This document shows positions 1 to 64,000 of a stretch of 64,000 nucleotides of DNA, piece after piece. The DNA is from an uncultured Eubacteriales bacterium (GTDB taxonomy: Bacteria > Bacillota > Clostridia > Oscillospirales > Oscillospiraceae): positions 2,245,591 to 2,309,590 of the forward strand of contig OW818648.1 in NCBI GenBank assembly GCA_942492735.1, written 5' to 3'. The notes under the pieces are model-generated. The model was not told the origin of the DNA. It saw only the letters and a list, made by a program, of their open reading frames with translations, and did no database searches. A program made the position numbers and the translations under genes. Position 1 is the first letter of the stretch. Every line of letters starts with the position of its first letter.

Positions 1-836
1 ATACGGACAAAAAACATGGCAACGTGACAGCCATCATGACGGGTCGCCAAAATTCCTGCGAGCAGTCCGTGTAAAAACGCGCCGTAAAAGGTGAGACTGT
101 CGACAAAATCCTTATCATCAAGGTACTCCCTGAATTTAATGATGCCTTCCGGTAAGTAATCGGGCGCTTCAAATTCAACAAACGTATCCCAAACGAGACG
201 AAGTGCCTCCGGAATTTCTGTTGGTTCGAGGCTTCTTGTTATAATGCTGTCTTTATATCGGTCGATAAACGGCTTTGCGACGACGAGGATATCCTCCTTG
301 CCGATGTACTTTTGGCCTTCAAAGTCAAGCCGGACGATATAAGGCATGAAATCGATGATGCGTTTGAATTCCTCAAAACCGCAGCTTGGATCGAAATAGT
401 TGAGGATTGTACCGAGGGCGGTCCCGTGCGTACCGATGACGATGTTCTCTAGCGGGTTGTCGTTCAGTAAAAGCTCAAGCACCGCTTCCGCGTTGCGCTG
501 TTGGACCATATCCAGTGATTCGCCGCCGTCTTCATGATATGCAAAGTCATTCCAGCGTTTTTTGATGATCTCCCACGAATTCGGCAGATTGCCGCGCTCG
601 CGCTCCCTGAGCCGTTCGTCAGTCGCTATACCCAGAGCGTGATCCTCAGCGCTTGACCGAATTGTATCGACACTTCTTTTATAAGGGCTTGATATAAACC
701 GGTTGATCGGAATCCCGTGAAGCGCGCTCGTTACCATACTGCAATCGGCTGAACCGGCAGACGATAATGGACGCGTTCTGTCATCCTCGCGGCTAAAATC
801 CGGCTCCGCGTGCCGAACGAAATACAAATGTTTCAT
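1..836 (-). CDS. Histidine phosphatase family protein (phosphoglycerate-mutase-like fold) with an extra C-terminal domain. Partial: the 3' end runs off the window start.
   Basis: Translating the minus strand from the ATG at 836 gives MKHLYFVRHAEPDF..., i.e. the RHxE catalytic motif of histidine phosphatases. The frame stays open to position 1. It is missing from the ORF track only because no stop codon lies inside the window. Confidence 0.55.
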   Translation of the reverse strand, partial: MKHLYFVRHAEPDFSREDDRTRPLSSAGSADCSMVTSALHGIPINRFISSPYKRSVDTIRSSAEDHALGIATDERLRERERGNLPNSWEIIKKRWNDFAYHEDGGESLDMVQQRNAEAVLELLLNDNPLENIVIGTHGTALGTILNYFDPSCGFEEFKRIIDFMPYIVRLDFEGQKYIGKEDILVVAKPFIDRYKDSIITRSLEPTEIPEALRLVWDTFVEFEAPDYLPEGIIKFREYLDDKDFVDSLTFYGAFLHGLLAGILATRHDGCHVAMFFVR

Positions 837-867
837 CAGGCTGATCCTTTCTGAAATTCTTATATGC

Positions 868-1518
868 TTACCCCAATAAAAGCGTCTCAATATCCGAAAC
901 GTTCTCGGCAATAAAATCTGCACCGGCCTCTTCAAGCTCGAGCCTGCTGCCGTAGCCGAACAACACACCGATCGAGGCGATACCGGATTTTTTGGCACCG
1001 AGGATATCATGCTCACGGTCACCGATCATGATAGCTGACGATAAATCTGTAACGCCGCTCATGTTAAGAACGTACTGGATGACCTCAGCTTTGTTGACGC
1101 GTGTGCCGTCTAGCTCGCTGCCGCCTATAAAGGTGAAGTATTTCGCCAAATCAAAGTGTTCCAGTACTCGTTCTGCAAAGACCTCCGGCTTTGAGGTTGC
1201 GACGACAAGTGTTTTTTTCTTGTTTTCCAAAGCAGCCAGCAGTGCGTCAATCCCAGCATAAACCGCGTTCTCGAAGATGCCGGTCACGCTGTAGTGTTCG
1301 CGATAGTATGCAACAGCCTTCTTGGCCTCTGCCTCGGAGAATCCGTAAAACCGTTCAAAAGACTCCCACAGCGGCGGACCGATGAACTTGAAGAGATCGC
1401 TTCTGTTATCCACAGTAATGCCGTATTTGCCGAGTGCGTACATTACTGAATTGGTGATGCCTATACCGGGGTCAGTTAAAGTCCCGTCGAGATCGAAGAG
1501 GATGGTATTATAATACAT
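868..1518 (-). CDS. HAD-IA family hydrolase (phosphatase)
   Basis: N-terminal FDLDGTLTD motif (HAD motif I) and a C-terminal GDREHDILGA-like motif IV, in a 216-aa protein. Confidence 0.75.
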   Translation of the reverse strand: MYYNTILFDLDGTLTDPGIGITNSVMYALGKYGITVDNRSDLFKFIGPPLWESFERFYGFSEAEAKKAVAYYREHYSVTGIFENAVYAGIDALLAALENKKKTLVVATSKPEVFAERVLEHFDLAKYFTFIGGSELDGTRVNKAEVIQYVLNMSGVTDLSSAIMIGDREHDILGAKKSGIASIGVLFGYGSRLELEEAGADFIAENVSDIETLLLG

Positions 1519-1585
1519 AGTGGTTTCCTTATGTTGAAGTAGTATTCAGTATATGTTCCATTCTGTTTCGTGCCATTGATATTAT

Positions 1586-1957
1586 TTAAGTTGAAGCGGC
1601 CTGTGCGTCTCGTGACAGTTGTTTGACAAAATGCAGCAGGGAATCAGAAAGTAGCACTTTTGTCTCTTTCGGGTAATAGAAGTGGCCGGAATCCTTGGCA
1701 ATCATGATGCTGACATTTTCCATTTCACCAAAATACCGCAGTGACTTGATACTGACGGTTTCGTCGTACGCAGATTGCACGACGACAAGAGGAAGTGACA
1801 AATGACTGATGAGCCTGCGTGTGTGTCTGCTTTTGAAGAAGAGCTCTGCAAAGCGCGGCAGAGCCGTCAGATAGCTCAAGATATCGGGCGCCCGGACGCT
1901 GTTGCTGTTTTCTGCGGCAGCGCTGATTTCGATTTTGACATCTTTTTGAATGAGAGA
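1586..1957 (-). pseudogene. Remnant of an alpha/beta-hydrolase gene, carrying only the C-terminal ~125 codons
   Basis: The open frame encodes only a C-terminal hydrolase-like segment (…SIMIAKDSGHFYYPKETKVL). No in-frame ATG start exists and an in-frame stop lies about 80 nt upstream. Only about 90 nt separate it from the neighbouring gene. Confidence 0.3.
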
Positions 1958-1969
1958 GTGTTCGGTTCT

Positions 1970-3130
1970 CTATTTAATGATGGTGTTATCTGATTCTTCA
2001 TCATAAATATAAATATCATTTTTCATTACTTTAGATTGATATAACGCTTTATCGGTATTGCGTAATAACTGCGTTGTTGTCATATAACTGGTAAACCGTG
2101 CGATTCCAAAGCTCGCGCTCAGCGGCAAACCCAAAGAAAACGCCGCAGCGTATTGTCCAAAGTCTTTTTGTATATCACGGCATGTATTTAAAACGGCGTC
2201 CATTACTTGGTTCTTAAAGAGTATGCAGAATTCGTCTCCGCCAAAACGAAAAAAACCCGCATCAGCGCATTTCACTTTCAGAATACTGCCGAAATCCTTT
2301 AAGCATTTGTCACCAATATCGTGCCCTAACGTATCGTTGAGCATTTTAAAATTGTCAAGATCTATCATAACAAAGATATATGTATTGCCCTCGGCATCCT
2401 CTTCCATACTTTCAAACGCTTTCCGCAATGCTGTTCTGTTACTGATAGCAGTCAGCTCATCTGTCTGTAATTTTTGCTGCAGCTCAAATCGTTCTATTTC
2501 TTTTTGTAGGCCAGCGTCATTTTTTGCTCTTTCAAAACGGATGACTATTAAACACACGATAAAAAAGGCACATAGTATACTGATGGAGATAATAAAGTCA
2601 GATACTCCGTATTCACTGCTGAAAGTATTTGTTTTATAAGGATCCCATTTCATAAACAGCTCTGAAATAATCTTGGCAGCCATTGAAAATGCGGCTGTAA
2701 CCGTTGTCAGGACATAGTTACCATATACAACAGTCATCAAAGCGGGAAGCGTAAAAATAAGGAATAAAGAAGAATAAATACTATGAACTGAGTAAAACAC
2801 AAAACAAATTGCTACCGTAAGAAGTGAAACAGTAAAGATTTTCGTATTCTGCTGAAAAACTGACGAGCGCATGGCCCAAAATCCGATGGCAATAAAAACG
2901 GAGTTCACCATAAGAGGACACAGGATATACTTCATAATGTATTTTTGTAATGCCAGCTCAATATTCCCTGTATTGTAGAGTGCAATGCCTAATATACATT
3001 CGATTAGAAATGCGAATAGCACAAGTCCGGCAGAAGTGTTGAAATGCAGTTTAAGCCACCGGGTATTGATCTTGTTATATTCATTTTCTATTTCAATGGC
3101 ATATGTATTTTCTTTCATTATTTTCCTCAA
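1970..3130 (-). CDS. Membrane-anchored diguanylate cyclase (GGDEF domain)
   Basis: About 200 aa of multi-pass membrane helices followed by a GGDEF domain with an intact RFGGDEF active-site motif. Confidence 0.8.
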   Translation of the reverse strand: MRKIMKENTYAIEIENEYNKINTRWLKLHFNTSAGLVLFAFLIECILGIALYNTGNIELALQKYIMKYILCPLMVNSVFIAIGFWAMRSSVFQQNTKIFTVSLLTVAICFVFYSVHSIYSSLFLIFTLPALMTVVYGNYVLTTVTAAFSMAAKIISELFMKWDPYKTNTFSSEYGVSDFIISISILCAFFIVCLIVIRFERAKNDAGLQKEIERFELQQKLQTDELTAISNRTALRKAFESMEEDAEGNTYIFVMIDLDNFKMLNDTLGHDIGDKCLKDFGSILKVKCADAGFFRFGGDEFCILFKNQVMDAVLNTCRDIQKDFGQYAAAFSLGLPLSASFGIARFTSYMTTTQLLRNTDKALYQSKVMKNDIYIYDEESDNTIIK

Positions 3131-3263
3131 TTACAAAAGAATTGAATGCTGAATACGCATTAAAATATAACATTGATGGGTCATAAAGTCCAGCAAAAGA
3201 GCATCATCATCGATGATGCTCTTTAAATAATGTACATGAATTTATTGGGTTCTTCAAACAACG

Positions 3264-4079
3264 TTATTCTTCGACGAATTGTACCAGTTCCTTGTTGAAG
3301 CGTTCACGTTGATCATAGAAAAGGAAGTGGCCGCACTCTTCAAGCGGTACAAGCTTGGCATCTTTGATGCTGTCCCTTTGGGCGATTGCAAGAGGGAAGG
3401 GACAAACCTTATCATTGACGCCGTGAAGAATCAAAGTCGGAACACTGATCGTTTTAAGATCGTAAAACAATGCTTCTTCGTAAAGCCAGGTGTTGGCGAT
3501 TGCCGCGGTAGCCCAACCCGAGGCCTGCAGACCCAGCCCGAAGATCCAGTCGGACAAAGCCTCAGTGACCTGATGATAGAATATCATGTTGCCAAAGCCT
3601 CTGAGCATATTGGGCCGGTCGGTATATGTACCGTTGATAATATCGATGACAACCTGTCTTGGCTGTCCATACGGAAAGTACGGGCGCTGTATAAGACTGG
3701 GTGCCGCCGCGGCGAAAAGCGCAAGCTTCGAAACCCCATACCCATTATGCCTTGCCATGTAGCGGACAACAATTGCGCCTCCCGTTGAATGCCCGCATAG
3801 TGTAAAATTATTCAGCTGCATCACATTAACAACAATGCGGAGATCGTCTGCCAGCCTGTTGTAATCGTATCCACCCCATGGCTTGTCTGAAAGCCCGAAA
3901 CCCCTGTAATCTATGCCGATGCATCGATATCCCATTTTCGGCAGCTGCTCAAACTGGTATTCAAACAGATTGTGGTCTCCGGGCCAGCCGTGGACAAACA
4001 GAATTATCTTGTTTCCGGTAGGGTTCAGGTCTTCCACGAATATTTTCACATTTGGTTCAACATTGATATAAAATCCCAC
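3264..4079 (-). CDS. Alpha/beta hydrolase fold protein (esterase or haloperoxidase-like)
   Basis: HGWPG oxyanion-hole region and a GHSTGG nucleophile elbow, in a 271-aa protein. Confidence 0.75.
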   Translation of the reverse strand: MGFYINVEPNVKIFVEDLNPTGNKIILFVHGWPGDHNLFEYQFEQLPKMGYRCIGIDYRGFGLSDKPWGGYDYNRLADDLRIVVNVMQLNNFTLCGHSTGGAIVVRYMARHNGYGVSKLALFAAAAPSLIQRPYFPYGQPRQVVIDIINGTYTDRPNMLRGFGNMIFYHQVTEALSDWIFGLGLQASGWATAAIANTWLYEEALFYDLKTISVPTLILHGVNDKVCPFPLAIAQRDSIKDAKLVPLEECGHFLFYDQRERFNKELVQFVEE

Positions 4080-4170
4080 ATAAACACCTCCAATGATAGT
4101 AATAAGCTATTCATAGGAGAGTGGTTATATGATGATTTCACTTGGCATCTCACGATATGTGTATATTTAG

Positions 4171-5226
4171 TCAATAAGGATGGAGTCCGTATCTTGTCAG
4201 ACCGGCAGATTCCTTGAGGCCGAACATCAGGTTCATATTCTGGACGGCGGCGTGCGCGCCGCCCTTGCCGATACTGTCCAGCGCGCTGAAAACGACAATC
4301 CGACCCCGCTGAACGTCGATGTCCAGGCCGATATGGCAGTAATTCGTCCCGGAGACGGCGGATGTCCACGGGTAAGGCTGGTATTGCCAGGAAGCGTCCG
4401 TTTCGTACGGCAGGTCGATGATTTTTATGAACTTCTCATCCTTGTAAAACGCCTTATATAGATCCAGCAGATCCGCGCGGGTGAGCTTTTTTGCGGGGAA
4501 GCAGTGACAGATATCGAGGATGCCCCGGGTTATTGGAACATATGTTGTGGTAAAATGAGCTGAGACGGCGCCGATCGCCAGATTTCCCAATTCCTGCTCG
4601 ATTTCATATGTATGGCGGTGATTGACCACGTTATACGGCACAAGATTGTTGCCGATTTCGGGGTGATGGATCGCCCGGTCCGTCTCCGCACCGGCACCGG
4701 CCGTGCCGGAAAGCCCATCCACGATGATTTTCGTACAGTCAATCAAATCGTTTTTCACAAGTGGCGCAAGCCCGAGAATCGCGGCGGAGGAGAAGCAGCC
4801 GGGATTTGCAATAACCCTTGCCCTTTTTATATCTTCACGATGAAGCTCGGGTATGCCATATACAGCTTCCTCCGCCAACGTCCAGTTTTCATGCGCCTTG
4901 TTATAGACTTGCTCCCAGACAGCTCTGTCCTTCAACCGGAAATCCGCGCCGAGGTCGATGATTTTTGTTCCATTTTCAATCAATGATCCGGCAAGCGTCA
5001 TGATCTGCCCGGAAGGCAGCGCAGAAAAAATCACATCGCACGGCGTAATATCCTCCGGCTTAATAAAGCGAAGACCGGCACCGACAAAATTCTTGTGATA
5101 GTATTCAACGGATTTATCGCCCCGGCTTGTCAGCCATGCGATTTCCGCGTCGGGATGCTCCAGCAATACGCGTACCGCCTCGCCGCCCATATAACCCGAA
5201 GCCCCTAAAATCCCGACTTTGATCAT
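4171..5226 (-). CDS. argC: N-acetyl-gamma-glutamyl-phosphate reductase-like (ArgC/LysY family) semialdehyde dehydrogenase
   Basis: MIKVGILGASGYMGGE Rossmann N-terminus and an NPGCFSS catalytic-Cys region typical of ArgC/LysY. I placed the start at the ATG at 5226, which has an AAGGAG ribosome-binding site 8 nt upstream; the track's GTG at 5235 has no spacer. Confidence 0.6.
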   Translation of the reverse strand: MIKVGILGASGYMGGEAVRVLLEHPDAEIAWLTSRGDKSVEYYHKNFVGAGLRFIKPEDITPCDVIFSALPSGQIMTLAGSLIENGTKIIDLGADFRLKDRAVWEQVYNKAHENWTLAEEAVYGIPELHREDIKRARVIANPGCFSSAAILGLAPLVKNDLIDCTKIIVDGLSGTAGAGAETDRAIHHPEIGNNLVPYNVVNHRHTYEIEQELGNLAIGAVSAHFTTTYVPITRGILDICHCFPAKKLTRADLLDLYKAFYKDEKFIKIIDLPYETDASWQYQPYPWTSAVSGTNYCHIGLDIDVQRGRIVVFSALDSIGKGGAHAAVQNMNLMFGLKESAGLTRYGLHPY

Positions 5227-5420
5227 GATGTTCACTCCTTACACGCTGGTTTTATAGAAATCCTGTCATAAAGTTTTGCAGCTTCACGATACGAAAAGGC
5301 TAAAAATTCTTCCGGCTTTTTATATCTCGAATGCGCCGTCATGATTTCCATCAGGAGAGGGAATTTTATCTGAGCCTGACACAGCAGGGCGTAGATTAAG
5401 AGAATAACATGGTCCGCGCT

Positions 5421-5486
5421 GTCATTCCCGCGAAGGCGGGAATCCACGTACCTGGGAGACTGGATTCCCGCCTACGCGGGAATGAC
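5421..5486. repeat. 66-bp near-perfect palindromic intergenic element (family 1, attcccgcgaaggcgggaat-type)
   Basis: gtcattcccgcgaaggcgggaatcc…ggattcccgcctacgcgggaatgac: two stem-loops that are themselves inverted copies of each other. Its translation gives the spurious ORF 5232..5447 (MDSRLRGNDS…). Confidence 0.7.
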
Positions 5487-5727
5487 AAGTAACGCAGGAT
5501 ACAAGAAACGCAGGATATGCTGATAACTTGTTGCGTTTATGGAAGAACAGTATCACACCGACATTGAGAACGCCGCCGGTCGGTTAATACAAAAAATTGT
5601 AAATTAATGATATAACAGAATGCGGGTGAAGTAAAGCCGAAAAAAGAGCATACCGCAGTACTTGACGAATACACAGTATCGCTATAGAGTGAAGTTATAA
5701 TAATAAATCACACGGGAGGCGTAACTT

Positions 5728-6690
5728 GTGAAGCATAAATATCTGATCAACCTGCTGGACCCGGCGGATTATTTAAGTGTCAGTCAGATGTTCAACCCGG
5801 AAACAGGCGCTTTGGAGGAGGATCAGCGCATCATCAGCCTACCTGAGGGCCCGCATATGATGTTCGACATCGTGGACACCATCATGTACGGTACGGCGCG
5901 GTACCACGAGCATTCCGTCGGTTGGGAGACGTTTTTCATCACGTCGGGCTGCTGCGACCTGACAATCCGCGGCAAGACCTGCCGCCTTGTGCCGGGCGAC
6001 ATCATCCACGTCCAGCCTTGGATGGGACATCAAATGTCCTTTCCCGAGCCCACCGTCTATAGGGGGATTTTCCACGACATCAACATGTCCGGAACACTCA
6101 AAGGCTTGGCGTACATACGCGAGGTCAATCCAAAGCAGCTTGAGGGTCTTGCGGCTTTGCAGCGGTATTTGATGCGGGCTGACAATATTATCAGGGAGAC
6201 ACCGGTCAGCGTCGTCGTCCCGGCGTCAGAGGTCCCGGAAGCGCGCACGCCTGATAACCCGCTGCGTGTCTTTGCGTTCGAGGGCATCACCCTGAAGCAG
6301 TATACAGGCCGCTGGGAGAATAACGGCCTCACCGAGCTGTGGAAGGCCGAAATGGAGGATGGCTTCACGGCCCGATTCTTCGAGGATGATCCGAATACGG
6401 ATATGTTCTACATCACCGAGGGCAATGTTAAGTTCAGTGTCGCAGGTGAAGAGTTCGTCGCTACACATGACTGCCTTGTCAAGATCCCCGGTTACGCACC
6501 ACGTTCTTTCACCGCGCAGGGAAAAGCTGTCATGTATGATCTGGCAGGGATAACGCACTGGCTCGACTTCCTGGAGGATTATACTTCGATACGGATAAAT
6601 GACCCGGAGCGTCATATGAACAAAGACGCCATGGCCGCGCTGAAAGCCAAGTATAATTGCCAGGTGGAATCCGCCGGTATTTCACGGTAA
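5728..6690 (+). CDS. Bicupin (double cupin barrel) protein of unknown function
   Basis: Two cupin-like regions (GDIIHVQPWMGHQ and HDCLVKIPGYAPRSF). GTG start with a GGGAGG ribosome-binding site 8 nt upstream. Confidence 0.55.
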   Translation: MKHKYLINLLDPADYLSVSQMFNPETGALEEDQRIISLPEGPHMMFDIVDTIMYGTARYHEHSVGWETFFITSGCCDLTIRGKTCRLVPGDIIHVQPWMGHQMSFPEPTVYRGIFHDINMSGTLKGLAYIREVNPKQLEGLAALQRYLMRADNIIRETPVSVVVPASEVPEARTPDNPLRVFAFEGITLKQYTGRWENNGLTELWKAEMEDGFTARFFEDDPNTDMFYITEGNVKFSVAGEEFVATHDCLVKIPGYAPRSFTAQGKAVMYDLAGITHWLDFLEDYTSIRINDPERHMNKDAMAALKAKYNCQVESAGISR

Positions 6691-6754
6691 ATAATCGAAG
6701 AGGCCGGGTGCCATAATGCGCGCCCGGTCTCTTGCTGTATTGTTCGATATGGGT

Positions 6755-7279
6755 TCATTCAGGGATTTCAAACGATGTCGGGTCGCTGTCCTTCGGGTGC
6801 AGTGCCCATAATTCGCTGTCGTCTTCAAAACCGGCAATGTCCGCCAGCTTCATTTTCATGTATTTTGCCACAGCAGTTAAGGCGGTGCTGCCGTCCGGCA
6901 GGATAATCTTTCCCTCTCCGGTGAAAAGACGGCTTCTATTTTCGGTAATCCTCCCAGTGATCAATAGCGGCACATCGTACGGAAGGGGCTTTTTGTACCT
7001 TGTTGAGATTTCTACCGTCACACCCCATGTCTCAGGTTCGGTTATATTAATTGCTCGGCCGATTGTTTCATCGATGAGCGCCGCACCGACGCCGCCATGA
7101 ACTCTGCCCGGATAGCTTTGATGGTATTCACGCGCGATAGCCGTCGCTGTGATTGTTCCATCCTCCAGCTCGTAAAACTCGGTGTGCAGCCCTGCATTGT
7201 TGTCAATACCGCAGACAAAGCACAACCTGGAATTGTTTTGTTTTCTGATAACCTTCTTAATCATATGTTCCCCCGACAA
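6755..7279 (-). CDS. PaaI/YbgC-type hotdog-fold acyl-CoA thioesterase
   Basis: NAGLHTEFYELEDG…HGGVGAALIDETIGRA signature of PaaI-family thioesterases. Confidence 0.75.
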   Translation of the reverse strand: MSGEHMIKKVIRKQNNSRLCFVCGIDNNAGLHTEFYELEDGTITATAIAREYHQSYPGRVHGGVGAALIDETIGRAINITEPETWGVTVEISTRYKKPLPYDVPLLITGRITENRSRLFTGEGKIILPDGSTALTAVAKYMKMKLADIAGFEDDSELWALHPKDSDPTSFEIPE

Positions 7280-7402
7280 ACAGCGTTAGGACCGAGCAGC
7301 GTTAGGACCGACACGGGGGTCGGTCCCTACAATATTATGAGGCGATATGACCCATTCAGTAATATAGCACTAACGGTTCGTACTGTCCACAAATTTCCAA
7401 AG

Positions 7403-7440
7403 CAACGGGCGTCATCTTTTGACGACGCCCGTTGTTAATT
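7403..7440. terminator. GC-rich hairpin with flanking A/T tracts, immediately downstream of the 7443..8534 gene
   Basis: caacgggcgtc…gacgcccgttg forms an 11-14 bp stem, followed by ttaattgttta. Confidence 0.45.
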
Positions 7441-7442
7441 GT

Positions 7443-8534
7443 TTACTTTATAAGGTTTATCGCGTCGGCAATGATCTGGGCCAGAGCGGTCGCGCCGGCT
7501 TTGTTCGGATGAACACCGTCACTGTAAAAATAACTGCTTTTATTAATACTGGCGCTGTACCAATCCGCTATGATTGTGTTGGTGTAATCCAAGCATACCT
7601 TTGACAGTGTGGCGTTATTACCTGCGCACCATGATCTGGGTAACTGGACGTTGACAAATACGATTTTTCTTTCGCTGCCGATCAGCTCTATAACCTTGCG
7701 CATATCAGATTCTCTGATGGTGCCGTTCGCGCCAAGCTCTATGACAACAACAGGACCCAGCTTGCCTGCCTGAAGTAATTGCGGAACAATACTTTTGGCA
7801 TCGGAGAACTGTCTGGATACTTTCGAATCGGAATAGAGGTTTGGGAAATGCATTTTTAAGTACGGTGTTAAGCCGACACCGATGGAGTCGCCGATGAGTG
7901 TCACGTTCAAATCGCCCGGTGTGCTTGTAGATGGAACAGGTGTGTAGACTATTGAGGTGTTGATTTCAATAGTGTCGTTCTCCGGGACATACGTGACGCC
8001 AAAATTGACGGCTGCGGCAATGTCACGGAGCTTTATGTAGTTAGACTCACCAATAAGATAAGCCGTCAGGGTGAGCTTTGTACCATTGAGATAAACGACA
8101 CATGGCGTTGTTGTTGCCGCAACATTTTCTGTTAATCCGGACACAAGCATCTCGCCTCCGGACGCGGTGTACGCCGTATTGGAGATTAAGTCTACCTGTT
8201 TTGTCAGATCGTCATAAGTCACCTCAAACTGTTTATCGGTGCCGATGAGTGCGTACGCGATGTCACGCAGCTTGAAATAGTTGTTGCCGTTGATGCAGTA
8301 GGCTTCAAACTCTGTCTGGGTGCTGTTGATGAGCACCGCTGACTGCGTCGGTGCCGCATTCGTGGCCGCGGCTGATGCGGGCAGAACGAGAATTGATACC
8401 AGCAGGATTATAGCGATAAGTAGGTATATAAGCTGTTTAACGGTTTTCATTGGTTTGTCCTCCAATTGTGCTGTGTTTGGTATGGAACCCATCGTATGGC
8501 ACAGCATTTTTGGCATTTGAATTCCTTGAATCAT
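7443..8534 (-). CDS. Secreted SGNH/GDSL hydrolase with two copper-amine-oxidase-like N-terminal domains (putative cell-wall esterase or acetyltransferase)
   Basis: Signal peptide, then two NGNNYFKLRDIAYAL-type repeats, then an SGNH domain with GDS(I), GxNG/GANG and DGVHPN blocks. Its SGNH domain is clearly similar (estimated by eye 60-70% identical, not computed) to those of the next two genes. Confidence 0.7.
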   Translation of the reverse strand: MIQGIQMPKMLCHTMGSIPNTAQLEDKPMKTVKQLIYLLIAIILLVSILVLPASAAATNAAPTQSAVLINSTQTEFEAYCINGNNYFKLRDIAYALIGTDKQFEVTYDDLTKQVDLISNTAYTASGGEMLVSGLTENVAATTTPCVVYLNGTKLTLTAYLIGESNYIKLRDIAAAVNFGVTYVPENDTIEINTSIVYTPVPSTSTPGDLNVTLIGDSIGVGLTPYLKMHFPNLYSDSKVSRQFSDAKSIVPQLLQAGKLGPVVVIELGANGTIRESDMRKVIELIGSERKIVFVNVQLPRSWCAGNNATLSKVCLDYTNTIIADWYSASINKSSYFYSDGVHPNKAGATALAQIIADAINLIK

Positions 8535-8658
8535 ATGCTTGACTGCTATTATAACAGACTGTTCTCATCGAAATATCACGAATTATGCAGACGGTGCGGG
8601 ACGGTAAGCGCTCATCCGGTATTTATGGCGCAGCTGTCTGCACGTTTACAGTTGTGCT

Positions 8659-9717
8659 TTAATGACCGTTATGAATCGGCTGATACGGACTATACGGCTG
8701 TATTGCGACAACCGCATCGGCAATGGTCTTCGCGAGAACGGTACATCCGGTATTGTTCGGATGAAAACCGTCTTTATAAAAGTATTGGTCGTTTTCAGCG
8801 CTGGCGCTGTACCAGTCTGCGATGATCGTATTGGCGAATTCTGCAACGACCTTCGTAAACGTTTTGTTGTCACCCTCACACCACGATCTCGGTACCCGGC
8901 AATTGACAAAGACGAGCTTTCTATCTTTTCCGATGAGCTCAATGAGCGCGCGCACATCGGTTTCCTTCACTGTGCCATTCGTTCCGAGTCCGATAACAAC
9001 GGTCGAGCTCAGCTTTTCTTCCTGCAGTAATTTCTCAATGATACTCTTTGCCTGATAAAACTGTCTTGAGGCTTTCGCATCGATATACATATTGGGAAAG
9101 TACTTCTTCAGATACGGCGCGACGCCGGCCCCAACCGAATCTCCGATGAAGGTGACGCTGAGATCGCACGGAAACGTGATTTCTAACGGAACAGGTGTAT
9201 AGACTGTTGCGGTGTCGATTTCTATGATGCTACTCTCCTGTATATACCTGACGTCAAAGTTGATCGCGGCGGCAATATCGCGAAGCTTTATAAAGTTGGA
9301 TTCACAGATGATATATGCTGTCAGGCTGAGCTTTACCCCGTCGAGATAAATATTAGATGACGTCGCCGTCGCGGCGACGCTCTCGGCGAATTCGGATACC
9401 TTCATCTCCGTTCCGGCCGCGGTGTAGGCCGCGTTGGAGATTAAGTCGACCTGATTATTCAAATCGCTATACGACACCTCAAACTGCTTGGCTGTACCGC
9501 TGAGCGCATAAGCGATGTCACGCAGTTTGAAATAGTTGCTGCCGTTTATGGTGTAGGCTTCGAATTCCTGCTTCACTCCGTTGATGAATACCGGAGATGC
9601 TGTCGGTGTCGCCTGAACAGCCGCGGCCTCAGCCGACTGAACAACAACGGAAAACAGCAAGGCGATGACGGTAAACATACATAGGATATTTTTTATTCGT
9701 TTCACTATTAACCTCAA
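8659..9717 (-). CDS. Secreted SGNH/GDSL hydrolase paralogue (same architecture as 7443..8534)
   Basis: Signal peptide, two copper-amine-oxidase-like repeats, then an SGNH domain with FIGDSVGAG…DGFHPN. Confidence 0.7.
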   Translation of the reverse strand: MRLIVKRIKNILCMFTVIALLFSVVVQSAEAAAVQATPTASPVFINGVKQEFEAYTINGSNYFKLRDIAYALSGTAKQFEVSYSDLNNQVDLISNAAYTAAGTEMKVSEFAESVAATATSSNIYLDGVKLSLTAYIICESNFIKLRDIAAAINFDVRYIQESSIIEIDTATVYTPVPLEITFPCDLSVTFIGDSVGAGVAPYLKKYFPNMYIDAKASRQFYQAKSIIEKLLQEEKLSSTVVIGLGTNGTVKETDVRALIELIGKDRKLVFVNCRVPRSWCEGDNKTFTKVVAEFANTIIADWYSASAENDQYFYKDGFHPNNTGCTVLAKTIADAVVAIQPYSPYQPIHNGH

Positions 9718-9740
9718 AATTTACCTCATTTATCTGGCTT

Positions 9741-11768
9741 TCAGCGTATCGGCATATACGGCTTGTAAGGCTGTACTTTATATATCGCATCAGCAATAAT
9801 CTTCGCCAGGATGGGAGAACCGGTGCTGTTCGGATGAAAACCGTCTTTCCAAAAGTAATCGCTTCTGTCAAGACTGACATCATACCAGTTGGCGACTGTT
9901 GTATTGTCGTATTCGGCGGCAATTTTCGTCAGCGTACTGTTGACCGCATCACACCAGGATCTCGGCACCTGTGTGTTGACAAAGACGATCTTTCTGTCAC
10001 TGCCGATCAGTTCAATCAGCGCGCGCATATGCGCTTCGGATACCGTTCCGTTGGATCCGAGCTCAATAACAACGGTTGACCACAGTTTGTTTTGCGCTAT
10101 CAATTCACTGATAATATTTTTCGCTTGATAGAACTGTCTGCCAACTTTAGCGTACATGTACATATTGGGATAATACTCCTGCAAGCTCGGGGCGATGTCG
10201 ATCGCTATCGAGTCGCCGATGACTGTGATGCAGAGGTCGCTCGGCGTTATGACTGCTGGTGCGCTATCAGGTGAAGCATCGGAGGCCTCTGGCGATGGGC
10301 TTGCTGTGGGCGGCTCCGGACTATCTGTTGGGTTCGCCGGACTGCTCGATGGAGAAGCCGAGGATAACGATGTATCCGTCGACGGACTCGTTGTCGGCGA
10401 TGGGCTTATTGACGGCGGCGGACTTGTTGTCGGCGCCATGCTTATTAACGGCGGCGCTGAAGAGGCTTCCGCATTATTTTGAGGCGTAATAATCATCTGC
10501 GAGGGTAAAGCGCTAAGTTCGTCCAAGCCTGAATTCGGCACAGCCTGTGCATTGAGAAAACCGGCGCCTGATACCAGTACCAGCGTGATTACCAGCAGAG
10601 CGGCCGTTTTTTCCCACCAACGCGTATGCAGGCAGCTCGAACAAAAATCACGGAAAGAGCTCTTTTTGAAGGATTTGATGATCTGACTCTTGCGAATCGG
10701 CATTTCTATAAGGTAATAAGAGACCGTTGCCAGCAGAATAGTCGCGGCAACCTGACAGATGCTCAGTATCACATTCAGTTTATTTGATGGCATCATTGTA
10801 TTCGAAATGATAATCACGGGAAACTGCCATAAATAAACGCCGTAGGATATTTTGCCGATAAATCGCAGCGGCCTTAAGCCAAAGAATTTTCCGATGACCG
10901 TGGTGGGACTTACAACTGCTGCGATGAGCACGCAAGAAGCGATGGAGAAAACGAACATGCCGCCGCGGTAAAGAAAATCGTCATACTGCGTCATATAGTA
11001 ACACATAAATATGATGCCGAAAAGCGCAATGAAACCAGCGATACTCGATATGAGTCGCGTATTCCTTTTTTGCATCGCTTCCGTAATCTTTTTGCTCGGA
11101 AAGGCGAACGCCAGACATGCGCCGAGCAGCAGGGAGAAAACACGGGTATCCGTGCCATAATAGATGCGGCTTGGGTCGAATCCCGGCTGATAGAGCACCG
11201 CCATGAGTGCACCCGATATAACAGCGGCGACGGCAATAACCGTGATCTTAATCCAGTTCTTTTTTATGAACCGCTGTAACAAGAGCATCAAAAAAGGCCA
11301 AACGAGATAAAACTGCACCTCAACGGCAAGCGACCAGAAGTGATTTAGAAGAGAAGGTGTCGCAAAAGAGGTGAAGTACGGAATGTCGTTGAATATGTAC
11401 CACCAATTACTGGCGAAAAACATAGCCGGCAGAAACTCGGATTTCAAGTTCGCAAAGAGGTCGGGGCGAAAAACCGTGACATAAGCAACAAGGCATATCA
11501 GCAGAAAAAACACACTTGGCAGGAGTCTTTTCCCACGCCGGATAAAGAAACTTTTCAGATTGATTTTGTTGTCTTTTGCCCACTCAGTCTGCAGTATATC
11601 GGTGATCAGATATCCTGAAAGCACAAAAAACAGCGTCACGCCTAGAAAACCGCCGGGGACAAACGGCAAGCCCAAATGATACGCAATAACCGCAAATACA
11701 GCTAAAGCCCGGAGGCCGTCAAGCCCGGGCATGTAAGAATTTTTTTGAATCGTTATATCTGTCATCAA
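9741..11768 (-). CDS. oatA: OatA-like O-acetyltransferase: acyltransferase-3 membrane domain, Pro/Ser/Thr-rich linker, C-terminal SGNH domain
   Basis: About 10 transmembrane helices with an acyltransferase-3 pattern, a low-complexity PSPTTSPS linker, and a C-terminal SGNH domain (VIGDSIAID…KDGFHPN). This matches the peptidoglycan O-acetyltransferase OatA architecture. Confidence 0.75.
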   Translation of the reverse strand: MMTDITIQKNSYMPGLDGLRALAVFAVIAYHLGLPFVPGGFLGVTLFFVLSGYLITDILQTEWAKDNKINLKSFFIRRGKRLLPSVFFLLICLVAYVTVFRPDLFANLKSEFLPAMFFASNWWYIFNDIPYFTSFATPSLLNHFWSLAVEVQFYLVWPFLMLLLQRFIKKNWIKITVIAVAAVISGALMAVLYQPGFDPSRIYYGTDTRVFSLLLGACLAFAFPSKKITEAMQKRNTRLISSIAGFIALFGIIFMCYYMTQYDDFLYRGGMFVFSIASCVLIAAVVSPTTVIGKFFGLRPLRFIGKISYGVYLWQFPVIIISNTMMPSNKLNVILSICQVAATILLATVSYYLIEMPIRKSQIIKSFKKSSFRDFCSSCLHTRWWEKTAALLVITLVLVSGAGFLNAQAVPNSGLDELSALPSQMIITPQNNAEASSAPPLISMAPTTSPPPSISPSPTTSPSTDTSLSSASPSSSPANPTDSPEPPTASPSPEASDASPDSAPAVITPSDLCITVIGDSIAIDIAPSLQEYYPNMYMYAKVGRQFYQAKNIISELIAQNKLWSTVVIELGSNGTVSEAHMRALIELIGSDRKIVFVNTQVPRSWCDAVNSTLTKIAAEYDNTTVANWYDVSLDRSDYFWKDGFHPNSTGSPILAKIIADAIYKVQPYKPYMPIR

Positions 11769-12202
11769 ATATTTTCCTTATTAAACAAACCGCCGTCTGT
11801 ATCATATTTCGTCACTATTCTACTAGACTTTCACCAAAGAGGAAAGTATTAATTTAAGAAATAATGAAAAAATTTGAAAGCCAAATAATGCATTGCTGTA
11901 ACGCCATAGAAAAAAGGCCTGACGCTGCATTAAGCATCGAGCCTCTTTTGAATAATTGACTGTCGTTTCCATTATATGATGTCGTCTGAATCTTTGTGCA
12001 TGGGTCAGTATTGATGACGTGTCTCAATGCCCCAAATTTGTAATTGGAGAATATTGTTTATTGCACGGATGCGACCAGCTGTCTTTGCGCCGTTCACCAG
12101 AGGCGGATATTGAGCAATATAGAGCAAATTTGACATATTATATTGCATATTGACTTCAGTTCGATTATACTAGTAACAAATTGTAACAACTTGGTGATTT
12201 AT

Positions 12203-13435
12203 ATGAAACTGATATCCTCAAAAAGGAAAAATGTAATATTCGCATGGCTGCTGACGTTCGCCCTTGTTATTGGCATGGGCTTTACGCCATTTGCGACGTA
12301 TGCCGAAGCCGTCAGTAAATCAGAAATAAATGCGCTGAAGAAGCAGCAGGAACAACTCGCGGCGGAAAAGGCCGAAATTCAGAAACAGGCGGATGTAGTC
12401 AACGGCCAAGTAGCTTCTCAGACAGAAAAACTAACCATACTGACTGTAAAACTCGATGTTACGAATCAGGAGATCGAAAATCTATCCCAACAGATCGGTA
12501 TATACACGAATTCCATAGCAGAAATGGAAAATGAACTTAACAACTACGAGCTGCAGCATCAGCAATTATTGGAAAAGTATAAGCAGCGCATACGAATAAT
12601 GGAAGAAAATGGCACGATTTCATACCTCGCCATCTTGTTTGACGCAACCAGCTTTACAGATATGCTGAGCCGACTCAATTACGTTAAAGAAGTCATGGAT
12701 TATGATAACGGCCTTATCAACGATGTCCAGGCTGCCAAAGAACAGGTAACAAATGCAAAAGCGGACATGGAAGGCGAGATGGCTGACCAGCAGATCGTCT
12801 TCGCGTCCTATCTGGACAAGCAGGCTGACCTTGACGTCCAGCAAAAGGAAGTACAGACGATCCTTTCAAGCCTGACGGCAAGTTCGGCGGATTACGATCA
12901 GCAGCTTGCATCCGTCAAATCAATCCAGTCCAAATTAAGCCAACAAATAAGTACTTTGCAGGAAAAACTGGCAGAACAAGAACGCATACTGGCGGAGCAA
13001 GCTGCTGCAAAGAAGCTCGCATTGGAGAAAAACAAATGGTATGGCGATGCGGTCGGAACAGGCACAGGACAGGACATCGTGGATCTAGCCAAGAAATTTC
13101 TCGGCATTCCATATGTTTATGGTGGGACCTCTCCATCCGGCTTTGACTGCTCAGGGCTTGTGTACTATTGTTACAAGAAGTTTGGCTATTCCATCAACCG
13201 CACCGCGTCAGCTCAGGCGTTAAATGGAACAGCGGTGTCGCCGTCAGAACTCAAGGTGGGGGATATCATCATATTCTCAGAGAAAAGCGGTAACTACATA
13301 GGTCACTGCGGTCTTTACATAGGGAACGGACAGTTCATCCATGCGCCCCATACCGGTGATGTCATCAAAATATCGAGCCTTTCGCAAGCTTATTACAAGA
13401 ATCACTTCTGGGGAGCCAGACGGATTATTAAGTAA
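12203..13435 (+). CDS. CwlO/PcsB-like peptidoglycan endopeptidase (coiled-coil N-terminus plus C-terminal NlpC/P60 domain)
   Basis: Signal peptide, about 280 aa of heptad-rich coiled coil, then an NlpC/P60 catalytic domain (GFDCSGLVYY…HCGLYIGNG…HAP). The ATG at 12203 has a GGTGA ribosome-binding site; the track's alternative start is 12143. Confidence 0.75.
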   Translation: MKLISSKRKNVIFAWLLTFALVIGMGFTPFATYAEAVSKSEINALKKQQEQLAAEKAEIQKQADVVNGQVASQTEKLTILTVKLDVTNQEIENLSQQIGIYTNSIAEMENELNNYELQHQQLLEKYKQRIRIMEENGTISYLAILFDATSFTDMLSRLNYVKEVMDYDNGLINDVQAAKEQVTNAKADMEGEMADQQIVFASYLDKQADLDVQQKEVQTILSSLTASSADYDQQLASVKSIQSKLSQQISTLQEKLAEQERILAEQAAAKKLALEKNKWYGDAVGTGTGQDIVDLAKKFLGIPYVYGGTSPSGFDCSGLVYYCYKKFGYSINRTASAQALNGTAVSPSELKVGDIIIFSEKSGNYIGHCGLYIGNGQFIHAPHTGDVIKISSLSQAYYKNHFWGARRIIK

Positions 13436-13449
13436 ACAAAAGTACAAAG

Positions 13450-13490
13450 AGGCTCAACACCATAAAACAGTGCTGAGCCTCTCTTTATTA
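13450..13490. terminator. Hairpin plus T-tract between convergent genes
   Basis: gaggctca…tgagcctc stem followed by tctttatta. Confidence 0.45.
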
Positions 13491-13528
13491 TCGAATCTGG
13501 TAGTGTAAGCAGTGCTCAGGAGGTTGCT

Positions 13529-15285
13529 CTAAAACAAGTAATTTTCCTTCAGATTGAACTGACTGATAAGGTTTTCCAACATCTGAGACTGGCTGGAGAG
13601 TTCTTCGCTGGCTGCAGCACTTTCTTCAGCTGTTGCAGAGTTGGTTTGTACGACGGTTGCAATCTGTTCGACACCGATGTTGACTTGCTTAATGGAATTT
13701 GCCTGTTCTTCGCTGGTATCTGCAATATACTGAATAATGTCTGACAACTTCTCGGTGTTCTGAACCACGACATCCAGAGATTTTGCGGTTTCGGATACAA
13801 TGACAGTACCCTGTTCCACCGCTTTTATGGATTTATCAATAAGGGTAGCTGTCGTTTTTGCACTTTCCGCAGATTTTCCAGCCAAGTTTCTCACCTCGTC
13901 GGCTACAACCGCAAAACCTTTACCTGACGAACCTGCTCTTGCTGCTTCAACCGCAGCATTCAGAGCAAGTATATTTGTCTGGAAAGCAATATCATCAATG
14001 ACTTTTATGATTTTACCAATCTCCCTGGACGTATCACTGATTTCGTTCATGGAGGTAATCATCTGTTGCATTTTTGCTTTGCCATGTTCGGTGGCATTGC
14101 TGGACTCTATGGAAATTTGTTTAGCGCTCGCCGCACTTTCTGCTGTTTTAATAACCTGGGAAGAAACCTCGTTAATAGTTGCAGAGAGCTCCTCAACGGA
14201 ACTTGCTTGTTCGGTTGCTCCCTGGGCAAGTGCTTGTGCCCCAGATGCAACTTGATCTGAACCTGTTGCTACCTGATCTGCGGCAACGCTGATTTGTGAA
14301 AGTGTTTGGTTTAACATGTCAGAAGTATTCGTTAAGGCTACTTTAATTTTGGCAAAATCTCCTTCGTAGGAGTTTTTGAAAATTAAGTCCAGATTACCTC
14401 TCCCTAATTCATCCAATAATTCCGACACCTCGTCGATGTAGTTGATGTACGCCTTGAGTCTGTTGGTGAGAAGACCCATGGAGCGCGCCAGCTGACCAAC
14501 CTCGTCCTTGCTGTTAATGTCAATTTTTGCGTCTAGATTCCCTTTGGCAAGATCTGAAGTCACACGATTAAGCTTTCCGATTGGCACAACGATACTAAAC
14601 ACAATGTATAACCCGAGTGCAACAGCAATTACGAGCGATATCACGATGATTATCGTCAGCTCGACAACAGACTTTTGAATGCTGCTTTCTACAAGAGATT
14701 TTTGCTGTGCAATGTAGGAGTCAATAAAGTCGGTATAGTTGCCTGTGCCGACAACCCAGTCAAAAGGCTTAAAAAAGAGAGAATATCCTCTTTTTGGCAG
14801 GGGCTCGGTTTCACCTGCTTTTGGAAAAGCGTAATCAGTATATCCTCCCCGCTTAACGCCTGTTCCTTAATAGCTTCAATAAAGGCGAACCCGTTGGCAT
14901 CCTTTGCGTTGGCGCGATTGGTCCCCTCGGTTTCTTTTCCCAATAAAACGACGCATGTTCCGTCGGTTTTATCTGCCCAAAAATAACCGCTTTCACCATA
15001 TTGCATATTTCGAAGTAGCGTAGCAGCAACGATTTCGGCTGCCGCCTTGGTATAAGCACCGGCTAAGCTTTGATCATAAACATTTTGCAAGACGGATATC
15101 GCAGATTCTGTTTGCTCCTTAATGTTTTTATCAAAATCATCACGAATTTGCTTGTCCAGCGTACTGAGAGACAACGTGTTTTGGGTATTCATCTTTTGAA
15201 TAGATATTATTGCGACGAATGAAATGGAAATAACGACAATGAGCATTAGAATAGCCATTTTTGTTTTAATCTTCAATGATTTCAT
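13529..15285 (-). pseudogene. Methyl-accepting chemotaxis protein (Cache-like sensor, HAMP, MCP signalling domain) split by a 1-nt frameshift near 14850
   Basis: ORF 14689..15285 carries the N-terminal transmembrane helix and Cache-like sensor. ORF 13529..14644 carries the second transmembrane helix, HAMP and the MCP domain. The downstream frame stays open back to about 14870 and reads …[40 protein letters not shown], which is Cache C-terminal sequence. The two frames meet at a cccc/gggg homopolymer at about 14846-14856. Confidence 0.55.
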
Positions 15286-15524
15286 TAAGTATTCGACCCC
15301 ACATATATGTTTTTAGCTGTTTGTTTCAACAGGCATATCAAAAAAATCTACCTTTTCATGATTACGAGTATAATCCAATAAAATCAACATATTCTCACAC
15401 TTTATGTGACGCGCCGATTCGAGACAAATGGCAGCAAAAACCCCTGTAAGCACAAAGCTCGCAGGGGTTTGTTAATGGTTTGATTATCTCTTATACTAAT
15501 ATTCGATTTAGATAGCGATGTGGT

Positions 15525-15560
15525 ACGCGCCGTTATTCCCGCCTGCGCGGGAATACCTAA
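15525..15560. repeat. Short palindromic element related to family 1 (ttattcccgcctgcgcgggaata)
   Basis: A 9-bp perfect stem around a tgc loop, sharing the attcccgc/gcgggaat arms of the element at 5421..5486. Confidence 0.55.
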
Positions 15561-15745
15561 GCGTTTGCACACCATGGTAAACGATCTTCAGGTAATCTCT
15601 GATTGTTGCGCCGATAATAGATTACCTTGAGATTTTTCGCAGGCTCAGAATGACAAACGCTAGTACTTAATTGCAACGACAGACGCCGGAATTTCAGAGC
15701 AATGACAAGGCAAGCCGGCCTTGCCGGTGCTTGTCGTCCGTAATT

Positions 15746-18700
15746 CTAAATCAGTCCTGATTTTTGCAGTAGATGCTGAACCATCACAGCGACCTCGGCG
15801 CGCGTCACATAGTCCTTCGGGGATAGCGTCGTTGCGCTTGTTCCGGTTGTGATACCCGCCTCGAGGCAGGCTGCAGCGCTTTGTCTCGCGTAGCTCGAAA
15901 CGTCCGCCCCATCGGTGTACTTTAAAAGAAGCGCGCTTACTTCGCTGTCTGTCAGGCTTATGCGAAGCCCGGCTAGCTTCATCGCATTGGCGATAATCGT
16001 CATCGCCTGTTCACGGGTAATCAGGTCATTCGGGCCGTAGCTTGTGCTGTCATAGCCGGATATGAGCGCATAGGCTGCCGCGGTGTCGACATCGCCGTTA
16101 AACCAGTCGGTCAGCGTTACATCGTCGAAGCTGCTTTCCGCTGTGCCCTTGGCAAGACCCAATGCTCTGACGATAATTGCCGCGAACTCTGCTCTCGTAA
16201 TGCTTCTGTCTGGCTCGAAGATGCCGTCACCGATTCCCGCGACGACCATTCTCGAGCCCATGTCGTTGATTGCCGTCTTTGCCCAGTTGTCTGTCACATC
16301 CGTAAACGTCACAGGGTTCCAGATGACGGAGTAGGTGCTGTTTGTCAGGCTGTTTATCTTTGCGTAATACTTGCCGTCGATCACAACGATCTGCGTCGGC
16401 ACATGGCGGAAGGTTCCGTCTGCGTTGAGTACGATGCCGGTTGTGATCTTGGAGGGGTCTACGCCGTCGGGTATGGCGATCGTGCGCTCCACATAACCGT
16501 TAAATTTGGATATTGAAATCGTCTTGTCACCGCTTGTGCAGGTGATTTCAAACTCAACGGGCTTTACAACAATTTGATAGCCGCCCTGGTTCGCCGTATC
16601 CTCTATAATCTTAACCGTATCCGCCGGCGGCTCGGCTATCTTGACGCTCACGTTGATGTCCTTGAGCTCGACCTGAGAGCCAAGCAGCGCCGAAACAGCG
16701 TCGATGTTGATCTGTGATGCCGGAAGTGTGTAGGTAACGGTTTCGGTTTTGATTTCGAGGGTTGCCTCTTTAGTTTCCATATTCTTGATTGTCTGCCCGT
16801 TCAGCTCGCCGACAACAACATCGGAACCCATGATGCCAGGGAGGGTGACCGTCGGCTTCTCGCCGCTGCTCTCAAGTAACTTATCCAGCTTCGTATCGTC
16901 AACGGTTATGGTCGTCGTTGTCTGTCCGCCGCTCGTCGTGGTGCTGGCTGTTCCCGCGTCCTGCCGCACGCCGTTGACTTCAACGACCGCGCTGCCAGAA
17001 GGCGTGCTGTCGTAGACGACCTGCGGCGTTACTGTAACCGTAACCGTCTTTGCCGCCGTCATAGTGCCGTCGTATGCCGTTATCTCCAATACATAGCTGT
17101 TATTCGTGTTGGTGTCGGTCGGGGTTCCGTATGATGGCGCTGTTCCAAAGGTTACGACGCCGGCAACGATGCTGAACTTTGCCGCGTCATCGCCGCCCGA
17201 AATGCTCCATGTAATCGCGCTTCCTTCCGGGTCCGAAGCCGCCGGGGTGAAGGCTGCCGTGCTGCCCTCAATAACGCTTATTGCGACACTTGTGGAAATC
17301 GCGGGTGCTTCGTTGACATTTGTGACGGTGATAGCCAAATCTTTTGAAGCAGTAAGATTTCCTCCGTCTTTTGCCACAACCAGAATGTTGTATACATTGT
17401 CTGCCCCGATGTCCTTTTTGTCCTCATAATTCGGAACGGCGTTGAAGGTTACTTTTCCGTCGCTGTCGATACTAAAGAGCGTTTTGTCCGCTCCGTCAAG
17501 GCTCCACGTAACCGTATCGCCCGCGTCAGGGTCTGTCCGTGTCGCGGTGTAGACCGTCCCTGTACCGTTCTCAGCAAAGCTAGCCGGATCTCCCGATGTG
17601 ATGCTCGGCGCTTCGTTGACCGCAGTGATTGTTATTGTTGCGGTTATGGCTGCGGAATTGACTGTTCCATCATAGGCCTTCCATGTGAAGCCGTCATTTC
17701 CGCTGTAATCGGCGGTGGCTATATAGGTAAATGTTCCGTTGGCATTAAATGAAAGTGATCCGTGGCTCGGACCAGTCCACAAGACATAGCTGAGCGTATT
17801 CCCCTCAGCGTCAGACGCATATGACGTCAGACTGTCGTTCAGCACGGTGTCCTCATTCGTTGTAAAGGTATGAGCCGTCACCGTGGGCGTGTCGTTGACG
17901 CCATTGATGGTGATGGTCAGGGTATTCCCCGTCGTGCCGGCGGAATCGGTCGCCTCAATCGTGAAGATATCGGGTACGGCTGCCGTCTGTTCATTCAGTA
18001 TCGCATTGCTGGTGGGAACATAGACGTAGGAACCGTTGCTTTTCACATACAGCGTACCGTAAATGCTGGCCTTGGAGACATTATAGGTAACACTGTCAAT
18101 GACAGTATCGCCCAATGTTCCGCCGTTGATTCCGTATCCTGTAATAGAGCCGGAATTCGCCGTTGCATCTATAGTTCCCATTACGCTGGGGAAAGTATCG
18201 TTAGCTGCCGTATCATTATAACTATGGCTGGCCGGATTAACCGTTGGGCCGCTGACTACTTTAACCGTAATCAGCAGCGCGTTACTGTTTCCGGCTGTAT
18301 CATCTACGTATACAAGCACAGCATAGCTGCCTGCGCTCAGCCCACCGGCGTTATTAATCAGCAAATTGGCTCCGGAAATTGTGAACTTGCTCATGTCGGC
18401 GCCGCCGATTAGTTGCCATCTGAGCGAATCGGTAAAGCCGGAGATTGTCGTTGCATCTGTTGCCGTCAGCGCACCCACAGTTGCACCATTTGTCGCCGCC
18501 GTCGTGCTTATGGTCAGAGTTGAGGGTGTTGTAACAGAAGGCGCTGTCGTATCGATAACAACAAGCTTAGTGCCTGCTGCCGACACATTTACAGCCGTAT
18601 CAGTCAAAGTGGCTGAAATTGTATAGCGGCCTGCCGCGTATGTATGGGCCGGAGCTGTGAAGGTGCCGGCTGCAATGGTGCCGGTAGCGTGAGCGGTGCC

Positions 18701-21694
18701 ATCACCGAAGTCCAGATCGACGCTTGCGCCCGTTTCGCCGCTGACGGTGATTGTTTGAGAGGGCGTCTTTGTAACGCCGTCATTATTGAGGTTTCCAATA
18801 TCCGAACTCATAGTAAGCGTCGGCGCAATGGGGTCGGTACTGTCCTGAGTAATTGTAACGCTTGCAGGTGCGCTATCATTGCCAACAGCATCCGATGCTA
18901 TAACAACAAGCGTATTTAAAGCATTCTGATTCAGATTCACACTTATGGAATAGCTGCCCCCGGTAGCAGTTCCGGTTGCTGTTACATTGCCGCCGGTAAT
19001 AGTAATCGTCGCTCCAACGTCTGCCGTGCCGTTGATTATAATATTGTCTGCGTTGATAGTTTGATTTCCTGTTGTAATAATCGTTAGCGTCGGATTTATG
19101 TTGTCCACCGTCGCGTTGGTCGTATCTGCTGCTGTTCTTGTATTACCCGCATTGTCCCTTGCTGTCACAGCAACATTTATGTTCGTAGCGTCAACGGTTC
19201 CAGCTGTTATCGTATAGGTCGCGGTCCATGTTCCGCCAGAATTTGTCGCAGCAACGGCGGCTCCTCCGCCGAATGCGCTGAAATCGACGTTTACACCCGA
19301 TATCGTGTCAGCGTTGTTGTCGCCGCCTGCGGTGTTGTTCCACGTTGCCGTCACGGTGTCGCCTATTTTATACGCACCGCCCGTTCCGCTTGCTCCGCTG
19401 ATAGAAATGCGCGCGTCTGTCACCGTGGGTGCAACGTTGTCCACTGTCGCATTCGTCGTATCGGCTCTTGTTGTGCTGTTGTCCGCATTGTCTTTGGCAG
19501 TTGCCGATACATTTTTATTCGTGCCGTCGATAGCTCCCGCGACTATTGTATATGTAGCAGTCCATGTCCCAGCTGAATTTGTCGCAGCAACGGCGGCTCC
19601 TCCGCCGAATGCGCTAAAGTCAACGGTTACCACCGAAATCGTATCACTGTTATTATCGCCGCCCGCGGTATTGTTCCACGTTGCCGTAACGGTGTCGCCG
19701 ATTTTATACGCTCCGCCCGTTCCGCTTGCTCCGCTGATTGAAATGTTACCGTCCGTCACCGTGGGCGCTACGCTGTCCACTGCCGCGTTCGTCGTATCGG
19801 CTGTTGTTGTGCTGTTGCCCGCATTGTCAGTTGCGGTTACCGAGACATTTCTATTCGTGGTGTCGAGGGCTCCCGCGACTATCGTATATGTAGCAGTCCA
19901 TGTCCCGGCTGAATTTGTCGCAACTACTGTGGCTCCTCCGCCGAACTGACTGAAATCAACGGTTACGCCTGATATCGTATCGCTGTTATTATCGCCGCCT
20001 GCGGTATTGTTCCACGTCGCCGTAACGGTGTCGCCGATTTTATGCGCTCCGCCCGTTCCGGTTCCGCCGCTGATGGAAATGCGCGCGGCTGTCACCGTCG
20101 GAGCGACGTTGTCCAACGTCGCATTCGTTGTATCGGCTGTTGTGGCAGCATTGCCCGCGTTGTCAGTTGCGGTTACCGAGACATTTCTATTCGTGGTGTC
20201 GAGGACTCCCGCGACTATCGTATATGTAGCGGTCCATGTCCCTGCTGAATTTGACGCAGCTACGGCGGCTCCTCCGCCGAACTGACTGAAGTTAACGGTT
20301 ACGCCGGAAATCGTATCGCTATTATTATCGCCGCCTGCGGTGTTGTTCCACGTTGCCGTCACCGTATCGCCGATTTTATACGCTCCGCCAGTGCCGCTTG
20401 CTCCGCTGATAGAAATGCGCGCGTCTGTCACCGTCGGCGCAACGTTGTCCACTGTCGCATTCGTCGTGTCGGCTTTTGTAGTGCTGGTCCCCGCATTGTC
20501 CGTGGCAGTTACCGATACATTTTTATTCGTGCCGTCGATATCCCCCGCAACTATCGGATATGTAGCAGTCCATGTCTCGGAATTATTTGTTGCAACTACA
20601 GAAGCACCGCCCCCGAATTGACTGAAATCTACAGTCACGCCTGTAATTGTAGCGCTATTATTGTCTCCAGCTGCGGTGTTGTTCCACGTTGCCGTCACCG
20701 TGTCGCCTATTTTAAACGCTCCGCCAGTGCCGCTTGCTCCGGCGATGGAAATACGCGCGTCTGTGACCGTCGGCGCGGCATTGCTGACTGTAATTCCGTT
20801 GCCGGTCAAGTCGGCAATAATGAGCGAGGCAGTGGTATTCGTATCCCAATCTTCCGCCGCGGCGAGATTATATGTAGTTCCGCCCGTTGAGCTTGTGCCG
20901 TTTTTATTCATTATCTGATTGACGGCGGCCTTGTCGAACGCGTTGAGCGTCACCGAAAAGTTGGTTGCACTGGTGGCAAACACATTACCAGAGGTAAGCG
21001 TGCACGTACTTCCACCCTCTCCGGTCAGCGTCAGTTTGTTGACAGCAATAGTGTCGCCAGTTGTCATGCCGCTGCCTGTTACTGCTAAAACGCCAGTGTT
21101 TGCATCATATGTTGCGCTCGTGATAAAGGGGGCGGCTTTTACGTCATCGATCTCAAGATCTTGAAAAACGACATACGAATCAGAAGTAAAGGTGACACTG
21201 GTAACATCGTTAAACGACGTCAGACCGGACTTCGTGATTAAGGTTTCATTCGCCGCGGTATATGGGATGCTGGTAACCATTCCGTTATAGTATACGGATA
21301 TCGTATAGCTGGGTTCTGCTGCATAATGATTTCCAGCAAACTTAAATCCGGTCAGATCAAAGGTATGCCCCGCTGCAACAGACACGGTAAAATCGACCCC
21401 GTTGTTTGCGTTGCGTGTTGAGCTAGCGTATATACCGGTTAAGGTAGTATTCGCATCGATGCTAAACCAGTTAGGAGTATATGCTGTTGAACCGTTAGCA
21501 AATGTAAATGTCTTGCCTTCGATGGGTCGTACAAAGCTGCCGCTTGCGGCATTAATGTCTTCGGGCGAATCATCTATAAATGTCACTGTCGTGACAATCG
21601 CCCTTGCCGGCAGCGTCAGCGCGGGCAAAAGGCAAATCACCAGCGCCAGAGCCATAAAAGTCGAGATTAGCTTTCGTGCAATTTTGGTTTTCAT
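15746..21694 (-). CDS. Giant S-layer-homology-anchored surface protein or adhesin (1983 aa): signal peptide, six tandem Ig-like repeats, cadherin-like and Ig-like domains, three C-terminal SLH domains
   Basis: The in-frame ATG at 21694 has a perfect AAGGAG ribosome-binding site and gives MKTKIARKL… plus a hydrophobic signal. There are six ~111-aa repeats (VAPTVTDARISISGASGTGGAYKIGDTVTATWNN…) and VNDTPTV/VNEAP cadherin-like linkers. Three SLH motifs follow (FTDV…NWA…, FDDV…, YTDG…). The longer track ORF that extends to 21916 overlaps the PadR gene. Confidence 0.85.
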   Translation of the reverse strand: MKTKIARKLISTFMALALVICLLPALTLPARAIVTTVTFIDDSPEDINAASGSFVRPIEGKTFTFANGSTAYTPNWFSIDANTTLTGIYASSTRNANNGVDFTVSVAAGHTFDLTGFKFAGNHYAAEPSYTISVYYNGMVTSIPYTAANETLITKSGLTSFNDVTSVTFTSDSYVVFQDLEIDDVKAAPFITSATYDANTGVLAVTGSGMTTGDTIAVNKLTLTGEGGSTCTLTSGNVFATSATNFSVTLNAFDKAAVNQIMNKNGTSSTGGTTYNLAAAEDWDTNTTASLIIADLTGNGITVSNAAPTVTDARISIAGASGTGGAFKIGDTVTATWNNTAAGDNNSATITGVTVDFSQFGGGASVVATNNSETWTATYPIVAGDIDGTNKNVSVTATDNAGTSTTKADTTNATVDNVAPTVTDARISISGASGTGGAYKIGDTVTATWNNTAGGDNNSDTISGVTVNFSQFGGGAAVAASNSAGTWTATYTIVAGVLDTTNRNVSVTATDNAGNAATTADTTNATLDNVAPTVTAARISISGGTGTGGAHKIGDTVTATWNNTAGGDNNSDTISGVTVDFSQFGGGATVVATNSAGTWTATYTIVAGALDTTNRNVSVTATDNAGNSTTTADTTNAAVDSVAPTVTDGNISISGASGTGGAYKIGDTVTATWNNTAGGDNNSDTISVVTVDFSAFGGGAAVAATNSAGTWTATYTIVAGAIDGTNKNVSATAKDNADNSTTRADTTNATVDNVAPTVTDARISISGASGTGGAYKIGDTVTATWNNTAGGDNNADTISGVNVDFSAFGGGAAVAATNSGGTWTATYTITAGTVDATNINVAVTARDNAGNTRTAADTTNATVDNINPTLTIITTGNQTINADNIIINGTADVGATITITGGNVTATGTATGGSYSISVNLNQNALNTLVVIASDAVGNDSAPASVTITQDSTDPIAPTLTMSSDIGNLNNDGVTKTPSQTITVSGETGASVDLDFGDGTAHATGTIAAGTFTAPAHTYAAGRYTISATLTDTAVNVSAAGTKLVVIDTTAPSVTTPSTLTISTTAATNGATVGALTATDATTISGFTDSLRWQLIGGADMSKFTISGANLLINNAGGLSAGSYAVLVYVDDTAGNSNALLITVKVVSGPTVNPASHSYNDTAANDTFPSVMGTIDATANSGSITGYGINGGTLGDTVIDSVTYNVSKASIYGTLYVKSNGSYVYVPTSNAILNEQTAAVPDIFTIEATDSAGTTGNTLTITINGVNDTPTVTAHTFTTNEDTVLNDSLTSYASDAEGNTLSYVLWTGPSHGSLSFNANGTFTYIATADYSGNDGFTWKAYDGTVNSAAITATITITAVNEAPSITSGDPASFAENGTGTVYTATRTDPDAGDTVTWSLDGADKTLFSIDSDGKVTFNAVPNYEDKKDIGADNVYNILVVAKDGGNLTASKDLAITVTNVNEAPAISTSVAISVIEGSTAAFTPAASDPEGSAITWSISGGDDAAKFSIVAGVVTFGTAPSYGTPTDTNTNNSYVLEITAYDGTMTAAKTVTVTVTPQVVYDSTPSGSAVVEVNGVRQDAGTASTTTSGGQTTTTITVDDTKLDKLLESSGEKPTVTLPGIMGSDVVVGELNGQTIKNMETKEATLEIKTETVTYTLPASQINIDAVSALLGSQVELKDINVSVKIAEPPADTVKIIEDTANQGGYQIVVKPVEFEITCTSGDKTISISKFNGYVERTIAIPDGVDPSKITTGIVLNADGTFRHVPTQIVVIDGKYYAKINSLTNSTYSVIWNPVTFTDVTDNWAKTAINDMGSRMVVAGIGDGIFEPDRSITRAEFAAIIVRALGLAKGTAESSFDDVTLTDWFNGDVDTAAAYALISGYDSTSYGPNDLITREQAMTIIANAMKLAGLRISLTDSEVSALLLKYTDGADVSSYARQSAAACLEAGITTGTSATTLSPKDYVTRAEVAVMVQHLLQKSGLI
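19100..20790. repeat. Five to six tandem copies of a ~333-bp coding repeat inside the adhesin gene (near-identical at the DNA level)
   Basis: Near-identical strings recur at a 333-bp period (for example ccgcccgttccgcttgctccgctgat, gtccactgtcgcattcgtcgta). The antisense ORFs 19305..19949, 20007..20285 and 20340..20621 are artefacts of this periodicity. Confidence 0.8.
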
Positions 21695-21734
21695 TTTTTT
21701 GCTCCTTATTCTTGTTTTCGGGGCTGCTGTCATC

Positions 21735-22292
21735 TTATTTTGCGGTAATTTCCGCCTTGATTTCTTCCATAAGCATTGCGTACTCGCGGCATTTGACGAG
21801 TCCCCAGCGGTGGGCAAAAACGGCTGATTGTAGCCGTCTGTCGTCCCCGGACAAGCCAGTCTTTCCAGTGAAATTATCGTAGTTTTCGCTGTAGTTGCCA
21901 ATAAGGCGATTTTCAAACGCCTTTATGTTGCGAAGCTGCGTGTCAATCAGACGCAGCTGCTCTTTCTTGGGCAGCGCGCCCGAGAAAAACAGCTGCATCA
22001 GAAACATGTCCCGTGAAATAAAGTCGTTCACGGAGTTTTTCGCGCCTGCAGTCAAGTAGGCCTCCCGCCCCTTGTCTGTGATAGCGTAAACCTTCCGGTC
22101 GACCGTTTCGCCTTTTTTAAGCTCCTTGAGCTCAACAAGCTCTTCCTTAACGAGTTTTTTCAGCGTTCTGTAAATCTGCGTCTGGTCCGCGGGCCAGAAG
22201 TATGAGGCCGACATGTCAAACAGCTTTTTGATATCGTAACCGGACAGAGGCTTCATGGACAAAAAGCCCATAATTCCATGCTCAAGCGACAA
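21735..22292 (-). CDS. PadR-family transcriptional regulator
   Basis: N-terminal winged-helix signature (HGYDIKKL…QIYRTLKKLVKEELV). It lies 40 nt upstream of the adhesin gene on the same strand. Confidence 0.8.
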   Translation of the reverse strand: MSLEHGIMGFLSMKPLSGYDIKKLFDMSASYFWPADQTQIYRTLKKLVKEELVELKELKKGETVDRKVYAITDKGREAYLTAGAKNSVNDFISRDMFLMQLFFSGALPKKEQLRLIDTQLRNIKAFENRLIGNYSENYDNFTGKTGLSGDDRRLQSAVFAHRWGLVKCREYAMLMEEIKAEITAK

Positions 22293-22504
22293 TCTTCACC
22301 CTCCTCGCCCAATATAGGACTTGTATTATTTTATATAATATGCGGAATGATGTCAAATGTTAGTTACATAACCAACTGAAAATACGGATTTGCCATAAAT
22401 GACTGAAACGCAAAATAAGAAAGGAGCACTTGACAAACAACGCCCAATATAGTAGCATTTCCGCTAAAGAGGAAAAAATTCGCTATAGTATTGTGGAGGC
22501 GCGA

Positions 22505-23053
22505 ATGATTACTGCAAGTGAAACTATAAGCAGAAATATAAAAAGAGTTCGGCAGGAAAGAAATCTTACATTGGATGATTTGGCAAGATTAGCTGGTGTC
22601 AGCAAAAGTATGATCAGTGACATTGAACGCTGCACAAAAAGCCCCACGATATCCGTGCTTGAAAAAATTTGTGATGGGATTAATGTTCCGCTCGCTCAAC
22701 TCACACATACCCAAACACCTCAATTAGCTTTAGTTACCAATGATACCGTTAAACATTACTCTGCATGGGATGGATTTGAGTTATTTGTTTTATTTGAATT
22801 TGACCCAAACAAAAAGTTTGAAATATTTCGTCATGTCATTTCAGCCCATTCTGAACGCGTATCCGATTGCCATGACGCAGGTATCAGAGAATATATTATT
22901 TGTACAAAGGGAATTTTCAGCATACAAGTTGGAGACGAAACGTTTTGTTTGCAAGAAGGTGAAGCAATACAGTTTCTTGCAAATTATAAGCATAGATATT
23001 TGAATACAACAAATGAAGATGTAAATATCGTTATGCTGCTATATCATGAATAG
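22505..23053 (+). CDS. XRE-family HTH regulator with a C-terminal cupin sensor domain
   Basis: HTH_3 motif (RNIKRVRQERNLTLDDLARLAGVSKSMISDIER) plus a C-terminal cupin. I placed the start at the ATG at 22505, which has a GGAGG ribosome-binding site; the track ORF begins at a TTG at 22430. Confidence 0.75.
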   Translation: MITASETISRNIKRVRQERNLTLDDLARLAGVSKSMISDIERCTKSPTISVLEKICDGINVPLAQLTHTQTPQLALVTNDTVKHYSAWDGFELFVLFEFDPNKKFEIFRHVISAHSERVSDCHDAGIREYIICTKGIFSIQVGDETFCLQEGEAIQFLANYKHRYLNTTNEDVNIVMLLYHE

Positions 23054-23735
23054 AAAGACGAAATTGACGATGAATAACTATTTGAAAAGAACAGTTAGGT
23101 TGATATTTGGATTGTTCTTGTATGCACTCGGCATTTTTCTTAGCATACAGGCGAACATAGGCTTAGCCCCTTGGGAAGCATTCAGTATGGGTGGGTCTTA
23201 TTTGACAAAATTATCATATGGCAATATCGTTGTTATTACCGGCTTTATCATCATCGTTATTGACTATGTGTTGAAAGAAAAAATTGGTTTCGGTACAATT
23301 CTCAATGCGATACTGATAGGAGTGTTTGTGGATCTGATCCGATTTATCAATATTGTTCCCACGATGTCCAATTATTGGCTTGGTTTACTCATGCTCTTGC
23401 TCGGACAAGTTGTTATCTGTATTGCAAGTTATTTTTACATTGGCGCAGCCCTCGGGTGTGGCCCGCGTGATGCACTTATGGTTGCGCTGGGAAAGCGAAT
23501 GCCAAAAGTACCCATAGGAGCAATACGAGGCTTAATAGAAGGTACCGTTCTTTTTGTTGGATGGATTTTAGGAGCAAAGGTTGGCATAGGGACAATAATA
23601 TCAGTATTTGGCATAGGACTTATTTGGCAAATCACTTTCAAATTAATACGCTTTGATGTAAAAAATATTAAGCATGAGAGTGTAGCTGATACAGTTAAAA
23701 TATTTCATCGACGCATAAATGCTCGTTTTGAATAA
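23046..23735 (+). CDS. YczE/YitT-like small integral membrane protein
   Basis: Six predicted transmembrane helices. The N-terminal region (LIFGLFLYALGIFLSIQANIGLAPWEAF) resembles YczE-family proteins. It overlaps the XRE gene by 8 nt. Confidence 0.5.
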   Translation: MNRKTKLTMNNYLKRTVRLIFGLFLYALGIFLSIQANIGLAPWEAFSMGGSYLTKLSYGNIVVITGFIIIVIDYVLKEKIGFGTILNAILIGVFVDLIRFINIVPTMSNYWLGLLMLLLGQVVICIASYFYIGAALGCGPRDALMVALGKRMPKVPIGAIRGLIEGTVLFVGWILGAKVGIGTIISVFGIGLIWQITFKLIRFDVKNIKHESVADTVKIFHRRINARFE

Positions 23736-23742
23736 ATAAATT

Positions 23743-23784
23743 AAAAGAGGCTCAACGCTTTTGTATCGCGTTGAGCCTCTTTTA
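23743..23784. terminator. Bidirectional intrinsic terminator
   Basis: aaaagaggctcaacgc…gcgttgagcctctttt: a perfect 13-bp stem flanked by an A-run and a T-run. It sits between the convergent YczE-like and rpsI genes. Confidence 0.7.
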
Positions 23785-23810
23785 ATATTGTTGCAATAAT
23801 AGCTTGCAGA

Positions 23811-24215
23811 TTATCTCTTGGAGAACTGGGGCGCTCTGCGGGCGGCTTTGAGGCCGTATTTCTTGCGCTCTTTCATTCTCGGGTCACGGGTGAGGAAACC
23901 GGCGGCTTTGAGTGCGGGGCGGAAGGTTTCGTCGACCTGAAGAAGGGCGCGGGCGATGCCGTGGCGGATCGCGCCGGCTTGACCGGTTACGCCGCCGCCG
24001 ACGACTTTGGCTTCAATATCGTATTTACCGGCTGTGCCTGTCGTGTTGAAAGGCTGACGGACAAGGAGCTTCAATGTGGCGAGACCAAAGTAATCGTCCA
24101 TATCGCGTCCGTTGATTGTAACGGTGCCTGTTCCGGCGGGAAAGAGATGGACTCTGGCAACGGAGGACTTTCTCCTGCCCGTACCATAGACATAGGGCTT
24201 TTTGCTTGTATACAT
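23811..24215 (-). CDS. rpsI: 30S ribosomal protein S9
   Basis: [10 protein letters not shown]… N-terminal region and the conserved …[10 protein letters not shown]-terminus. Confidence 0.9.
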
Positions 24216-24230
24216 TATTATTTTCCTCCC

Positions 24231-24662
24231 TTATTCCTGAGTCCAGGCTGTAGGCTTCTGCGCTTCATGCTTGTGGATGGCGCCTTTGAAGATGCGAAGG
24301 CGATTCTGAGCAAGACGATCTAAGTTGTTCTTGGCCATCATACCTTTAACAGCAAGCTGCATGGCGAGCTCAGGACGCTCGGCCATGATTTTCTTATACT
24401 GTACTTCTTTGAGTCCGCCAACCCAGCCGCTGTGGCGGCGATAGTACTTCTGCGTGAGCTTGTTGCCGGTCAAGACTGCCTGCTCAGCATTGATGATGAT
24501 GACGAAATCACCGCAGTCAACGTTCGGCGTGTAGATTGGCTTATGCTTGCCGCGGAGCAAAACAGCTGCCTGTGCTGCCGTACGGCCGAGTGGTCTGCCG
24601 GCTGCGTCAAGGATGTACCATTTGCGTATCATGGTCTCCTTTTTAGCAAGAGTAGTAGACAT
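24231..24662 (-). CDS. rplM: 50S ribosomal protein L13
   Basis: MSTTLAKKETMIRKWYILDAAGRPLGR…: a full-length L13 of 143 aa starting at the ATG at 24662. Confidence 0.9.
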   Translation of the reverse strand: MSTTLAKKETMIRKWYILDAAGRPLGRTAAQAAVLLRGKHKPIYTPNVDCGDFVIIINAEQAVLTGNKLTQKYYRRHSGWVGGLKEVQYKKIMAERPELAMQLAVKGMMAKNNLDRLAQNRLRIFKGAIHKHEAQKPTAWTQE

Positions 24663-24895
24663 AATATATCCCCCATATGAAATTATTGATACAAATAAGT
24701 TTTGACAAAGATATTGCAAACACGTAAAATACGTGCAAACAGTGCCTTATTTTTATAACATAACGAATTATCAAAGTCAATAGCAGTTTATGTTTATTTT
24801 AATTTATCATTTGATGATCTTCTGATATCTCTATTTTACGCCGATTATCTCGAATTTGCTCAAAACCTATTTTACTTTTTATTATGACCTGAAAG

Positions 24896-25072
24896 ACAGA
24901 AAAGTACTGCAATGAGGAGTATAGCGTGACAAATGCTTTTCACGCGCGGGAGAAATCAATTTGCCCGCCAAAAAAGCGGCGGCTATTTTCGAAGCGGATT
25001 GTATCCACTTGAAAACGCATCGGTTTTTACTATTTATTTGTGCTGCCGCTTTGCGGCGGAATGGAGATTTAT
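24896..25072 (+). promoter_or_regulatory. Conserved ~175-nt leader element, copy A. It contains three GC hairpins, a TTGAAA-N16-TATTTA promoter-like pair, and the ribosome-binding site and start of the downstream gene.
   Basis: It is clearly similar (identity estimated by eye at about 80%, not computed) to 28965..29137: shared blocks include atagcgtga.aaatgcttttc.cgc.cgg.agaaa, ccgccaaaaa.cgg.ggcgg, aagcggattgtatcc.cttgaaaac and ttatttgtgc.gccgctt.gcggcggaatgg.g. Confidence 0.6.
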
Positions 25073-25810
25073 ATGAATAAATTCACGGGGCTTGTACGGC
25101 GCTGCGTCGAGGATTACAAAATGATTGAAGACGGCGAAACGATTGCCGTTGGCGTTTCCGGCGGTAAGGATTCGGTGTCGCTGCTTTGCGCATTAGCGAA
25201 TCTCCGGCAGTATTATCCGAAAAAGTTCGAGCTTCAGGCCATAACCATATCAATGGGTTATGAGGAGATGGATTTTACGCCTGTACAGGAGTTGTGTGAG
25301 AGGCTGAATGTGCCGCTGACACTCCACGAGACGGGACTTGGTAAGCTCATCTTTGAAGATCGAAAGGAAAAAAATCCATGCGCGCTGTGCGCGAAAATGC
25401 GGCGCGGCGTGCTCAACGACCTTGCTCTCGGTATGGGGATCAAAAAGCTCGCCCTGGCGCATCATTATGACGATGCTGTTGAGACGTTTTTTTTGTCTCT
25501 TTTCTATGAGGGACGTATCAGCTGCTTCCAGCCGGTGACGTATATGAGCAGGGCAGGTGTGACGCAGATCCGACCGCTGCTGTATGTCGGCGAGGCGACT
25601 GTACGAAGCCTTGTTGCCCGGCATCATCTGCCGATTGTCGAAAATGTCTGTCCGATGAACGGTAAATCCAAGCGCGAGGAAGTCAAGACGCTTATAAAAA
25701 CCCTCAGCGCGCAATACCCCGATCTGAAAAGCAAAATATTCGGCGCGATGCAGCGTCTGCCGCTCGAAGGCTGGGAACCCGAGGAATACGCCAGGCGGCC
25801 GCTGCCGTAA
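25073..25810 (+). CDS. PP-loop ATP pyrophosphatase of the TtcA/TilS superfamily (tRNA thiolation-type enzyme)
   Basis: SGGKDS PP-loop motif and CALC/CxxC cysteine pairs typical of TtcA. The start at 25073 has a GGAG ribosome-binding site. Confidence 0.7.
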   Translation: MNKFTGLVRRCVEDYKMIEDGETIAVGVSGGKDSVSLLCALANLRQYYPKKFELQAITISMGYEEMDFTPVQELCERLNVPLTLHETGLGKLIFEDRKEKNPCALCAKMRRGVLNDLALGMGIKKLALAHHYDDAVETFFLSLFYEGRISCFQPVTYMSRAGVTQIRPLLYVGEATVRSLVARHHLPIVENVCPMNGKSKREEVKTLIKTLSAQYPDLKSKIFGAMQRLPLEGWEPEEYARRPLP

Positions 25811-25834
25811 AAAATGAATGCACTTGTTGCTAAG

Positions 25835-25936
25835 TGTCATTCTGAGGAGCAAAGCGACGAAGAATCTCCAGGTGATCGTATATCGGCGAAACGGCCGAGG
25901 ATCACCTGGAGATTCTTCACTTCGTTCAGAATGACA
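25835..25936. repeat. ~100-bp palindromic intergenic element (family 2, tgtcattctgagg…cagaatgaca)
   Basis: The arms tgtcattctgaggagcaaagcgacgaagaatctccaggtgatc and gatcacctggagattcttcacttcgttcagaatgaca are inverted copies. It lies between the convergent ttcA-like and rsgI genes. Confidence 0.7.
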
Positions 25937-25969
25937 AATCAGTTTTGCAACCGGTTTTCACACAAATTA

Positions 25970-28033
25970 TTACGGCGCTGTTAACTGCACTGTGTTGGAG
26001 ACGAATTTGCCGTTTCCGAATACGTAGGTGATGGCGAAGTAATACGTTTTTCCGGATTCCAGACCTGCCTCTGCCGGAACGGTCGACCACCCCGATGAAC
26101 CGAAATCGGACAGTACGCAGATGTATCCGTCGTCGGGGTAAATCGGATTGGGGTTTGTCTCGGAAGCGACGACCTTGTAATAATGAAAGTCTTCATACGA
26201 CATTCCGTTATAAATGACGGTGCTGCCCGGTAGAGCTGACCAGTTAAACGACAGCATGCCGCCGTTGGATAGAACCGACAGCGCCGGAGATGAGAAGACT
26301 GGAGCCGTCGGGGCAGTGCAGCCCGGAATTGTGGCGGTCACTGTATTTGTGACGTATTTGCCATTACCAAAGACATATGTGACAGCGAAATAATACGTTT
26401 TCCCAGCTTCCAAGGTCGGAGACTTATTATAATTTCCCGCAGATGGATCGACGGACCAGCTGGACGAGCCAAGGTCGGAAGCGTAATACAGGTAACCATT
26501 ATCGGGATAGACGGGTGTTGAGTCCGTGAGCGAGGCGACGATCTTATAGTAGTTAAAGTCTGTATACGTCTTGCCGTTATATGTCACGGTTCGGTCGGGT
26601 ATGGATGTCCAGCTGAAATTCAGGGTATTGCCTGACGTTGAAACATTCAGCTGGGGAGCAGCCGCGGCCGGCGCCGTGCTCGGTGATGCCTCATTGTATA
26701 AAGGAACCGTCGTACTCACGGTATTTGTTGTGAATTTCCCGTTCTCAAACACGTATGTGATGGCGAAATAGTACTTAACGCCGGGCTCCAGCGTCGGCGA
26801 CTGGTTGTAATCGGTTCCGGACGGATCTACTGTCCAGCTTGACGTGCTGTATTTGGAAACGGCCTGCAGATAGCCGTTATCTGGATAGATGGGGGTCGGG
26901 TCTGTTTCTGACGCAACGACCTTGTAGTATGAGAAATTCTTATACGTTTTGCCGTTGAATGTAACGGAAGTACCGCTTAAAGGCGTCCATATAAACTTAA
27001 TCTTACCGTTTAAGACTGTCGCCGTTAAACCGGGGGAGAAACTACCGGATGGTGAAGGCGATGGCGAGGGTGACGGTGAGGGCGATGGAGATGGTGACGG
27101 TGACGGTGATGGTGACGGTGACACGTGGACCTCGGGCGTGGTGTTCGAAGGGGTGGCGCTGGGCGGAACCGTTTCAGAGGGGGACGGTGTTGTATCTGAC
27201 GGTTTTACCGACGGCGTTGCGTTTGTTGATGGAGTTGCTTCAGCTTGCGCCGCTTCCTGCAGGAGAGGCTTCGTTTGCTCATCGAGGCTGAGTTTGCTGA
27301 AAATCTCACTGATGGTGCTGTCCTTAATCTCCTGCAAGCTCATGGCGAAACCATAATCCTCAGCAAATTTGTGCAGGAGCAGCCTTCCGATAGAAATGTT
27401 GCTTGCTTTCGCTTCATCAATAAAGCGTGAATCATCGATATAGACCGTGACGATTTCTGCCGCCTCGTTTTTTTCTGCAGACTTCAGGATTTCCCGAAGC
27501 TGTTCTTCAGCTGTTTGGTCGGTTTCGGTATTATTCGGAGCAGCCGAAATGAATAGAATGGAGCTCGCCCCTAAGAAACCGTTCGCTTTAGCAAATTCGA
27601 CAATCTTATTAATGCCGTCGTTGATTGGCTTCGTTTTCAGGTCGAGCTGGTCAAAAATCATCTGCCCTGCGGCGTTTGCGAAAACAATATCAATGATCTT
27701 GTTTTCCTTGTTGATGCTCAGTTCGATACTGGGGTTGATATCAATTGAGATGACTGCCGCGCACGTTGCGTCGAACGACCCTTTCTTGTCAAGACCGAAT
27801 ATCCCAAAAATGACACCTGCGGCGACGAGGATAATAAGGAGTGCCGCTGCAAGGGCGCGAAAATCGCTCAGACGGAGCCGACGCATAGGCGCTGAAATGT
27901 CCTTATTTGAAAATGTGACCTGCTGGCCGAGCATATATTCGTTTTTTGTTTTAATAAGGACCATATCGCAGGTTTTGGTGAAAACGTACGTTTTGCTTTT
28001 TGAAATATCCATGATCGTACCGGTATGAATCAT
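25970..28033 (-). CDS. rsgI: RsgI-like anti-sigma-I factor: RsgI_N cytoplasmic domain, one transmembrane helix, (PS)n linker, three FN3-like extracellular repeats
   Basis: The N-terminus (MIHTGTIMDISKSKTYVFTKTCDMVLIKTKNEYMLGQQVTF) fits the RsgI_N pattern. It overlaps the upstream sigma gene by 4 nt (ATGA). A SPSPSPSPSPSPSPSPSPS linker is followed by three ~110-aa repeats (…TVTYNGKTY.DF.YYK(I/V)VAS.TD.TP(I/V)YPDNGY…YYFA(I/V)TYVF.NGK). Confidence 0.7.
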   Translation of the reverse strand: MIHTGTIMDISKSKTYVFTKTCDMVLIKTKNEYMLGQQVTFSNKDISAPMRRLRLSDFRALAAALLIILVAAGVIFGIFGLDKKGSFDATCAAVISIDINPSIELSINKENKIIDIVFANAAGQMIFDQLDLKTKPINDGINKIVEFAKANGFLGASSILFISAAPNNTETDQTAEEQLREILKSAEKNEAAEIVTVYIDDSRFIDEAKASNISIGRLLLHKFAEDYGFAMSLQEIKDSTISEIFSKLSLDEQTKPLLQEAAQAEATPSTNATPSVKPSDTTPSPSETVPPSATPSNTTPEVHVSPSPSPSPSPSPSPSPSPSPSPSPSGSFSPGLTATVLNGKIKFIWTPLSGTSVTFNGKTYKNFSYYKVVASETDPTPIYPDNGYLQAVSKYSTSSWTVDPSGTDYNQSPTLEPGVKYYFAITYVFENGKFTTNTVSTTVPLYNEASPSTAPAAAAPQLNVSTSGNTLNFSWTSIPDRTVTYNGKTYTDFNYYKIVASLTDSTPVYPDNGYLYYASDLGSSSWSVDPSAGNYNKSPTLEAGKTYYFAVTYVFGNGKYVTNTVTATIPGCTAPTAPVFSSPALSVLSNGGMLSFNWSALPGSTVIYNGMSYEDFHYYKVVASETNPNPIYPDDGYICVLSDFGSSGWSTVPAEAGLESGKTYYFAITYVFGNGKFVSNTVQLTAP

Positions 28034-28773
28034 TGCGCATTCGCCCCCTTTATGTACGATTCGATATACCCTTTTAAGATTTCCATGTCGCTTTTGAGAA
28101 TCAGATAAAGTGCGATGATGTACTTTCTGTTCTTTTCGACTGTTTTTCGGCTCAGGCTGAAGCTCGATAGGATCCCTGTTATTGGGAGTCGGCCGTCTTC
28201 ACTGAGTCTCGCGGAGAGCTTTTTATCCTCAAAAAGCTTTTTGGCAATGGCTGCGCACATCGCCCGGGTATCGGTGTGCTTCGGCGCGGATAGAACAAGC
28301 TCGTCAAAAGAGATGCTGTATCCTTGAAGAGAATTCTTGAACGATAATATTTCGTCCTGAATTTCAAATCGTTCTGTGAGGAGGAGCGGGGGATGAAAAC
28401 CGGCTGGCTCATAATCCTCCTCGCGATCATCTAAGAGGGAGGAGAACGGGTATTCCACGCCGAATCGCTTGTTTCTCCTGAAGTAGTCTATGACCCGTCT
28501 GTTGATGACAAGTCCGGCAAACCCAAGAAAATTCGGGTTCTTGCTGCTGTCAAAGACGTCAATCGCCTCATTGAAGGCTTCAAGCGCAACGCTGAATTCG
28601 TCGGTTGAATCTGCTTTTCGTCCCGTCATCCGCGATACAATCGACCGTATGTATTCCCAGTATGTCTTAATCAGATATTCTCTGATCTCGGTTTCACCGT
28701 CTCTCAGGCGATCAATCAGCTCTTCCGGCTCGAGTGAAAGACATTCGCTCTTAGTAGTCTGCAACATTCTCAC
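28030..28773 (-). CDS. sigI: RNA polymerase sigma-I factor (SigI-type sigma-70 family)
   Basis: …EYLIKTYWEYIRSIVSRMTGRK…EFSVALEAFNEAIDVFD…FLGFAGLVINRRVIDYFRRNK matches the SigI region 2 and region 4 pattern. It is immediately upstream of, and coupled to, the RsgI-like gene. Confidence 0.8.
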   Translation of the reverse strand: MRMLQTTKSECLSLEPEELIDRLRDGETEIREYLIKTYWEYIRSIVSRMTGRKADSTDEFSVALEAFNEAIDVFDSSKNPNFLGFAGLVINRRVIDYFRRNKRFGVEYPFSSLLDDREEDYEPAGFHPPLLLTERFEIQDEILSFKNSLQGYSISFDELVLSAPKHTDTRAMCAAIAKKLFEDKKLSARLSEDGRLPITGILSSFSLSRKTVEKNRKYIIALYLILKSDMEILKGYIESYIKGANAQ

Positions 28774-28964
28774 CGCCTATAAAATATAAAACGTTTTATT
28801 TCAGGCCATATTATATTATTCGCACGATTCGACATTTTTTGTAGGGTATCCAGTAAAATAAATTGTAATTTAGTAAATAAACGGAAACTGGATCATATTT
28901 CCGAATGAGACCGTCCATCAAAGAGCAAGGAATATTATGAATGTTAAGCGGAATGTTATTAAGG

Positions 28965-29137
28965 AAAACGATGTTTATAGGAGAATAGCGTGAAAAATGC
29001 TTTTCCCGCCCGGAAGAAACCGATTTGGCCGCCAAAAACGGTGGCGGTCATTTTCAAAGCGGATTGTATCCGCTTGAAAACACATCGATTTTTCCTAATT
29101 ATTTGTGCCGCCGCTTAGCGGCGGAATGGGGGTTATT
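28965..29137 (+). promoter_or_regulatory. Conserved ~175-nt leader element, copy B (homologue of 24896..25072), directly upstream of ku
   Basis: See copy A. It ends at GGGGGTTATT immediately before the ku ATG. Confidence 0.6.
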
Positions 29138-29947
29138 ATGGCAGTCCAACACAGATCCGTTATTTCATTCGGCCTTGTGGCGATTCCTATTGCGATGTAT
29201 ACGGCGACACAGGACAATGATATTCATTTAAATCAGCTTCACAAGGATGACAATGAGCGTATCCGTTACAAAAAGACGTGTGCCCACTGCGGCGAGGAGC
29301 TGACGTCGGGCGATATCGTCAAGGGTTACGAATACGACAAAGGCCGGTATGTGGTGATTACCGACGACGAGATTGAAAAAATAAAGACCGAAAAAGAGAA
29401 GGCGATTCAAATTCTTCATTTCTCGAAACTCGATGAAATTTCGCCGGTTTATTATGACAAGACATATATGGCGATTCCAGAGCCCGGCGGCGAAAGAGCT
29501 TTCGAGCTTTTGAGAGCAGCCCTGATGTCCGAGCAGAAGGTGGCCATCGGCAAAACCGTCATTGGAACGAAAGATACTCTCATGGCGATCATTCCAAGAG
29601 ACGACGGGATTTTGATTACAACACTATTTTTTAGGGATGAAGTCAAAGACCTGCCAAAATCATATACAAAAACTGAGTCTCAAAAGGCCGAGCTTGAAAT
29701 GGCGCGGATGCTGATAGGCACGATGGATACACCGTTCAATCCGGAGGAATATCGCGACGAATACCAGTCAAAGCTGCGCGATTTGATTGAAACGAAGATA
29801 GCGGGCAGGGAAGTTCTCACAGCTCATACGGAGAGCGCAGGGAACGTCATCAATCTGATGGATGCCTTAAAGGCCAGTGTCAAACAGGCAGCGAAGCAGC
29901 CTGACGATTCAAATAAACAGCCTGAAAAGCAAAAGGTCATGGCATGA
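29138..29947 (+). CDS. ku: Ku protein, the DNA-end-binding component of non-homologous end joining
   Basis: …ISFGLVAIPIAMYTAT…IHLNQLHKDDNERIRYKKTCAHCGEEL…KGYEYDKGRYVV… is the Ku core. The start at 29138 has a GGGGG ribosome-binding site. Confidence 0.85.
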   Translation: MAVQHRSVISFGLVAIPIAMYTATQDNDIHLNQLHKDDNERIRYKKTCAHCGEELTSGDIVKGYEYDKGRYVVITDDEIEKIKTEKEKAIQILHFSKLDEISPVYYDKTYMAIPEPGGERAFELLRAALMSEQKVAIGKTVIGTKDTLMAIIPRDDGILITTLFFRDEVKDLPKSYTKTESQKAELEMARMLIGTMDTPFNPEEYRDEYQSKLRDLIETKIAGREVLTAHTESAGNVINLMDALKASVKQAAKQPDDSNKQPEKQKVMA

Positions 29948-30885
29948 CGGATATTTTTGGAAAAAAAGAAATTAAGCCGATGCTCATCGGCGCGACGGGA
30001 GCACCGTTTGACAGCAGCGACTATATCTTCGAGCTGAAGCTTGACGGAGAGCGGTGTGTTGCTTACCTCGACCCCGAATCCGGCACCGATCTCAGAAATA
30101 AGCGCAATATGAAAATGCTGCCCAAGGTCCCGGAGCTGTCCGATATCCACAGACAGGTCTCGGTGCGCTGCATATTGGACGGAGAACTGATTATTACCGT
30201 CGACGGCAAGCCCGATTTTTTTGAGATTCAAAGACGTTCGCTCACGACAAACAACTTCAGAATCAAGCTTCATGGCAGCCGATATCCAGCCACCTTTGTC
30301 GCGTATGACATTCTTTTTGTTGATAAAACGGAGGTCACGTCGCTGCCTCTCATAACGCGAAAAAAACAGCTTGAAGCCATTGTCACGGAAAATGGCAGAC
30401 TTGCCGTTTCACGATACATTGAAGGACAAGGCGCCGCGTTGTACAAGCTGACTGAAGAGCAGGGTCTTGAGGGGATCGTCGCTAAACACCGCAACAGCCT
30501 ATATACATTCGACAAACGGACAAAGGATTGGATAAAGATAAAAAACCTGCTGGACGACGATTTTGTCATCGCAGGCTTTATTCGGAAGGAGAAGGGTGTA
30601 ACGAGCGCCGTACTGGGACAGTATGACGGTGCAACGCTGCTTTATAAGGGACATGTAACGCTCGGTGTTTCATCAGATGACTTCAAACTGATGGAAAAAG
30701 CAGCTAAGCGCGGGACAACGCCGTTTGAGGAGATGCCTCCGGGCAATGAGGGAGCAACCTGGATAGAACCCAAACTTGTCTGCACCGTTAAATATATGAT
30801 GAAAACAGCAACAGGCTCCATGCGTCAGCCCGTCTTTAAGGGCATCCGGTATGACAAGGAACCGTGGGAGTGTACGGCTTCATAA
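29944..30885 (+). CDS. ligD: ATP-dependent DNA ligase (LigD ligase domain only; no polymerase or phosphoesterase modules)
   Basis: The FELKLDGER motif carries the KxDG adenylation lysine, and OB-fold motifs lie downstream. It overlaps ku by 4 nt. The 313-aa size equals a ligase domain alone. Confidence 0.8.
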   Translation: MTDIFGKKEIKPMLIGATGAPFDSSDYIFELKLDGERCVAYLDPESGTDLRNKRNMKMLPKVPELSDIHRQVSVRCILDGELIITVDGKPDFFEIQRRSLTTNNFRIKLHGSRYPATFVAYDILFVDKTEVTSLPLITRKKQLEAIVTENGRLAVSRYIEGQGAALYKLTEEQGLEGIVAKHRNSLYTFDKRTKDWIKIKNLLDDDFVIAGFIRKEKGVTSAVLGQYDGATLLYKGHVTLGVSSDDFKLMEKAAKRGTTPFEEMPPGNEGATWIEPKLVCTVKYMMKTATGSMRQPVFKGIRYDKEPWECTAS

Positions 30886-31015
30886 ATTGAACCCTTAAAG
30901 TAATTTGTTTGAATACAGCGTGCTATCATTCAGAATGTGGATGGCTCGCATTGCATAAGGATAAAGTACGCGTATTGGGTCATCTGCGAAGCTTAATAAA
31001 GAAGGGTGAATACTC

Positions 31016-32986
31016 ATGGATTATGTAACAATTATTATTGGCATCTTGGCTGGTTTGCTTGTCCTATACGTTTTCGTTGCAAAAATTTTGGGACTGCGTG
31101 TCATCAACCCCAACGAGGTCGCCGTCGTCGAAAAGTGGTGGAGCTTCAGAGGCTCGCTCAAGGATTCCATCATTGCTCTAAATGGAGAAGCGGGATACGT
31201 ACCCGATCTTCTGCGCGGTGGTATTCACTTCAGAACTGTACTGATGTACAGGATACATCGATATCCGCTGATCACCATTCCTCAGGGACAGATTGCCTAT
31301 ATTTTTGCACGGGATGGCATACCGCTTTCTCCGGCGCAGACACTTGGTAAAGTCGTTCCGCAGGCAAACAATTTTCAGGATGTCAGAGGATTTCTAAACG
31401 CCGGTGGACAAAAAGGCCCACAGCGCGCCATACTCAGAGAAGGTACCTATGCAATTAACCTGTCTCAGTTCATCGTCATCACGTCAAATGAAATCAAAAC
31501 GATTTTTAGCGGAACAAAAGCCGAAATGGCGGAGATTTCGGTGATGCATCAGACGCTCGTCGAAAGAGATGCCTTCAAACCGATCGTCATTATGGGCAAA
31601 AGTCAGAGCGCCAGTGACTATATGGGCATTGTGACCGTTCACGACGGTTATCCGCTCCCACAAGGCGAGATCATAGCCCCGGATGTCGGAGAAGAACACG
31701 CAAATTTCCAGGACCCTGAGAAGTTTTTGGCACTCGGCGGATTTAAAGGAAAACAAATAAGAGCCCTGATCGATGGTACTTACTATATCAACAGACTCTT
31801 TGCAACAGTCGAATTTAAAGAAAAGACCGTTGTACCGATCGGCTTTGTCGGCGTCGTCGTCTCCTTCTTTGGTAAAGAGGGCGTGGATACGACCGGTGAT
31901 GATTATAAGCACGGCGAGCTTGTCGCTGAAGGCTGCAAAGGTGTCCTTGAGAGACCGCTCATGCCCGGCAAATACGCATTCAACACGGACGCTGGCAAAA
32001 TTGTTCAGGTTCCGACGACGAATATCATTTTAAAGTGGAACAAGAGCGAGGTCGGAGAACACAAGTATGATCAAAATCTCGCAGAGGTCGACATCATCAC
32101 CAAGGACGCATTTGAACCGGCGCTGCCGTTATCCGTCGTCATGCACATTGACTACAAGCAGGCTCCGTGGGTTATCCAAAGGTTCGGTGATATCAACATG
32201 TTGGTCAATCAATCGCTTGACCCGCTGGTCGGGGCTTACTTTAAGGATGTTGCGCAGACAAAAACGCTCATTGAGCTCATTCAGGAGCGCAGCGCTATTC
32301 GCGAACGTGCCCTCATGGAGATGAAAGAAAAGTTTGGCAAATACAATCTTGAACTCGAGGAAGTCTTGATCGGAACACCAAGGTCATCAAACCCAAATGA
32401 TAAGCAGATTGAGAATATACTGATGCAGCTCCGTGACCGTCAGATTGCCGAAGAGAAAAAAACAACGTATCACAAGCAGCAGGAAGCTGCCGAAAGCGAA
32501 AAATCACTGCGTGAAGCGGAGGCTGTCGCCGCCCAGCAGAGCAAACTTACAGAGTCGAAGATACAAATCGAGGTCGAGCGCAACAGCGGCGCAGCGCTGG
32601 CGAGTAAGGCGGAAATGGAAGCGAGCCAGATTACCGCGCTGGCAAAGGCAAACGCCGAAAAAGTAAGGCTGGAAGGCAACGCGGAAGCATCTAAAGAGCA
32701 GGCCGTCGGTATTGCCAAAGCCAATGCGATTGAGGCGCAGGTCAAGGCCTACGGTGGGGCTGAATATCGTGTCACGCAGGAAGTGATTGATAAACTGACG
32801 GATGCGATTAAAAATACGAAGGTTGATCTTGTGCCGAGGACCGTCGTCAATATGGGCTCTAGCACAGACAACAATTCGAGCAGTGGCAGCGTCGTTCTGG
32901 AAACGCTCTTAAAGCTGATCACGCTCGGCAAGCTCGGCGTTACCTTGCCGGAAACTGCAGCAATCGATGCATCTGAGGTAAAATAG
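31016..32986 (+). CDS. Flotillin-like SPFH/band-7 family membrane protein
   Basis: N-terminal transmembrane helix, a long SPFH region and a C-terminal Ala/Glu/Lys-rich coiled-coil flotillin region (EAEAVAAQQSKLTESKIQIEVERNSGAALASKAEMEASQ…). Confidence 0.65.
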   Translation: MDYVTIIIGILAGLLVLYVFVAKILGLRVINPNEVAVVEKWWSFRGSLKDSIIALNGEAGYVPDLLRGGIHFRTVLMYRIHRYPLITIPQGQIAYIFARDGIPLSPAQTLGKVVPQANNFQDVRGFLNAGGQKGPQRAILREGTYAINLSQFIVITSNEIKTIFSGTKAEMAEISVMHQTLVERDAFKPIVIMGKSQSASDYMGIVTVHDGYPLPQGEIIAPDVGEEHANFQDPEKFLALGGFKGKQIRALIDGTYYINRLFATVEFKEKTVVPIGFVGVVVSFFGKEGVDTTGDDYKHGELVAEGCKGVLERPLMPGKYAFNTDAGKIVQVPTTNIILKWNKSEVGEHKYDQNLAEVDIITKDAFEPALPLSVVMHIDYKQAPWVIQRFGDINMLVNQSLDPLVGAYFKDVAQTKTLIELIQERSAIRERALMEMKEKFGKYNLELEEVLIGTPRSSNPNDKQIENILMQLRDRQIAEEKKTTYHKQQEAAESEKSLREAEAVAAQQSKLTESKIQIEVERNSGAALASKAEMEASQITALAKANAEKVRLEGNAEASKEQAVGIAKANAIEAQVKAYGGAEYRVTQEVIDKLTDAIKNTKVDLVPRTVVNMGSSTDNNSSSGSVVLETLLKLITLGKLGVTLPETAAIDASEVK

Positions 32987-33012
32987 TCATGTAGCATCCG
33001 AATGAAAAAATG

Positions 33013-33046
33013 AGCCGACCGGGAAACCGGCTGGCTTATTTTTTCG
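33013..33046 (+). terminator. Intrinsic terminator after the flotillin gene
   Basis: agccgaccgg-gaaa-ccggctggct hairpin followed by tattttttcg. Confidence 0.55.
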
Positions 33047-33236
33047 TTTGAGTTACGGTAAGCACATGGGATTTGTACAAATGCAATAGGAAAATATTTG
33101 TAATTTTTGTAAAATGTACATATACAATATGATATTACAGTTTTATAATAAGATTGTTAAAACATTAATCAAGTAACCAAAATGGACAGATCCATCTTGC
33201 GCTGATTATTAAACAACTCGCGGGAAGGGAGAGAAA

Positions 33237-33689
33237 TTGATGGGTTATGAAGCATATAAACTTACTGCGAAGTTACAAAATATTCTGATGGATGATATAA
33301 CCGAGGCACTTAATGCATACGGGGCGGTGCTTGTTGAAAAATTCGGCGATACTGTCACAATGGAAATGGTAAGCGTGAACGGTGTCATTGATCTCGTGCT
33401 GAGCATCGTCAATCATATCAACGAGAGGTTTTCCCCGTCTGATAAAATTAAACTGAGCATACGTTTTGCCAAATCGAATAATGTCAGAATTGCGGATGAC
33501 GTGCTGCGGCTTTTAAGAAAGCTGACCGCACAGTTTGATGTCCTGTACATTATGGATAACGAAACAAAAAAATTTATTGATTTAAACGATACTGCCGCGC
33601 TGATAAAGTCGGTAACATACGCCAAGTACGACTTCGAGTACTATTTTCCAAAACATCAGCAGTTTGTTAAATGCAGTGTCGTCTTCTAG
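33237..33689 (+). CDS. Hypothetical 150-aa protein with no recognisable domain; preceded by a ~230-bp AT-rich tract
   Basis: The ORF has a GGGAGAG ribosome-binding site and no motif I can identify. Confidence 0.35.
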   Translation: MMGYEAYKLTAKLQNILMDDITEALNAYGAVLVEKFGDTVTMEMVSVNGVIDLVLSIVNHINERFSPSDKIKLSIRFAKSNNVRIADDVLRLLRKLTAQFDVLYIMDNETKKFIDLNDTAALIKSVTYAKYDFEYYFPKHQQFVKCSVVF

Positions 33690-33711
33690 TTGATCGTCAT
33701 TTTTAGTAAGA

Positions 33712-33750
33712 AGAGCCGAAAATGCCGCGCAGTGCGGACATTTTCGGCTC
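33712..33750. terminator. Bidirectional terminator hairpin between convergent genes
   Basis: agagccgaaaatg…cattttcggctct: a perfect 13-bp stem with ttttt on one side and tatgtttat on the other. Confidence 0.55.
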
Positions 33751-33783
33751 TATGTTTATAAGAATGTTTTAGCGGAATGCCGG

Positions 33784-35202
33784 TTATGCAAGTTCTTCCG
33801 CGGCAGGTTCCTCGTGTGTCTGTATGATGGATTTATTGCGCCATTTGCCTTTTCTGAAGTAGAAGATCGTGATGATCGCGGCGCAAAGCATGGCGACATC
33901 GAGGGCGATAAAGGTTGAATTTGGGTGCCCGTTTGGGTTTATCTGACTGATCGTCAAATGGGCGATCAAAAAGGAGAGCGGGACGCGCAGCAGCACATTG
34001 ACGCCGATGGATATCCACATAGGGCCCATACTGTCGCCAGCACCGCGCATCACGCCGCTGAAGGTATTGCCAACGATCATGGCGAGATAGGCGGGGACGA
34101 GGATATAGATGAAGTTCATGCCCATATCGATGACCGCTTCCGTTTGCGTGAACAAGCCGAGCAGATGGCGCCCAAAGATCAGCATACACCCAACCATACT
34201 GACGGTGAAGATAAGGCACATCCAGAATACCGACCAAGTGCCTTTCCTGACGCGGTCCAACTTGCCTGCGCCGATGTTCTGGCCTGTATATGTTGAGGCT
34301 GACATCGAAAATGTCTGGCTTGGCAGAACAGCGAAGCCGTCAAGCCGGAACATTGCTGTGATGGCGGCGGTGACGAGAAAGCCCATGCTGTTAATGAGGG
34401 ACTGTACAACGATGGTGGAGAAGAACATAATGCCCATTGACAGCCCAGTTGGCACACCCAAGCGCACGATGTGCCCGACAATTAGTTTTTTCAGCTTGAG
34501 CATCTTGAATTTGATGTGGACGATTTTCCGCATCTTCATGATTTTAATAAGGCAGGCGACGGCAGATATTGTTTGAGCGATGACCGTTGCCCAGGCCGCC
34601 CCGGTCATGCCCCAGCGGAGACCGGCCACGAACCAGATTTCAAGCACCGCATTAAGGATGACGGTGAAGAGCAGCACAATGAGCGGGAAAAATGAATCGC
34701 CAAGCCCTCTCAAAACGCCTGATAGGACATTGTAAAACCCATTGGCCGCCGTTCCGATGAACAGGATCTGGAGATAAACCTTCGCCATTTCAAATGTTTC
34801 CGGCGGTGTGTTGACGGCTCTGAGCATAGCGCCCGTAAGCGGCGTGGCAAAACCTGTAATCAATATAGACATCAGGGCAATGAGCGTGATTGAATTGCCG
34901 ACAGAATCACCGAGGTTATTAAAATCCTTTGCACCGAAATACTGTGCGACCATGATGGTGACGCCGGTGCCGATCGCCATAAAGAACACAAGAAAAAGAT
35001 TTTGGATCGGTGCGCTGACGCCGATGGCCGCCAGTGCGGCGTCGCCCATATACTTGCCCACAATAATAGAATCGACCGTGAAATACAGCATTTGTGCGAT
35101 ATTGCCGATGAGAAGAGGCACAGAGAATTTAAGCAGGCACTTGACGGGGTTGCCCACTGTCATGTCCTGCGCGCCAAAGAGCGCTATGAATTTTTTAAGC
35201 AT
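33784..35202 (-). CDS. MATE-family multidrug or toxin efflux transporter
   Basis: 472 aa with 12 transmembrane helices. The N-terminal GNPVKCLLKFSVPLLIGNIAQMLYFTVDSIIVGKYMG is the classic MATE opening. Confidence 0.85.
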   Translation of the reverse strand: MLKKFIALFGAQDMTVGNPVKCLLKFSVPLLIGNIAQMLYFTVDSIIVGKYMGDAALAAIGVSAPIQNLFLVFFMAIGTGVTIMVAQYFGAKDFNNLGDSVGNSITLIALMSILITGFATPLTGAMLRAVNTPPETFEMAKVYLQILFIGTAANGFYNVLSGVLRGLGDSFFPLIVLLFTVILNAVLEIWFVAGLRWGMTGAAWATVIAQTISAVACLIKIMKMRKIVHIKFKMLKLKKLIVGHIVRLGVPTGLSMGIMFFSTIVVQSLINSMGFLVTAAITAMFRLDGFAVLPSQTFSMSASTYTGQNIGAGKLDRVRKGTWSVFWMCLIFTVSMVGCMLIFGRHLLGLFTQTEAVIDMGMNFIYILVPAYLAMIVGNTFSGVMRGAGDSMGPMWISIGVNVLLRVPLSFLIAHLTISQINPNGHPNSTFIALDVAMLCAAIITIFYFRKGKWRNKSIIQTHEEPAAEELA

Positions 35203-35591
35203 TATTACCTTTCACCTCAGACATTGCAAGCGCATACTGCGGTGCACACACGTGCAATGCAGCGTTTACGTAGCATGTTACTTTTTTGAAATCAGTTTAA
35301 CATACGCAGTCTGACATTTCAAGTAAATGGAGTTTAGGCATATGTCAAAATTATTGATGCATGCGGTCCCTTTTTTGGCATATGTGTTTTTACGGGTAAA
35401 AAAATGGGTTGATCAGACAACCAGCAAAGGACAAAGAAGGTTGAATACCTTGGTTGAATATGGTATTGTTATATCATAATATTTCGTTTGGAACGAAGCA
35501 GTATGAACAAAAGCTCATGACTTATCATTTGCGTGGGATAAGTTAACTTTATCGTCAAAAGCCGGCGCGCAGCGGCAGAAAGAGGAAATTT

Positions 35592-35975
35592 ATGAATTGT
35601 GAAACGCGTTTTTTTATTTGTAAGCATTGCGGCAATCTGATCGGCATCATTCACGCATCCGGTGTACCCATCATTTGCTGCGGTGAAGAGATGCAGGAGC
35701 TTAAGGCAAATACCACTGATGCCAGCCATGAAAAGCACGTCCCGGTTGTCGCTGTAGACGGCGATAAGGTGACAGTCAAAATTGGCTCGATACCGCACCC
35801 GATGCTTGAGGAGCACTATATTATGTGGGTTTACCTTCAGACAGCCAAGGGTGGCCAGCGTAAGTGCTTAAAACCCGGCGAAGCGCCTGAGGCAGTATTC
35901 ACACTCGTTGACGATAAGCCGGTTGCAGCCTTTGAATACTGCAATCTCCATGGCCTCTGGAAAACAGAGCTTTAG
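35592..35975 (+). CDS. dfx: Desulfoferrodoxin (2Fe superoxide reductase)
   Basis: N-terminal desulforedoxin CxxC…CC site (FICKHCGNL…PIICCGEEM) and a neelaredoxin-type centre II (EKHVPV…EEHYIMW…C.LHGLW). Confidence 0.85.
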   Translation: MNCETRFFICKHCGNLIGIIHASGVPIICCGEEMQELKANTTDASHEKHVPVVAVDGDKVTVKIGSIPHPMLEEHYIMWVYLQTAKGGQRKCLKPGEAPEAVFTLVDDKPVAAFEYCNLHGLWKTEL

Positions 35976-36001
35976 TCAAAAATAAAAGTCTTTTATAAGT
36001 T

Positions 36002-36036
36002 TGGCGGGCGTAAATTCGCCCGCTAACTTTTTGTAA
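36002..36036 (+). terminator. Intrinsic terminator of dfx
   Basis: ggcgggcg-taaatt-cgcccgc hairpin followed by taactttttg. Confidence 0.65.
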
Positions 36037-36065
36037 TTCATGGTTAGCTTCGTTTACGGTAACGA

Positions 36066-36131
36066 CGGTGCGATGTGGGCATCGCCCCCTACGGGCACCA
36101 CCTTGTAGGGTGCGATGCCCACATCGCACCG
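36066..36131. repeat. Palindromic intergenic element (family 3, cggtgcgatgtgggcatcgc…gcgatgcccacatcgcaccg)
   Basis: A 21-bp near-perfect inverted repeat whose central part is also self-complementary (ctacgggcacc…cttgtaggg). Confidence 0.7.
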
Positions 36132-36581
36132 TTTGCCTTGCGGTGAGTGAACGCGCCAAGACGAAAGAACAGGGATTCAATAGAGAATCCCTGTCTTTCC
36201 AAGCCTGTGTTTAGTTTATGCGGAAATAATGTTTGTCTTTAAACTTCTTGCCTACAATTCGAGAATTACTGCCCGAATAAAGTTAGGCCATTTGACGCTA
36301 TCCAACTTAATCATCTCCCAGTTTTTAACGACTAAAACCTGCTTGACGATATTCTATTATGACACCGACTCATTAAGTTTCCTTAAGGAATACTGACGTG
36401 TCCAAGTATAGTATGAGATAAAAACTCGAAATTATTCTGTGGAATAATATTCCAAAATATATATAATTAGTTTGAAAACCTCGGTATATTATGCTAAAGT
36501 AATGAGGAACAAATTACCGGAATAGATAGAGCATATGCTTAATATAAGTTATTGATTACATAACGAAAGGATAGATGAAGT

Positions 36582-37052
36582 ATGGCATTTTTTGAGGATA
36601 TTGGCAAGAAGGTGTCCCAAACGGGTCAGGACGCCATTAAAAAAACAAAAATTATGGCGGAGACATCAAAAATCAACACTCAGATTTCTTCGGAAAAGAG
36701 AGTCATCACTGAAACCTACTGCAAGCTCGGCGAGAAATATTTTGAGCTGTTTTGTGACAAGCCTGATGATAACCTCGCTGTTTTCGTCGCGGCCATCCAA
36801 GAGGCGAAACAGCGGATTGAAGAGCACGAGGATCAGATTAAGAAGCTCAGGGGAATTGAGTGCTGCCCGAATTGCGGCGCTGAGCTCAAAGATGAGGCCT
36901 TATTCTGCACCGCCTGCGGGACAAAAATTGCCGAACCGCCGTCTGAAGAAAAAGAAGCGTCTCAGGTTGTCGCCAAAATCTGCACGAATTGCGGCGCGAA
37001 GCTGGATGACGGTGTGCGCTTCTGCTCGAACTGTGGTACAAAGGCGGAATAG
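36582..37052 (+). CDS. Double zinc-ribbon protein
   Basis: Two CPNCG…CTACG and CTNCG…CSNCG Cys4 ribbons follow an N-terminal amphipathic region. The overlapping ORF 36592..37086 is low-complexity and less likely. Confidence 0.5.
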   Translation: MAFFEDIGKKVSQTGQDAIKKTKIMAETSKINTQISSEKRVITETYCKLGEKYFELFCDKPDDNLAVFVAAIQEAKQRIEEHEDQIKKLRGIECCPNCGAELKDEALFCTACGTKIAEPPSEEKEASQVVAKICTNCGAKLDDGVRFCSNCGTKAE

Positions 37053-37072
37053 ATTATTACAAAGAGGTCACT

Positions 37073-37795
37073 ATGCAAATTTATAAAAAAATAAAAAAAG
37101 CAGCAGAAGTCAAGCGAGAGAAGAGCTGTGTCAAACTAATATCGAGGGTGATTTCGGGGATACTTATCATTGCGATTACAGGCGTCATTATTATGGTCGG
37201 TATGAACAGAATCGTCATCAGTGAAAATAGCGACAGATTCGTAACAGTATCTGAAGCGATCAGCCTTGAAGATGTCGATTGTATCCTTGTTCTCGGCGCA
37301 GGCGTTTACTCAAATAAATATCCAAGTGCCATGCTTGAGGACAGACTTCTTGAGGGCATCAATCTATATCAGCTCGGTGTCTCGGACAGAATCCTCATGA
37401 GTGGGGACAACAGCAAGGTCCATTATAATGAAGTCAAGGTCATGAAAGATTTTGCTATTAAATCAGGTATACTGTCTGAGCACGTGTTTCAGGACCACGC
37501 CGGATTCTCGACCTATGAAAGCATGTACCGCGCGCGTGATGTTTTCGCAGCAAAGAAAATCGTCATCGTCACGCAGGATTACCATATGTACAGAGCACTT
37601 TATATAGCCAAAGCCCTCGGGCTTGACGCGTATGGTGTTGTTTCTAACCCGAGAATGTATGCCGGACAGGCAATACGCGATTTCAGGGAGATTCTGGCGC
37701 GGGCTAAAGATGTCTTCTATTGCACGATTAAGCCTTTACCGACATTTTTAGGCGATGTTATACCGGTCAATGGAAACGGAAATCTAACAGATTAA
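37073..37795 (+). CDS. SanA/YdcF-like DUF218 membrane-anchored protein
   Basis: N-terminal transmembrane helix and a DUF218 core (…DCILVLGAGVY…ILMSGDN…VTQDYHMYRALYIA). Confidence 0.7.
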   Translation: MQIYKKIKKAAEVKREKSCVKLISRVISGILIIAITGVIIMVGMNRIVISENSDRFVTVSEAISLEDVDCILVLGAGVYSNKYPSAMLEDRLLEGINLYQLGVSDRILMSGDNSKVHYNEVKVMKDFAIKSGILSEHVFQDHAGFSTYESMYRARDVFAAKKIVIVTQDYHMYRALYIAKALGLDAYGVVSNPRMYAGQAIRDFREILARAKDVFYCTIKPLPTFLGDVIPVNGNGNLTD

Positions 37796-37992
37796 CAAAT
37801 TGACATTCCTTAACACTGATTGGGGCATCACTGCTCCAATCAGTATTCTTATTATGCATAAAATGACACATTTAATATCAAATGTAAATTATATAAAAAA
37901 TTAACTAAAATGACAGAGAATTATCACGATATAAAGTATAAGTGTTGTCTCCTATATTGTTTTCTTGAAATATCGAAAAGTGAGGCCCCATT

Positions 37993-40311
37993 GTGCCGAA
38001 GACGAAATCCGTATTCTTGGTCTTTCTATCACTCGTGGTCGTTCTGGCAGGCGTTTATGCTTATTCATTAATGTCCCGGTCATTACGAATCGGAGAAGTC
38101 CTGTCGCCAGTGATAGACGCATTATCAGGCTGTGCTTTACTTTTTGCCTATTTACGGTCCAACCGTAAACAAAAGGAAAATTTGGCGCTGCTGTTTTTTG
38201 CGTTCGGCTGTTTTTTTTGGATGTTATCCGACATTGCGTGGGGTGTTTACTTAAATTTGGGGAAAGCACCTGCACACAATATTCCGGTCTTATTGGGATA
38301 TATGAGTGCTAATATCGTCATTGGATTCGGTACTGTATTCATTGGTATCGGAAGTTACAGTAAATGGGAACGCATCAAAAGTGTCGTCGAGGCTCTGGCT
38401 ATCGGTATTATGAGCGTCCTTTTTATTTGGATTGTTTTATTTCACAGAGGGGAACAGGCCATAGAGCTTTTAACAAGCTATGGTGTACTGTCCGCCGCCG
38501 GTATTTTTTTTGATATGTTCATCATCGCAGAATTTTTGATATTGTTCATCTCGGGACTTAAGAGGAATTTACCAGTATATGTAAACCTCGTCAGAACAGG
38601 TATACTCTTATTTTACGCCGCTGTTTTATTCTATTTGTACTGCACGTACCAAAACATTTATTATTCAGGCTCAATTACTGACGTGCTTTTAGTCGTTTCA
38701 CTGGTACTCATTGCATTCGGCGCATTGTGGAAGACACTGGCGAATGGGTCGTTCCAAAATCAATCTGCATCTGATGATGTTGGCAGAAGCCTGTGGCTAT
38801 ACTTACTGGCGTTTCCCGTGCTGACTGTCGTTTTAGAAGGTTTTTATTTCATCGACCTTTTCATGTTCGCCGGAATAATCGCACTCTATCATGCCGCTGT
38901 TAAATTTATTCATCTCGCCAAAGAGAATGGAAGACTGCTTGAAAACGAAACTTTGATAAATGGTACATTGGAGAAACGAATTTATGAGCAGCTGCAGGAG
39001 CTCACTGTGCTCGCAAATCAGGATACTGTGACGAATCTCTACAACAGACGCTATTTTTCTGTAATTCTTGATGAGACGATAAGGACGCTGAAGGATGGTA
39101 AGACGCTTGCTGTTGTGCAGTTCGATGTCGACAGGTTCAAAACAATTAATGACAGTTACGGTCATGATGTTGGCGATCGGGTCATTATCGAGCTATCAAA
39201 CAGGTTGATCTCGTGGAATAAGTATGACGCCGTTCTGGCAAGGCTCGGCGGAGACGAATTTGTCATCCTAATGCACGGTAAACTTACCCGCAATAAATTG
39301 ACTGAAATCTGTAAGCAGATTATCGATGTATGCGGTGCACCGATTTATGTTGATCATCAGGTCCTGTATTTGACGATCAGCATTGGCGTTTCTATATGCC
39401 CAAAGGATGCGTGCGACAGTGTTTCCGTCATGAAGAATGCTGATATCGCAATGTACAAGGCTAAGGCCGAAGGATATAATAAATTCGTATTCTTCAGCCC
39501 GTCATTCAAAGAGAACATCAGCCGGAAAAACGAAATCGAGGCACTCCTCCGAAATGCCGACCTCCAGACAGAATTTGAGCTTGTTTACCAACCGCAGTTT
39601 ACATTGCCGGATAAAAAGCTCATCGGCGCCGAAGCACTCATACGCTGGAAAAGCGCGGAACATGGTTATATACCACCGAGCGTCTTTGTGCCGATAGCCG
39701 AGGAGATCAACTATATCAATAGAATCGGCAAATGGGTCTTGTTCAAAGCTGTGGAACAGATCATTAAATGGAATACAGAATATGCACTGCATCTCAAAAT
39801 GGGTATAAATATATCCCCAAAACAACTGACGGAAGATGATTTTTTCATGACGCTGAAAACGCTGATTACGACGAATCAATTCAACGCGTCATGGATTGAT
39901 GCGGAGATTACCGAAAACCTGATGATTGAGGAAAAAGCGACAGTCAAGCCGATTTTCGATCTCTTTAAAGAACTCGAAATCTCTGTTTCAATTGACGACT
40001 TCGGGTCGGGATACTCATCGCTTGGTTACCTGAACAAATATCATTTTGACAGGATTAAAATTGATAAATCACTCATCGATAATCTGAAAATTCCAGGCGG
40101 GAGCGGTGTGGAGGTTGTGAAGGCTATCATTACGATGTCAAACGCTGTCGGTAAGGTCACGATAGCCGAAGGTGTTGAGACGACGGAACAGCTGCAGATT
40201 CTCAGCGAGCTTGGCTGCAGGCAGGTACAGGGCTATCTGCTTGGCAAACCGGTCTCGGCCGAGGAATTTGAAAGGAAGTTTATTGAAAAAGACGTAAGCG
40301 CTGTTATTTAG
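37993..40311 (+). CDS. Membrane-bound GGDEF-EAL c-di-GMP turnover protein
   Basis: About 300 aa of transmembrane helices, a GGDEF domain (RLGGDEFVIL) and an EAL domain (EALIRW…DDFGSGYSSL…KIDKS). Confidence 0.85.
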   Translation: MPKTKSVFLVFLSLVVVLAGVYAYSLMSRSLRIGEVLSPVIDALSGCALLFAYLRSNRKQKENLALLFFAFGCFFWMLSDIAWGVYLNLGKAPAHNIPVLLGYMSANIVIGFGTVFIGIGSYSKWERIKSVVEALAIGIMSVLFIWIVLFHRGEQAIELLTSYGVLSAAGIFFDMFIIAEFLILFISGLKRNLPVYVNLVRTGILLFYAAVLFYLYCTYQNIYYSGSITDVLLVVSLVLIAFGALWKTLANGSFQNQSASDDVGRSLWLYLLAFPVLTVVLEGFYFIDLFMFAGIIALYHAAVKFIHLAKENGRLLENETLINGTLEKRIYEQLQELTVLANQDTVTNLYNRRYFSVILDETIRTLKDGKTLAVVQFDVDRFKTINDSYGHDVGDRVIIELSNRLISWNKYDAVLARLGGDEFVILMHGKLTRNKLTEICKQIIDVCGAPIYVDHQVLYLTISIGVSICPKDACDSVSVMKNADIAMYKAKAEGYNKFVFFSPSFKENISRKNEIEALLRNADLQTEFELVYQPQFTLPDKKLIGAEALIRWKSAEHGYIPPSVFVPIAEEINYINRIGKWVLFKAVEQIIKWNTEYALHLKMGINISPKQLTEDDFFMTLKTLITTNQFNASWIDAEITENLMIEEKATVKPIFDLFKELEISVSIDDFGSGYSSLGYLNKYHFDRIKIDKSLIDNLKIPGGSGVEVVKAIITMSNAVGKVTIAEGVETTEQLQILSELGCRQVQGYLLGKPVSAEEFERKFIEKDVSAVI

Positions 40312-40350
40312 CAGCAGCGAAGCACTTGATCGAAAAAGTCAGCATCACGA

Positions 40351-40384
40351 CCGGGTGGACACAATTGTCCATCCGGTTTTCTTG
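40351..40384 (+). terminator. Intrinsic terminator after the GGDEF-EAL gene
   Basis: ccgggtggaca…tgtccatccgg hairpin followed by ttttcttgtgttt. Confidence 0.55.
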
Positions 40385-40483
40385 TGTTTGAAAACAAAGT
40401 TCTGCTGCAGAAAAAAATGGTATGCTATCAAAAAGATAATATTTATTATGAAAGAAGCAACAATAAAAACGAGGTAAGCTCAT

Positions 40484-41017
40484 ATGTATTTTTTACTGCT
40501 TTTATTGTCTCTGCTTGCAGTCGTTATTATTGCAGCGTTTTTTGAACCAGTCGTGATTTCGTTTTTCTTTGATACGAATGAAATGGACATGTACGCGGTG
40601 GCCAGATGGATTCCATTCATCAGAATTGTGGCTCGGATCATTGAATTCCGCCTTCATATCACCGTGTTTGTTTTGCGAAAGAAAATGGTCGCAGGGTTTA
40701 TGAAACCAAGTAAAAAAAGCCGGTCAAAAAAGAAGCTTTTTGATACGCTGGCGCTGTCTAACACCAGTGCGACAATCTCTTACGGTTTTAACGAGCCGTA
40801 CTTAACTGGAATATTTTGCACAGCGGCCGAATTCGCCGCAACCCTCATCAGATCAGCTGATATTGCTTTGGAGCCGGTATTTTACACTGAAAACGATTTT
40901 TTGAAAATAAGCGCAAAAACAGAGTTAAACACCGGAAAAACTCTTATCAATATGCTCAGAACTAAATTTATAAGCACCAGAAGGAGAAAGAATTATGGAC
41001 CAGCTGAACTTAACTGA
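40484..41017 (+). CDS. ytfI: YtfI-like sporulation protein (DUF2953)
   Basis: N-terminal transmembrane helix and basic central region. It overlaps and precedes a GerW/YtfJ gene, as in the Bacillus ytfI-ytfJ pair. Confidence 0.5.
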   Translation: MYFLLLLLSLLAVVIIAAFFEPVVISFFFDTNEMDMYAVARWIPFIRIVARIIEFRLHITVFVLRKKMVAGFMKPSKKSRSKKKLFDTLALSNTSATISYGFNEPYLTGIFCTAAEFAATLIRSADIALEPVFYTENDFLKISAKTELNTGKTLINMLRTKFISTRRRKNYGPAELN

Positions 41018-41447
41018 AAATGTGGATACTCTATTCAAAAGCCTCGAGGATTTCACGCAGAAGGAAGGTGTTATCGGGAAGCCGGTCACGCAGGGAGATA
41101 AAACCTTTTTACCTGTTGTATCAATCACATTGGGGTACGGCAGTGGAAATGCGAATATGAAAGGGCAGCAGGGAAATACCCCCGGCATGAGCGCCGGAAT
41201 GCCGTCAGCGTCCGGTACGGGCGCTTTGGGACTCGGGGCAAAGCTCTGTACAGATGCCGTTATCGTCATTAATGGTCAGGATGTCTCAGTCTTGCCAATG
41301 AATGCTGCCGGAGGCGCCACGAGCCTTATGGATAAAATACCGCAGATTATATTGGGTATGAAACAAGGCCAGGGACAGACCCTTAATCAGGGACAGACCT
41401 CTAATCAGGGACAAGCCCAAAACCAGGTGTCGGCTATGAGCAAGTAA
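40995..41447 (+). CDS. ytfJ: GerW/YtfJ-family sporulation protein
   Basis: …FTQKEGVIGKPVTQGDKTFLPVVSITLGYGSGNANMKGQ… fits the GerW pattern (GVIGEP.TVGDKT.IPV..V.FGFG.GG). Confidence 0.65.
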   Translation: MDQLNLTENVDTLFKSLEDFTQKEGVIGKPVTQGDKTFLPVVSITLGYGSGNANMKGQQGNTPGMSAGMPSASGTGALGLGAKLCTDAVIVINGQDVSVLPMNAAGGATSLMDKIPQIILGMKQGQGQTLNQGQTSNQGQAQNQVSAMSK

Positions 41448-41510
41448 CAATATAAGCGCGTAACACAAATGGGCGGTTATCCGCCCATTTGCTGGTCTGT
41501 TCGCGATGCA

Positions 41511-42362
41511 TTATGGCTGCTTTTCTTGCTGCATCAAAGTTAAAAAACTCCTTGGTACAGGGCTTTCGAAGGTCATTAATTTGTTTGTAAAAGGATGGCA
41601 GAACGCGAACTTGTCGGCATGGAGGCAGAGGCGACCCAACGGATTTGTTTTCGCGCCGTATTTTTTATCTCCGGCGACAGGATGGCCGAGCTCCTTCATG
41701 TGGACTCTGATTTGATTTTTTCGGCCTGTATCAAGCGCCACATTCACAAGTGCATAGTCATTTGAAACATCCGAAACCTCATAATTTGTCACGGCTTCCT
41801 GACCATCACCGGCAACGCTGCTCGAGTACGATACAAGCGTTTTTGTCTCCTTGATCCAGGATTGTATCCGGCCGCTTTTTTTCTCCGGGATGCCTTCAAC
41901 AACCGCCGTATAGCTGCGCGTTGTCACAAGTTTACTCCAGTCATCCTGCAGGGCCAGCTTCAGCTTCTCGTTCTTTGCCGCAATCAAGACGCCGGAAGTG
42001 TCACGGTCCAGACGATGAACGACGAAAATGCGATTTTTCGCCCCGCTGATACGGACGTAGTCTGTCATGAGGTGATAAGCGGTTCTCTCGGTTTCTTTCT
42101 CTGTTGCTATTGTCAGCAGACCTGCCGGCTTATCGATAACGATGAGTTCGTCGTCTTCATAAATGATTTTCAGCTGTTTAAACTGTTTCTGCAGCATATG
42201 CTCCTGCGACGAGATTCGAACCGTCTGACCCATTTTGAGCGGGTGGTCGTGGCGCGTCACTGTTTTCCCGTCGACTGATACGGTTTTATTCGTTAAGAGC
42301 GACTTGACGTTGTTTCTGGACTTATCCTTCAACTGTTTCAGCAGGAATTCCAGAAGACCCAT
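41511..42362 (-). CDS. RluA-family 23S rRNA pseudouridine synthase with an S4 domain
   Basis: HRLDRDTSGVLIAAKN catalytic-Asp motif. I placed the start at the ATG at 42362, which has an AGAGGA ribosome-binding site. Confidence 0.8.
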   Translation of the reverse strand: MGLLEFLLKQLKDKSRNNVKSLLTNKTVSVDGKTVTRHDHPLKMGQTVRISSQEHMLQKQFKQLKIIYEDDELIVIDKPAGLLTIATEKETERTAYHLMTDYVRISGAKNRIFVVHRLDRDTSGVLIAAKNEKLKLALQDDWSKLVTTRSYTAVVEGIPEKKSGRIQSWIKETKTLVSYSSSVAGDGQEAVTNYEVSDVSNDYALVNVALDTGRKNQIRVHMKELGHPVAGDKKYGAKTNPLGRLCLHADKFAFCHPFTNKLMTFESPVPRSFLTLMQQEKQP

Positions 42363-42489
42363 TTGTTCCTCTACAGTAAAAACTCTATCGGGTTGAGGTT
42401 TTGCGCGTTCTGTGTTCAGATATATCACAGCCTTCCTGAGATCTCAGCCCTGCTTTTGTGACAGTGACTGGCGCGTTTGTGGATCATGG

Positions 42490-43008
42490 TTATCCCTTCA
42501 GCAGCTTTTTGTGCTCCTTGTAATCCGGCATATACGATTCAATGAACGCATAAAACGCTTTGCTGTGGTTTTTGTGACGGATATGCGCAAGCTCATGCAC
42601 GACGACATAATCGATGGCCGCTTCGGGGTACCGCATGAGATGCCATGAAAAGCAGAGGCGGTTTTTTGAACTGCAGCTCCCAAACCTCTTTTCGGCACTT
42701 GTAATCGTGATGCCGGTCGGCGTGAGACCCATTATTCTGCTGTAATAGTCAACGCGGACCGGAATGACGGCTTTTGCGAATTTTCTCAGCGCTTCCTGGT
42801 CTTCATTATTGAGTGCAGGCCGCGCGTCGATGCGTTTTTTCTGCTTTTCAAGATGAGATTCTATCCAGTGCGTGTGTTTTTGAACCATCTGCTCAATGCT
42901 TTGCTTTGAGGTGCGGACCGGGGCACGAACAAGGATTCTTAAATCTTTCGTGATTTCAAGCCCTAAGGTTCTGCGCTTTGAGTAAATAACGGTATAGTTA
43001 TACATCAT
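42490..43008 (-). CDS. YgjP/DUF45-type zinc metallohydrolase (M48/SprT-like HExxH)
   Basis: HELAHIRHKNHS motif in a 172-aa protein. Confidence 0.65.
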   Translation of the reverse strand: MMYNYTVIYSKRRTLGLEITKDLRILVRAPVRTSKQSIEQMVQKHTHWIESHLEKQKKRIDARPALNNEDQEALRKFAKAVIPVRVDYYSRIMGLTPTGITITSAEKRFGSCSSKNRLCFSWHLMRYPEAAIDYVVVHELAHIRHKNHSKAFYAFIESYMPDYKEHKKLLKG

Positions 43009-43011
43009 AGT

Positions 43012-43248
43012 TCATTCAGTATCTTTCGCTGAATTGTCATCAATAAAGGTGAAGCGCTTCACTGATTCTCCGTTAAAAATGACTGTCTCATTCCACATCG
43101 ACGCGGGGCGAACCCAAAGACCGCCGTTGCCGTAAAGCGCGCGGTATACCACCATCGGCTCCATGGTTTCCGAGTGGAGAGCGATATCAAGTACCTCATA
43201 GTCGTTGCCTTTATAGTGGTGCCAGCGACCTTTTTTTATTTCTTCCAT
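43012..43248 (-). CDS. DUF1653 domain protein
   Basis: …WHHYKGNDYEVLDIA.HSET.E.MVVYRALYG…W.RP…. Confidence 0.55.
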   Translation of the reverse strand: MEEIKKGRWHHYKGNDYEVLDIALHSETMEPMVVYRALYGNGGLWVRPASMWNETVIFNGESVKRFTFIDDNSAKDTE

Positions 43249-43436
43249 GTTTATATCCCCTGAACGTTAGTACTGCTTGGAGTACTTTATCTTAGAATCA
43301 GTTTAGCACAGGATGAAGCATGAAGTAAAGGCAAAACGCATTAGCGTTAAATTCACCGCAACAAGAATATCTTTCCAATATTGACCATTGCAGGAAGAGA
43401 TGATATATTATCGAGGAGTAACAGCCGGGAGCTTTA

Positions 43437-43910
43437 ATGATGGAAAAAACAAATGTGATGCGCCTATTGGAGCAGAAAAAAATAAGCTATACACCGTATA
43501 CCTACGAGGCGTCAATTCTGGATGGTGTTTCGGTGGCGCGGCAGATCGGAAAACGAGCCGAATGTGTGTTTAAAACACTTGTCACCGTCGCGAATTCAGG
43601 AGAAAACTTTGTTTTTGTCATACCGGTTGCAGAGAGTCTGGATCTAAAAAAAGCCGCAAAAGCAGTATCGGTAAAATCAATAGCCATGATAAAACAAAAG
43701 GAGCTATTGCCGCTGACCGGCTATATCCACGGTGGCTGCTGCCCTGTCGGCATGAAAAAGCCGTTCCGGACGGTCATCGACGAAACGGCGCTCATGCTGG
43801 AGACGATTGTTGTCAGTGCGGGAAAGGTCGGATATCAGGCTGAGCTTGACCCCAACCTGCTCTCGGAACTGGTAGGAGCGGCATTTGAGCCGCTGACGGA
43901 AGGCGTTTAG
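43437..43910 (+). CDS. ybaK: Cys-tRNA(Pro)/Cys-tRNA(Cys) deacylase YbaK
   Basis: …KTLV…  …GYIHGGCCPVGMKK… YbaK signature in a 157-aa protein. Confidence 0.8.
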   Translation: MMEKTNVMRLLEQKKISYTPYTYEASILDGVSVARQIGKRAECVFKTLVTVANSGENFVFVIPVAESLDLKKAAKAVSVKSIAMIKQKELLPLTGYIHGGCCPVGMKKPFRTVIDETALMLETIVVSAGKVGYQAELDPNLLSELVGAAFEPLTEGV

Positions 43911-44965
43911 ACTTTGCCGAACAGGATTTGCTCTACCTTCCAATGCAGCTCCCAGACATTGCAGGTTTGATTTGCCAATATGATACTCGTTGTGTCGATA
44001 CCGGGATAATACGCCAGCATCGCCGCGACACCGGCACATTGACCTTCTTTATACATCCGAACAAGCGTGCCGCTGGTATCGTAGAAAAAGTGGCAGCCAA
44101 ATCCATTGATGATTTTGCCCCATTCTGAATTAGTTTCTATACCGGTTTGCGGTCTGAACATTTCTTCTGATAGTTCCTTCGTGAGCAGCATTCCGTTCTT
44201 TAATGCGTGTATGAAGATATCGAGATCGCCGACGCTTGTATAGGCCCCGCCGTCAGCCGTCCCGACAGGAGGGTACGAGTAAATATTCTTGCGCCATATC
44301 GGCGCGTCGTCGTGATCTGTGCCGCTTAAAAAGTAACCTTCAGCCATTTTTGCGACGCTGTCGTCCTTGGCGCTGAAGGCGGAATTATTCATACCGCATT
44401 TCTTAAATATTTCATTTTCAACAAATGTCTGATATCTTTGATTTGTCAATTTCTCAATGGCTAGTCCGAGTAGAACAAACGCACAGTTATTATATCTGAC
44501 GCCTGCTCCCGCTTTGAAGAGCGGTTCCTTATAAGCAAACTGCGGAAGGAAGTCGGTACAGCTCCTGATTGAATAATTGGGCTTGTCAATAAACAAAGCC
44601 TCATAAGATTCGCCCGCTTCCTCATCGGCGTCGTCCGCAATTCCCGATGTATGTGTGAGAAGCTGTGAAATCGTGACATCGGTAGGGATTTGAGTTCCCT
44701 TGAGATCAACTATTTCCGTAATCTTATCGCTGCGCTTCAATAAACCCCGGTCAATAAGCTGCAATATGGCGACTGCTGTAAACAGTTTTGTAACGGAGGC
44801 TGAATCAAACATCATATCAACAGTGTTCGGTATCAGGAAGCCCCGGTGCGCATATCCGTAAGCCCTGCTGAAGAGAATCGCGTCACCTTTTGCAACGCGT
44901 CCCGCGCCGGAAAAATAGTGTTCCTTGGCATATTCCTCAAACAGGGATGCAATTTGTTTTTCCAC
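43907..44965 (-). CDS. Serine hydrolase of the class C beta-lactamase/PBP-like family
   Basis: SxxK active-site motif (SASVTKLFTA) and a downstream YxN-like region. Confidence 0.7.
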   Translation of the reverse strand: MEKQIASLFEEYAKEHYFSGAGRVAKGDAILFSRAYGYAHRGFLIPNTVDMMFDSASVTKLFTAVAILQLIDRGLLKRSDKITEIVDLKGTQIPTDVTISQLLTHTSGIADDADEEAGESYEALFIDKPNYSIRSCTDFLPQFAYKEPLFKAGAGVRYNNCAFVLLGLAIEKLTNQRYQTFVENEIFKKCGMNNSAFSAKDDSVAKMAEGYFLSGTDHDDAPIWRKNIYSYPPVGTADGGAYTSVGDLDIFIHALKNGMLLTKELSEEMFRPQTGIETNSEWGKIINGFGCHFFYDTSGTLVRMYKEGQCAGVAAMLAYYPGIDTTSIILANQTCNVWELHWKVEQILFGKV

Positions 44966-45061
44966 TTTATCTCTCTCTCCCTATAGCGTAGCGTTGCATT
45001 GTGTTACAATCCTGATGAGATTTTACCATATGAAGCCATGAAATCAATACCAAAAGGAAGC

Positions 45062-45823
45062 ATGATGATGCCGGACGATATTCAACAGCTGAGAAACCGA
45101 GTGTCAGAGCTCGCACGCCGTTCGTTTTCAAAGCAGAGCTATACTTACTCGGAATTTCTCACGACGGCTGATCAGGACGTACTGCTCGGCATGAAATTTG
45201 AAGTGCATTCCTCATCGTTTACCCTTTTCGGCGGGTATGAGGATGCAGAACGAAAAGTAGCGCAATTCGGCAATGAAGCGCTTTGCGGTTATGACGAAAA
45301 GATACCGGTCGATTGCATCGCCATCCTGCCGCTCTCACAGAAATTTGCGGATATTCTGACGCATCGGGATTTTCTCGGTGCGCTGATGGCACTCGGCGTC
45401 CGCCGAAATGTTCTGGGCGATATTATTCTGCATGAGAATTGCGGCTACTTGTTCTGCCTGGATTCGATTTCTGATTTCATCGTCCGGGAATTTACGCAGG
45501 TCAAGCATACATCAGTGGGGTGCGAAATCATAGAAACACTACCTGATATTGCTGTTAAAAAACCTGATTTGACAAGCGTCAACGTCGCCTCAGAGCGGCT
45601 TGATGCGGTCATTGCCGCGGTTTATAAAATGCCGCGCGGCGAAAGCCAGGCGCTTTTCGACCGTGGTAAAGTGTATATCAACAGTCGGTTGACGGAGGAT
45701 ACAAGCCATAAATTGAATGATGGTTCAATTATATCAGTCCGCGGTTATGGACGGTTTATTTACGAAGGCATCGTCAAAGAAACCAAAAAAGGTCGTCTTT
45801 TTGTCAATGTGCGGATGTATTAA
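45062..45823 (+). CDS. ylmH: YlmH-like RNA-binding S4-domain protein
   Basis: The N-terminal FLT..E region and C-terminal S4-like region are typical of YlmH. The start is uncertain: candidate ATGs lie at 44999, 45062 and 45068. Confidence 0.5.
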   Translation: MMMPDDIQQLRNRVSELARRSFSKQSYTYSEFLTTADQDVLLGMKFEVHSSSFTLFGGYEDAERKVAQFGNEALCGYDEKIPVDCIAILPLSQKFADILTHRDFLGALMALGVRRNVLGDIILHENCGYLFCLDSISDFIVREFTQVKHTSVGCEIIETLPDIAVKKPDLTSVNVASERLDAVIAAVYKMPRGESQALFDRGKVYINSRLTEDTSHKLNDGSIISVRGYGRFIYEGIVKETKKGRLFVNVRMY

Positions 45824-45835
45824 GTGGAGATCAAT

Positions 45836-46336
45836 ATGGATTTACCAAAACGTAAACATCCCAGGCTGAAAGAATATGATTACGGCCAGAAAGGGATTTA
45901 TTTCATAACAATCTGCACCAACGTAAAGCAGTGCACACTATCCAAAATCGTAGGGCGCGGCTTCCTAGACGCGCCGCAGACCAGGCTTTCAGATTACGGA
46001 TTATGTGTTGATGGTGCTATAGAATATTTAGACGAGCATTCCGAATTACTTGAAGTAGATAAATATGTGATTATGCCAAATCATGTTCATCTATTGATCA
46101 CGATAATAAGCGATCAGAACGGCGGCGCGTCTGGGAAGCCGCGCCCTACGGATGCCGTGTTGCCGAAGTATGTATCGTCATTGAAAAGATATACAAATAG
46201 GGTCTGTGGAACCGATCTATGGCAGACTGGATATTATGACCACATTATTAGAGATGATAACGACTATATGATGAAGTGGCAATACATAGATAGTAATCCT
46301 GCCAAATGGATTGAGGATGAATATTACTCTGAATAG
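45836..46336 (+). CDS. tnpA: IS200/IS605-type HuH Y1 transposase (possibly REP-associated), solitary and with no recognisable element ends
   Basis: YFITICTN…MPNHVHLLI (HuH) and …YYDHII (catalytic Tyr region). A GGAG ribosome-binding site overlaps the stop codon of the preceding gene. Confidence 0.7.
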   Translation: MDLPKRKHPRLKEYDYGQKGIYFITICTNVKQCTLSKIVGRGFLDAPQTRLSDYGLCVDGAIEYLDEHSELLEVDKYVIMPNHVHLLITIISDQNGGASGKPRPTDAVLPKYVSSLKRYTNRVCGTDLWQTGYYDHIIRDDNDYMMKWQYIDSNPAKWIEDEYYSE

Positions 46337-46352
46337 CTTGTGAGGTGGAATT

Positions 46353-46760
46353 ATGTCTGAAATGCTGGCGGAATTAATCGCGCCTTGTGGGATGAACTGC
46401 AGGCTGTGCCTGGCTTACCAGAGGCAGACGAAGCCGTGCAAGGGCTGCAGGCCGGGATCGAACCGGTTATCATGCAGGAGCTGCAGAATTAAAAACTGTG
46501 CCGGAATGAAGGAAAGCGCACTGGGCTTTTGCTATAACTGCAAGGATTTTCCATGCAAAAGGCTTGCGCAGCTGGATAACCGTTATCGGACAAAATATCA
46601 TATGAGTGAAATTGAAAACCTGGAGTACATAAAAGAGCATGGTATGGAAGAATTCCTGCAATATGAGGAAAGGCGCTGGACATGTAAGAAATGCGGCAGC
46701 ATTATCTGTATCCACAGAGAAGTTTGCCCAAAATGTCGGGAGCCGTATTCCAGCCAATAA
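46353..46760 (+). CDS. DUF3795 Cys-rich protein
   Basis: CGMNCRLC…CKGCR…CRSCRIKNC…CYNC…FPC…CKKCG…CPKC pattern. Confidence 0.55.
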   Translation: MSEMLAELIAPCGMNCRLCLAYQRQTKPCKGCRPGSNRLSCRSCRIKNCAGMKESALGFCYNCKDFPCKRLAQLDNRYRTKYHMSEIENLEYIKEHGMEEFLQYEERRWTCKKCGSIICIHREVCPKCREPYSSQ

Positions 46761-46834
46761 CTGCTGTACAAGATTGCTTTAATTACTTAAAAGATAAGAT
46801 CATTGATAGTTGACAAGCAGGATGTGGACATGAC

Positions 46835-47440
46835 ATGAATATTGAGACGCTGATATCGCAGAGAAATAATGTGCAGGGCTTTGCTGCCAGTCTGACGAAG
46901 GAATATATAGAATTCCTTGTGCCGCTGCTTGCGGAAAAAAATGATGAAATACGATATCTGGCATTTCTCGTGTTATGTGAGCGGAGCGGAACGTATTCTG
47001 ATGTCTACCCGTATTGGGATTTGTTCGTATCAAAGCTGAGCAACGAAAACTCTTATCAGAGAACCATAGGCGTAACGCTTATAGGTGCTAATATCAAATG
47101 GGATGAAAAAAGGAAATTCGCCCGTATATTCCAGACTTTTATGAGCCTCTGCAACGATGAAAAATTCGTTACCTCAAGACTGACCATTCAGACAATCCCG
47201 GTCTGGGCGAAGCACGTTCCTGAGCTGCTCGACAAAACGGTGAATGAGCTTGTCCATATCAGCGTCAGAGGCCTGAAGGAGAGTCAGCGGAAGCTGATCC
47301 TGATGGATATCATCAACGCGCTCATCGTGATCCGTGAAATTAAGCCGTCCGATCAAATCACTCGCTATCTTATAGAGGCAATGACCGGCGGCCTTCTCGA
47401 TAGAAAAAGCGTGAAACAACTGGAACCGCAGAGGACGTAG
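46835..47440 (+). CDS. Hypothetical helical-repeat protein
   Basis: A 201-aa ORF with an AT-rich promoter-like region upstream and no diagnostic motif. Confidence 0.35.
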   Translation: MNIETLISQRNNVQGFAASLTKEYIEFLVPLLAEKNDEIRYLAFLVLCERSGTYSDVYPYWDLFVSKLSNENSYQRTIGVTLIGANIKWDEKRKFARIFQTFMSLCNDEKFVTSRLTIQTIPVWAKHVPELLDKTVNELVHISVRGLKESQRKLILMDIINALIVIREIKPSDQITRYLIEAMTGGLLDRKSVKQLEPQRT

Positions 47441-47458
47441 TACATATGCTGGCATGAG

Positions 47459-48160
47459 GTGAATTTCTTGACGAACGACCAATACCGGGTAATTGAAGAT
47501 TATATGCTCGCCTGTATGAAGGACAGCGCGCATGATAAGGAGCATATTTACAGAGTGCTTTACGTCGCGCTGGACATTGCGCAATATGAGGGATACATCG
47601 ATGAGGACGTGCTTATTGCAGCCTGCCTTCTGCACGATATCGGAAGGGAAGAGCAGAACGAGAACCCGGCCGTTTGCCACGCATTAGCCGGCGGCGAAAA
47701 AGCGTATACGTTTTTGACCTCCAACGGATGGAAAGAGGATCGGGCACAGCACGTGAAGGCCTGCATCGCATCGCACCGGTACAGAACAGACCTGCAGCCT
47801 CAGAGTATTGAAGCAAAAATCGTGTTCGACGCCGACAAGATCGACGCCACGGGCACCCTCGGCATCGCCAGAACAATCCTTTTTCGCGGCGACGGTGTGG
47901 AACCGCTGTATTCTTTTTTACCGGATGGTTCTGTTTCCGACGGCAGCCATACGCTGGAACCCTCTTTTTTTCAGGAGTATAAATTCAAGCTTGAGAAGCT
48001 CTACGATAAGTTCTATACAAAACGCGGTGTTGAAATAGCTAAAGAACGGCAGCATTCAGCCATCGCTTTCTATGACAGCATGCTGGAGGAAGTCCAATCA
48101 TCATATCAGCCGGGGAATGGTTTACTTATCAACATTTTGGCAAAAGGGGATAATTATTAA
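47459..48160 (+). CDS. HD-domain metal-dependent phosphohydrolase
   Basis: H…HD motif (HIYRVLYVALDIA…ACLLHDIGR) and a downstream D.DK.D region. Confidence 0.7.
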   Translation: MNFLTNDQYRVIEDYMLACMKDSAHDKEHIYRVLYVALDIAQYEGYIDEDVLIAACLLHDIGREEQNENPAVCHALAGGEKAYTFLTSNGWKEDRAQHVKACIASHRYRTDLQPQSIEAKIVFDADKIDATGTLGIARTILFRGDGVEPLYSFLPDGSVSDGSHTLEPSFFQEYKFKLEKLYDKFYTKRGVEIAKERQHSAIAFYDSMLEEVQSSYQPGNGLLINILAKGDNY

Positions 48161-48184
48161 TTTTCCTGCGTAAACCACAAAAAC

Positions 48185-48218
48185 GCCTCAACGGAATAAA
48201 CCGTTGAGGCATTTTTTT
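48185..48218 (+). terminator. Intrinsic terminator
   Basis: gcctcaacgg-aataaa-ccgttgaggc: a perfect 10-bp stem followed by attttttt. Confidence 0.8.
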
Positions 48219-48277
48219 ATCGTAAGGATTTATGTGATTGGGAATCTCAAGGATTTTCAGTCACATGATGTAAGTAA

Positions 48278-49456
48278 TTAACCTAATGCTGCGATGATTT
48301 CCGGTATGACCTTATAGAGGTCGCCAACGATGCCGTAATCAGCGACTTCAAAGATGGGGGCATTTTCATTCTTGTTGATGGCAACGATATAGCCGGACTT
48401 CTGCATACCGGCAAGGTGCTGAATAGCGCCGGAGATACCGCAGGCGATATACAGGTCGGGCTTAACAGTTGTACCGGTCTGTCCGACCTGATGGGCGTGG
48501 TCAATCCAGCCAGCGTCAACAGCGGCACGTGAAGAGCCGACAACGCCGCCAAGGCGGTCAGCCAGCTGCTTGATGAGCTTGAAGCCTTCGGGATTGCCGA
48601 GGCCGGCACCGCCGGATACAATGATCTTAGCGTCGACAAGGGAGACCTTCTCGGTGAGACCCTTGACAAGCTCCAGAACCTGCATGCGGATATCGTTTTC
48701 TTTGAAAGCGACGGTCAGGTTGATGAGTTCGCCCTTCTGACCTTTAACTTTCTTCGGCTTCTCCATGACGCCGGGACGAACAGTCGACATCTGCGGACGG
48801 TGATTCGGGCAGAGAATCGTGGCCATGAGGTTGCCGCCGAAGGCCGGACGTGTCTGCATGAGCTTTTTATCAGTCGGGTCGATGTCGAGTTTTGTGCAGT
48901 CGGCGGTGAGGCCTGTACCGCACTGAACGGCGAGGCAGGGACCAAGGTCGCGGCCGATATGCGTCGCGCCGAGGATGACGATTTCGGGTTTATACTTCAG
49001 AATCGCCTGATATATGACCTTTGTATAGGCGTCCGTGTTGTAGGTTACGAGCTCAGGCGCGCTGGCATAGTAGACCTTATCGGCGCCGTTTTCAAACAGT
49101 TCTTCAACAAGTCCGTCAACCTTATCGCCCAGGAGAATCGCGCAAAGCTTACAACCAATTTCGCCCGCCAGCTTTTTGCCTTCGCCGAGGAGCTCAATGG
49201 AAACACCCATGAGCTTGCCTTCACGCTGCTCAGCAAAGACCCAAACGTCGTGATAAAGTGTGATGTCAACACCTTTTTTTGCTTCATCGAGCTTTTCGAT
49301 GGCGGCAAACGGGCAGACCTCGATGCAAGCGCCGCAGCTTGTGCAAGCCGCACCGATGACAGCCAGTCGTTCGTTCATTGTGATCGCGTCAAAGGGGCAA
49401 GCCTTGATGCATTTTTGGCAGCCCTTACATTTGTCATCTATTATTCTAACAGCCAT
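48278..49456 (-). CDS. etfA: Electron-transfer flavoprotein alpha subunit with an N-terminal 2x[4Fe-4S] ferredoxin domain
   Basis: [12 protein letters not shown] and [12 protein letters not shown] clusters, then an ETF-alpha FAD-binding domain. Confidence 0.85.
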
Positions 49457-49477
49457 TTATGTCACATCCCTTCGTTA

Positions 49478-50266
49478 TTACAGCACATGTTTTTCGGTCA
49501 GCTTCTTGACTAAAGCGGAAGCCATCTCAGGAACAGTGCCGACAAGCATTTCGCCCTTACCCTTTGGTGCAGGCGTGAAGCTTCTCCACACCTGAGTCGG
49601 GCTGGCCTTCAGACCGGCGTCCTCGGGAGAGAGATTGACATCGATTTCAGTCCAGGTGGCGATTGTTTTTTTGTAAGCCGCTTCAATCTGCGCGATGGAC
49701 ATATAACGGGGCTCGTTAAGTTCCTTAACAGCTGTGAGAAGGCACGGCTTCTTGACTTCGATGACTTCGTAGCCGTCTTCAAGATTGCGCTCCACGACAA
49801 CGGTTTTCTCTTTGATCTCGCGTATTTTCTGGACATACGTGACAGAGGGGATGCCAAGACGCTGCGCTGTCTGAGGGCCAACCTGGGCGGTGTCGCCGTC
49901 GATAGCCTGACGGCCGGCGAAAATGATGTCATAGCTGCCGATTTTTCTGATACCGGCGGCGATTGTCGTGGATGTCGCGCAGGTGTCAGCGCCGCCAAAT
50001 GCGCGACTGGAGAGCAAAACTGCATCGTCAGCGCCCATTGCCAGACATTCTCTAAGCATGTAAGTCGCCTGTGGGGGACCCATGGAGATAACGGTTACGG
50101 TTGTGTCGGGATATCTGTCCTTCAATTCGAGCGCCGCCTCGAGTGCGTTGGCATCATCGGGGTTTAGTATGGAGGGGACGCCATCACGGATCAGCGTGCC
50201 CTTGATGGGGTCGATTTTAACCTCATTTGTATCAGGAACCTGTTTTACACAGACAATTATTTTCAT
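49478..50266 (-). CDS. etfB: Electron-transfer flavoprotein beta subunit
   Basis: MKIIVCVKQVPDT… ETF-beta N-terminus. Confidence 0.85.
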   Translation of the reverse strand: MKIIVCVKQVPDTNEVKIDPIKGTLIRDGVPSILNPDDANALEAALELKDRYPDTTVTVISMGPPQATYMLRECLAMGADDAVLLSSRAFGGADTCATSTTIAAGIRKIGSYDIIFAGRQAIDGDTAQVGPQTAQRLGIPSVTYVQKIREIKEKTVVVERNLEDGYEVIEVKKPCLLTAVKELNEPRYMSIAQIEAAYKKTIATWTEIDVNLSPEDAGLKASPTQVWRSFTPAPKGKGEMLVGTVPEMASALVKKLTEKHVL

Positions 50267-50283
50267 ATACGAACTCCTTTACT

Positions 50284-51426
50284 TTACTTCAGCAGGTTGC
50301 CGGCGATGACCATCTGCTGAACCTGGGAAGTACCCTCGAAGATGGTGAAAACGCGGCAGTCGCGGTAAATGCGCTCAACCTTGTACTCGTGGATATAACC
50401 GTAACCGCCGTGGATCTGTACGGCTTGGGCAGCGATTTCATTGCAGACTTCGGTCGCGTAATACTTTGCCATAGAAGCGGCCTGACCAACCTCTGGGCTA
50501 CCGGTGTCCTTCAGCTGAGCGGCTCTGTAAACCAGTTCTTTTGCGGCTTGCAGCTTCGTCGCCATATCGGCAAGCATGAAGCTGATGGCCTGGAAATCGG
50601 CGATGCGGCGGCCGAATTGCTTTCTTTCTTTGGCATAACGGACGGATTCCTCGAGCGCGCCTTGGGCGACGCCAATGGACATGGCGGCAACGCCTATACG
50701 GCCGATATCGAGTGTTTTCATGGCATTTGTAAAGCCCTTGCCCTCTTCACCGAGCATGTCGTCTTTATGAACACGGACATCTTCCATGATGATGTCGGAT
50801 GTCGGACAGCCCTTAAGGCCCATTTTATGCTCGTTCTTGCCACAAGAGACGCCAGGTAGCTTCATGTCCATGATGAACGCGGAAATGCCCTTGGAGCCTT
50901 TCTGGGTGCGGTCGGTCTTTGCGTAAATAATGCTCCAATCGGCGACAGGAGCCGTTGTGATAAACGTTTTGCGTCCGTTTAATATCCAGTAGTCGCCATC
51001 CTTTACAGCGGTGGTCGTTGTTCCGCCGGCGTCTGAACCGGCATTCGGTTCGGTTAGACCAAACGCCATGATTTTCTCGCCTCTGGCGACCGGTGTGAGA
51101 TATTTTTGAAGCTGCTCCGGCGTGCCGGCCAGCATCAGCGGTCCGCCGCCGAGGGAGTTCGGGGCAGATGCCCAGATCGTCGTCACGGCGCTGACGCGTG
51201 CGAGTTCTTCCATTGTGATAGCATATGACAGATAATCGGAACCCTGTCCGCCGTATTGGACCGGCGTCTTAATGCCGTAAAACCCTGCTTTTGCCATCTT
51301 GTCAAGCAGTTCCGTCGGGTATTCGCTTGTGTCTTCGATTTGATCCAATACATCCTTTGTCAGTTCTTTTTCGGCAAAGTCGCGGGCCAGTTTCCGAACA
51401 AGTTCATGCTTTTCAGAAAAAATCAT
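50284..51426 (-). CDS. bcd: Short-chain (butyryl-CoA) acyl-CoA dehydrogenase
   Basis: Acyl-CoA dehydrogenase fold with a catalytic-Glu C-terminus (…YEGTSQVQ…). I placed the start at the ATG at 51426, which has an AGGAGG ribosome-binding site. Confidence 0.85.
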   Translation of the reverse strand: MIFSEKHELVRKLARDFAEKELTKDVLDQIEDTSEYPTELLDKMAKAGFYGIKTPVQYGGQGSDYLSYAITMEELARVSAVTTIWASAPNSLGGGPLMLAGTPEQLQKYLTPVARGEKIMAFGLTEPNAGSDAGGTTTTAVKDGDYWILNGRKTFITTAPVADWSIIYAKTDRTQKGSKGISAFIMDMKLPGVSCGKNEHKMGLKGCPTSDIIMEDVRVHKDDMLGEEGKGFTNAMKTLDIGRIGVAAMSIGVAQGALEESVRYAKERKQFGRRIADFQAISFMLADMATKLQAAKELVYRAAQLKDTGSPEVGQAASMAKYYATEVCNEIAAQAVQIHGGYGYIHEYKVERIYRDCRVFTIFEGTSQVQQMVIAGNLLK

Positions 51427-51588
51427 TATTCTTCCTCCTATGCTCATACTAAAATTGTTATTTATATCCCAACTATAACTCGGAAAATAAAGCTAAAATA
51501 TACAACTGTCATATGCATTTATCGCCATTATGACTGCTATTATAAATGTTAGATAAAAATATTGTATTATTTTGTTTAATACTTTTTC

Positions 51589-52455
51589 TTGAATATATTC
51601 ATGTTTCATGCTAAATTAATGCCATTGGGATACATAATTATAGGTATAATGTACTCTTGCGGTGAAAGGATGGTTGCGTTGAGTTCCACACTGTTTGACT
51701 ATGAATGGCAATTTCTCCTGCAGATGGTCTCGCGAATCAATTATTGTGAGACATATATCGAGACATGTGACACAATTCTTCAGCAGATGAGGACGCTTAT
51801 TCCGTTTCAGACAGGCATCATCTTCCAGGCTGGAAGGGAAAACGGCCGCGTCATCCTCGATAATCCGGTATCGACCGAGACACTTGATGACAGTTCCGAC
51901 CACACCTTTTTTACGGAAGGCAACTATCCGCATTGGAACGAATTTATCATGGCCCCGTACAGCATCGTTTTCAGGCAGTCAGATATTATAGCGCCGTCTA
52001 AAATGGAGAAGACAAGGGTTTACCGTGAGATATGGCAGCAAAGGAACATCTACTGGGGTCTTTTTGTTTCGCTTGTTTACAAGGACTGTCCTCTCGCTGT
52101 CGTGGGCTTGATGCGCGAAAAGAGCGATGAAGATTTTTCGGCCAGGGATATCTACATCATGAATACACTCAAGGATCCGCTGGAGCGCAAGTTTTATAGT
52201 TTGCTCGAGGGAAAGATGCGTCGGAGCGGCAATTTCTCACATCCGGAACGAATCGCAAAAACAGCATCACGATACGGACTGACGAAACGCGAGACGGAGA
52301 TTGTCGCGCTTGTCTGCAGCAGCAAGAGCAGCGAAGATATGTGCCAGCAGCTCTATATCACCCATGCGACATTATCAAAACACCTGTCGAACATCTACTC
52401 AAAAACGAAGGTACGCAACAGAACGCAGCTTTTCGGGCTTTTCAACGATGCCTGA
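51589..52455 (+). CDS. LuxR-family transcriptional regulator (N-terminal sensor-like domain, C-terminal LuxR HTH)
   Basis: C-terminal LTKRETEIVALVCSSKSSEDMCQQLYITHATLSKHLSNIYSKTKVRNRTQL. It is divergent from the bcd operon. Confidence 0.65.
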   Translation: MNIFMFHAKLMPLGYIIIGIMYSCGERMVALSSTLFDYEWQFLLQMVSRINYCETYIETCDTILQQMRTLIPFQTGIIFQAGRENGRVILDNPVSTETLDDSSDHTFFTEGNYPHWNEFIMAPYSIVFRQSDIIAPSKMEKTRVYREIWQQRNIYWGLFVSLVYKDCPLAVVGLMREKSDEDFSARDIYIMNTLKDPLERKFYSLLEGKMRRSGNFSHPERIAKTASRYGLTKRETEIVALVCSSKSSEDMCQQLYITHATLSKHLSNIYSKTKVRNRTQLFGLFNDA

Positions 52456-52652
52456 TGCTTGACCTGCGTGACTTGTAAATACAAGTCAACGTTTATCCCA
52501 CTGAGCAATTATTTTATATGCTGACGACTCTTTTTGCAATGTGTAATATTAGAAAATTCAACTATCTTTTTATACTTTGATTTGATTTATCGGACAAAGG
52601 AAACATTTACATAAGTAAAATACGCGATTATGCAAAATACAAACAGTTTTAA

Positions 52653-52670
52653 AATTCATTATAATGAATT
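52653..52670. promoter_or_regulatory. Perfect 18-bp palindrome AATTCATTATAATGAATT, a candidate Fur-family (PerR-like) operator upstream of rubrerythrin
   Basis: It has an ATTATAAT core and sits 30 nt upstream of the rbr start, overlapping a likely -10 element. Confidence 0.35.
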
Positions 52671-52701
52671 GCTACTATTTGAAGAGGAGCGAAAATTAAG
52701 T

Positions 52702-53244
52702 ATGAAAGAACTAAAGGGCAGTAAAACGGCCGAAAACCTTATGACGGCGTTTTCAGGCGAATCACAGGCGAGAAACAAGTATTCCTATTATGCGTCCAAG
52801 GCGAAAAAAGACGGGTACGAGCAGATCGCCGCCATTTTTGAAGAAACAGCAGCCAACGAAAAAGAGCATGCAAAGTTGTGGTTCAAACTTCTGCATAACG
52901 GCGATGTGCCGGACACCCTGACAAACCTGAATGATGCGGCAGCCGGTGAAAATTACGAATGGACCGACATGTATGCCTCATTTGCCAAGGTCGCGCATGA
53001 AGAAGGGTTTGACGACATCGCCAAGCAGTTTGAAGGCGTTGCTAACGTCGAAAAGGTCCATGAAGAGCGATATAGAAAGCTGATCGCCAATGTCACAGGC
53101 GGACTTGTATTCTCGAAGGATCATGACGTCATCTGGCAGTGCGCGAACTGCGGCCACATTGAGATCGGGAAAAAAGCACCTGCCGAATGCCCCGTATGTG
53201 CGCACCCGCAGGCCTATTTCCAGCTTCGCGCGGAAAACTATTAA
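52702..53244 (+). CDS. rbr: Rubrerythrin
   Basis: [27 protein letters not shown]… diiron four-helix domain plus a C-terminal rubredoxin-like CANCG…CPVC. Confidence 0.8.
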
Positions 53245-53265
53245 GTATTAAATAATACCTTTCCA

Positions 53266-53349
53266 GAACGGCCAATGGCCGCTCCCTACGATATGTTGTG
53301 GTCCGTACAGAAACGCACAATATATGTAGGGGCGGCCATTGGCCGTCCG
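53266..53349. repeat. Palindromic intergenic element (family 4, ggccaatggccgctccctacg…cgtaggggcggccattggcc)
   Basis: A 22-bp near-perfect inverted repeat between the convergent rbr and fdhD genes. Confidence 0.7.
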
Positions 53350-53363
53350 TCGTTTTGTAACTT

Positions 53364-54206
53364 TTAGCAGATTTTCCGCGTATCGGTTGTTAACGCGTGC
53401 ATGGGCGTGTTGATGATCCGATTGGCCCCGCTGTATATATAGCCCGTATCATTTCTTGTATAGCCCAGGAGTGTGACATTGTACTCGTTGGCAAGCTTTA
53501 CAGCCGAGGTTGTCGGTGCTGATTTGGAAACGATAACGGGCGCACCCAGCCGAATGGCCTTTGACATAATTTCAGATGAAACCCTTCCGCTGATAAAAAT
53601 GATACCATTAACAGCGATATCCAGTTTTCCTTCTTTCAGCAAAACGCCCGTCACTTTGTCAAAACAGTTGTGTCGACCAATGTCTTCGCTGAAAACGGAA
53701 TACTCGGGCGTATACAGTAATAGGCTATGCACGCCGCCGATTTTTCTAAACACTTCCGACTGCGTCGTGAAGCTCCTCATCTTATCCATGATTTCTTCAA
53801 CCGCAAACGTGTTTTCAACATCAACTTTTTTATACTGACTATGCTTGAGCGGATTGATGTAGGTATAGCATTTTCCGCAGCCGGAGGTTATGCTCCTGAG
53901 GCTTTCCTGCCGCTTAATAGAAATACCGTCCTTTAAATGGATGATAACAGCCATTGCCCGTTCGTTATAATAGATGTCTTTTACGTCGTCATAACTGTTG
54001 ATGACGCCTTCGTTATATAAAAAACCCAACGCCAGCTCCTCGTGCTGCTGATTCAGGCATAATAAGGAGACAAGCTCTGAATCGTTGACATAGACCTTCA
54101 GAGATGTTTCTGATATAACCGACATAGTCGTATTTTCCAGTCGATAACTTTCGTTTTCATGACTGATCTTTATAACTTCAAATTCTTCAAAAATAGCGTC
54201 TTTCAT
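53364..54206 (-). CDS. fdhD: Formate dehydrogenase accessory sulfurtransferase FdhD
   Basis: GRHNCFDKV and SGRVSSEIMSKA motifs. I placed the start at the ATG at 54206. Confidence 0.8.
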   Translation of the reverse strand: MKDAIFEEFEVIKISHENESYRLENTTMSVISETSLKVYVNDSELVSLLCLNQQHEELALGFLYNEGVINSYDDVKDIYYNERAMAVIIHLKDGISIKRQESLRSITSGCGKCYTYINPLKHSQYKKVDVENTFAVEEIMDKMRSFTTQSEVFRKIGGVHSLLLYTPEYSVFSEDIGRHNCFDKVTGVLLKEGKLDIAVNGIIFISGRVSSEIMSKAIRLGAPVIVSKSAPTTSAVKLANEYNVTLLGYTRNDTGYIYSGANRIINTPMHALTTDTRKIC

Positions 54207-54409
54207 AATCACCAGGTCCAATTTGCGAAGCGATATCGCAATATATGAATTTATTCTTTCCGGGATTCTTTTTCCCGTGCCTGCTTTTAACGACAGGCGT
54301 AAATATGTCTCTTGAAGCAGTGTAGAGGCGCGTTGACGACTCAATTATTTCATTGATGTTATCTCTGCGCCTCTATTTAACTTACAATGAGGTGTCTTGC
54401 GGGATCAGG

Positions 54410-57103
54410 TTACAGCTTGGCAATATTTACAGCACAAGCCTTATATTCAGGTGTCATCGTGACACGGTCATAAGCCGGATTGGTCAGCCAGTTGGCGTTT
54501 CCTTCGCGGTAATGGAACGTCATCCACACGAGACCCGGCTGTATGCGCTTGGAGACATGCGCTGTTACTTCTACCGAGCCGCGCCGCGACCAGACTCTGA
54601 TCTTCTCTCCGTGCTTTATACCAAGGCGCTTTGCATCGACATCGGAGATGTCGGCGTACTCTTCGGGCAGAAGCTCGTTGAGTCCCTTTGAGCGTCCAGT
54701 CTGCGTCCGTGTGTGATAGTGGTACAGACGGCGGCCGGTGCTTAAGACGAACGGATATTCCGCGTCAGCTACTTCCGCAGGTGGCGTCCACTCAAGCGGC
54801 ATCAGGAAACCCTTGCCTCTTGTAAAGTTGCCATCCTTATGCAGTATTTGTGTACCGGGATGATCCTCGCTCGGGCAGGGCCATTGAATTCCTTCTCCGG
54901 CATCGAGCCTGTAGTATTTGACACCGGCAAAGGAGGGACAGAGCACAGCTAACTCATTATCCCAGATTTCCTGAGCACTGTTGGATTCCCATTCATGGCC
55001 AAAGCGCTTTGCGATCTCCTTGAAAATCCACCAGTCAGGCTTCGCCTCTCCGGGCGCGTTCTTAATCTTCCTGACGCGGCTGATTCTTCTTTCAGCATTC
55101 GTATATGTTCCCTCGTCCTCGCACCAGGAGGCTGCCGGAAGTACAACATCTGCAAAGCGTGTTGTTTCCGTCTGGAAAATATCGGTGCAGACAAGAAATT
55201 CTGCAGCTTCCATGCATTTTTCCACATGAGCGATGTCAGGCTCCGCCTGAACAAGGTTCTCTCCGAACATGAAGAAACCTCTTATTTTTTTGTCGAGCAG
55301 GCCTTCGATCATCTCGGCGATCATCAGGCCGTTGGTAGCCGGGACGCTTTTTACACCCCATGCTTTTGAGAATTTGGCGTTGACGGCTGGATCGGCAAAA
55401 TTCTGATATCCGGGGAGAACGTTGGGTAGCGCGCCCATATCGCAGGCACCCTGAACATTGTTCTGGCCGCGGAGCGGGTTAACGCCGGCGTTTTCCTTAC
55501 CGATATTGCCGAGCAGCATCTGGATGTTGGCGACCGCCATAACGTTGTCTGTGCCGCAGGTGTGCTCGGTGATGCCAAGCGTGTAGAGCAGCATAGCGGG
55601 CTTGATGGTGCCGAGCATGCGTGCAATCTCGATGATCGTCTCTTTCGGCACGTTGCTGATTTCCTCGCCTCTTTCGGGCGGGTATTTCAACACGGTGGCT
55701 TTGAGTTCTTCGAAATTCTCGCAGTGATCGCGTACAAACTCTTTATCGTAGAGGTCTTCGGTGATCAGGACATTCATGATGGCGTTGAGGAACGCGACGT
55801 CTGAACCGACCTTGATTTGAGCGAAGACATCCGCGTAATCGGCAAGCCTGTGCCGTCTCGGGTCAACCACGATCATCTTCGCGCCGTTTCTGACACCGTT
55901 TTTGACAAACGTGGCAGCGACAGGATGTGCTTCCGTCATATTGGTGCCGATGCAGAACAGCAGCTTTGTGTTGGCAAACTCTTGAATGGAGTTTGTCATG
56001 CCGCCCGTACCGAAGGACTTAATTAGGCCGGCAACAGTCGGCGCGTGACAGACGCGCGCGCAGTGGTCGATGTTGGGTGACTGGAAGACAGCGCGTACCA
56101 GCTTCTGCATTTGATAGGAATTTTCATTTGTGCTCCTGGCGCAGCTGACACCCGCGATAGCCTCTGGGCCATGCTTAGCGATAATGTCTTTGAATTTGGA
56201 AGCAACCAGATCAAGCGCTTCATCCCAGGATGCTTCACGGAAGCCGTCTTTTTCCTTGATCAGCGGCGTTTTAATTCTTTCATCCGAGTAAATAAAGTCG
56301 TAGCCGAAGCGGCCCTTGACGCACAGACGTCCGTCATTCGGGAGCGCTTTCTCAACACCGGTGACTTTGACGATATCCTCGCCCTTCATATGTAGGTTTA
56401 GCTGGCAGCCGACACCGCAGTATGGGCAGGTCGTCCGGACTTTCTTCGTCTCCCAGGTTCTTGCTTTACCGACTGATTTTTTCTCGATCAATGCACCGAC
56501 AGGGCATCTCTGGACGCACTCGCCGCACTGCACGCAGGAGGATTCTCCCATGGGCTTGTCATTATCACATGTGATGACGGTTTCGCTGCCTCTTTGACCG
56601 AGGCCCAAAACACCATTATCGACGATTTGGTTACAGGCGACCACACAGCGCTTGCACAGAATGCATTTCCGGTTGTCTCGGATGATCATCTGGCTGCTGG
56701 CGTCAATGACCGGCTTATTGACACTGTCAATAATGAATTTTGGTGTTTCAATACCAAGCTCATATGCCGCGCTCTGCAGCTGACAGTCGCCGTTTGCTTC
56801 ACAGGACAGACAGTTGTGCTCTCCATTGGAAAGCATGAGATTGACGATGGTGCGACGCGCGCTTAAAACCTTCGCGTTATTCGTACTGACAACCATGTCG
56901 TTTGCAGCTTTTAACGCGCAGGATGGCTGAAGATTCCGCATTCCTTCCACTTCGACGACGCATATTCTGCAGGAGAAGTTCTCGTGGACACCCTCCATAT
57001 AGCAAAGGGTCGGAATATGTATGCCATTCGCTTCGGCGATCTGCAGAACGGTTTGCCCCGCTTCACCTTGAACTTTTTTATTGTCTATAGTTAAGTTGAT
57101 CAT
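54410..57103 (-). CDS. fdhA: Formate dehydrogenase catalytic subunit (Mo/W-bisPGD, Cys-type) with N-terminal 2Fe-2S plus 4Fe-4S ferredoxin domains (NuoG-like)
   Basis: The N-terminal CRICVVEV…C 2Fe-2S domain, multiple CxxCxxC clusters, and an active-site region DHCARVCHAPTV with Cys in place of selenocysteine. There is no in-frame TGA. Confidence 0.85.
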   Translation of the reverse strand: MINLTIDNKKVQGEAGQTVLQIAEANGIHIPTLCYMEGVHENFSCRICVVEVEGMRNLQPSCALKAANDMVVSTNNAKVLSARRTIVNLMLSNGEHNCLSCEANGDCQLQSAAYELGIETPKFIIDSVNKPVIDASSQMIIRDNRKCILCKRCVVACNQIVDNGVLGLGQRGSETVITCDNDKPMGESSCVQCGECVQRCPVGALIEKKSVGKARTWETKKVRTTCPYCGVGCQLNLHMKGEDIVKVTGVEKALPNDGRLCVKGRFGYDFIYSDERIKTPLIKEKDGFREASWDEALDLVASKFKDIIAKHGPEAIAGVSCARSTNENSYQMQKLVRAVFQSPNIDHCARVCHAPTVAGLIKSFGTGGMTNSIQEFANTKLLFCIGTNMTEAHPVAATFVKNGVRNGAKMIVVDPRRHRLADYADVFAQIKVGSDVAFLNAIMNVLITEDLYDKEFVRDHCENFEELKATVLKYPPERGEEISNVPKETIIEIARMLGTIKPAMLLYTLGITEHTCGTDNVMAVANIQMLLGNIGKENAGVNPLRGQNNVQGACDMGALPNVLPGYQNFADPAVNAKFSKAWGVKSVPATNGLMIAEMIEGLLDKKIRGFFMFGENLVQAEPDIAHVEKCMEAAEFLVCTDIFQTETTRFADVVLPAASWCEDEGTYTNAERRISRVRKIKNAPGEAKPDWWIFKEIAKRFGHEWESNSAQEIWDNELAVLCPSFAGVKYYRLDAGEGIQWPCPSEDHPGTQILHKDGNFTRGKGFLMPLEWTPPAEVADAEYPFVLSTGRRLYHYHTRTQTGRSKGLNELLPEEYADISDVDAKRLGIKHGEKIRVWSRRGSVEVTAHVSKRIQPGLVWMTFHYREGNANWLTNPAYDRVTMTPEYKACAVNIAKL

Positions 57104-57145
57104 TACTAAACCCCCAACGTACACTTTAATAGTGAATCTGTTTGC

Positions 57146-59005
57146 TTACTGGGATATCGCTTTAAATGGACATTTTTTGAAGCATACGCCGCATTTGATA
57201 CATTTTACTTCATCAATGACATACGGCACATCCTTGCTGCCGCTGATCGCCGCAACTGGACAATTTTTAGCGCAAATGCCGCATTTTTTACAGGCTTCCG
57301 GATCGATCGTGTAACATGTCAGCGCTTTGCATTTTCCAGTAGGACATCTCTTGTCGATGATGTGCATCTCATACTCGTGCCTGAAATACCGAAGTGTACT
57401 CAGTATCGGGTTCGGCGCAGTTTGACCGAGGCCGCACAGCGCTGAAGCCGTAACATCGCGGGCGAGCGTTTCCAGCTCGTCGATATCTTCCATTGTGCCT
57501 TTACCGGTTGTTATGTTTTCCAGAATGGCAAGCATTCTCTTTGTACCAAGGCGGCAGGGTGTGCATTTACCGCAGGATTCGTCCTGCACAAAATCCATGA
57601 AGAATTTTGCGACATCCACCATACACTTGTTTTCATCCATAATGATGAGACCGCCAGAACCCATAATCGCGCCCAGCTTTGTCAGCGTGTCGTAGTCAAC
57701 CGGTGTGTCAAGGTTCTCCTTGGTGATGCATCCGCCGGAAGGACCGCCGATCTGAGCTGCCTTGAACTCTTTACCGTCGCGCAGACCGCCGCCGATTTTA
57801 TAAACAATATCACTCAGCTTCGTGCCGATCGGCACTTCGACGAGGCCTGTGTTGTTGATATCGCCGGCGAGGGCGAAAACCTTCGTCCCCTTGCTCTTCT
57901 CTGTTCCGAAGCTGGCGTACCATTCGCTGCCATTGAGGATAATTGGCGCGATATTAGCTAACGTTTCGACGTTGTTTATTATGGTAGGCTTCTGGAATAA
58001 ACCTTTTTGGAAGGGGAAGGGAGGCTTTTGCTTCGGCTCGCCTCTGTTACCCTCGATGGAAGCCATCAACGCCGTCTCTTCACCGCAGACAAAAGCGCCG
58101 GCACCGATTCGGACTTCGATATCAAAGTCGAAGCTGCTGGAGAGAATGCTCTTGCCCAGCAAACCAGCATCACGCGCCTGGTCGAGCGCCACATTGAATC
58201 GTTCAATCGCAAGAGGATATTCAGCTCTTATGTAAGCAAAGCCCTTTTGCGCGCCAATGGCGTAGGCACCGATCATAAGGCCTTCGATAATGGCATGGGG
58301 GTCGCCTTCAATCAGGCTTCTGTCCATAAATGCGCCTGGGTCGCCCTCGTCGGCGTTGCAGACGATGTATTTTACAGCGCTGTCGGCCTGGTAACCGGCT
58401 TTCCATTTGACACCTGTGGGGAAACCGGCGCCGCCTCTGCCTCTCAAACCGGAATTGGTGACTTCTTCAATCACGCTCTCCCGGGACATCTCTTTTAAAG
58501 CTTTGGCAGCGGCCTTGTAGCCATCGTTCGCGATGTATTCTTTAATGGAGGCGTAGTCAATGCTCCCGCAGTTGCGCAGCGCGATTTTGATCTGATGCTT
58601 AAAGTACTCAATGTCCTTCAGATGGGAAACGCGCTTTCTCTGAACGACATCATAGTACGTGTTGTCTTCCTTAATTTTACCGCCTACCAGATGGCTTTCC
58701 ACAATAGCAGGGATATCCGCCGGGGTGAGCTTTGTATAGAAGACCTCTTCGGGCATAACGGCCATGACGGGGCCCAGATTACATGTGCCGATGCAGCCGG
58801 TTTCAGAAACCAGGACCTTGTCCTCTAAACCGTTTTCCTTTATGGACGTCAAGAGGGCATCCTTCACGGCGTGACAATTGGCTGAAATGCAGCCGCCGCC
58901 GGAGCAGACAAGGACTCTGAATTTGTAATTTCCCAATTCGTTTTTAAACTGCTTTTTTATTTGTTCAAGATCATCGGCTGTTTTGATCAGTAATGTCTCA
59001 CTCAT
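57146..59005 (-). CDS. NuoF-like NAD(P)H-binding flavoprotein subunit (FMN, 4Fe-4S) with extra ferredoxin domains
   Basis: SGLRGRGGAGFPTGVKW NADH/FMN motif and C-terminal CxxCxxCxxxCP pairs. Confidence 0.85.
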   Translation of the reverse strand: MSETLLIKTADDLEQIKKQFKNELGNYKFRVLVCSGGGCISANCHAVKDALLTSIKENGLEDKVLVSETGCIGTCNLGPVMAVMPEEVFYTKLTPADIPAIVESHLVGGKIKEDNTYYDVVQRKRVSHLKDIEYFKHQIKIALRNCGSIDYASIKEYIANDGYKAAAKALKEMSRESVIEEVTNSGLRGRGGAGFPTGVKWKAGYQADSAVKYIVCNADEGDPGAFMDRSLIEGDPHAIIEGLMIGAYAIGAQKGFAYIRAEYPLAIERFNVALDQARDAGLLGKSILSSSFDFDIEVRIGAGAFVCGEETALMASIEGNRGEPKQKPPFPFQKGLFQKPTIINNVETLANIAPIILNGSEWYASFGTEKSKGTKVFALAGDINNTGLVEVPIGTKLSDIVYKIGGGLRDGKEFKAAQIGGPSGGCITKENLDTPVDYDTLTKLGAIMGSGGLIIMDENKCMVDVAKFFMDFVQDESCGKCTPCRLGTKRMLAILENITTGKGTMEDIDELETLARDVTASALCGLGQTAPNPILSTLRYFRHEYEMHIIDKRCPTGKCKALTCYTIDPEACKKCGICAKNCPVAAISGSKDVPYVIDEVKCIKCGVCFKKCPFKAISQ

Positions 59006-59009
59006 GCTC

Positions 59010-59525
59010 TCATACCTCTTTGTTATTCAGGATCTGGTTGATTTTGCTGGCATCGACCTGCTGATAAACAACATCATCAATCGTCATAACAGGAGCCAGT
59101 CCGCAGGCACCGATACACCGCGTGATTTCCAGTGTATATTTACCGTCTTCGGTTGTTTCCCCGACGCCGATATGCAGTTCCCGTGTCAGTGCGTCAACGA
59201 TATCCTTGGCGCCCAGGACAAAGCAAGCCGTCCCCATGCAGACTTTGATTGTATGCTCGCCTTTGGGTTCGGTGCTGAAGTGCGCGTAGAATGTCACAAC
59301 GCCATGTACTTTGGAAACCGGTATGTTCATGCATTCGGCGATATATTCCTGCAGCTCCGGAGAAATGCAGCCGAATATCCCCTGCGCCATATGAAGTATC
59401 TGAATCAGACTTCCTTCAGTGTTTTTGTAGCTCTCAATGACCTGATTCAGCCTTCCGTATCTTTGCTCATCTGTTTCCTTACCGCACATACATGAGCATT
59501 TTTGCCCGTCTAACTTTGCGTTCAT
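59010..59525 (-). CDS. NuoE-like thioredoxin-fold [2Fe-2S] ferredoxin subunit
   Basis: CMGTAC…CIGACGLAP motif pair. Confidence 0.8.
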   Translation of the reverse strand: MNAKLDGQKCSCMCGKETDEQRYGRLNQVIESYKNTEGSLIQILHMAQGIFGCISPELQEYIAECMNIPVSKVHGVVTFYAHFSTEPKGEHTIKVCMGTACFVLGAKDIVDALTRELHIGVGETTEDGKYTLEITRCIGACGLAPVMTIDDVVYQQVDASKINQILNNKEV

Positions 59526-59785
59526 ATACTCATCACCTTTAAAAAACTAATTATGTCGTTCTATTTCTAATTTTCGCTAAACATATGCTGTCAATCATAC
59601 CTTGATATTATATAAAAAGATATGGTTTATTTTAATGTCTTTTTGTAAAAATCACTTAATAAAATCTTGTAAAATGAGGGAAATTCTACAAAAATGTAAT
59701 AATATGACACAAAAATCTTATTGTAAATGCAGCGTTTTGATAGATATTTTTCCTGGAGTTGGTGGTGAATCGGCAGGGCTTCAGA

Positions 59786-59813
59786 TTGACAATAAAGCAA
59801 TAAGTGGTATAAT
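59786..59813 (+). promoter_or_regulatory. Sigma-A-type promoter for focA (TTGACA-N16-TGgTATAAT)
   Basis: Canonical -35 and extended -10 hexamers about 130 nt upstream of the focA start. Confidence 0.45.
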
Positions 59814-59941
59814 TACCATTAATTAAAGTGATTGTCAGCACCTTGTAATATGTGATAAATTAATTATGTTTTTCCGTTTGAGTGTCTGAAAATGCATTTT
59901 CTATACTATGGGCTATTATTAAGGGGCTAAGGAGGAAATAC

Positions 59942-60787
59942 ATGTATTCACCGAAAGAGGTCGCGCAAAATTATATTGCCATAGGTGCAGCGAAGACCAA
60001 AATGTCGATCAGTAAAATGCTTGTACTCGGTATATTAGCGGGTATGTTTATAGGGCTGGCCGGCATTGCGTCGACATTTGCCTCTGCCACTCTGACCGGC
60101 TCTGTTGCCAGATTGTTAGGAGCCAGTGTGTTCACAGGCGGACTGGCTATGGTGATTGTCGCAGGTAGCGAGCTTTTCACAGGAAATTGTCTGATCATCA
60201 TTCCCGTTCTTGAAAAACAGGCGACAGTCGGCGGTATGCTGAAAAACTGGGTTGTCGTTTATATCGGAAACTTTATTGGCTCCCTAATCATAGCGGCGCT
60301 GATTGTTTACGGCGGCAGCTTATCGAATTTTGGAAACGCTGTCGGAGCCGCAGCAATCAATGTCGCTGTCGGCAGGGTCTCGCTGCCTTTCGAAGATGCG
60401 CTATACCGAGGCATACTTTGTAACTTCCTCGTATGTATTGCCGTTTGGATGGCTTTTGGCGCCAAGGATGTTATCGGAAAGATAGCAGGCGTCTTCTTCC
60501 CGATCATGTTCTTTGTCCTCTGCAATTTAAACCACAGCGTCGCGGATATGGGCCTCATCATGACAGGCCTCTTCGGCGCGAACAATACAACATATATTGC
60601 GGCCTTCGCCGAGAAGTTTCCAGCTGCAGATATCAGCGTGCTGACCTGGGGCAGCATGTTCGCGAAGAATCTGCTTCCTGTAACGTTGGGCAATATCATC
60701 GGTGGTATGGTCATCGTCGGCATCGGCTACTGGTTCATTTTTCTCCGAGCGGACAAGAAGAAGGTAATCTTAACGGACAAGAAATAA
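59942..60787 (+). CDS. focA: Formate/nitrite transporter family channel
   Basis: FNT fold with six transmembrane helices. The start at 59942 has an AGGAGG ribosome-binding site. Confidence 0.8.
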   Translation: MYSPKEVAQNYIAIGAAKTKMSISKMLVLGILAGMFIGLAGIASTFASATLTGSVARLLGASVFTGGLAMVIVAGSELFTGNCLIIIPVLEKQATVGGMLKNWVVVYIGNFIGSLIIAALIVYGGSLSNFGNAVGAAAINVAVGRVSLPFEDALYRGILCNFLVCIAVWMAFGAKDVIGKIAGVFFPIMFFVLCNLNHSVADMGLIMTGLFGANNTTYIAAFAEKFPAADISVLTWGSMFAKNLLPVTLGNIIGGMVIVGIGYWFIFLRADKKKVILTDKK

Positions 60788-60825
60788 GTCCTCGTAGCTA
60801 TCAGACTGCAAGACGATTGAGTTCT

Positions 60826-60867
60826 AAAAAACATCATACTGCCGAACAGGCAGATATGATGTTTTTT
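60826..60867. terminator. Bidirectional terminator between focA and crcB
   Basis: aaaaa-acatcatactgcc…ggcagatatgatgt-tttttt. Confidence 0.6.
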
Positions 60868-60903
60868 GGCGTTATTTTGCAATGCTTCAGCCTTGAGAGG
60901 CTC

Positions 60904-61266
60904 TCAAAAGAGAATGTTTGCAATGACTTGCCCCAACGCATAAAAAGCAATACCAAACAGTACCGTGCCGACAATGTATACTGCAGCATTGAGGTATTTT
61001 TTATCATGAAAAATACTAAAGCCTTCATACATGAAGGTTGAAAATGTTGTGTATGCGCCCAAGAAACCGTCCGCAACTAAAATTGAAAGGTTACTTCCCA
61101 GATTGATACTACTGACAAAACCCAGCAGAAGAGCACCCGATATGTTGATGATCACGGTGCCTAAGGGGAATATGCGTTTTGTCTTTTCGGCTATTTTTTT
61201 GCCTAAGATATAGCGCGCGAGGCTGCCGCAGGCGCCGCCTAAACCGACAAATAGATATGCAGTCAA
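60904..61266 (-). CDS. crcB: Fluoride ion channel CrcB/Fluc
   Basis: GxxGxLxRY and GFxGAYTTFSTF motifs. Confidence 0.8.
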   Translation of the reverse strand: MTAYLFVGLGGACGSLARYILGKKIAEKTKRIFPLGTVIINISGALLLGFVSSINLGSNLSILVADGFLGAYTTFSTFMYEGFSIFHDKKYLNAAVYIVGTVLFGIAFYALGQVIANILF

Positions 61267-61270
61267 TTCT

Positions 61271-61705
61271 TCATCGCTCCTGATTCATACTGATAAGATA
61301 TTTTTGCTTTATTTTTCGGATCAGCTTAATAACAAAAGCCTTGGCTAAAAAAGCGCCAGCCCAGGATATCAGGAAACCCAGTAACAATGATAACAAAATA
61401 TATATAACAGAATTTAGGTAAAAGCCATGCGTCAGCAGATTTATTGTTTCCTTGCAGAAGGTCGAAAATGTCGTAAAGGCACTCAGAAAACCGGCAGTCA
61501 TACCTAATCTCAAATCAGCATTAATTCTCGTTGTCTCATACGCCAAGGTAATGATCAGCGAAAAGAATAAGCAGCCTGTCACATTAATAATCAGCGTATT
61601 AATCGGGAAAGCCTCCCAAAATACAGATAAATCAATGTTTTTTATTGCGTATCTGGATAAAGCGCCGAAGAAACCGAAAATACAGATAAATAAATATTTT
61701 TTCAT
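61271..61705 (-). CDS. crcB: Fluoride ion channel CrcB/Fluc, second tandem copy
   Basis: FFGALSRYAI… and …GFLSAFTTFSTF motifs. Confidence 0.8.
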   Translation of the reverse strand: MKKYLFICIFGFFGALSRYAIKNIDLSVFWEAFPINTLIINVTGCLFFSLIITLAYETTRINADLRLGMTAGFLSAFTTFSTFCKETINLLTHGFYLNSVIYILLSLLLGFLISWAGAFLAKAFVIKLIRKIKQKYLISMNQER

Positions 61706-62001
61706 TTATACCTCTTGAACGCGACAAAAATAACGAAAAAACTCCTACAAACCGTAATAACACAACTTGGTTTATTATTCAACAACAATAAATACGAATG
61801 ACACACTGAAAAGGCAAAATATTGACATAATAAAACAATATATTGTGTAATTACACATTACAATGCTGCAATAATACAATATATAGCATGATGCGAATTT
61901 TGTATGTATTGACAATCATCGATGTGACATAAAAAATGTCATATTAGACTGTTCCGCCGACATTTTGATACGATAATTATATAAGAGTCTAGGGAGAGCT
62001 G

Positions 62002-63714
62002 GTGAATTATTTGAACCTGCCGAAAAGAAAAATGCGGCTGGGCGACATACTGAAGGCACAGGGGATTGTCTCTGACAAGCAGCTTGAAGCGACGATAGCG
62101 ATTCAACAGAAAACCAAGCAGCGGCTCGGGGATATTCTCATTGAAACAGGGATAACGACTGAAACGCAGATCACCAATGCGCTCCATTCGCAGCTCGGCA
62201 TCGATATGATCGAGCTCAGGGGCATTAAAATTCCGCCGGAGGTTATCGGGCTTGTCAGCGGCTCAATACTGCGCAAGCACAAGGTACTGCCCGTCGGATT
62301 TGATGAAAAAGATTCAAATGCATTGATTTTGGCTATGGCGGACCCCCTCGACATGGTAGCCCAGGATGATATCGCCATTATAACAAACCGCCGAATTGAA
62401 CCGCGTGTTGCGACAGTCGGTGCCATCAATTCGGTCCTTGACCGGTATTTCGGCAATGAAGAAGCGATGACCGCCGCCGAACAGTATACAAAAGAACGGG
62501 AACAGCAGCTGCAGCTCATGGAAGAGGCAGCGCTGCAGGCCGAGCTAGAGCTCAATTCCGCGCCGATTGTCCAGCTTGTCAAGACGATGATTGAGCAGGC
62601 CGTCCGCCAGAGAGCAAGTGACATCCACATTGAAGCACTCGAGAAAAAGGTGCGCATCCGGTACCGTATAGACGGGATGCTCACCGAAAAAATGATGTAT
62701 GACGCGTCTCTTCTTGCGGCCATCGTCACGCGTATCAAAATATTGGGGCGCATGGACATCTCTGAAAAAAGGAAACCGCAGGACGGGCGTATCACACTGT
62801 CCGTAGACCATGCCGAATATGACGTCCGCGTCTCCGTCCTTCCGACCTCCTACGGCGAAAAAGTCGTCATGCGTATCGCATCGGCGACCGGCCTTACAAA
62901 AGAAAAATCCGAGCTCGGCTTCAGGAATTGGGAGCTGCAGAGATTCGACCATATACTCTCCAACCCGAACGGCATGATCCTTGTCACAGGCCCGACAGGG
63001 AGCGGGAAATCAACAACACTTTACACGGCACTCAGCGAGCTGAACTGTGAGGAAGTCAATATTGTCACTGTTGAAGACCCTGTTGAAGCGAATATCCCAG
63101 GTATCAATCAGGTTCATGTCAACACGAAAGCGGATATGACCTTCGCAAATGCGCTGCGTGCCATCCTCCGCCAGGACCCTGATATCATTATGATCGGTGA
63201 GATCCGTGACTATGAGACGGCGTCTATCGCCGTGCAGGCGTCCATTACCGGACATCTCGTTGTCTCGACGCTCCATACAAACAGCTCGGCGGCAACAATC
63301 ACGCGCCTGATCGATATGGGGCTTGAATCCTTCCTGCTGGCGGATTCACTCGTCGGCGTCATCGCGCAGAGACTCGTCCGAAGGCTGTGTACAGGCTGCC
63401 GTAAGCAGCGTCCGGCCACCGATCAGGAAAAAGAGCTCCTGGGGATTGACAAGGCGCAGATGCTGATGATTTATGCGCCGGTTGGCTGCCACCTCTGCGG
63501 CGAAACAGGATATTACGGGCGTATCGGTGTCTATGAGATCATGGAGATCACGCCCTCGCTCAAGCGGATTATTGCCGCAAAGGGAACGACCGAACAGATC
63601 AAAGACCAGGCGGTAGCGGATGGTATGCATACACTGCGCATGTCCGCTTCGGAGTATGTCACGGATGGGATAACGTCCGTCTCTGAAATGGTAAAGGTCT
63701 CGTTCGAACTATAA
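62002..63714 (+). CDS. pilB: Type IV pilus / type II secretion assembly ATPase (PilB/GspE family)
   Basis: N-terminal GspE_N domain, Walker A GPTGSGKST, Asp and His boxes, and a tetracysteine motif CTGC…CHLC. Confidence 0.85.
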   Translation: MNYLNLPKRKMRLGDILKAQGIVSDKQLEATIAIQQKTKQRLGDILIETGITTETQITNALHSQLGIDMIELRGIKIPPEVIGLVSGSILRKHKVLPVGFDEKDSNALILAMADPLDMVAQDDIAIITNRRIEPRVATVGAINSVLDRYFGNEEAMTAAEQYTKEREQQLQLMEEAALQAELELNSAPIVQLVKTMIEQAVRQRASDIHIEALEKKVRIRYRIDGMLTEKMMYDASLLAAIVTRIKILGRMDISEKRKPQDGRITLSVDHAEYDVRVSVLPTSYGEKVVMRIASATGLTKEKSELGFRNWELQRFDHILSNPNGMILVTGPTGSGKSTTLYTALSELNCEEVNIVTVEDPVEANIPGINQVHVNTKADMTFANALRAILRQDPDIIMIGEIRDYETASIAVQASITGHLVVSTLHTNSSAATITRLIDMGLESFLLADSLVGVIAQRLVRRLCTGCRKQRPATDQEKELLGIDKAQMLMIYAPVGCHLCGETGYYGRIGVYEIMEITPSLKRIIAAKGTTEQIKDQAVADGMHTLRMSASEYVTDGITSVSEMVKVSFEL

Positions 63715-63741
63715 CACTCTGTGGGTTGAAAGCTGGTATTT

Positions 63742-64000
63742 ATGGACTCGATTGATGATATCTTAAGAAATGCAATGGAACGAAATGCCTCCGACATCCA
63801 CTTTACCGTCGGAGTCCCGCCGGTCGTCAGAATTGACGGCGCTCTTTTAACAATGGGCGAAGAAATCCTGAAGCCTGACGATACAAGAGAACTCGCCAAT
63901 AGCCTGCTGACTGAAAAGTACCGAACTGTACTTGAGCAAAAGGGCGAGGTGGATCTTGCCTACAGTATTGCGAATCTTGGCCGTTTTCGTGTCAACGTCT
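63742..64000 (+). CDS. pilT: Twitching-motility ATPase PilT. Partial: the 3' end is beyond the window.
   Basis: MDSIDDILRNAMERNASDIHFTVGVPPVVRIDGAL… is the PilT N-terminus. It is absent from the ORF track because no stop lies in the window. Confidence 0.7.
   Translation, partial: MDSIDDILRNAMERNASDIHFTVGVPPVVRIDGALLTMGEEILKPDDTRELANSLLTEKYRTVLEQKGEVDLAYSIANLGRFRVNV

Follow-up and report, generated by a model that had tools for sequence, protein, structure and literature searches.

The window analysed here is a 64,000-nucleotide stretch of one contig from an uncultured Eubacteriales bacterium. Its minus strand carries sigI, coding for an RNA polymerase sigma-I factor, followed by rsgI, coding for an anti-sigma-I factor (Table 1). 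The junction of the two genes reads ...CAATGATTCAT, in which the sigI stop codon (TGA) and the rsgI start codon (ATG) share the letters ATGA; both reading frames and their 4-bp overlap are as an earlier sequence-only reading had placed them. Besides the GTG start used in Table 1, sigI has alternative starts at 28767 (ATG) and 28764 (TTG), either of which may be the true one. A perfect 19-bp inverted repeat lies between rsgI and the convergent gene of a PP-loop ATPase. It lacks a T-tract, and the terminator scan did not detect it; from its position, it could possibly serve both genes as a bidirectional terminator. No exact copy of the RsgI sequence is on record. The best relatives are from Papillibacter MAGs, Clostridiales UBA1316 and Sporobacter termitidis; by these, the source is probably a member of the Oscillospiraceae akin to Papillibacter or Sporobacter.

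Table 1. Features of the sigI-rsgI locus, in window coordinates.
Feature	Coordinates	Strand	Basis or remark
Predicted sigma-I-type promoter of sigI-rsgI, ACCCTACAAAAAA-N12-CGAATAATAT	28847..28813	minus	weight matrix
ACCCTACAAAAAA, specificity region and A-tract	28847..28835	minus	followed by a 12-nt spacer, then CGAATAATAT
CGAA within CGAATAATAT	28822..28819	minus	
sigI, RNA polymerase sigma-I factor	28030..28773	minus	247 aa from GTG start
rsgI, anti-sigma-I factor	25970..28033	minus	687 aa; domain hits and full-length AlphaFold model
RsgI_N, cytoplasmic sigma-I-binding domain, aa 3-41	27911..28027	minus	PF12791, 32.7 bits (cut-off 25)
Single transmembrane helix, aa ~59-82, FRALAAALLIILVAAGVIFGIFGL	27788..27859	minus	hydrophobic stretch; helix 54-78 in the model
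RsgI_M/SEAL juxtamembrane domain, aa 93-263	27245..27757	minus	PF23750, 85.9 bits, passes gathering score
Predicted Asn100-Pro101 autocleavage motif in the SEAL domain	27731..27736	minus	D98-I-N100-P101-S102
Disordered Pro/Ser/Thr-rich linker, aa ~264-329	27047..27244	minus	pLDDT <50 at 264-293 and 295-328
(SP)12 within the linker	27051..27122	minus	tandem repeat, period 6, 12 copies, 72 nt
FN3-like repeat 1, aa 330-448 (328-448 in the repeat comparison)	26690..27046	minus	self-profile; pLDDT >90 in the full-length model
FN3-like repeat 2, aa 454-574	26312..26674	minus	also modelled separately
FN3-like repeat 3, aa 577-687	25973..26305	minus	C-terminal end of RsgI; self-profile and full-length model
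Perfect 19-bp inverted repeat, GAAGAATCTCCAGGTGATC ... GATCACCTGGAGATTCTTC	25859..25918	none	sequence reading

The product of the upstream gene was compared with profile and structure collections. In the Pfam search it matched Sigma70_r2 (PF04542; score 38.3 bits, cut-off 24), and a match to Sigma70_r4 was absent. Its best matches were ten NCBIfam SigI models, the top one being NF006173 (E 3e-69, 233 bits). It stays, however, under the curated cut-off of every one of these models (233 against 287 bits for the top model; 172.9 against 185 for TIGR02895), and is therefore a member of the SigI family but the equivalog of no named subgroup. Alignment to structures in the PDB was full-length with SigI6 (8i24_F, aa 18-242, E 5.9e-41) and end-to-end with SigI1 (8i23_F, E 4e-40), and residues 134-241 aligned with the isolated C-terminal domain of SigI1 (6ivu_B, E 5e-18). 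These alignments show that the SigI-specific C-terminal domain takes the place of sigma region 4; in its PKH.D.R stretch the K, H, D and R are kept relative to the PDB SigI structures. The locus has further traits of the family, namely a cognate rsgI directly downstream and a predicted sigma-I-type promoter (A-tract ... CGWA) upstream.

The downstream product is built in the order RsgI_N, one transmembrane helix, RsgI_M/SEAL, a disordered Pro/Ser/Thr linker and three repeats. Both RsgI domains score above their gathering cut-offs, which supports the RsgI identity that had been proposed for it, as the SigI matches support that of the upstream protein. The full-length AlphaFold model follows the same order: a beta-strand domain with pLDDT >90 (RsgI_N), a helix, an alpha/beta domain, a low-confidence segment (pLDDT <50) and three confident beta-sandwich domains. 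Judged by these profile and structural matches, sigI and rsgI encode a genuine sigma-I/anti-sigma-I (SigI/RsgI) signalling pair. The linker had been counted as (PS)10; it holds (SP)12.

The SEAL domain aligns with the PDB periplasmic domains of RsgI2, RsgI9 and Bacillus subtilis RsgI (E 7e-12 to 8e-5), and P101 falls on residue 1 of the cleaved chains (RsgI2 8heq_B, RsgI9 and others). The D-x-N-P signature is invariant across 26 RsgI family members, and of 72 RsgI-type proteins that bear the FN3-like repeat, 62 have the Asn-Pro autocleavage motif. The chemistry of SEAL-domain autocleavage has been described (PMC10328401). By these alignments, RsgI of the window would cut itself between Asn100 and Pro101, a position flanked by strands beta1 and beta2 of the SEAL domain.

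The three C-terminal repeats had been described as FN3-like and about 110 residues long. They measure 111-121 aa each, share 50-53% identity with repeat 1 and have 45 invariant columns; the quoted pattern W...YYKVVAS...YYFAITYVF.NGK recurs in all three. Their scores of E 1e-59 to 1e-67 are circular, since the profile was built from the same three repeats. Independent support for the sequence-based assignment is that this profile detects two or three copies in all 120 of the 120 homologues among the matches listed. The repeats are very rich in tyrosine, which accounts for 13 of the 121 residues of repeat 2. As modelled, the repeat has the seven-stranded beta-sandwich of FN3 topology, and structure searches with the repeat returned FN3 domains and not CBM folds. 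Pfam fn3 gave zero matches for the three window repeats, even at E 10, while it matches 18 of 62 homologous repeats (best E 6.6e-6), and two whole homologues exceed its cut-off (P0129, 39.8 bits; P0137, 46.2 bits). Membership in the FN3 class therefore rests on the homologues and on the fold. No Pfam CBM family scored above threshold for RsgI, and the claim that its C-terminus holds no recognisable carbohydrate-binding module is upheld.

The repeat is not confined to this protein. It occurs in at least 72 clusters of RsgI proteins, mainly from uncultured Oscillospiraceae and other Clostridia, and on this count of sequences the FN3-repeat layout of RsgI is common in metagenomes of uncultured Clostridia. 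The 246 proteins with the repeat include 87 of the SLH kind and 72 of the RsgI type. Across the family the repeats are conserved far better than the linker, with an invariant W and invariant P.YP.DGY and YYF motifs, while the 'V.YNGK.Y' hairpin is an insertion that many members lack. Four high-scoring homologues have neither RsgI nor SLH domains. P0015 begins inside the SEAL domain, and P0007, P0014 and P0029 begin at or within a repeat; most likely all four are RsgI proteins that have been truncated, and not a class of their own. In two MAGs (L037, L040) a gene beside that of an ECF sigma factor codes for a membrane protein whose ectodomain consists of the repeat, and this protein is a putative ECF anti-sigma factor. 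The arrangement suggests that the repeat may act as a sensor or surface module elsewhere too, in support of the explanation preferred below.

A weight matrix was derived from 17 orthologous sigI promoters. With it, the site upstream of sigI scored 36.5, while shuffled windows reached 23.6 at most. The 25-nt register from ACCC to CGAA is kept in 16 of the 17 related loci. The motif was also found in four loci outside the matrix set (L005, L013, L051, L056). The site matches both the published sigma-I consensus (C-----AAA N13-14 CGWA) and that of the Bacillales (ACCCCC--AA N15 CGAA) (PMC4711584). Its conservation and position indicate that it probably functions as the promoter of sigI-rsgI. Written as ACCCyAyAAAAA with a 25-nt register to CGAAT, it gives a searchable definition suited to genome-wide scans.

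The adhesin and an OatA/SGNH cluster of the window had been named as candidates for the regulon. The window does encode a 2056-aa adhesin with three SLH domains, an NlpC/P60 protein with a PcsB coiled coil and an Acyl_transf_3 protein. The weight matrix, however, found one sigma-I-type site in the 64 kb, upstream of sigI itself, and the generic AAA-N12-15-CGWA motif was absent upstream of the SLH adhesin, Acyl_transf_3 (OatA-like) and NlpC/P60 genes. The adhesin and the OatA-like cluster are therefore unsupported as regulon members. Looser promoter patterns were nearly as frequent in the window as chance predicts: 4 were counted where 2.9 were expected, and 14 where 8.0 were expected. A second ACCC...CGAA site (870..898) was rejected: it is contained in the 3' end of an ORF on the minus strand, has a poor -10 context and scores ~14 bits in total.

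Neither the window, nor the 10 kb on either side of the closest relatives, nor the metagenome scan yielded a second sigma-I promoter. In that scan, TACCCTACAAAAAA-N12-CGAAT gave two matches and brought no regulon member to light: one precedes another sigI-rsgI orthologue (L056), and the other lies in an unrelated context and is probably due to chance (L055). When ~767 kb of related loci were scanned with the weight matrix, the only sites that scored well besides the sigI promoters were those of SLH genes in two MAGs (L019, L021). Here a sigma-I-type promoter stands directly upstream of a gene whose SLH protein product carries the repeat twice, and the -35 and -10 blocks of this promoter align with those of the local sigI promoters. 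Weaker sites at 2270 of L002 (minus strand) and 16658 of L019 lack the CGWA core and were discarded. Four other SLH-repeat genes (L057-L060) lacked both a sigI/rsgI neighbour within 10 kb and a convincing promoter. On these promoter matches, SLH proteins with the same repeat are a candidate target class of some FN3-type sigma-I systems. A target that shares its repeat with RsgI parallels the sharing of modules between sensors and targets in Clostridium thermocellum, where RsgI6 carries GH10 and its targets include GH10 xylanases (PMC4711584).

Taken together, the above results make it likely, in our judgement, that sigI and rsgI form a two-gene, self-regulated operon that uses the established RsgI pathway (PMC10328401, PMC10556640, PMC9732909), with the FN3-like repeats as the sensor. 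SigI would be kept at the membrane by the cytoplasmic RsgI_N domain. The SEAL domain would cut itself constitutively at Asn100/Pro101, its halves remaining associated, and the disordered linker of ~65 residues would cross the wall and present the three Tyr-rich FN3-like domains on the surface. Their ligand would most likely be a large extracellular or cell-surface polymer, with a glycan as first choice. Force from the bound ligand may then pull the SEAL halves apart, after which a RasP/RseP-type site-2 protease would cut the transmembrane helix. The SigI set free in this way would transcribe ACCCTACAAAAAA-N12-CGAAT promoters, its own included.

The repeats may instead bind the cell's own envelope, either an SLH protein with the same repeat or the S-layer or secondary cell-wall polymer, so that the pair would adjust the surface layer. 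The SLH genes of L019 and L021, preceded by the only sigma-I-type promoters apart from those of sigI, point in this direction, as do the number of SLH proteins among the repeat-bearing proteins and the three-SLH adhesin, by which the organism of the window is seen to employ SLH anchoring. Neither the window nor the 10 kb on either side of its closest relatives, however, holds an SLH-repeat gene or a second promoter, the four further SLH-repeat genes stand apart from any sigI/rsgI, and sensor and target would be just as likely to share a module if both bound one external ligand. We hold this reading to be unlikely. A broader conjecture is that the repeat, in its long form here and its short form elsewhere, is a reusable clostridial input module on the outside of the cell that serves at least two anti-sigma designs unrelated to each other, one being RsgI with its sigma-I and the other a single-pass partner of an ECF sigma factor. 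At least some of the sigma-I circuits would activate SLH-anchored proteins built of this repeat, and would then sense and replenish their own repeat-bearing surface layer through like-with-like contact and not through an external polysaccharide; this conjecture as a whole we offer as distinctly improbable.

FN3 domains of bacterial enzymes are frequently mere spacers, which speaks against the preferred explanation. In another reading, the linker would be the sensor, the repeats would be a stopper or spacer, and the pair would respond to cell-wall defects with a regulon for cell-wall maintenance, as in B. subtilis. The linker is predicted to be disordered like the regions required in B. subtilis RsgI (PMC9732909), and the NlpC/P60 and Acyl_transf_3 genes of the window would suit such a regulon. 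These cell-wall genes have no sigma-I-type promoter, however. The conservation of the repeats far above that of the linker favours a specific function over inert bulk, and the same repeats occur on SLH proteins and on the putative ECF anti-sigma factor. The odds on this reading are poorer still.

Finally, that the repeats are a known CBM family in disguise, such as CBM5/12, and RsgI an ordinary polysaccharide sensor of the C. thermocellum type, is highly improbable: apart from the high Tyr content, it is favoured by a CBM_5_12 match on the 'VTYNGKTY' hairpin (22.6 bits, E 1e-4), shared by two homologues, but this match falls short of the gathering score (26.2 bits) and spans just 10 of the 44 positions of the profile, in a stretch ('V.YNGK.Y') missing from many family members, single repeats have no Pfam match at all, the structure searches gave FN3 domains, and of the 62 repeats only one has a CBM match (to CBM_4_9, E 0.005), whereas 18 match fn3. 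No CBM recurs among these 62, and the CBM5/12 identity was rejected.

Among the systems of Gram-positive bacteria in which intramembrane proteolysis is gated by force or by a ligand, SigI/RsgI is the best understood. To our knowledge, it is so far understood only for CBM and glycoside-hydrolase sensors, which respond to biomass, and for the disordered tail of Bacillus, which responds to the cell wall. For the window itself the outcome is mostly a tidy annotation. The FN3-like RsgI subfamily is large, yet it is mentioned only in one supplementary table, and its ligand and regulon would reveal the role of sigma-I in anaerobes that are not cellulolytic. The handles gained for this are a defined promoter, a candidate class of SLH targets and the same module on a putative ECF anti-sigma factor.

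The nearest catalogued system is the homologous pair Bccel_0630-0629 of Pseudobacteroides cellulosolvens (L018). It is likewise a sigI-rsgI operon whose RsgI has RsgI_N, RsgI_M and homologous C-terminal FN3-like repeats. Upstream of its sigI lies a sigma-I-type promoter, for which our reading and the published sequence are identical. The C-terminal domain of its RsgI was given as "FN3" in 2016 (PMC4711584, S5 Table); a literature search found no paper naming Bccel_0629 or Bccel_0630. The novelty implied for an RsgI of this type was therefore overstated, the layout being known already and common in metagenomes; what is new is the sigI promoter of the window. The two systems differ in that the P. 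cellulosolvens RsgI has two repeats of a short type without the 'V.YNGK.Y' hairpin, whereas three of a long type are present here (identity ~30%), and in the -35 specificity region, CTGCTCTTAAAAA against ACCCTACAAAAAA.

The pairs of Clostridium (Acetivibrio) thermocellum (SigI1-SigI8, RsgI1-RsgI9) have the same SigI fold and the same layout of RsgI_N, transmembrane and periplasmic parts. Their Asn-Pro autocleavage site, disordered linker and autoregulated AAA...CGWA promoter match features predicted in the window. Their sensors, in contrast, are CBM3, CBM42, PA14, GH10 and GH5 modules with known polysaccharide ligands, where the window has three FN3-like domains; no cellulosome-related genes are among the annotated genes of the window. 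For B. subtilis RsgI it has been reported that the SEAL domain cleaves itself constitutively, that the extracytoplasmic part includes a disordered region and that release depends on RasP (PMC9732909, PMC10556640). The SEAL domain and the disordered region are predicted for the window RsgI as well, and the window promoter is nearer to the Bacillales consensus than are most clostridial sigI promoters. B. subtilis RsgI, however, ends in disorder with no folded sensor domain, while the window RsgI has an extra ~360 aa of folded repeats.

SLH-anchored repeat proteins, for example those of Fusibacter ferrireducens and Vallitalea pronyensis, carry two to six C-terminal copies of the same repeat family, matched by Pfam PF25832 (Fn3_SaeA_2nd) or PF00041 (fn3); literature searches on PF25832 and on 'SaeA' with 'Fn3' found nothing. 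With an N-terminal signal peptide and SLH domains these are surface proteins, whereas in the window RsgI the repeats are joined to an anti-sigma module, as befits a signal transducer.

The downstream protein of the pair is an RsgI, as the sequence-only reading had proposed, since RsgI_N (aa 3-41, 32.7 bits) and RsgI_M, the juxtamembrane autocleaving domain also called SEAL (aa 93-220, 85.9 bits), both exceeded their gathering scores. The periplasmic-domain structures of RsgI2, RsgI9 and B. subtilis RsgI matched it with E values from 7e-12 to 8e-5, and Pro101 was aligned with the exact first residue of the deposited C-terminal cleavage fragments. The stretch D98-I-N100-P101-S102 is the counterpart of the Asp95/Asn97/Pro98/Ser99 site of RsgI2, in which Asn-Pro autocleavage is essential for signalling (PMC10328401). 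The AlphaFold model of full-length RsgI had a mean pLDDT of 82 and is divided as listed in the table. Within its low-confidence segment lies (SP)12, read from 72 nt of period 6 at 27051..27122; the earlier count of (PS)10 is corrected accordingly.

For the upstream protein, the Pfam scan detected Sigma70_r2 (38.3 bits) and no sigma region 4. Its ten best NCBIfam matches are all SigI models (best E 3e-69), and all ten scores lie below the curated cut-offs; the protein is therefore a SigI, but not an equivalog of any named subgroup. It was aligned nearly end to end with the solved structures of SigI6 (E 6e-41) and SigI1 (E 4e-40), which bears out its original assignment, and the isolated C-terminal domain of SigI1 was aligned with it as well. 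The K, H, D and R of the PKH.D.R stretch, tied to A-tract minor-groove binding by a cryo-EM study (PMC10575876), are retained.

At the junction CAATGATTCAT, the stop codon of sigI (TGA) and the start codon of rsgI (ATG) lie within one ATGA, so the 4-bp overlap first noted is real. The sigI start is ambiguous among GTG 28773, ATG 28767 and TTG 28764, each preceded by the Shine-Dalgarno-like GGCGGTGAG; the ATG is not kept in an orthologue (L056). On the 3' side are an inverted repeat, which has no T-tract and was not picked up by the terminator scan, and the convergent PP-loop ATPase gene, and on the 5' side, 331 bp from sigI, lies a divergent Ku gene; the pair is therefore a two-gene operon. 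The Ku gene (Pfam Ku, 176.7 bits) overlaps the next ORF by 4 bp (29105..30885 for both, plus strand). By the appearance of its sequence this ORF resembles an ATP-dependent DNA ligase, LigD-like, and the two would form a non-homologous end-joining pair.

Features of the sigI-rsgI pair and of related loci (L-numbers) from other genomes
Feature	Coordinates	Strand	Remarks
sigI	28030..28773	minus	ORF, 247 aa
rsgI	25970..28033	minus	ORF, 687 aa
Predicted sigma-I-type promoter	28847..28813	minus	ACCCTACAAAAAATGTCGAATCGTGCGAATAATAT; ~75 nt upstream of annotated sigI GTG
Inverted repeat	25859..25918		perfect 19-bp, 22-nt loop; between convergent rsgI and PP-loop ATPase genes
RsgI model, beta-strand domain	aa 1-40		
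RsgI model, helix	aa 54-78		
RsgI model, alpha/beta domain	aa 92-262		
RsgI model, Pro/Ser/Thr-rich segment	aa 264-328		pLDDT <50
RsgI model, three beta-sandwich domains	after aa 328		confident
RsgI repeats	aa 328-448, 454-574, 577-687		
SLH-repeat gene with second promoter, L021	11694..13212		
SLH-repeat gene with second promoter, L019	16814..18319		
ECF sigma/membrane-protein pair, L037	9031..11008		
ECF sigma/membrane-protein pair, L040	409..2368		

The three C-terminal repeats of RsgI have 45 invariant positions in common (50-53% identity to repeat 1). Repeat 2, modelled with an alignment of 61 homologous repeats, gave an all-beta domain (pLDDT 94.7, pTM 0.86). When this model was compared with the PDB by Foldseek, all 50 matches listed were FN3 domains or FN3-containing proteins, with a probability of 1.0 and TM scores of 0.43-0.59. 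The TM scores are moderate because the repeat has two elements more than a canonical FN3 domain: the Trp strand and the YYKVVAS strand have a beta-hairpin (TVTYNGKTY) inserted between them, and there is a long, highly conserved P.YP.DGY loop. Many family members, of a short type, do not have the hairpin. By sequence alone the window repeats matched no Pfam model. Among 62 homologous repeats fn3 was found in 18 (best E 6.6e-6) and was the sole recurring family, while carbohydrate-binding module (CBM) models occurred once; the precomputed family PF25832 (Fn3_SaeA_2nd), and on some also PF00041, is annotated on homologues. CBM_5_12 reached 22.6 bits on RsgI against a cut-off of 26.2 and spans only a 10-residue YNGK stretch. 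Given the predicted beta-sandwiches, the FN3 matches, the recurrence of fn3 only and the sub-cut-off CBM_5_12, the description of the repeats as FN3-like with no recognisable CBM holds.

The predicted sigI promoter agrees with the published sigma-I signatures (A-tract, CGWA and upstream specificity region). The same two blocks occur at the equivalent position in related loci, with a spacer of variable sequence and, in 16 of the 17 loci, a distance of 25 nt from the A of ACCC to the C of CGAA. A two-block weight matrix built from the 17 orthologous promoters scored the window promoter at 36.5 bits and recovered sigI promoters outside its training set (L005, L013, L051 and L056). In the 64 kb window no other site reached 14 bits, except a shifted reading of the sigI promoter itself; the maximum in shuffled windows was 23.6 bits. 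At 870..898 (plus strand) ACCCCAATAAAAGCGTCTCAATATCCGAA has the 25-nt ACCC-to-CGAA register; it was judged a chance occurrence because it sits within a minus-strand ORF (868..1518), at the 3' end, with no gene on the plus strand after it and with a poor extended -10.

The surface adhesin and the OatA/SGNH cluster had been put forward as candidates for the regulon. No generic AAA-N12-15-CGWA and no matrix score of 5 bits or more was found upstream of the adhesin (2056 aa), the OatA-like Acyl_transf_3 gene, the two ORFs of unknown function downstream of it (8659..9717 and 7443..8534) or the NlpC/P60 gene; the region upstream of the Cache/MCP genes also scored <5 bits, but has one generic AAA...CGAA match abutting the ORF start. 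The proposed regulon is therefore unsupported, and these genes could be indirect SigI targets. Besides Big_6, Big_9, Big_13 and cadherin-like domains, the adhesin (15746..21916, minus strand) has three SLH (surface-anchoring) domains at its C-terminus; SLH anchoring of surface proteins is therefore in use in this organism. The true start of the adhesin is uncertain because a 185-aa ORF (21735..22292) overlaps its 5' end. The OatA-like gene (675 aa) is divergent from the NlpC/P60 hydrolase, which has a PcsB-type coiled coil (9741..13435 for both); in their shared intergenic region the A-tract block ACGCCATAGAAAAAA resembles the -35 element, with no CGWA at the right distance. On the minus strand, 44 nt lie between a Cache-domain ORF (198 aa, 14689..15285) and the HAMP and MCP-signalling ORF that comes after it (371 aa, 13529..14644). 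Together they look like one chemoreceptor in two ORFs, which could reflect a frameshift, a pseudogene or a gene that is genuinely split.

When a profile built on the three repeats was searched at E ≤ 1e-3 against 1.84 billion representatives, it matched 418 clusters (50% identity level), from which 246 repeat-bearing proteins were fetched and sorted by architecture. An RsgI N-terminus was found in 72, SLH domains in 87, and the remaining 87 were others or fragments, several of the others being truncated RsgI. The RsgI-type proteins carry two repeats (46), three (20), four (4), one (1) or six (1), and 62 of the 72 retain D[IVL]NP[SG]. Among species-representative genomes the closest loci are in uncultured Papillibacter MAGs (RsgI 64%, SigI 81-86% identity), Clostridiales UBA1316, Oscillospiraceae and Sporobacter termitidis; an exact-sequence search gave no record of the window RsgI itself.

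At L021 and L019 the gene for an SLH protein with two repeats is preceded, at a distance of 60-76 nt, by a second sigma-I-type promoter (ACACTATCAAAAAAAACGGATTTTACGAATCAGTA and ACACTATGAAAAAAATTGCAATTTACGAATGAGTA, respectively); both proteins exceed the Pfam SLH and fn3 cut-offs. The two sigI and two SLH-gene promoters align in both blocks and in the downstream GTAAAATAAG. In L021 the gene directly follows rsgI; in L019, where it is 5 kb away, the promoter is conserved all the same. The SLH gene of each locus is a candidate regulon member sharing its module with the RsgI sensor. No sigI/rsgI was found near four other SLH-repeat genes, so this link is not general. At two of these four (L059, 6691..11827; L060, 6664..11704) the gene for an SLH protein with three repeats comes immediately after GH2 beta-galactosidase genes, which hints faintly at glycans or glycan use. 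In L037 and L040, from uncultured Mageeibacillus MAGs, three repeat copies end a membrane protein. Ahead of them it has a Thr/Pro-rich linker, a single transmembrane helix and a short N-terminus in the cytoplasm (MFDSKYKEALENMKL...). The end of an ECF sigma factor gene (Sigma70_r2, r4_2 and ECF all over cut-off) overlaps the gene of this protein by 8 bp. The N-terminus has no Pfam family and recurs in proteins of L042 and L050; the protein looks like a putative ECF anti-sigma factor with the same sensor module as RsgI. Taken together, the data from L019/L021 and L037/L040 suggest a real role of the repeat as an input or surface module, and control of surface proteins built from that module by at least some sigma-I systems of the FN3-repeat type.

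With the domain identities, cleavage motif, FN3 fold and promoter conservation observed here, the parts of the window pair fit the established RsgI pathway. For its autocleavage, force gating, ligand and regulon we infer the following. RsgI_N would tether SigI at the membrane, SEAL would cleave itself constitutively at Asn100|Pro101, and the disordered linker would span the wall and display the sensor at the surface. Ligand-dependent force might then pull the cleaved halves apart, site-2 proteolysis would free SigI, and SigI would turn on its own promoter. A large glycan or cell-surface polymer is our preferred candidate for the ligand, on four grounds: the precedent of RsgI, the very Tyr-rich repeats, the strong loop conservation and the occurrence of the module on surface proteins as well. 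The evidence does not distinguish an external polymer from the cell's own surface layer.

According to the SEAL-domain paper (PMC10556640), the domains appended to RsgI-like proteins are of seven kinds, most of them predicted glycopolymer binders and some possibly protein binders. Our literature search found no paper characterising an FN3-type RsgI. One cultured organism with a homologue is Pseudobacteroides cellulosolvens ATCC 35603 (L018; 30% identity, two repeats), whose Bccel_0630-0629 pair is listed by Muñoz-Gutiérrez et al. (2016) in their S5 Table with 'FN3' as the RsgI C-terminal domain and ctgctcttaAAAatcatacttcttatCGaAcaatat as the predicted promoter (PMC4711584); the sequence that we read upstream of sigI in L018 is identical to it. 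FN3-type RsgI was therefore already catalogued. The window pair, which offers a clean annotation, a sharply defined promoter and two leads open to testing, is not a new kind of system but a member of a known and catalogued, though uncharacterised, type.
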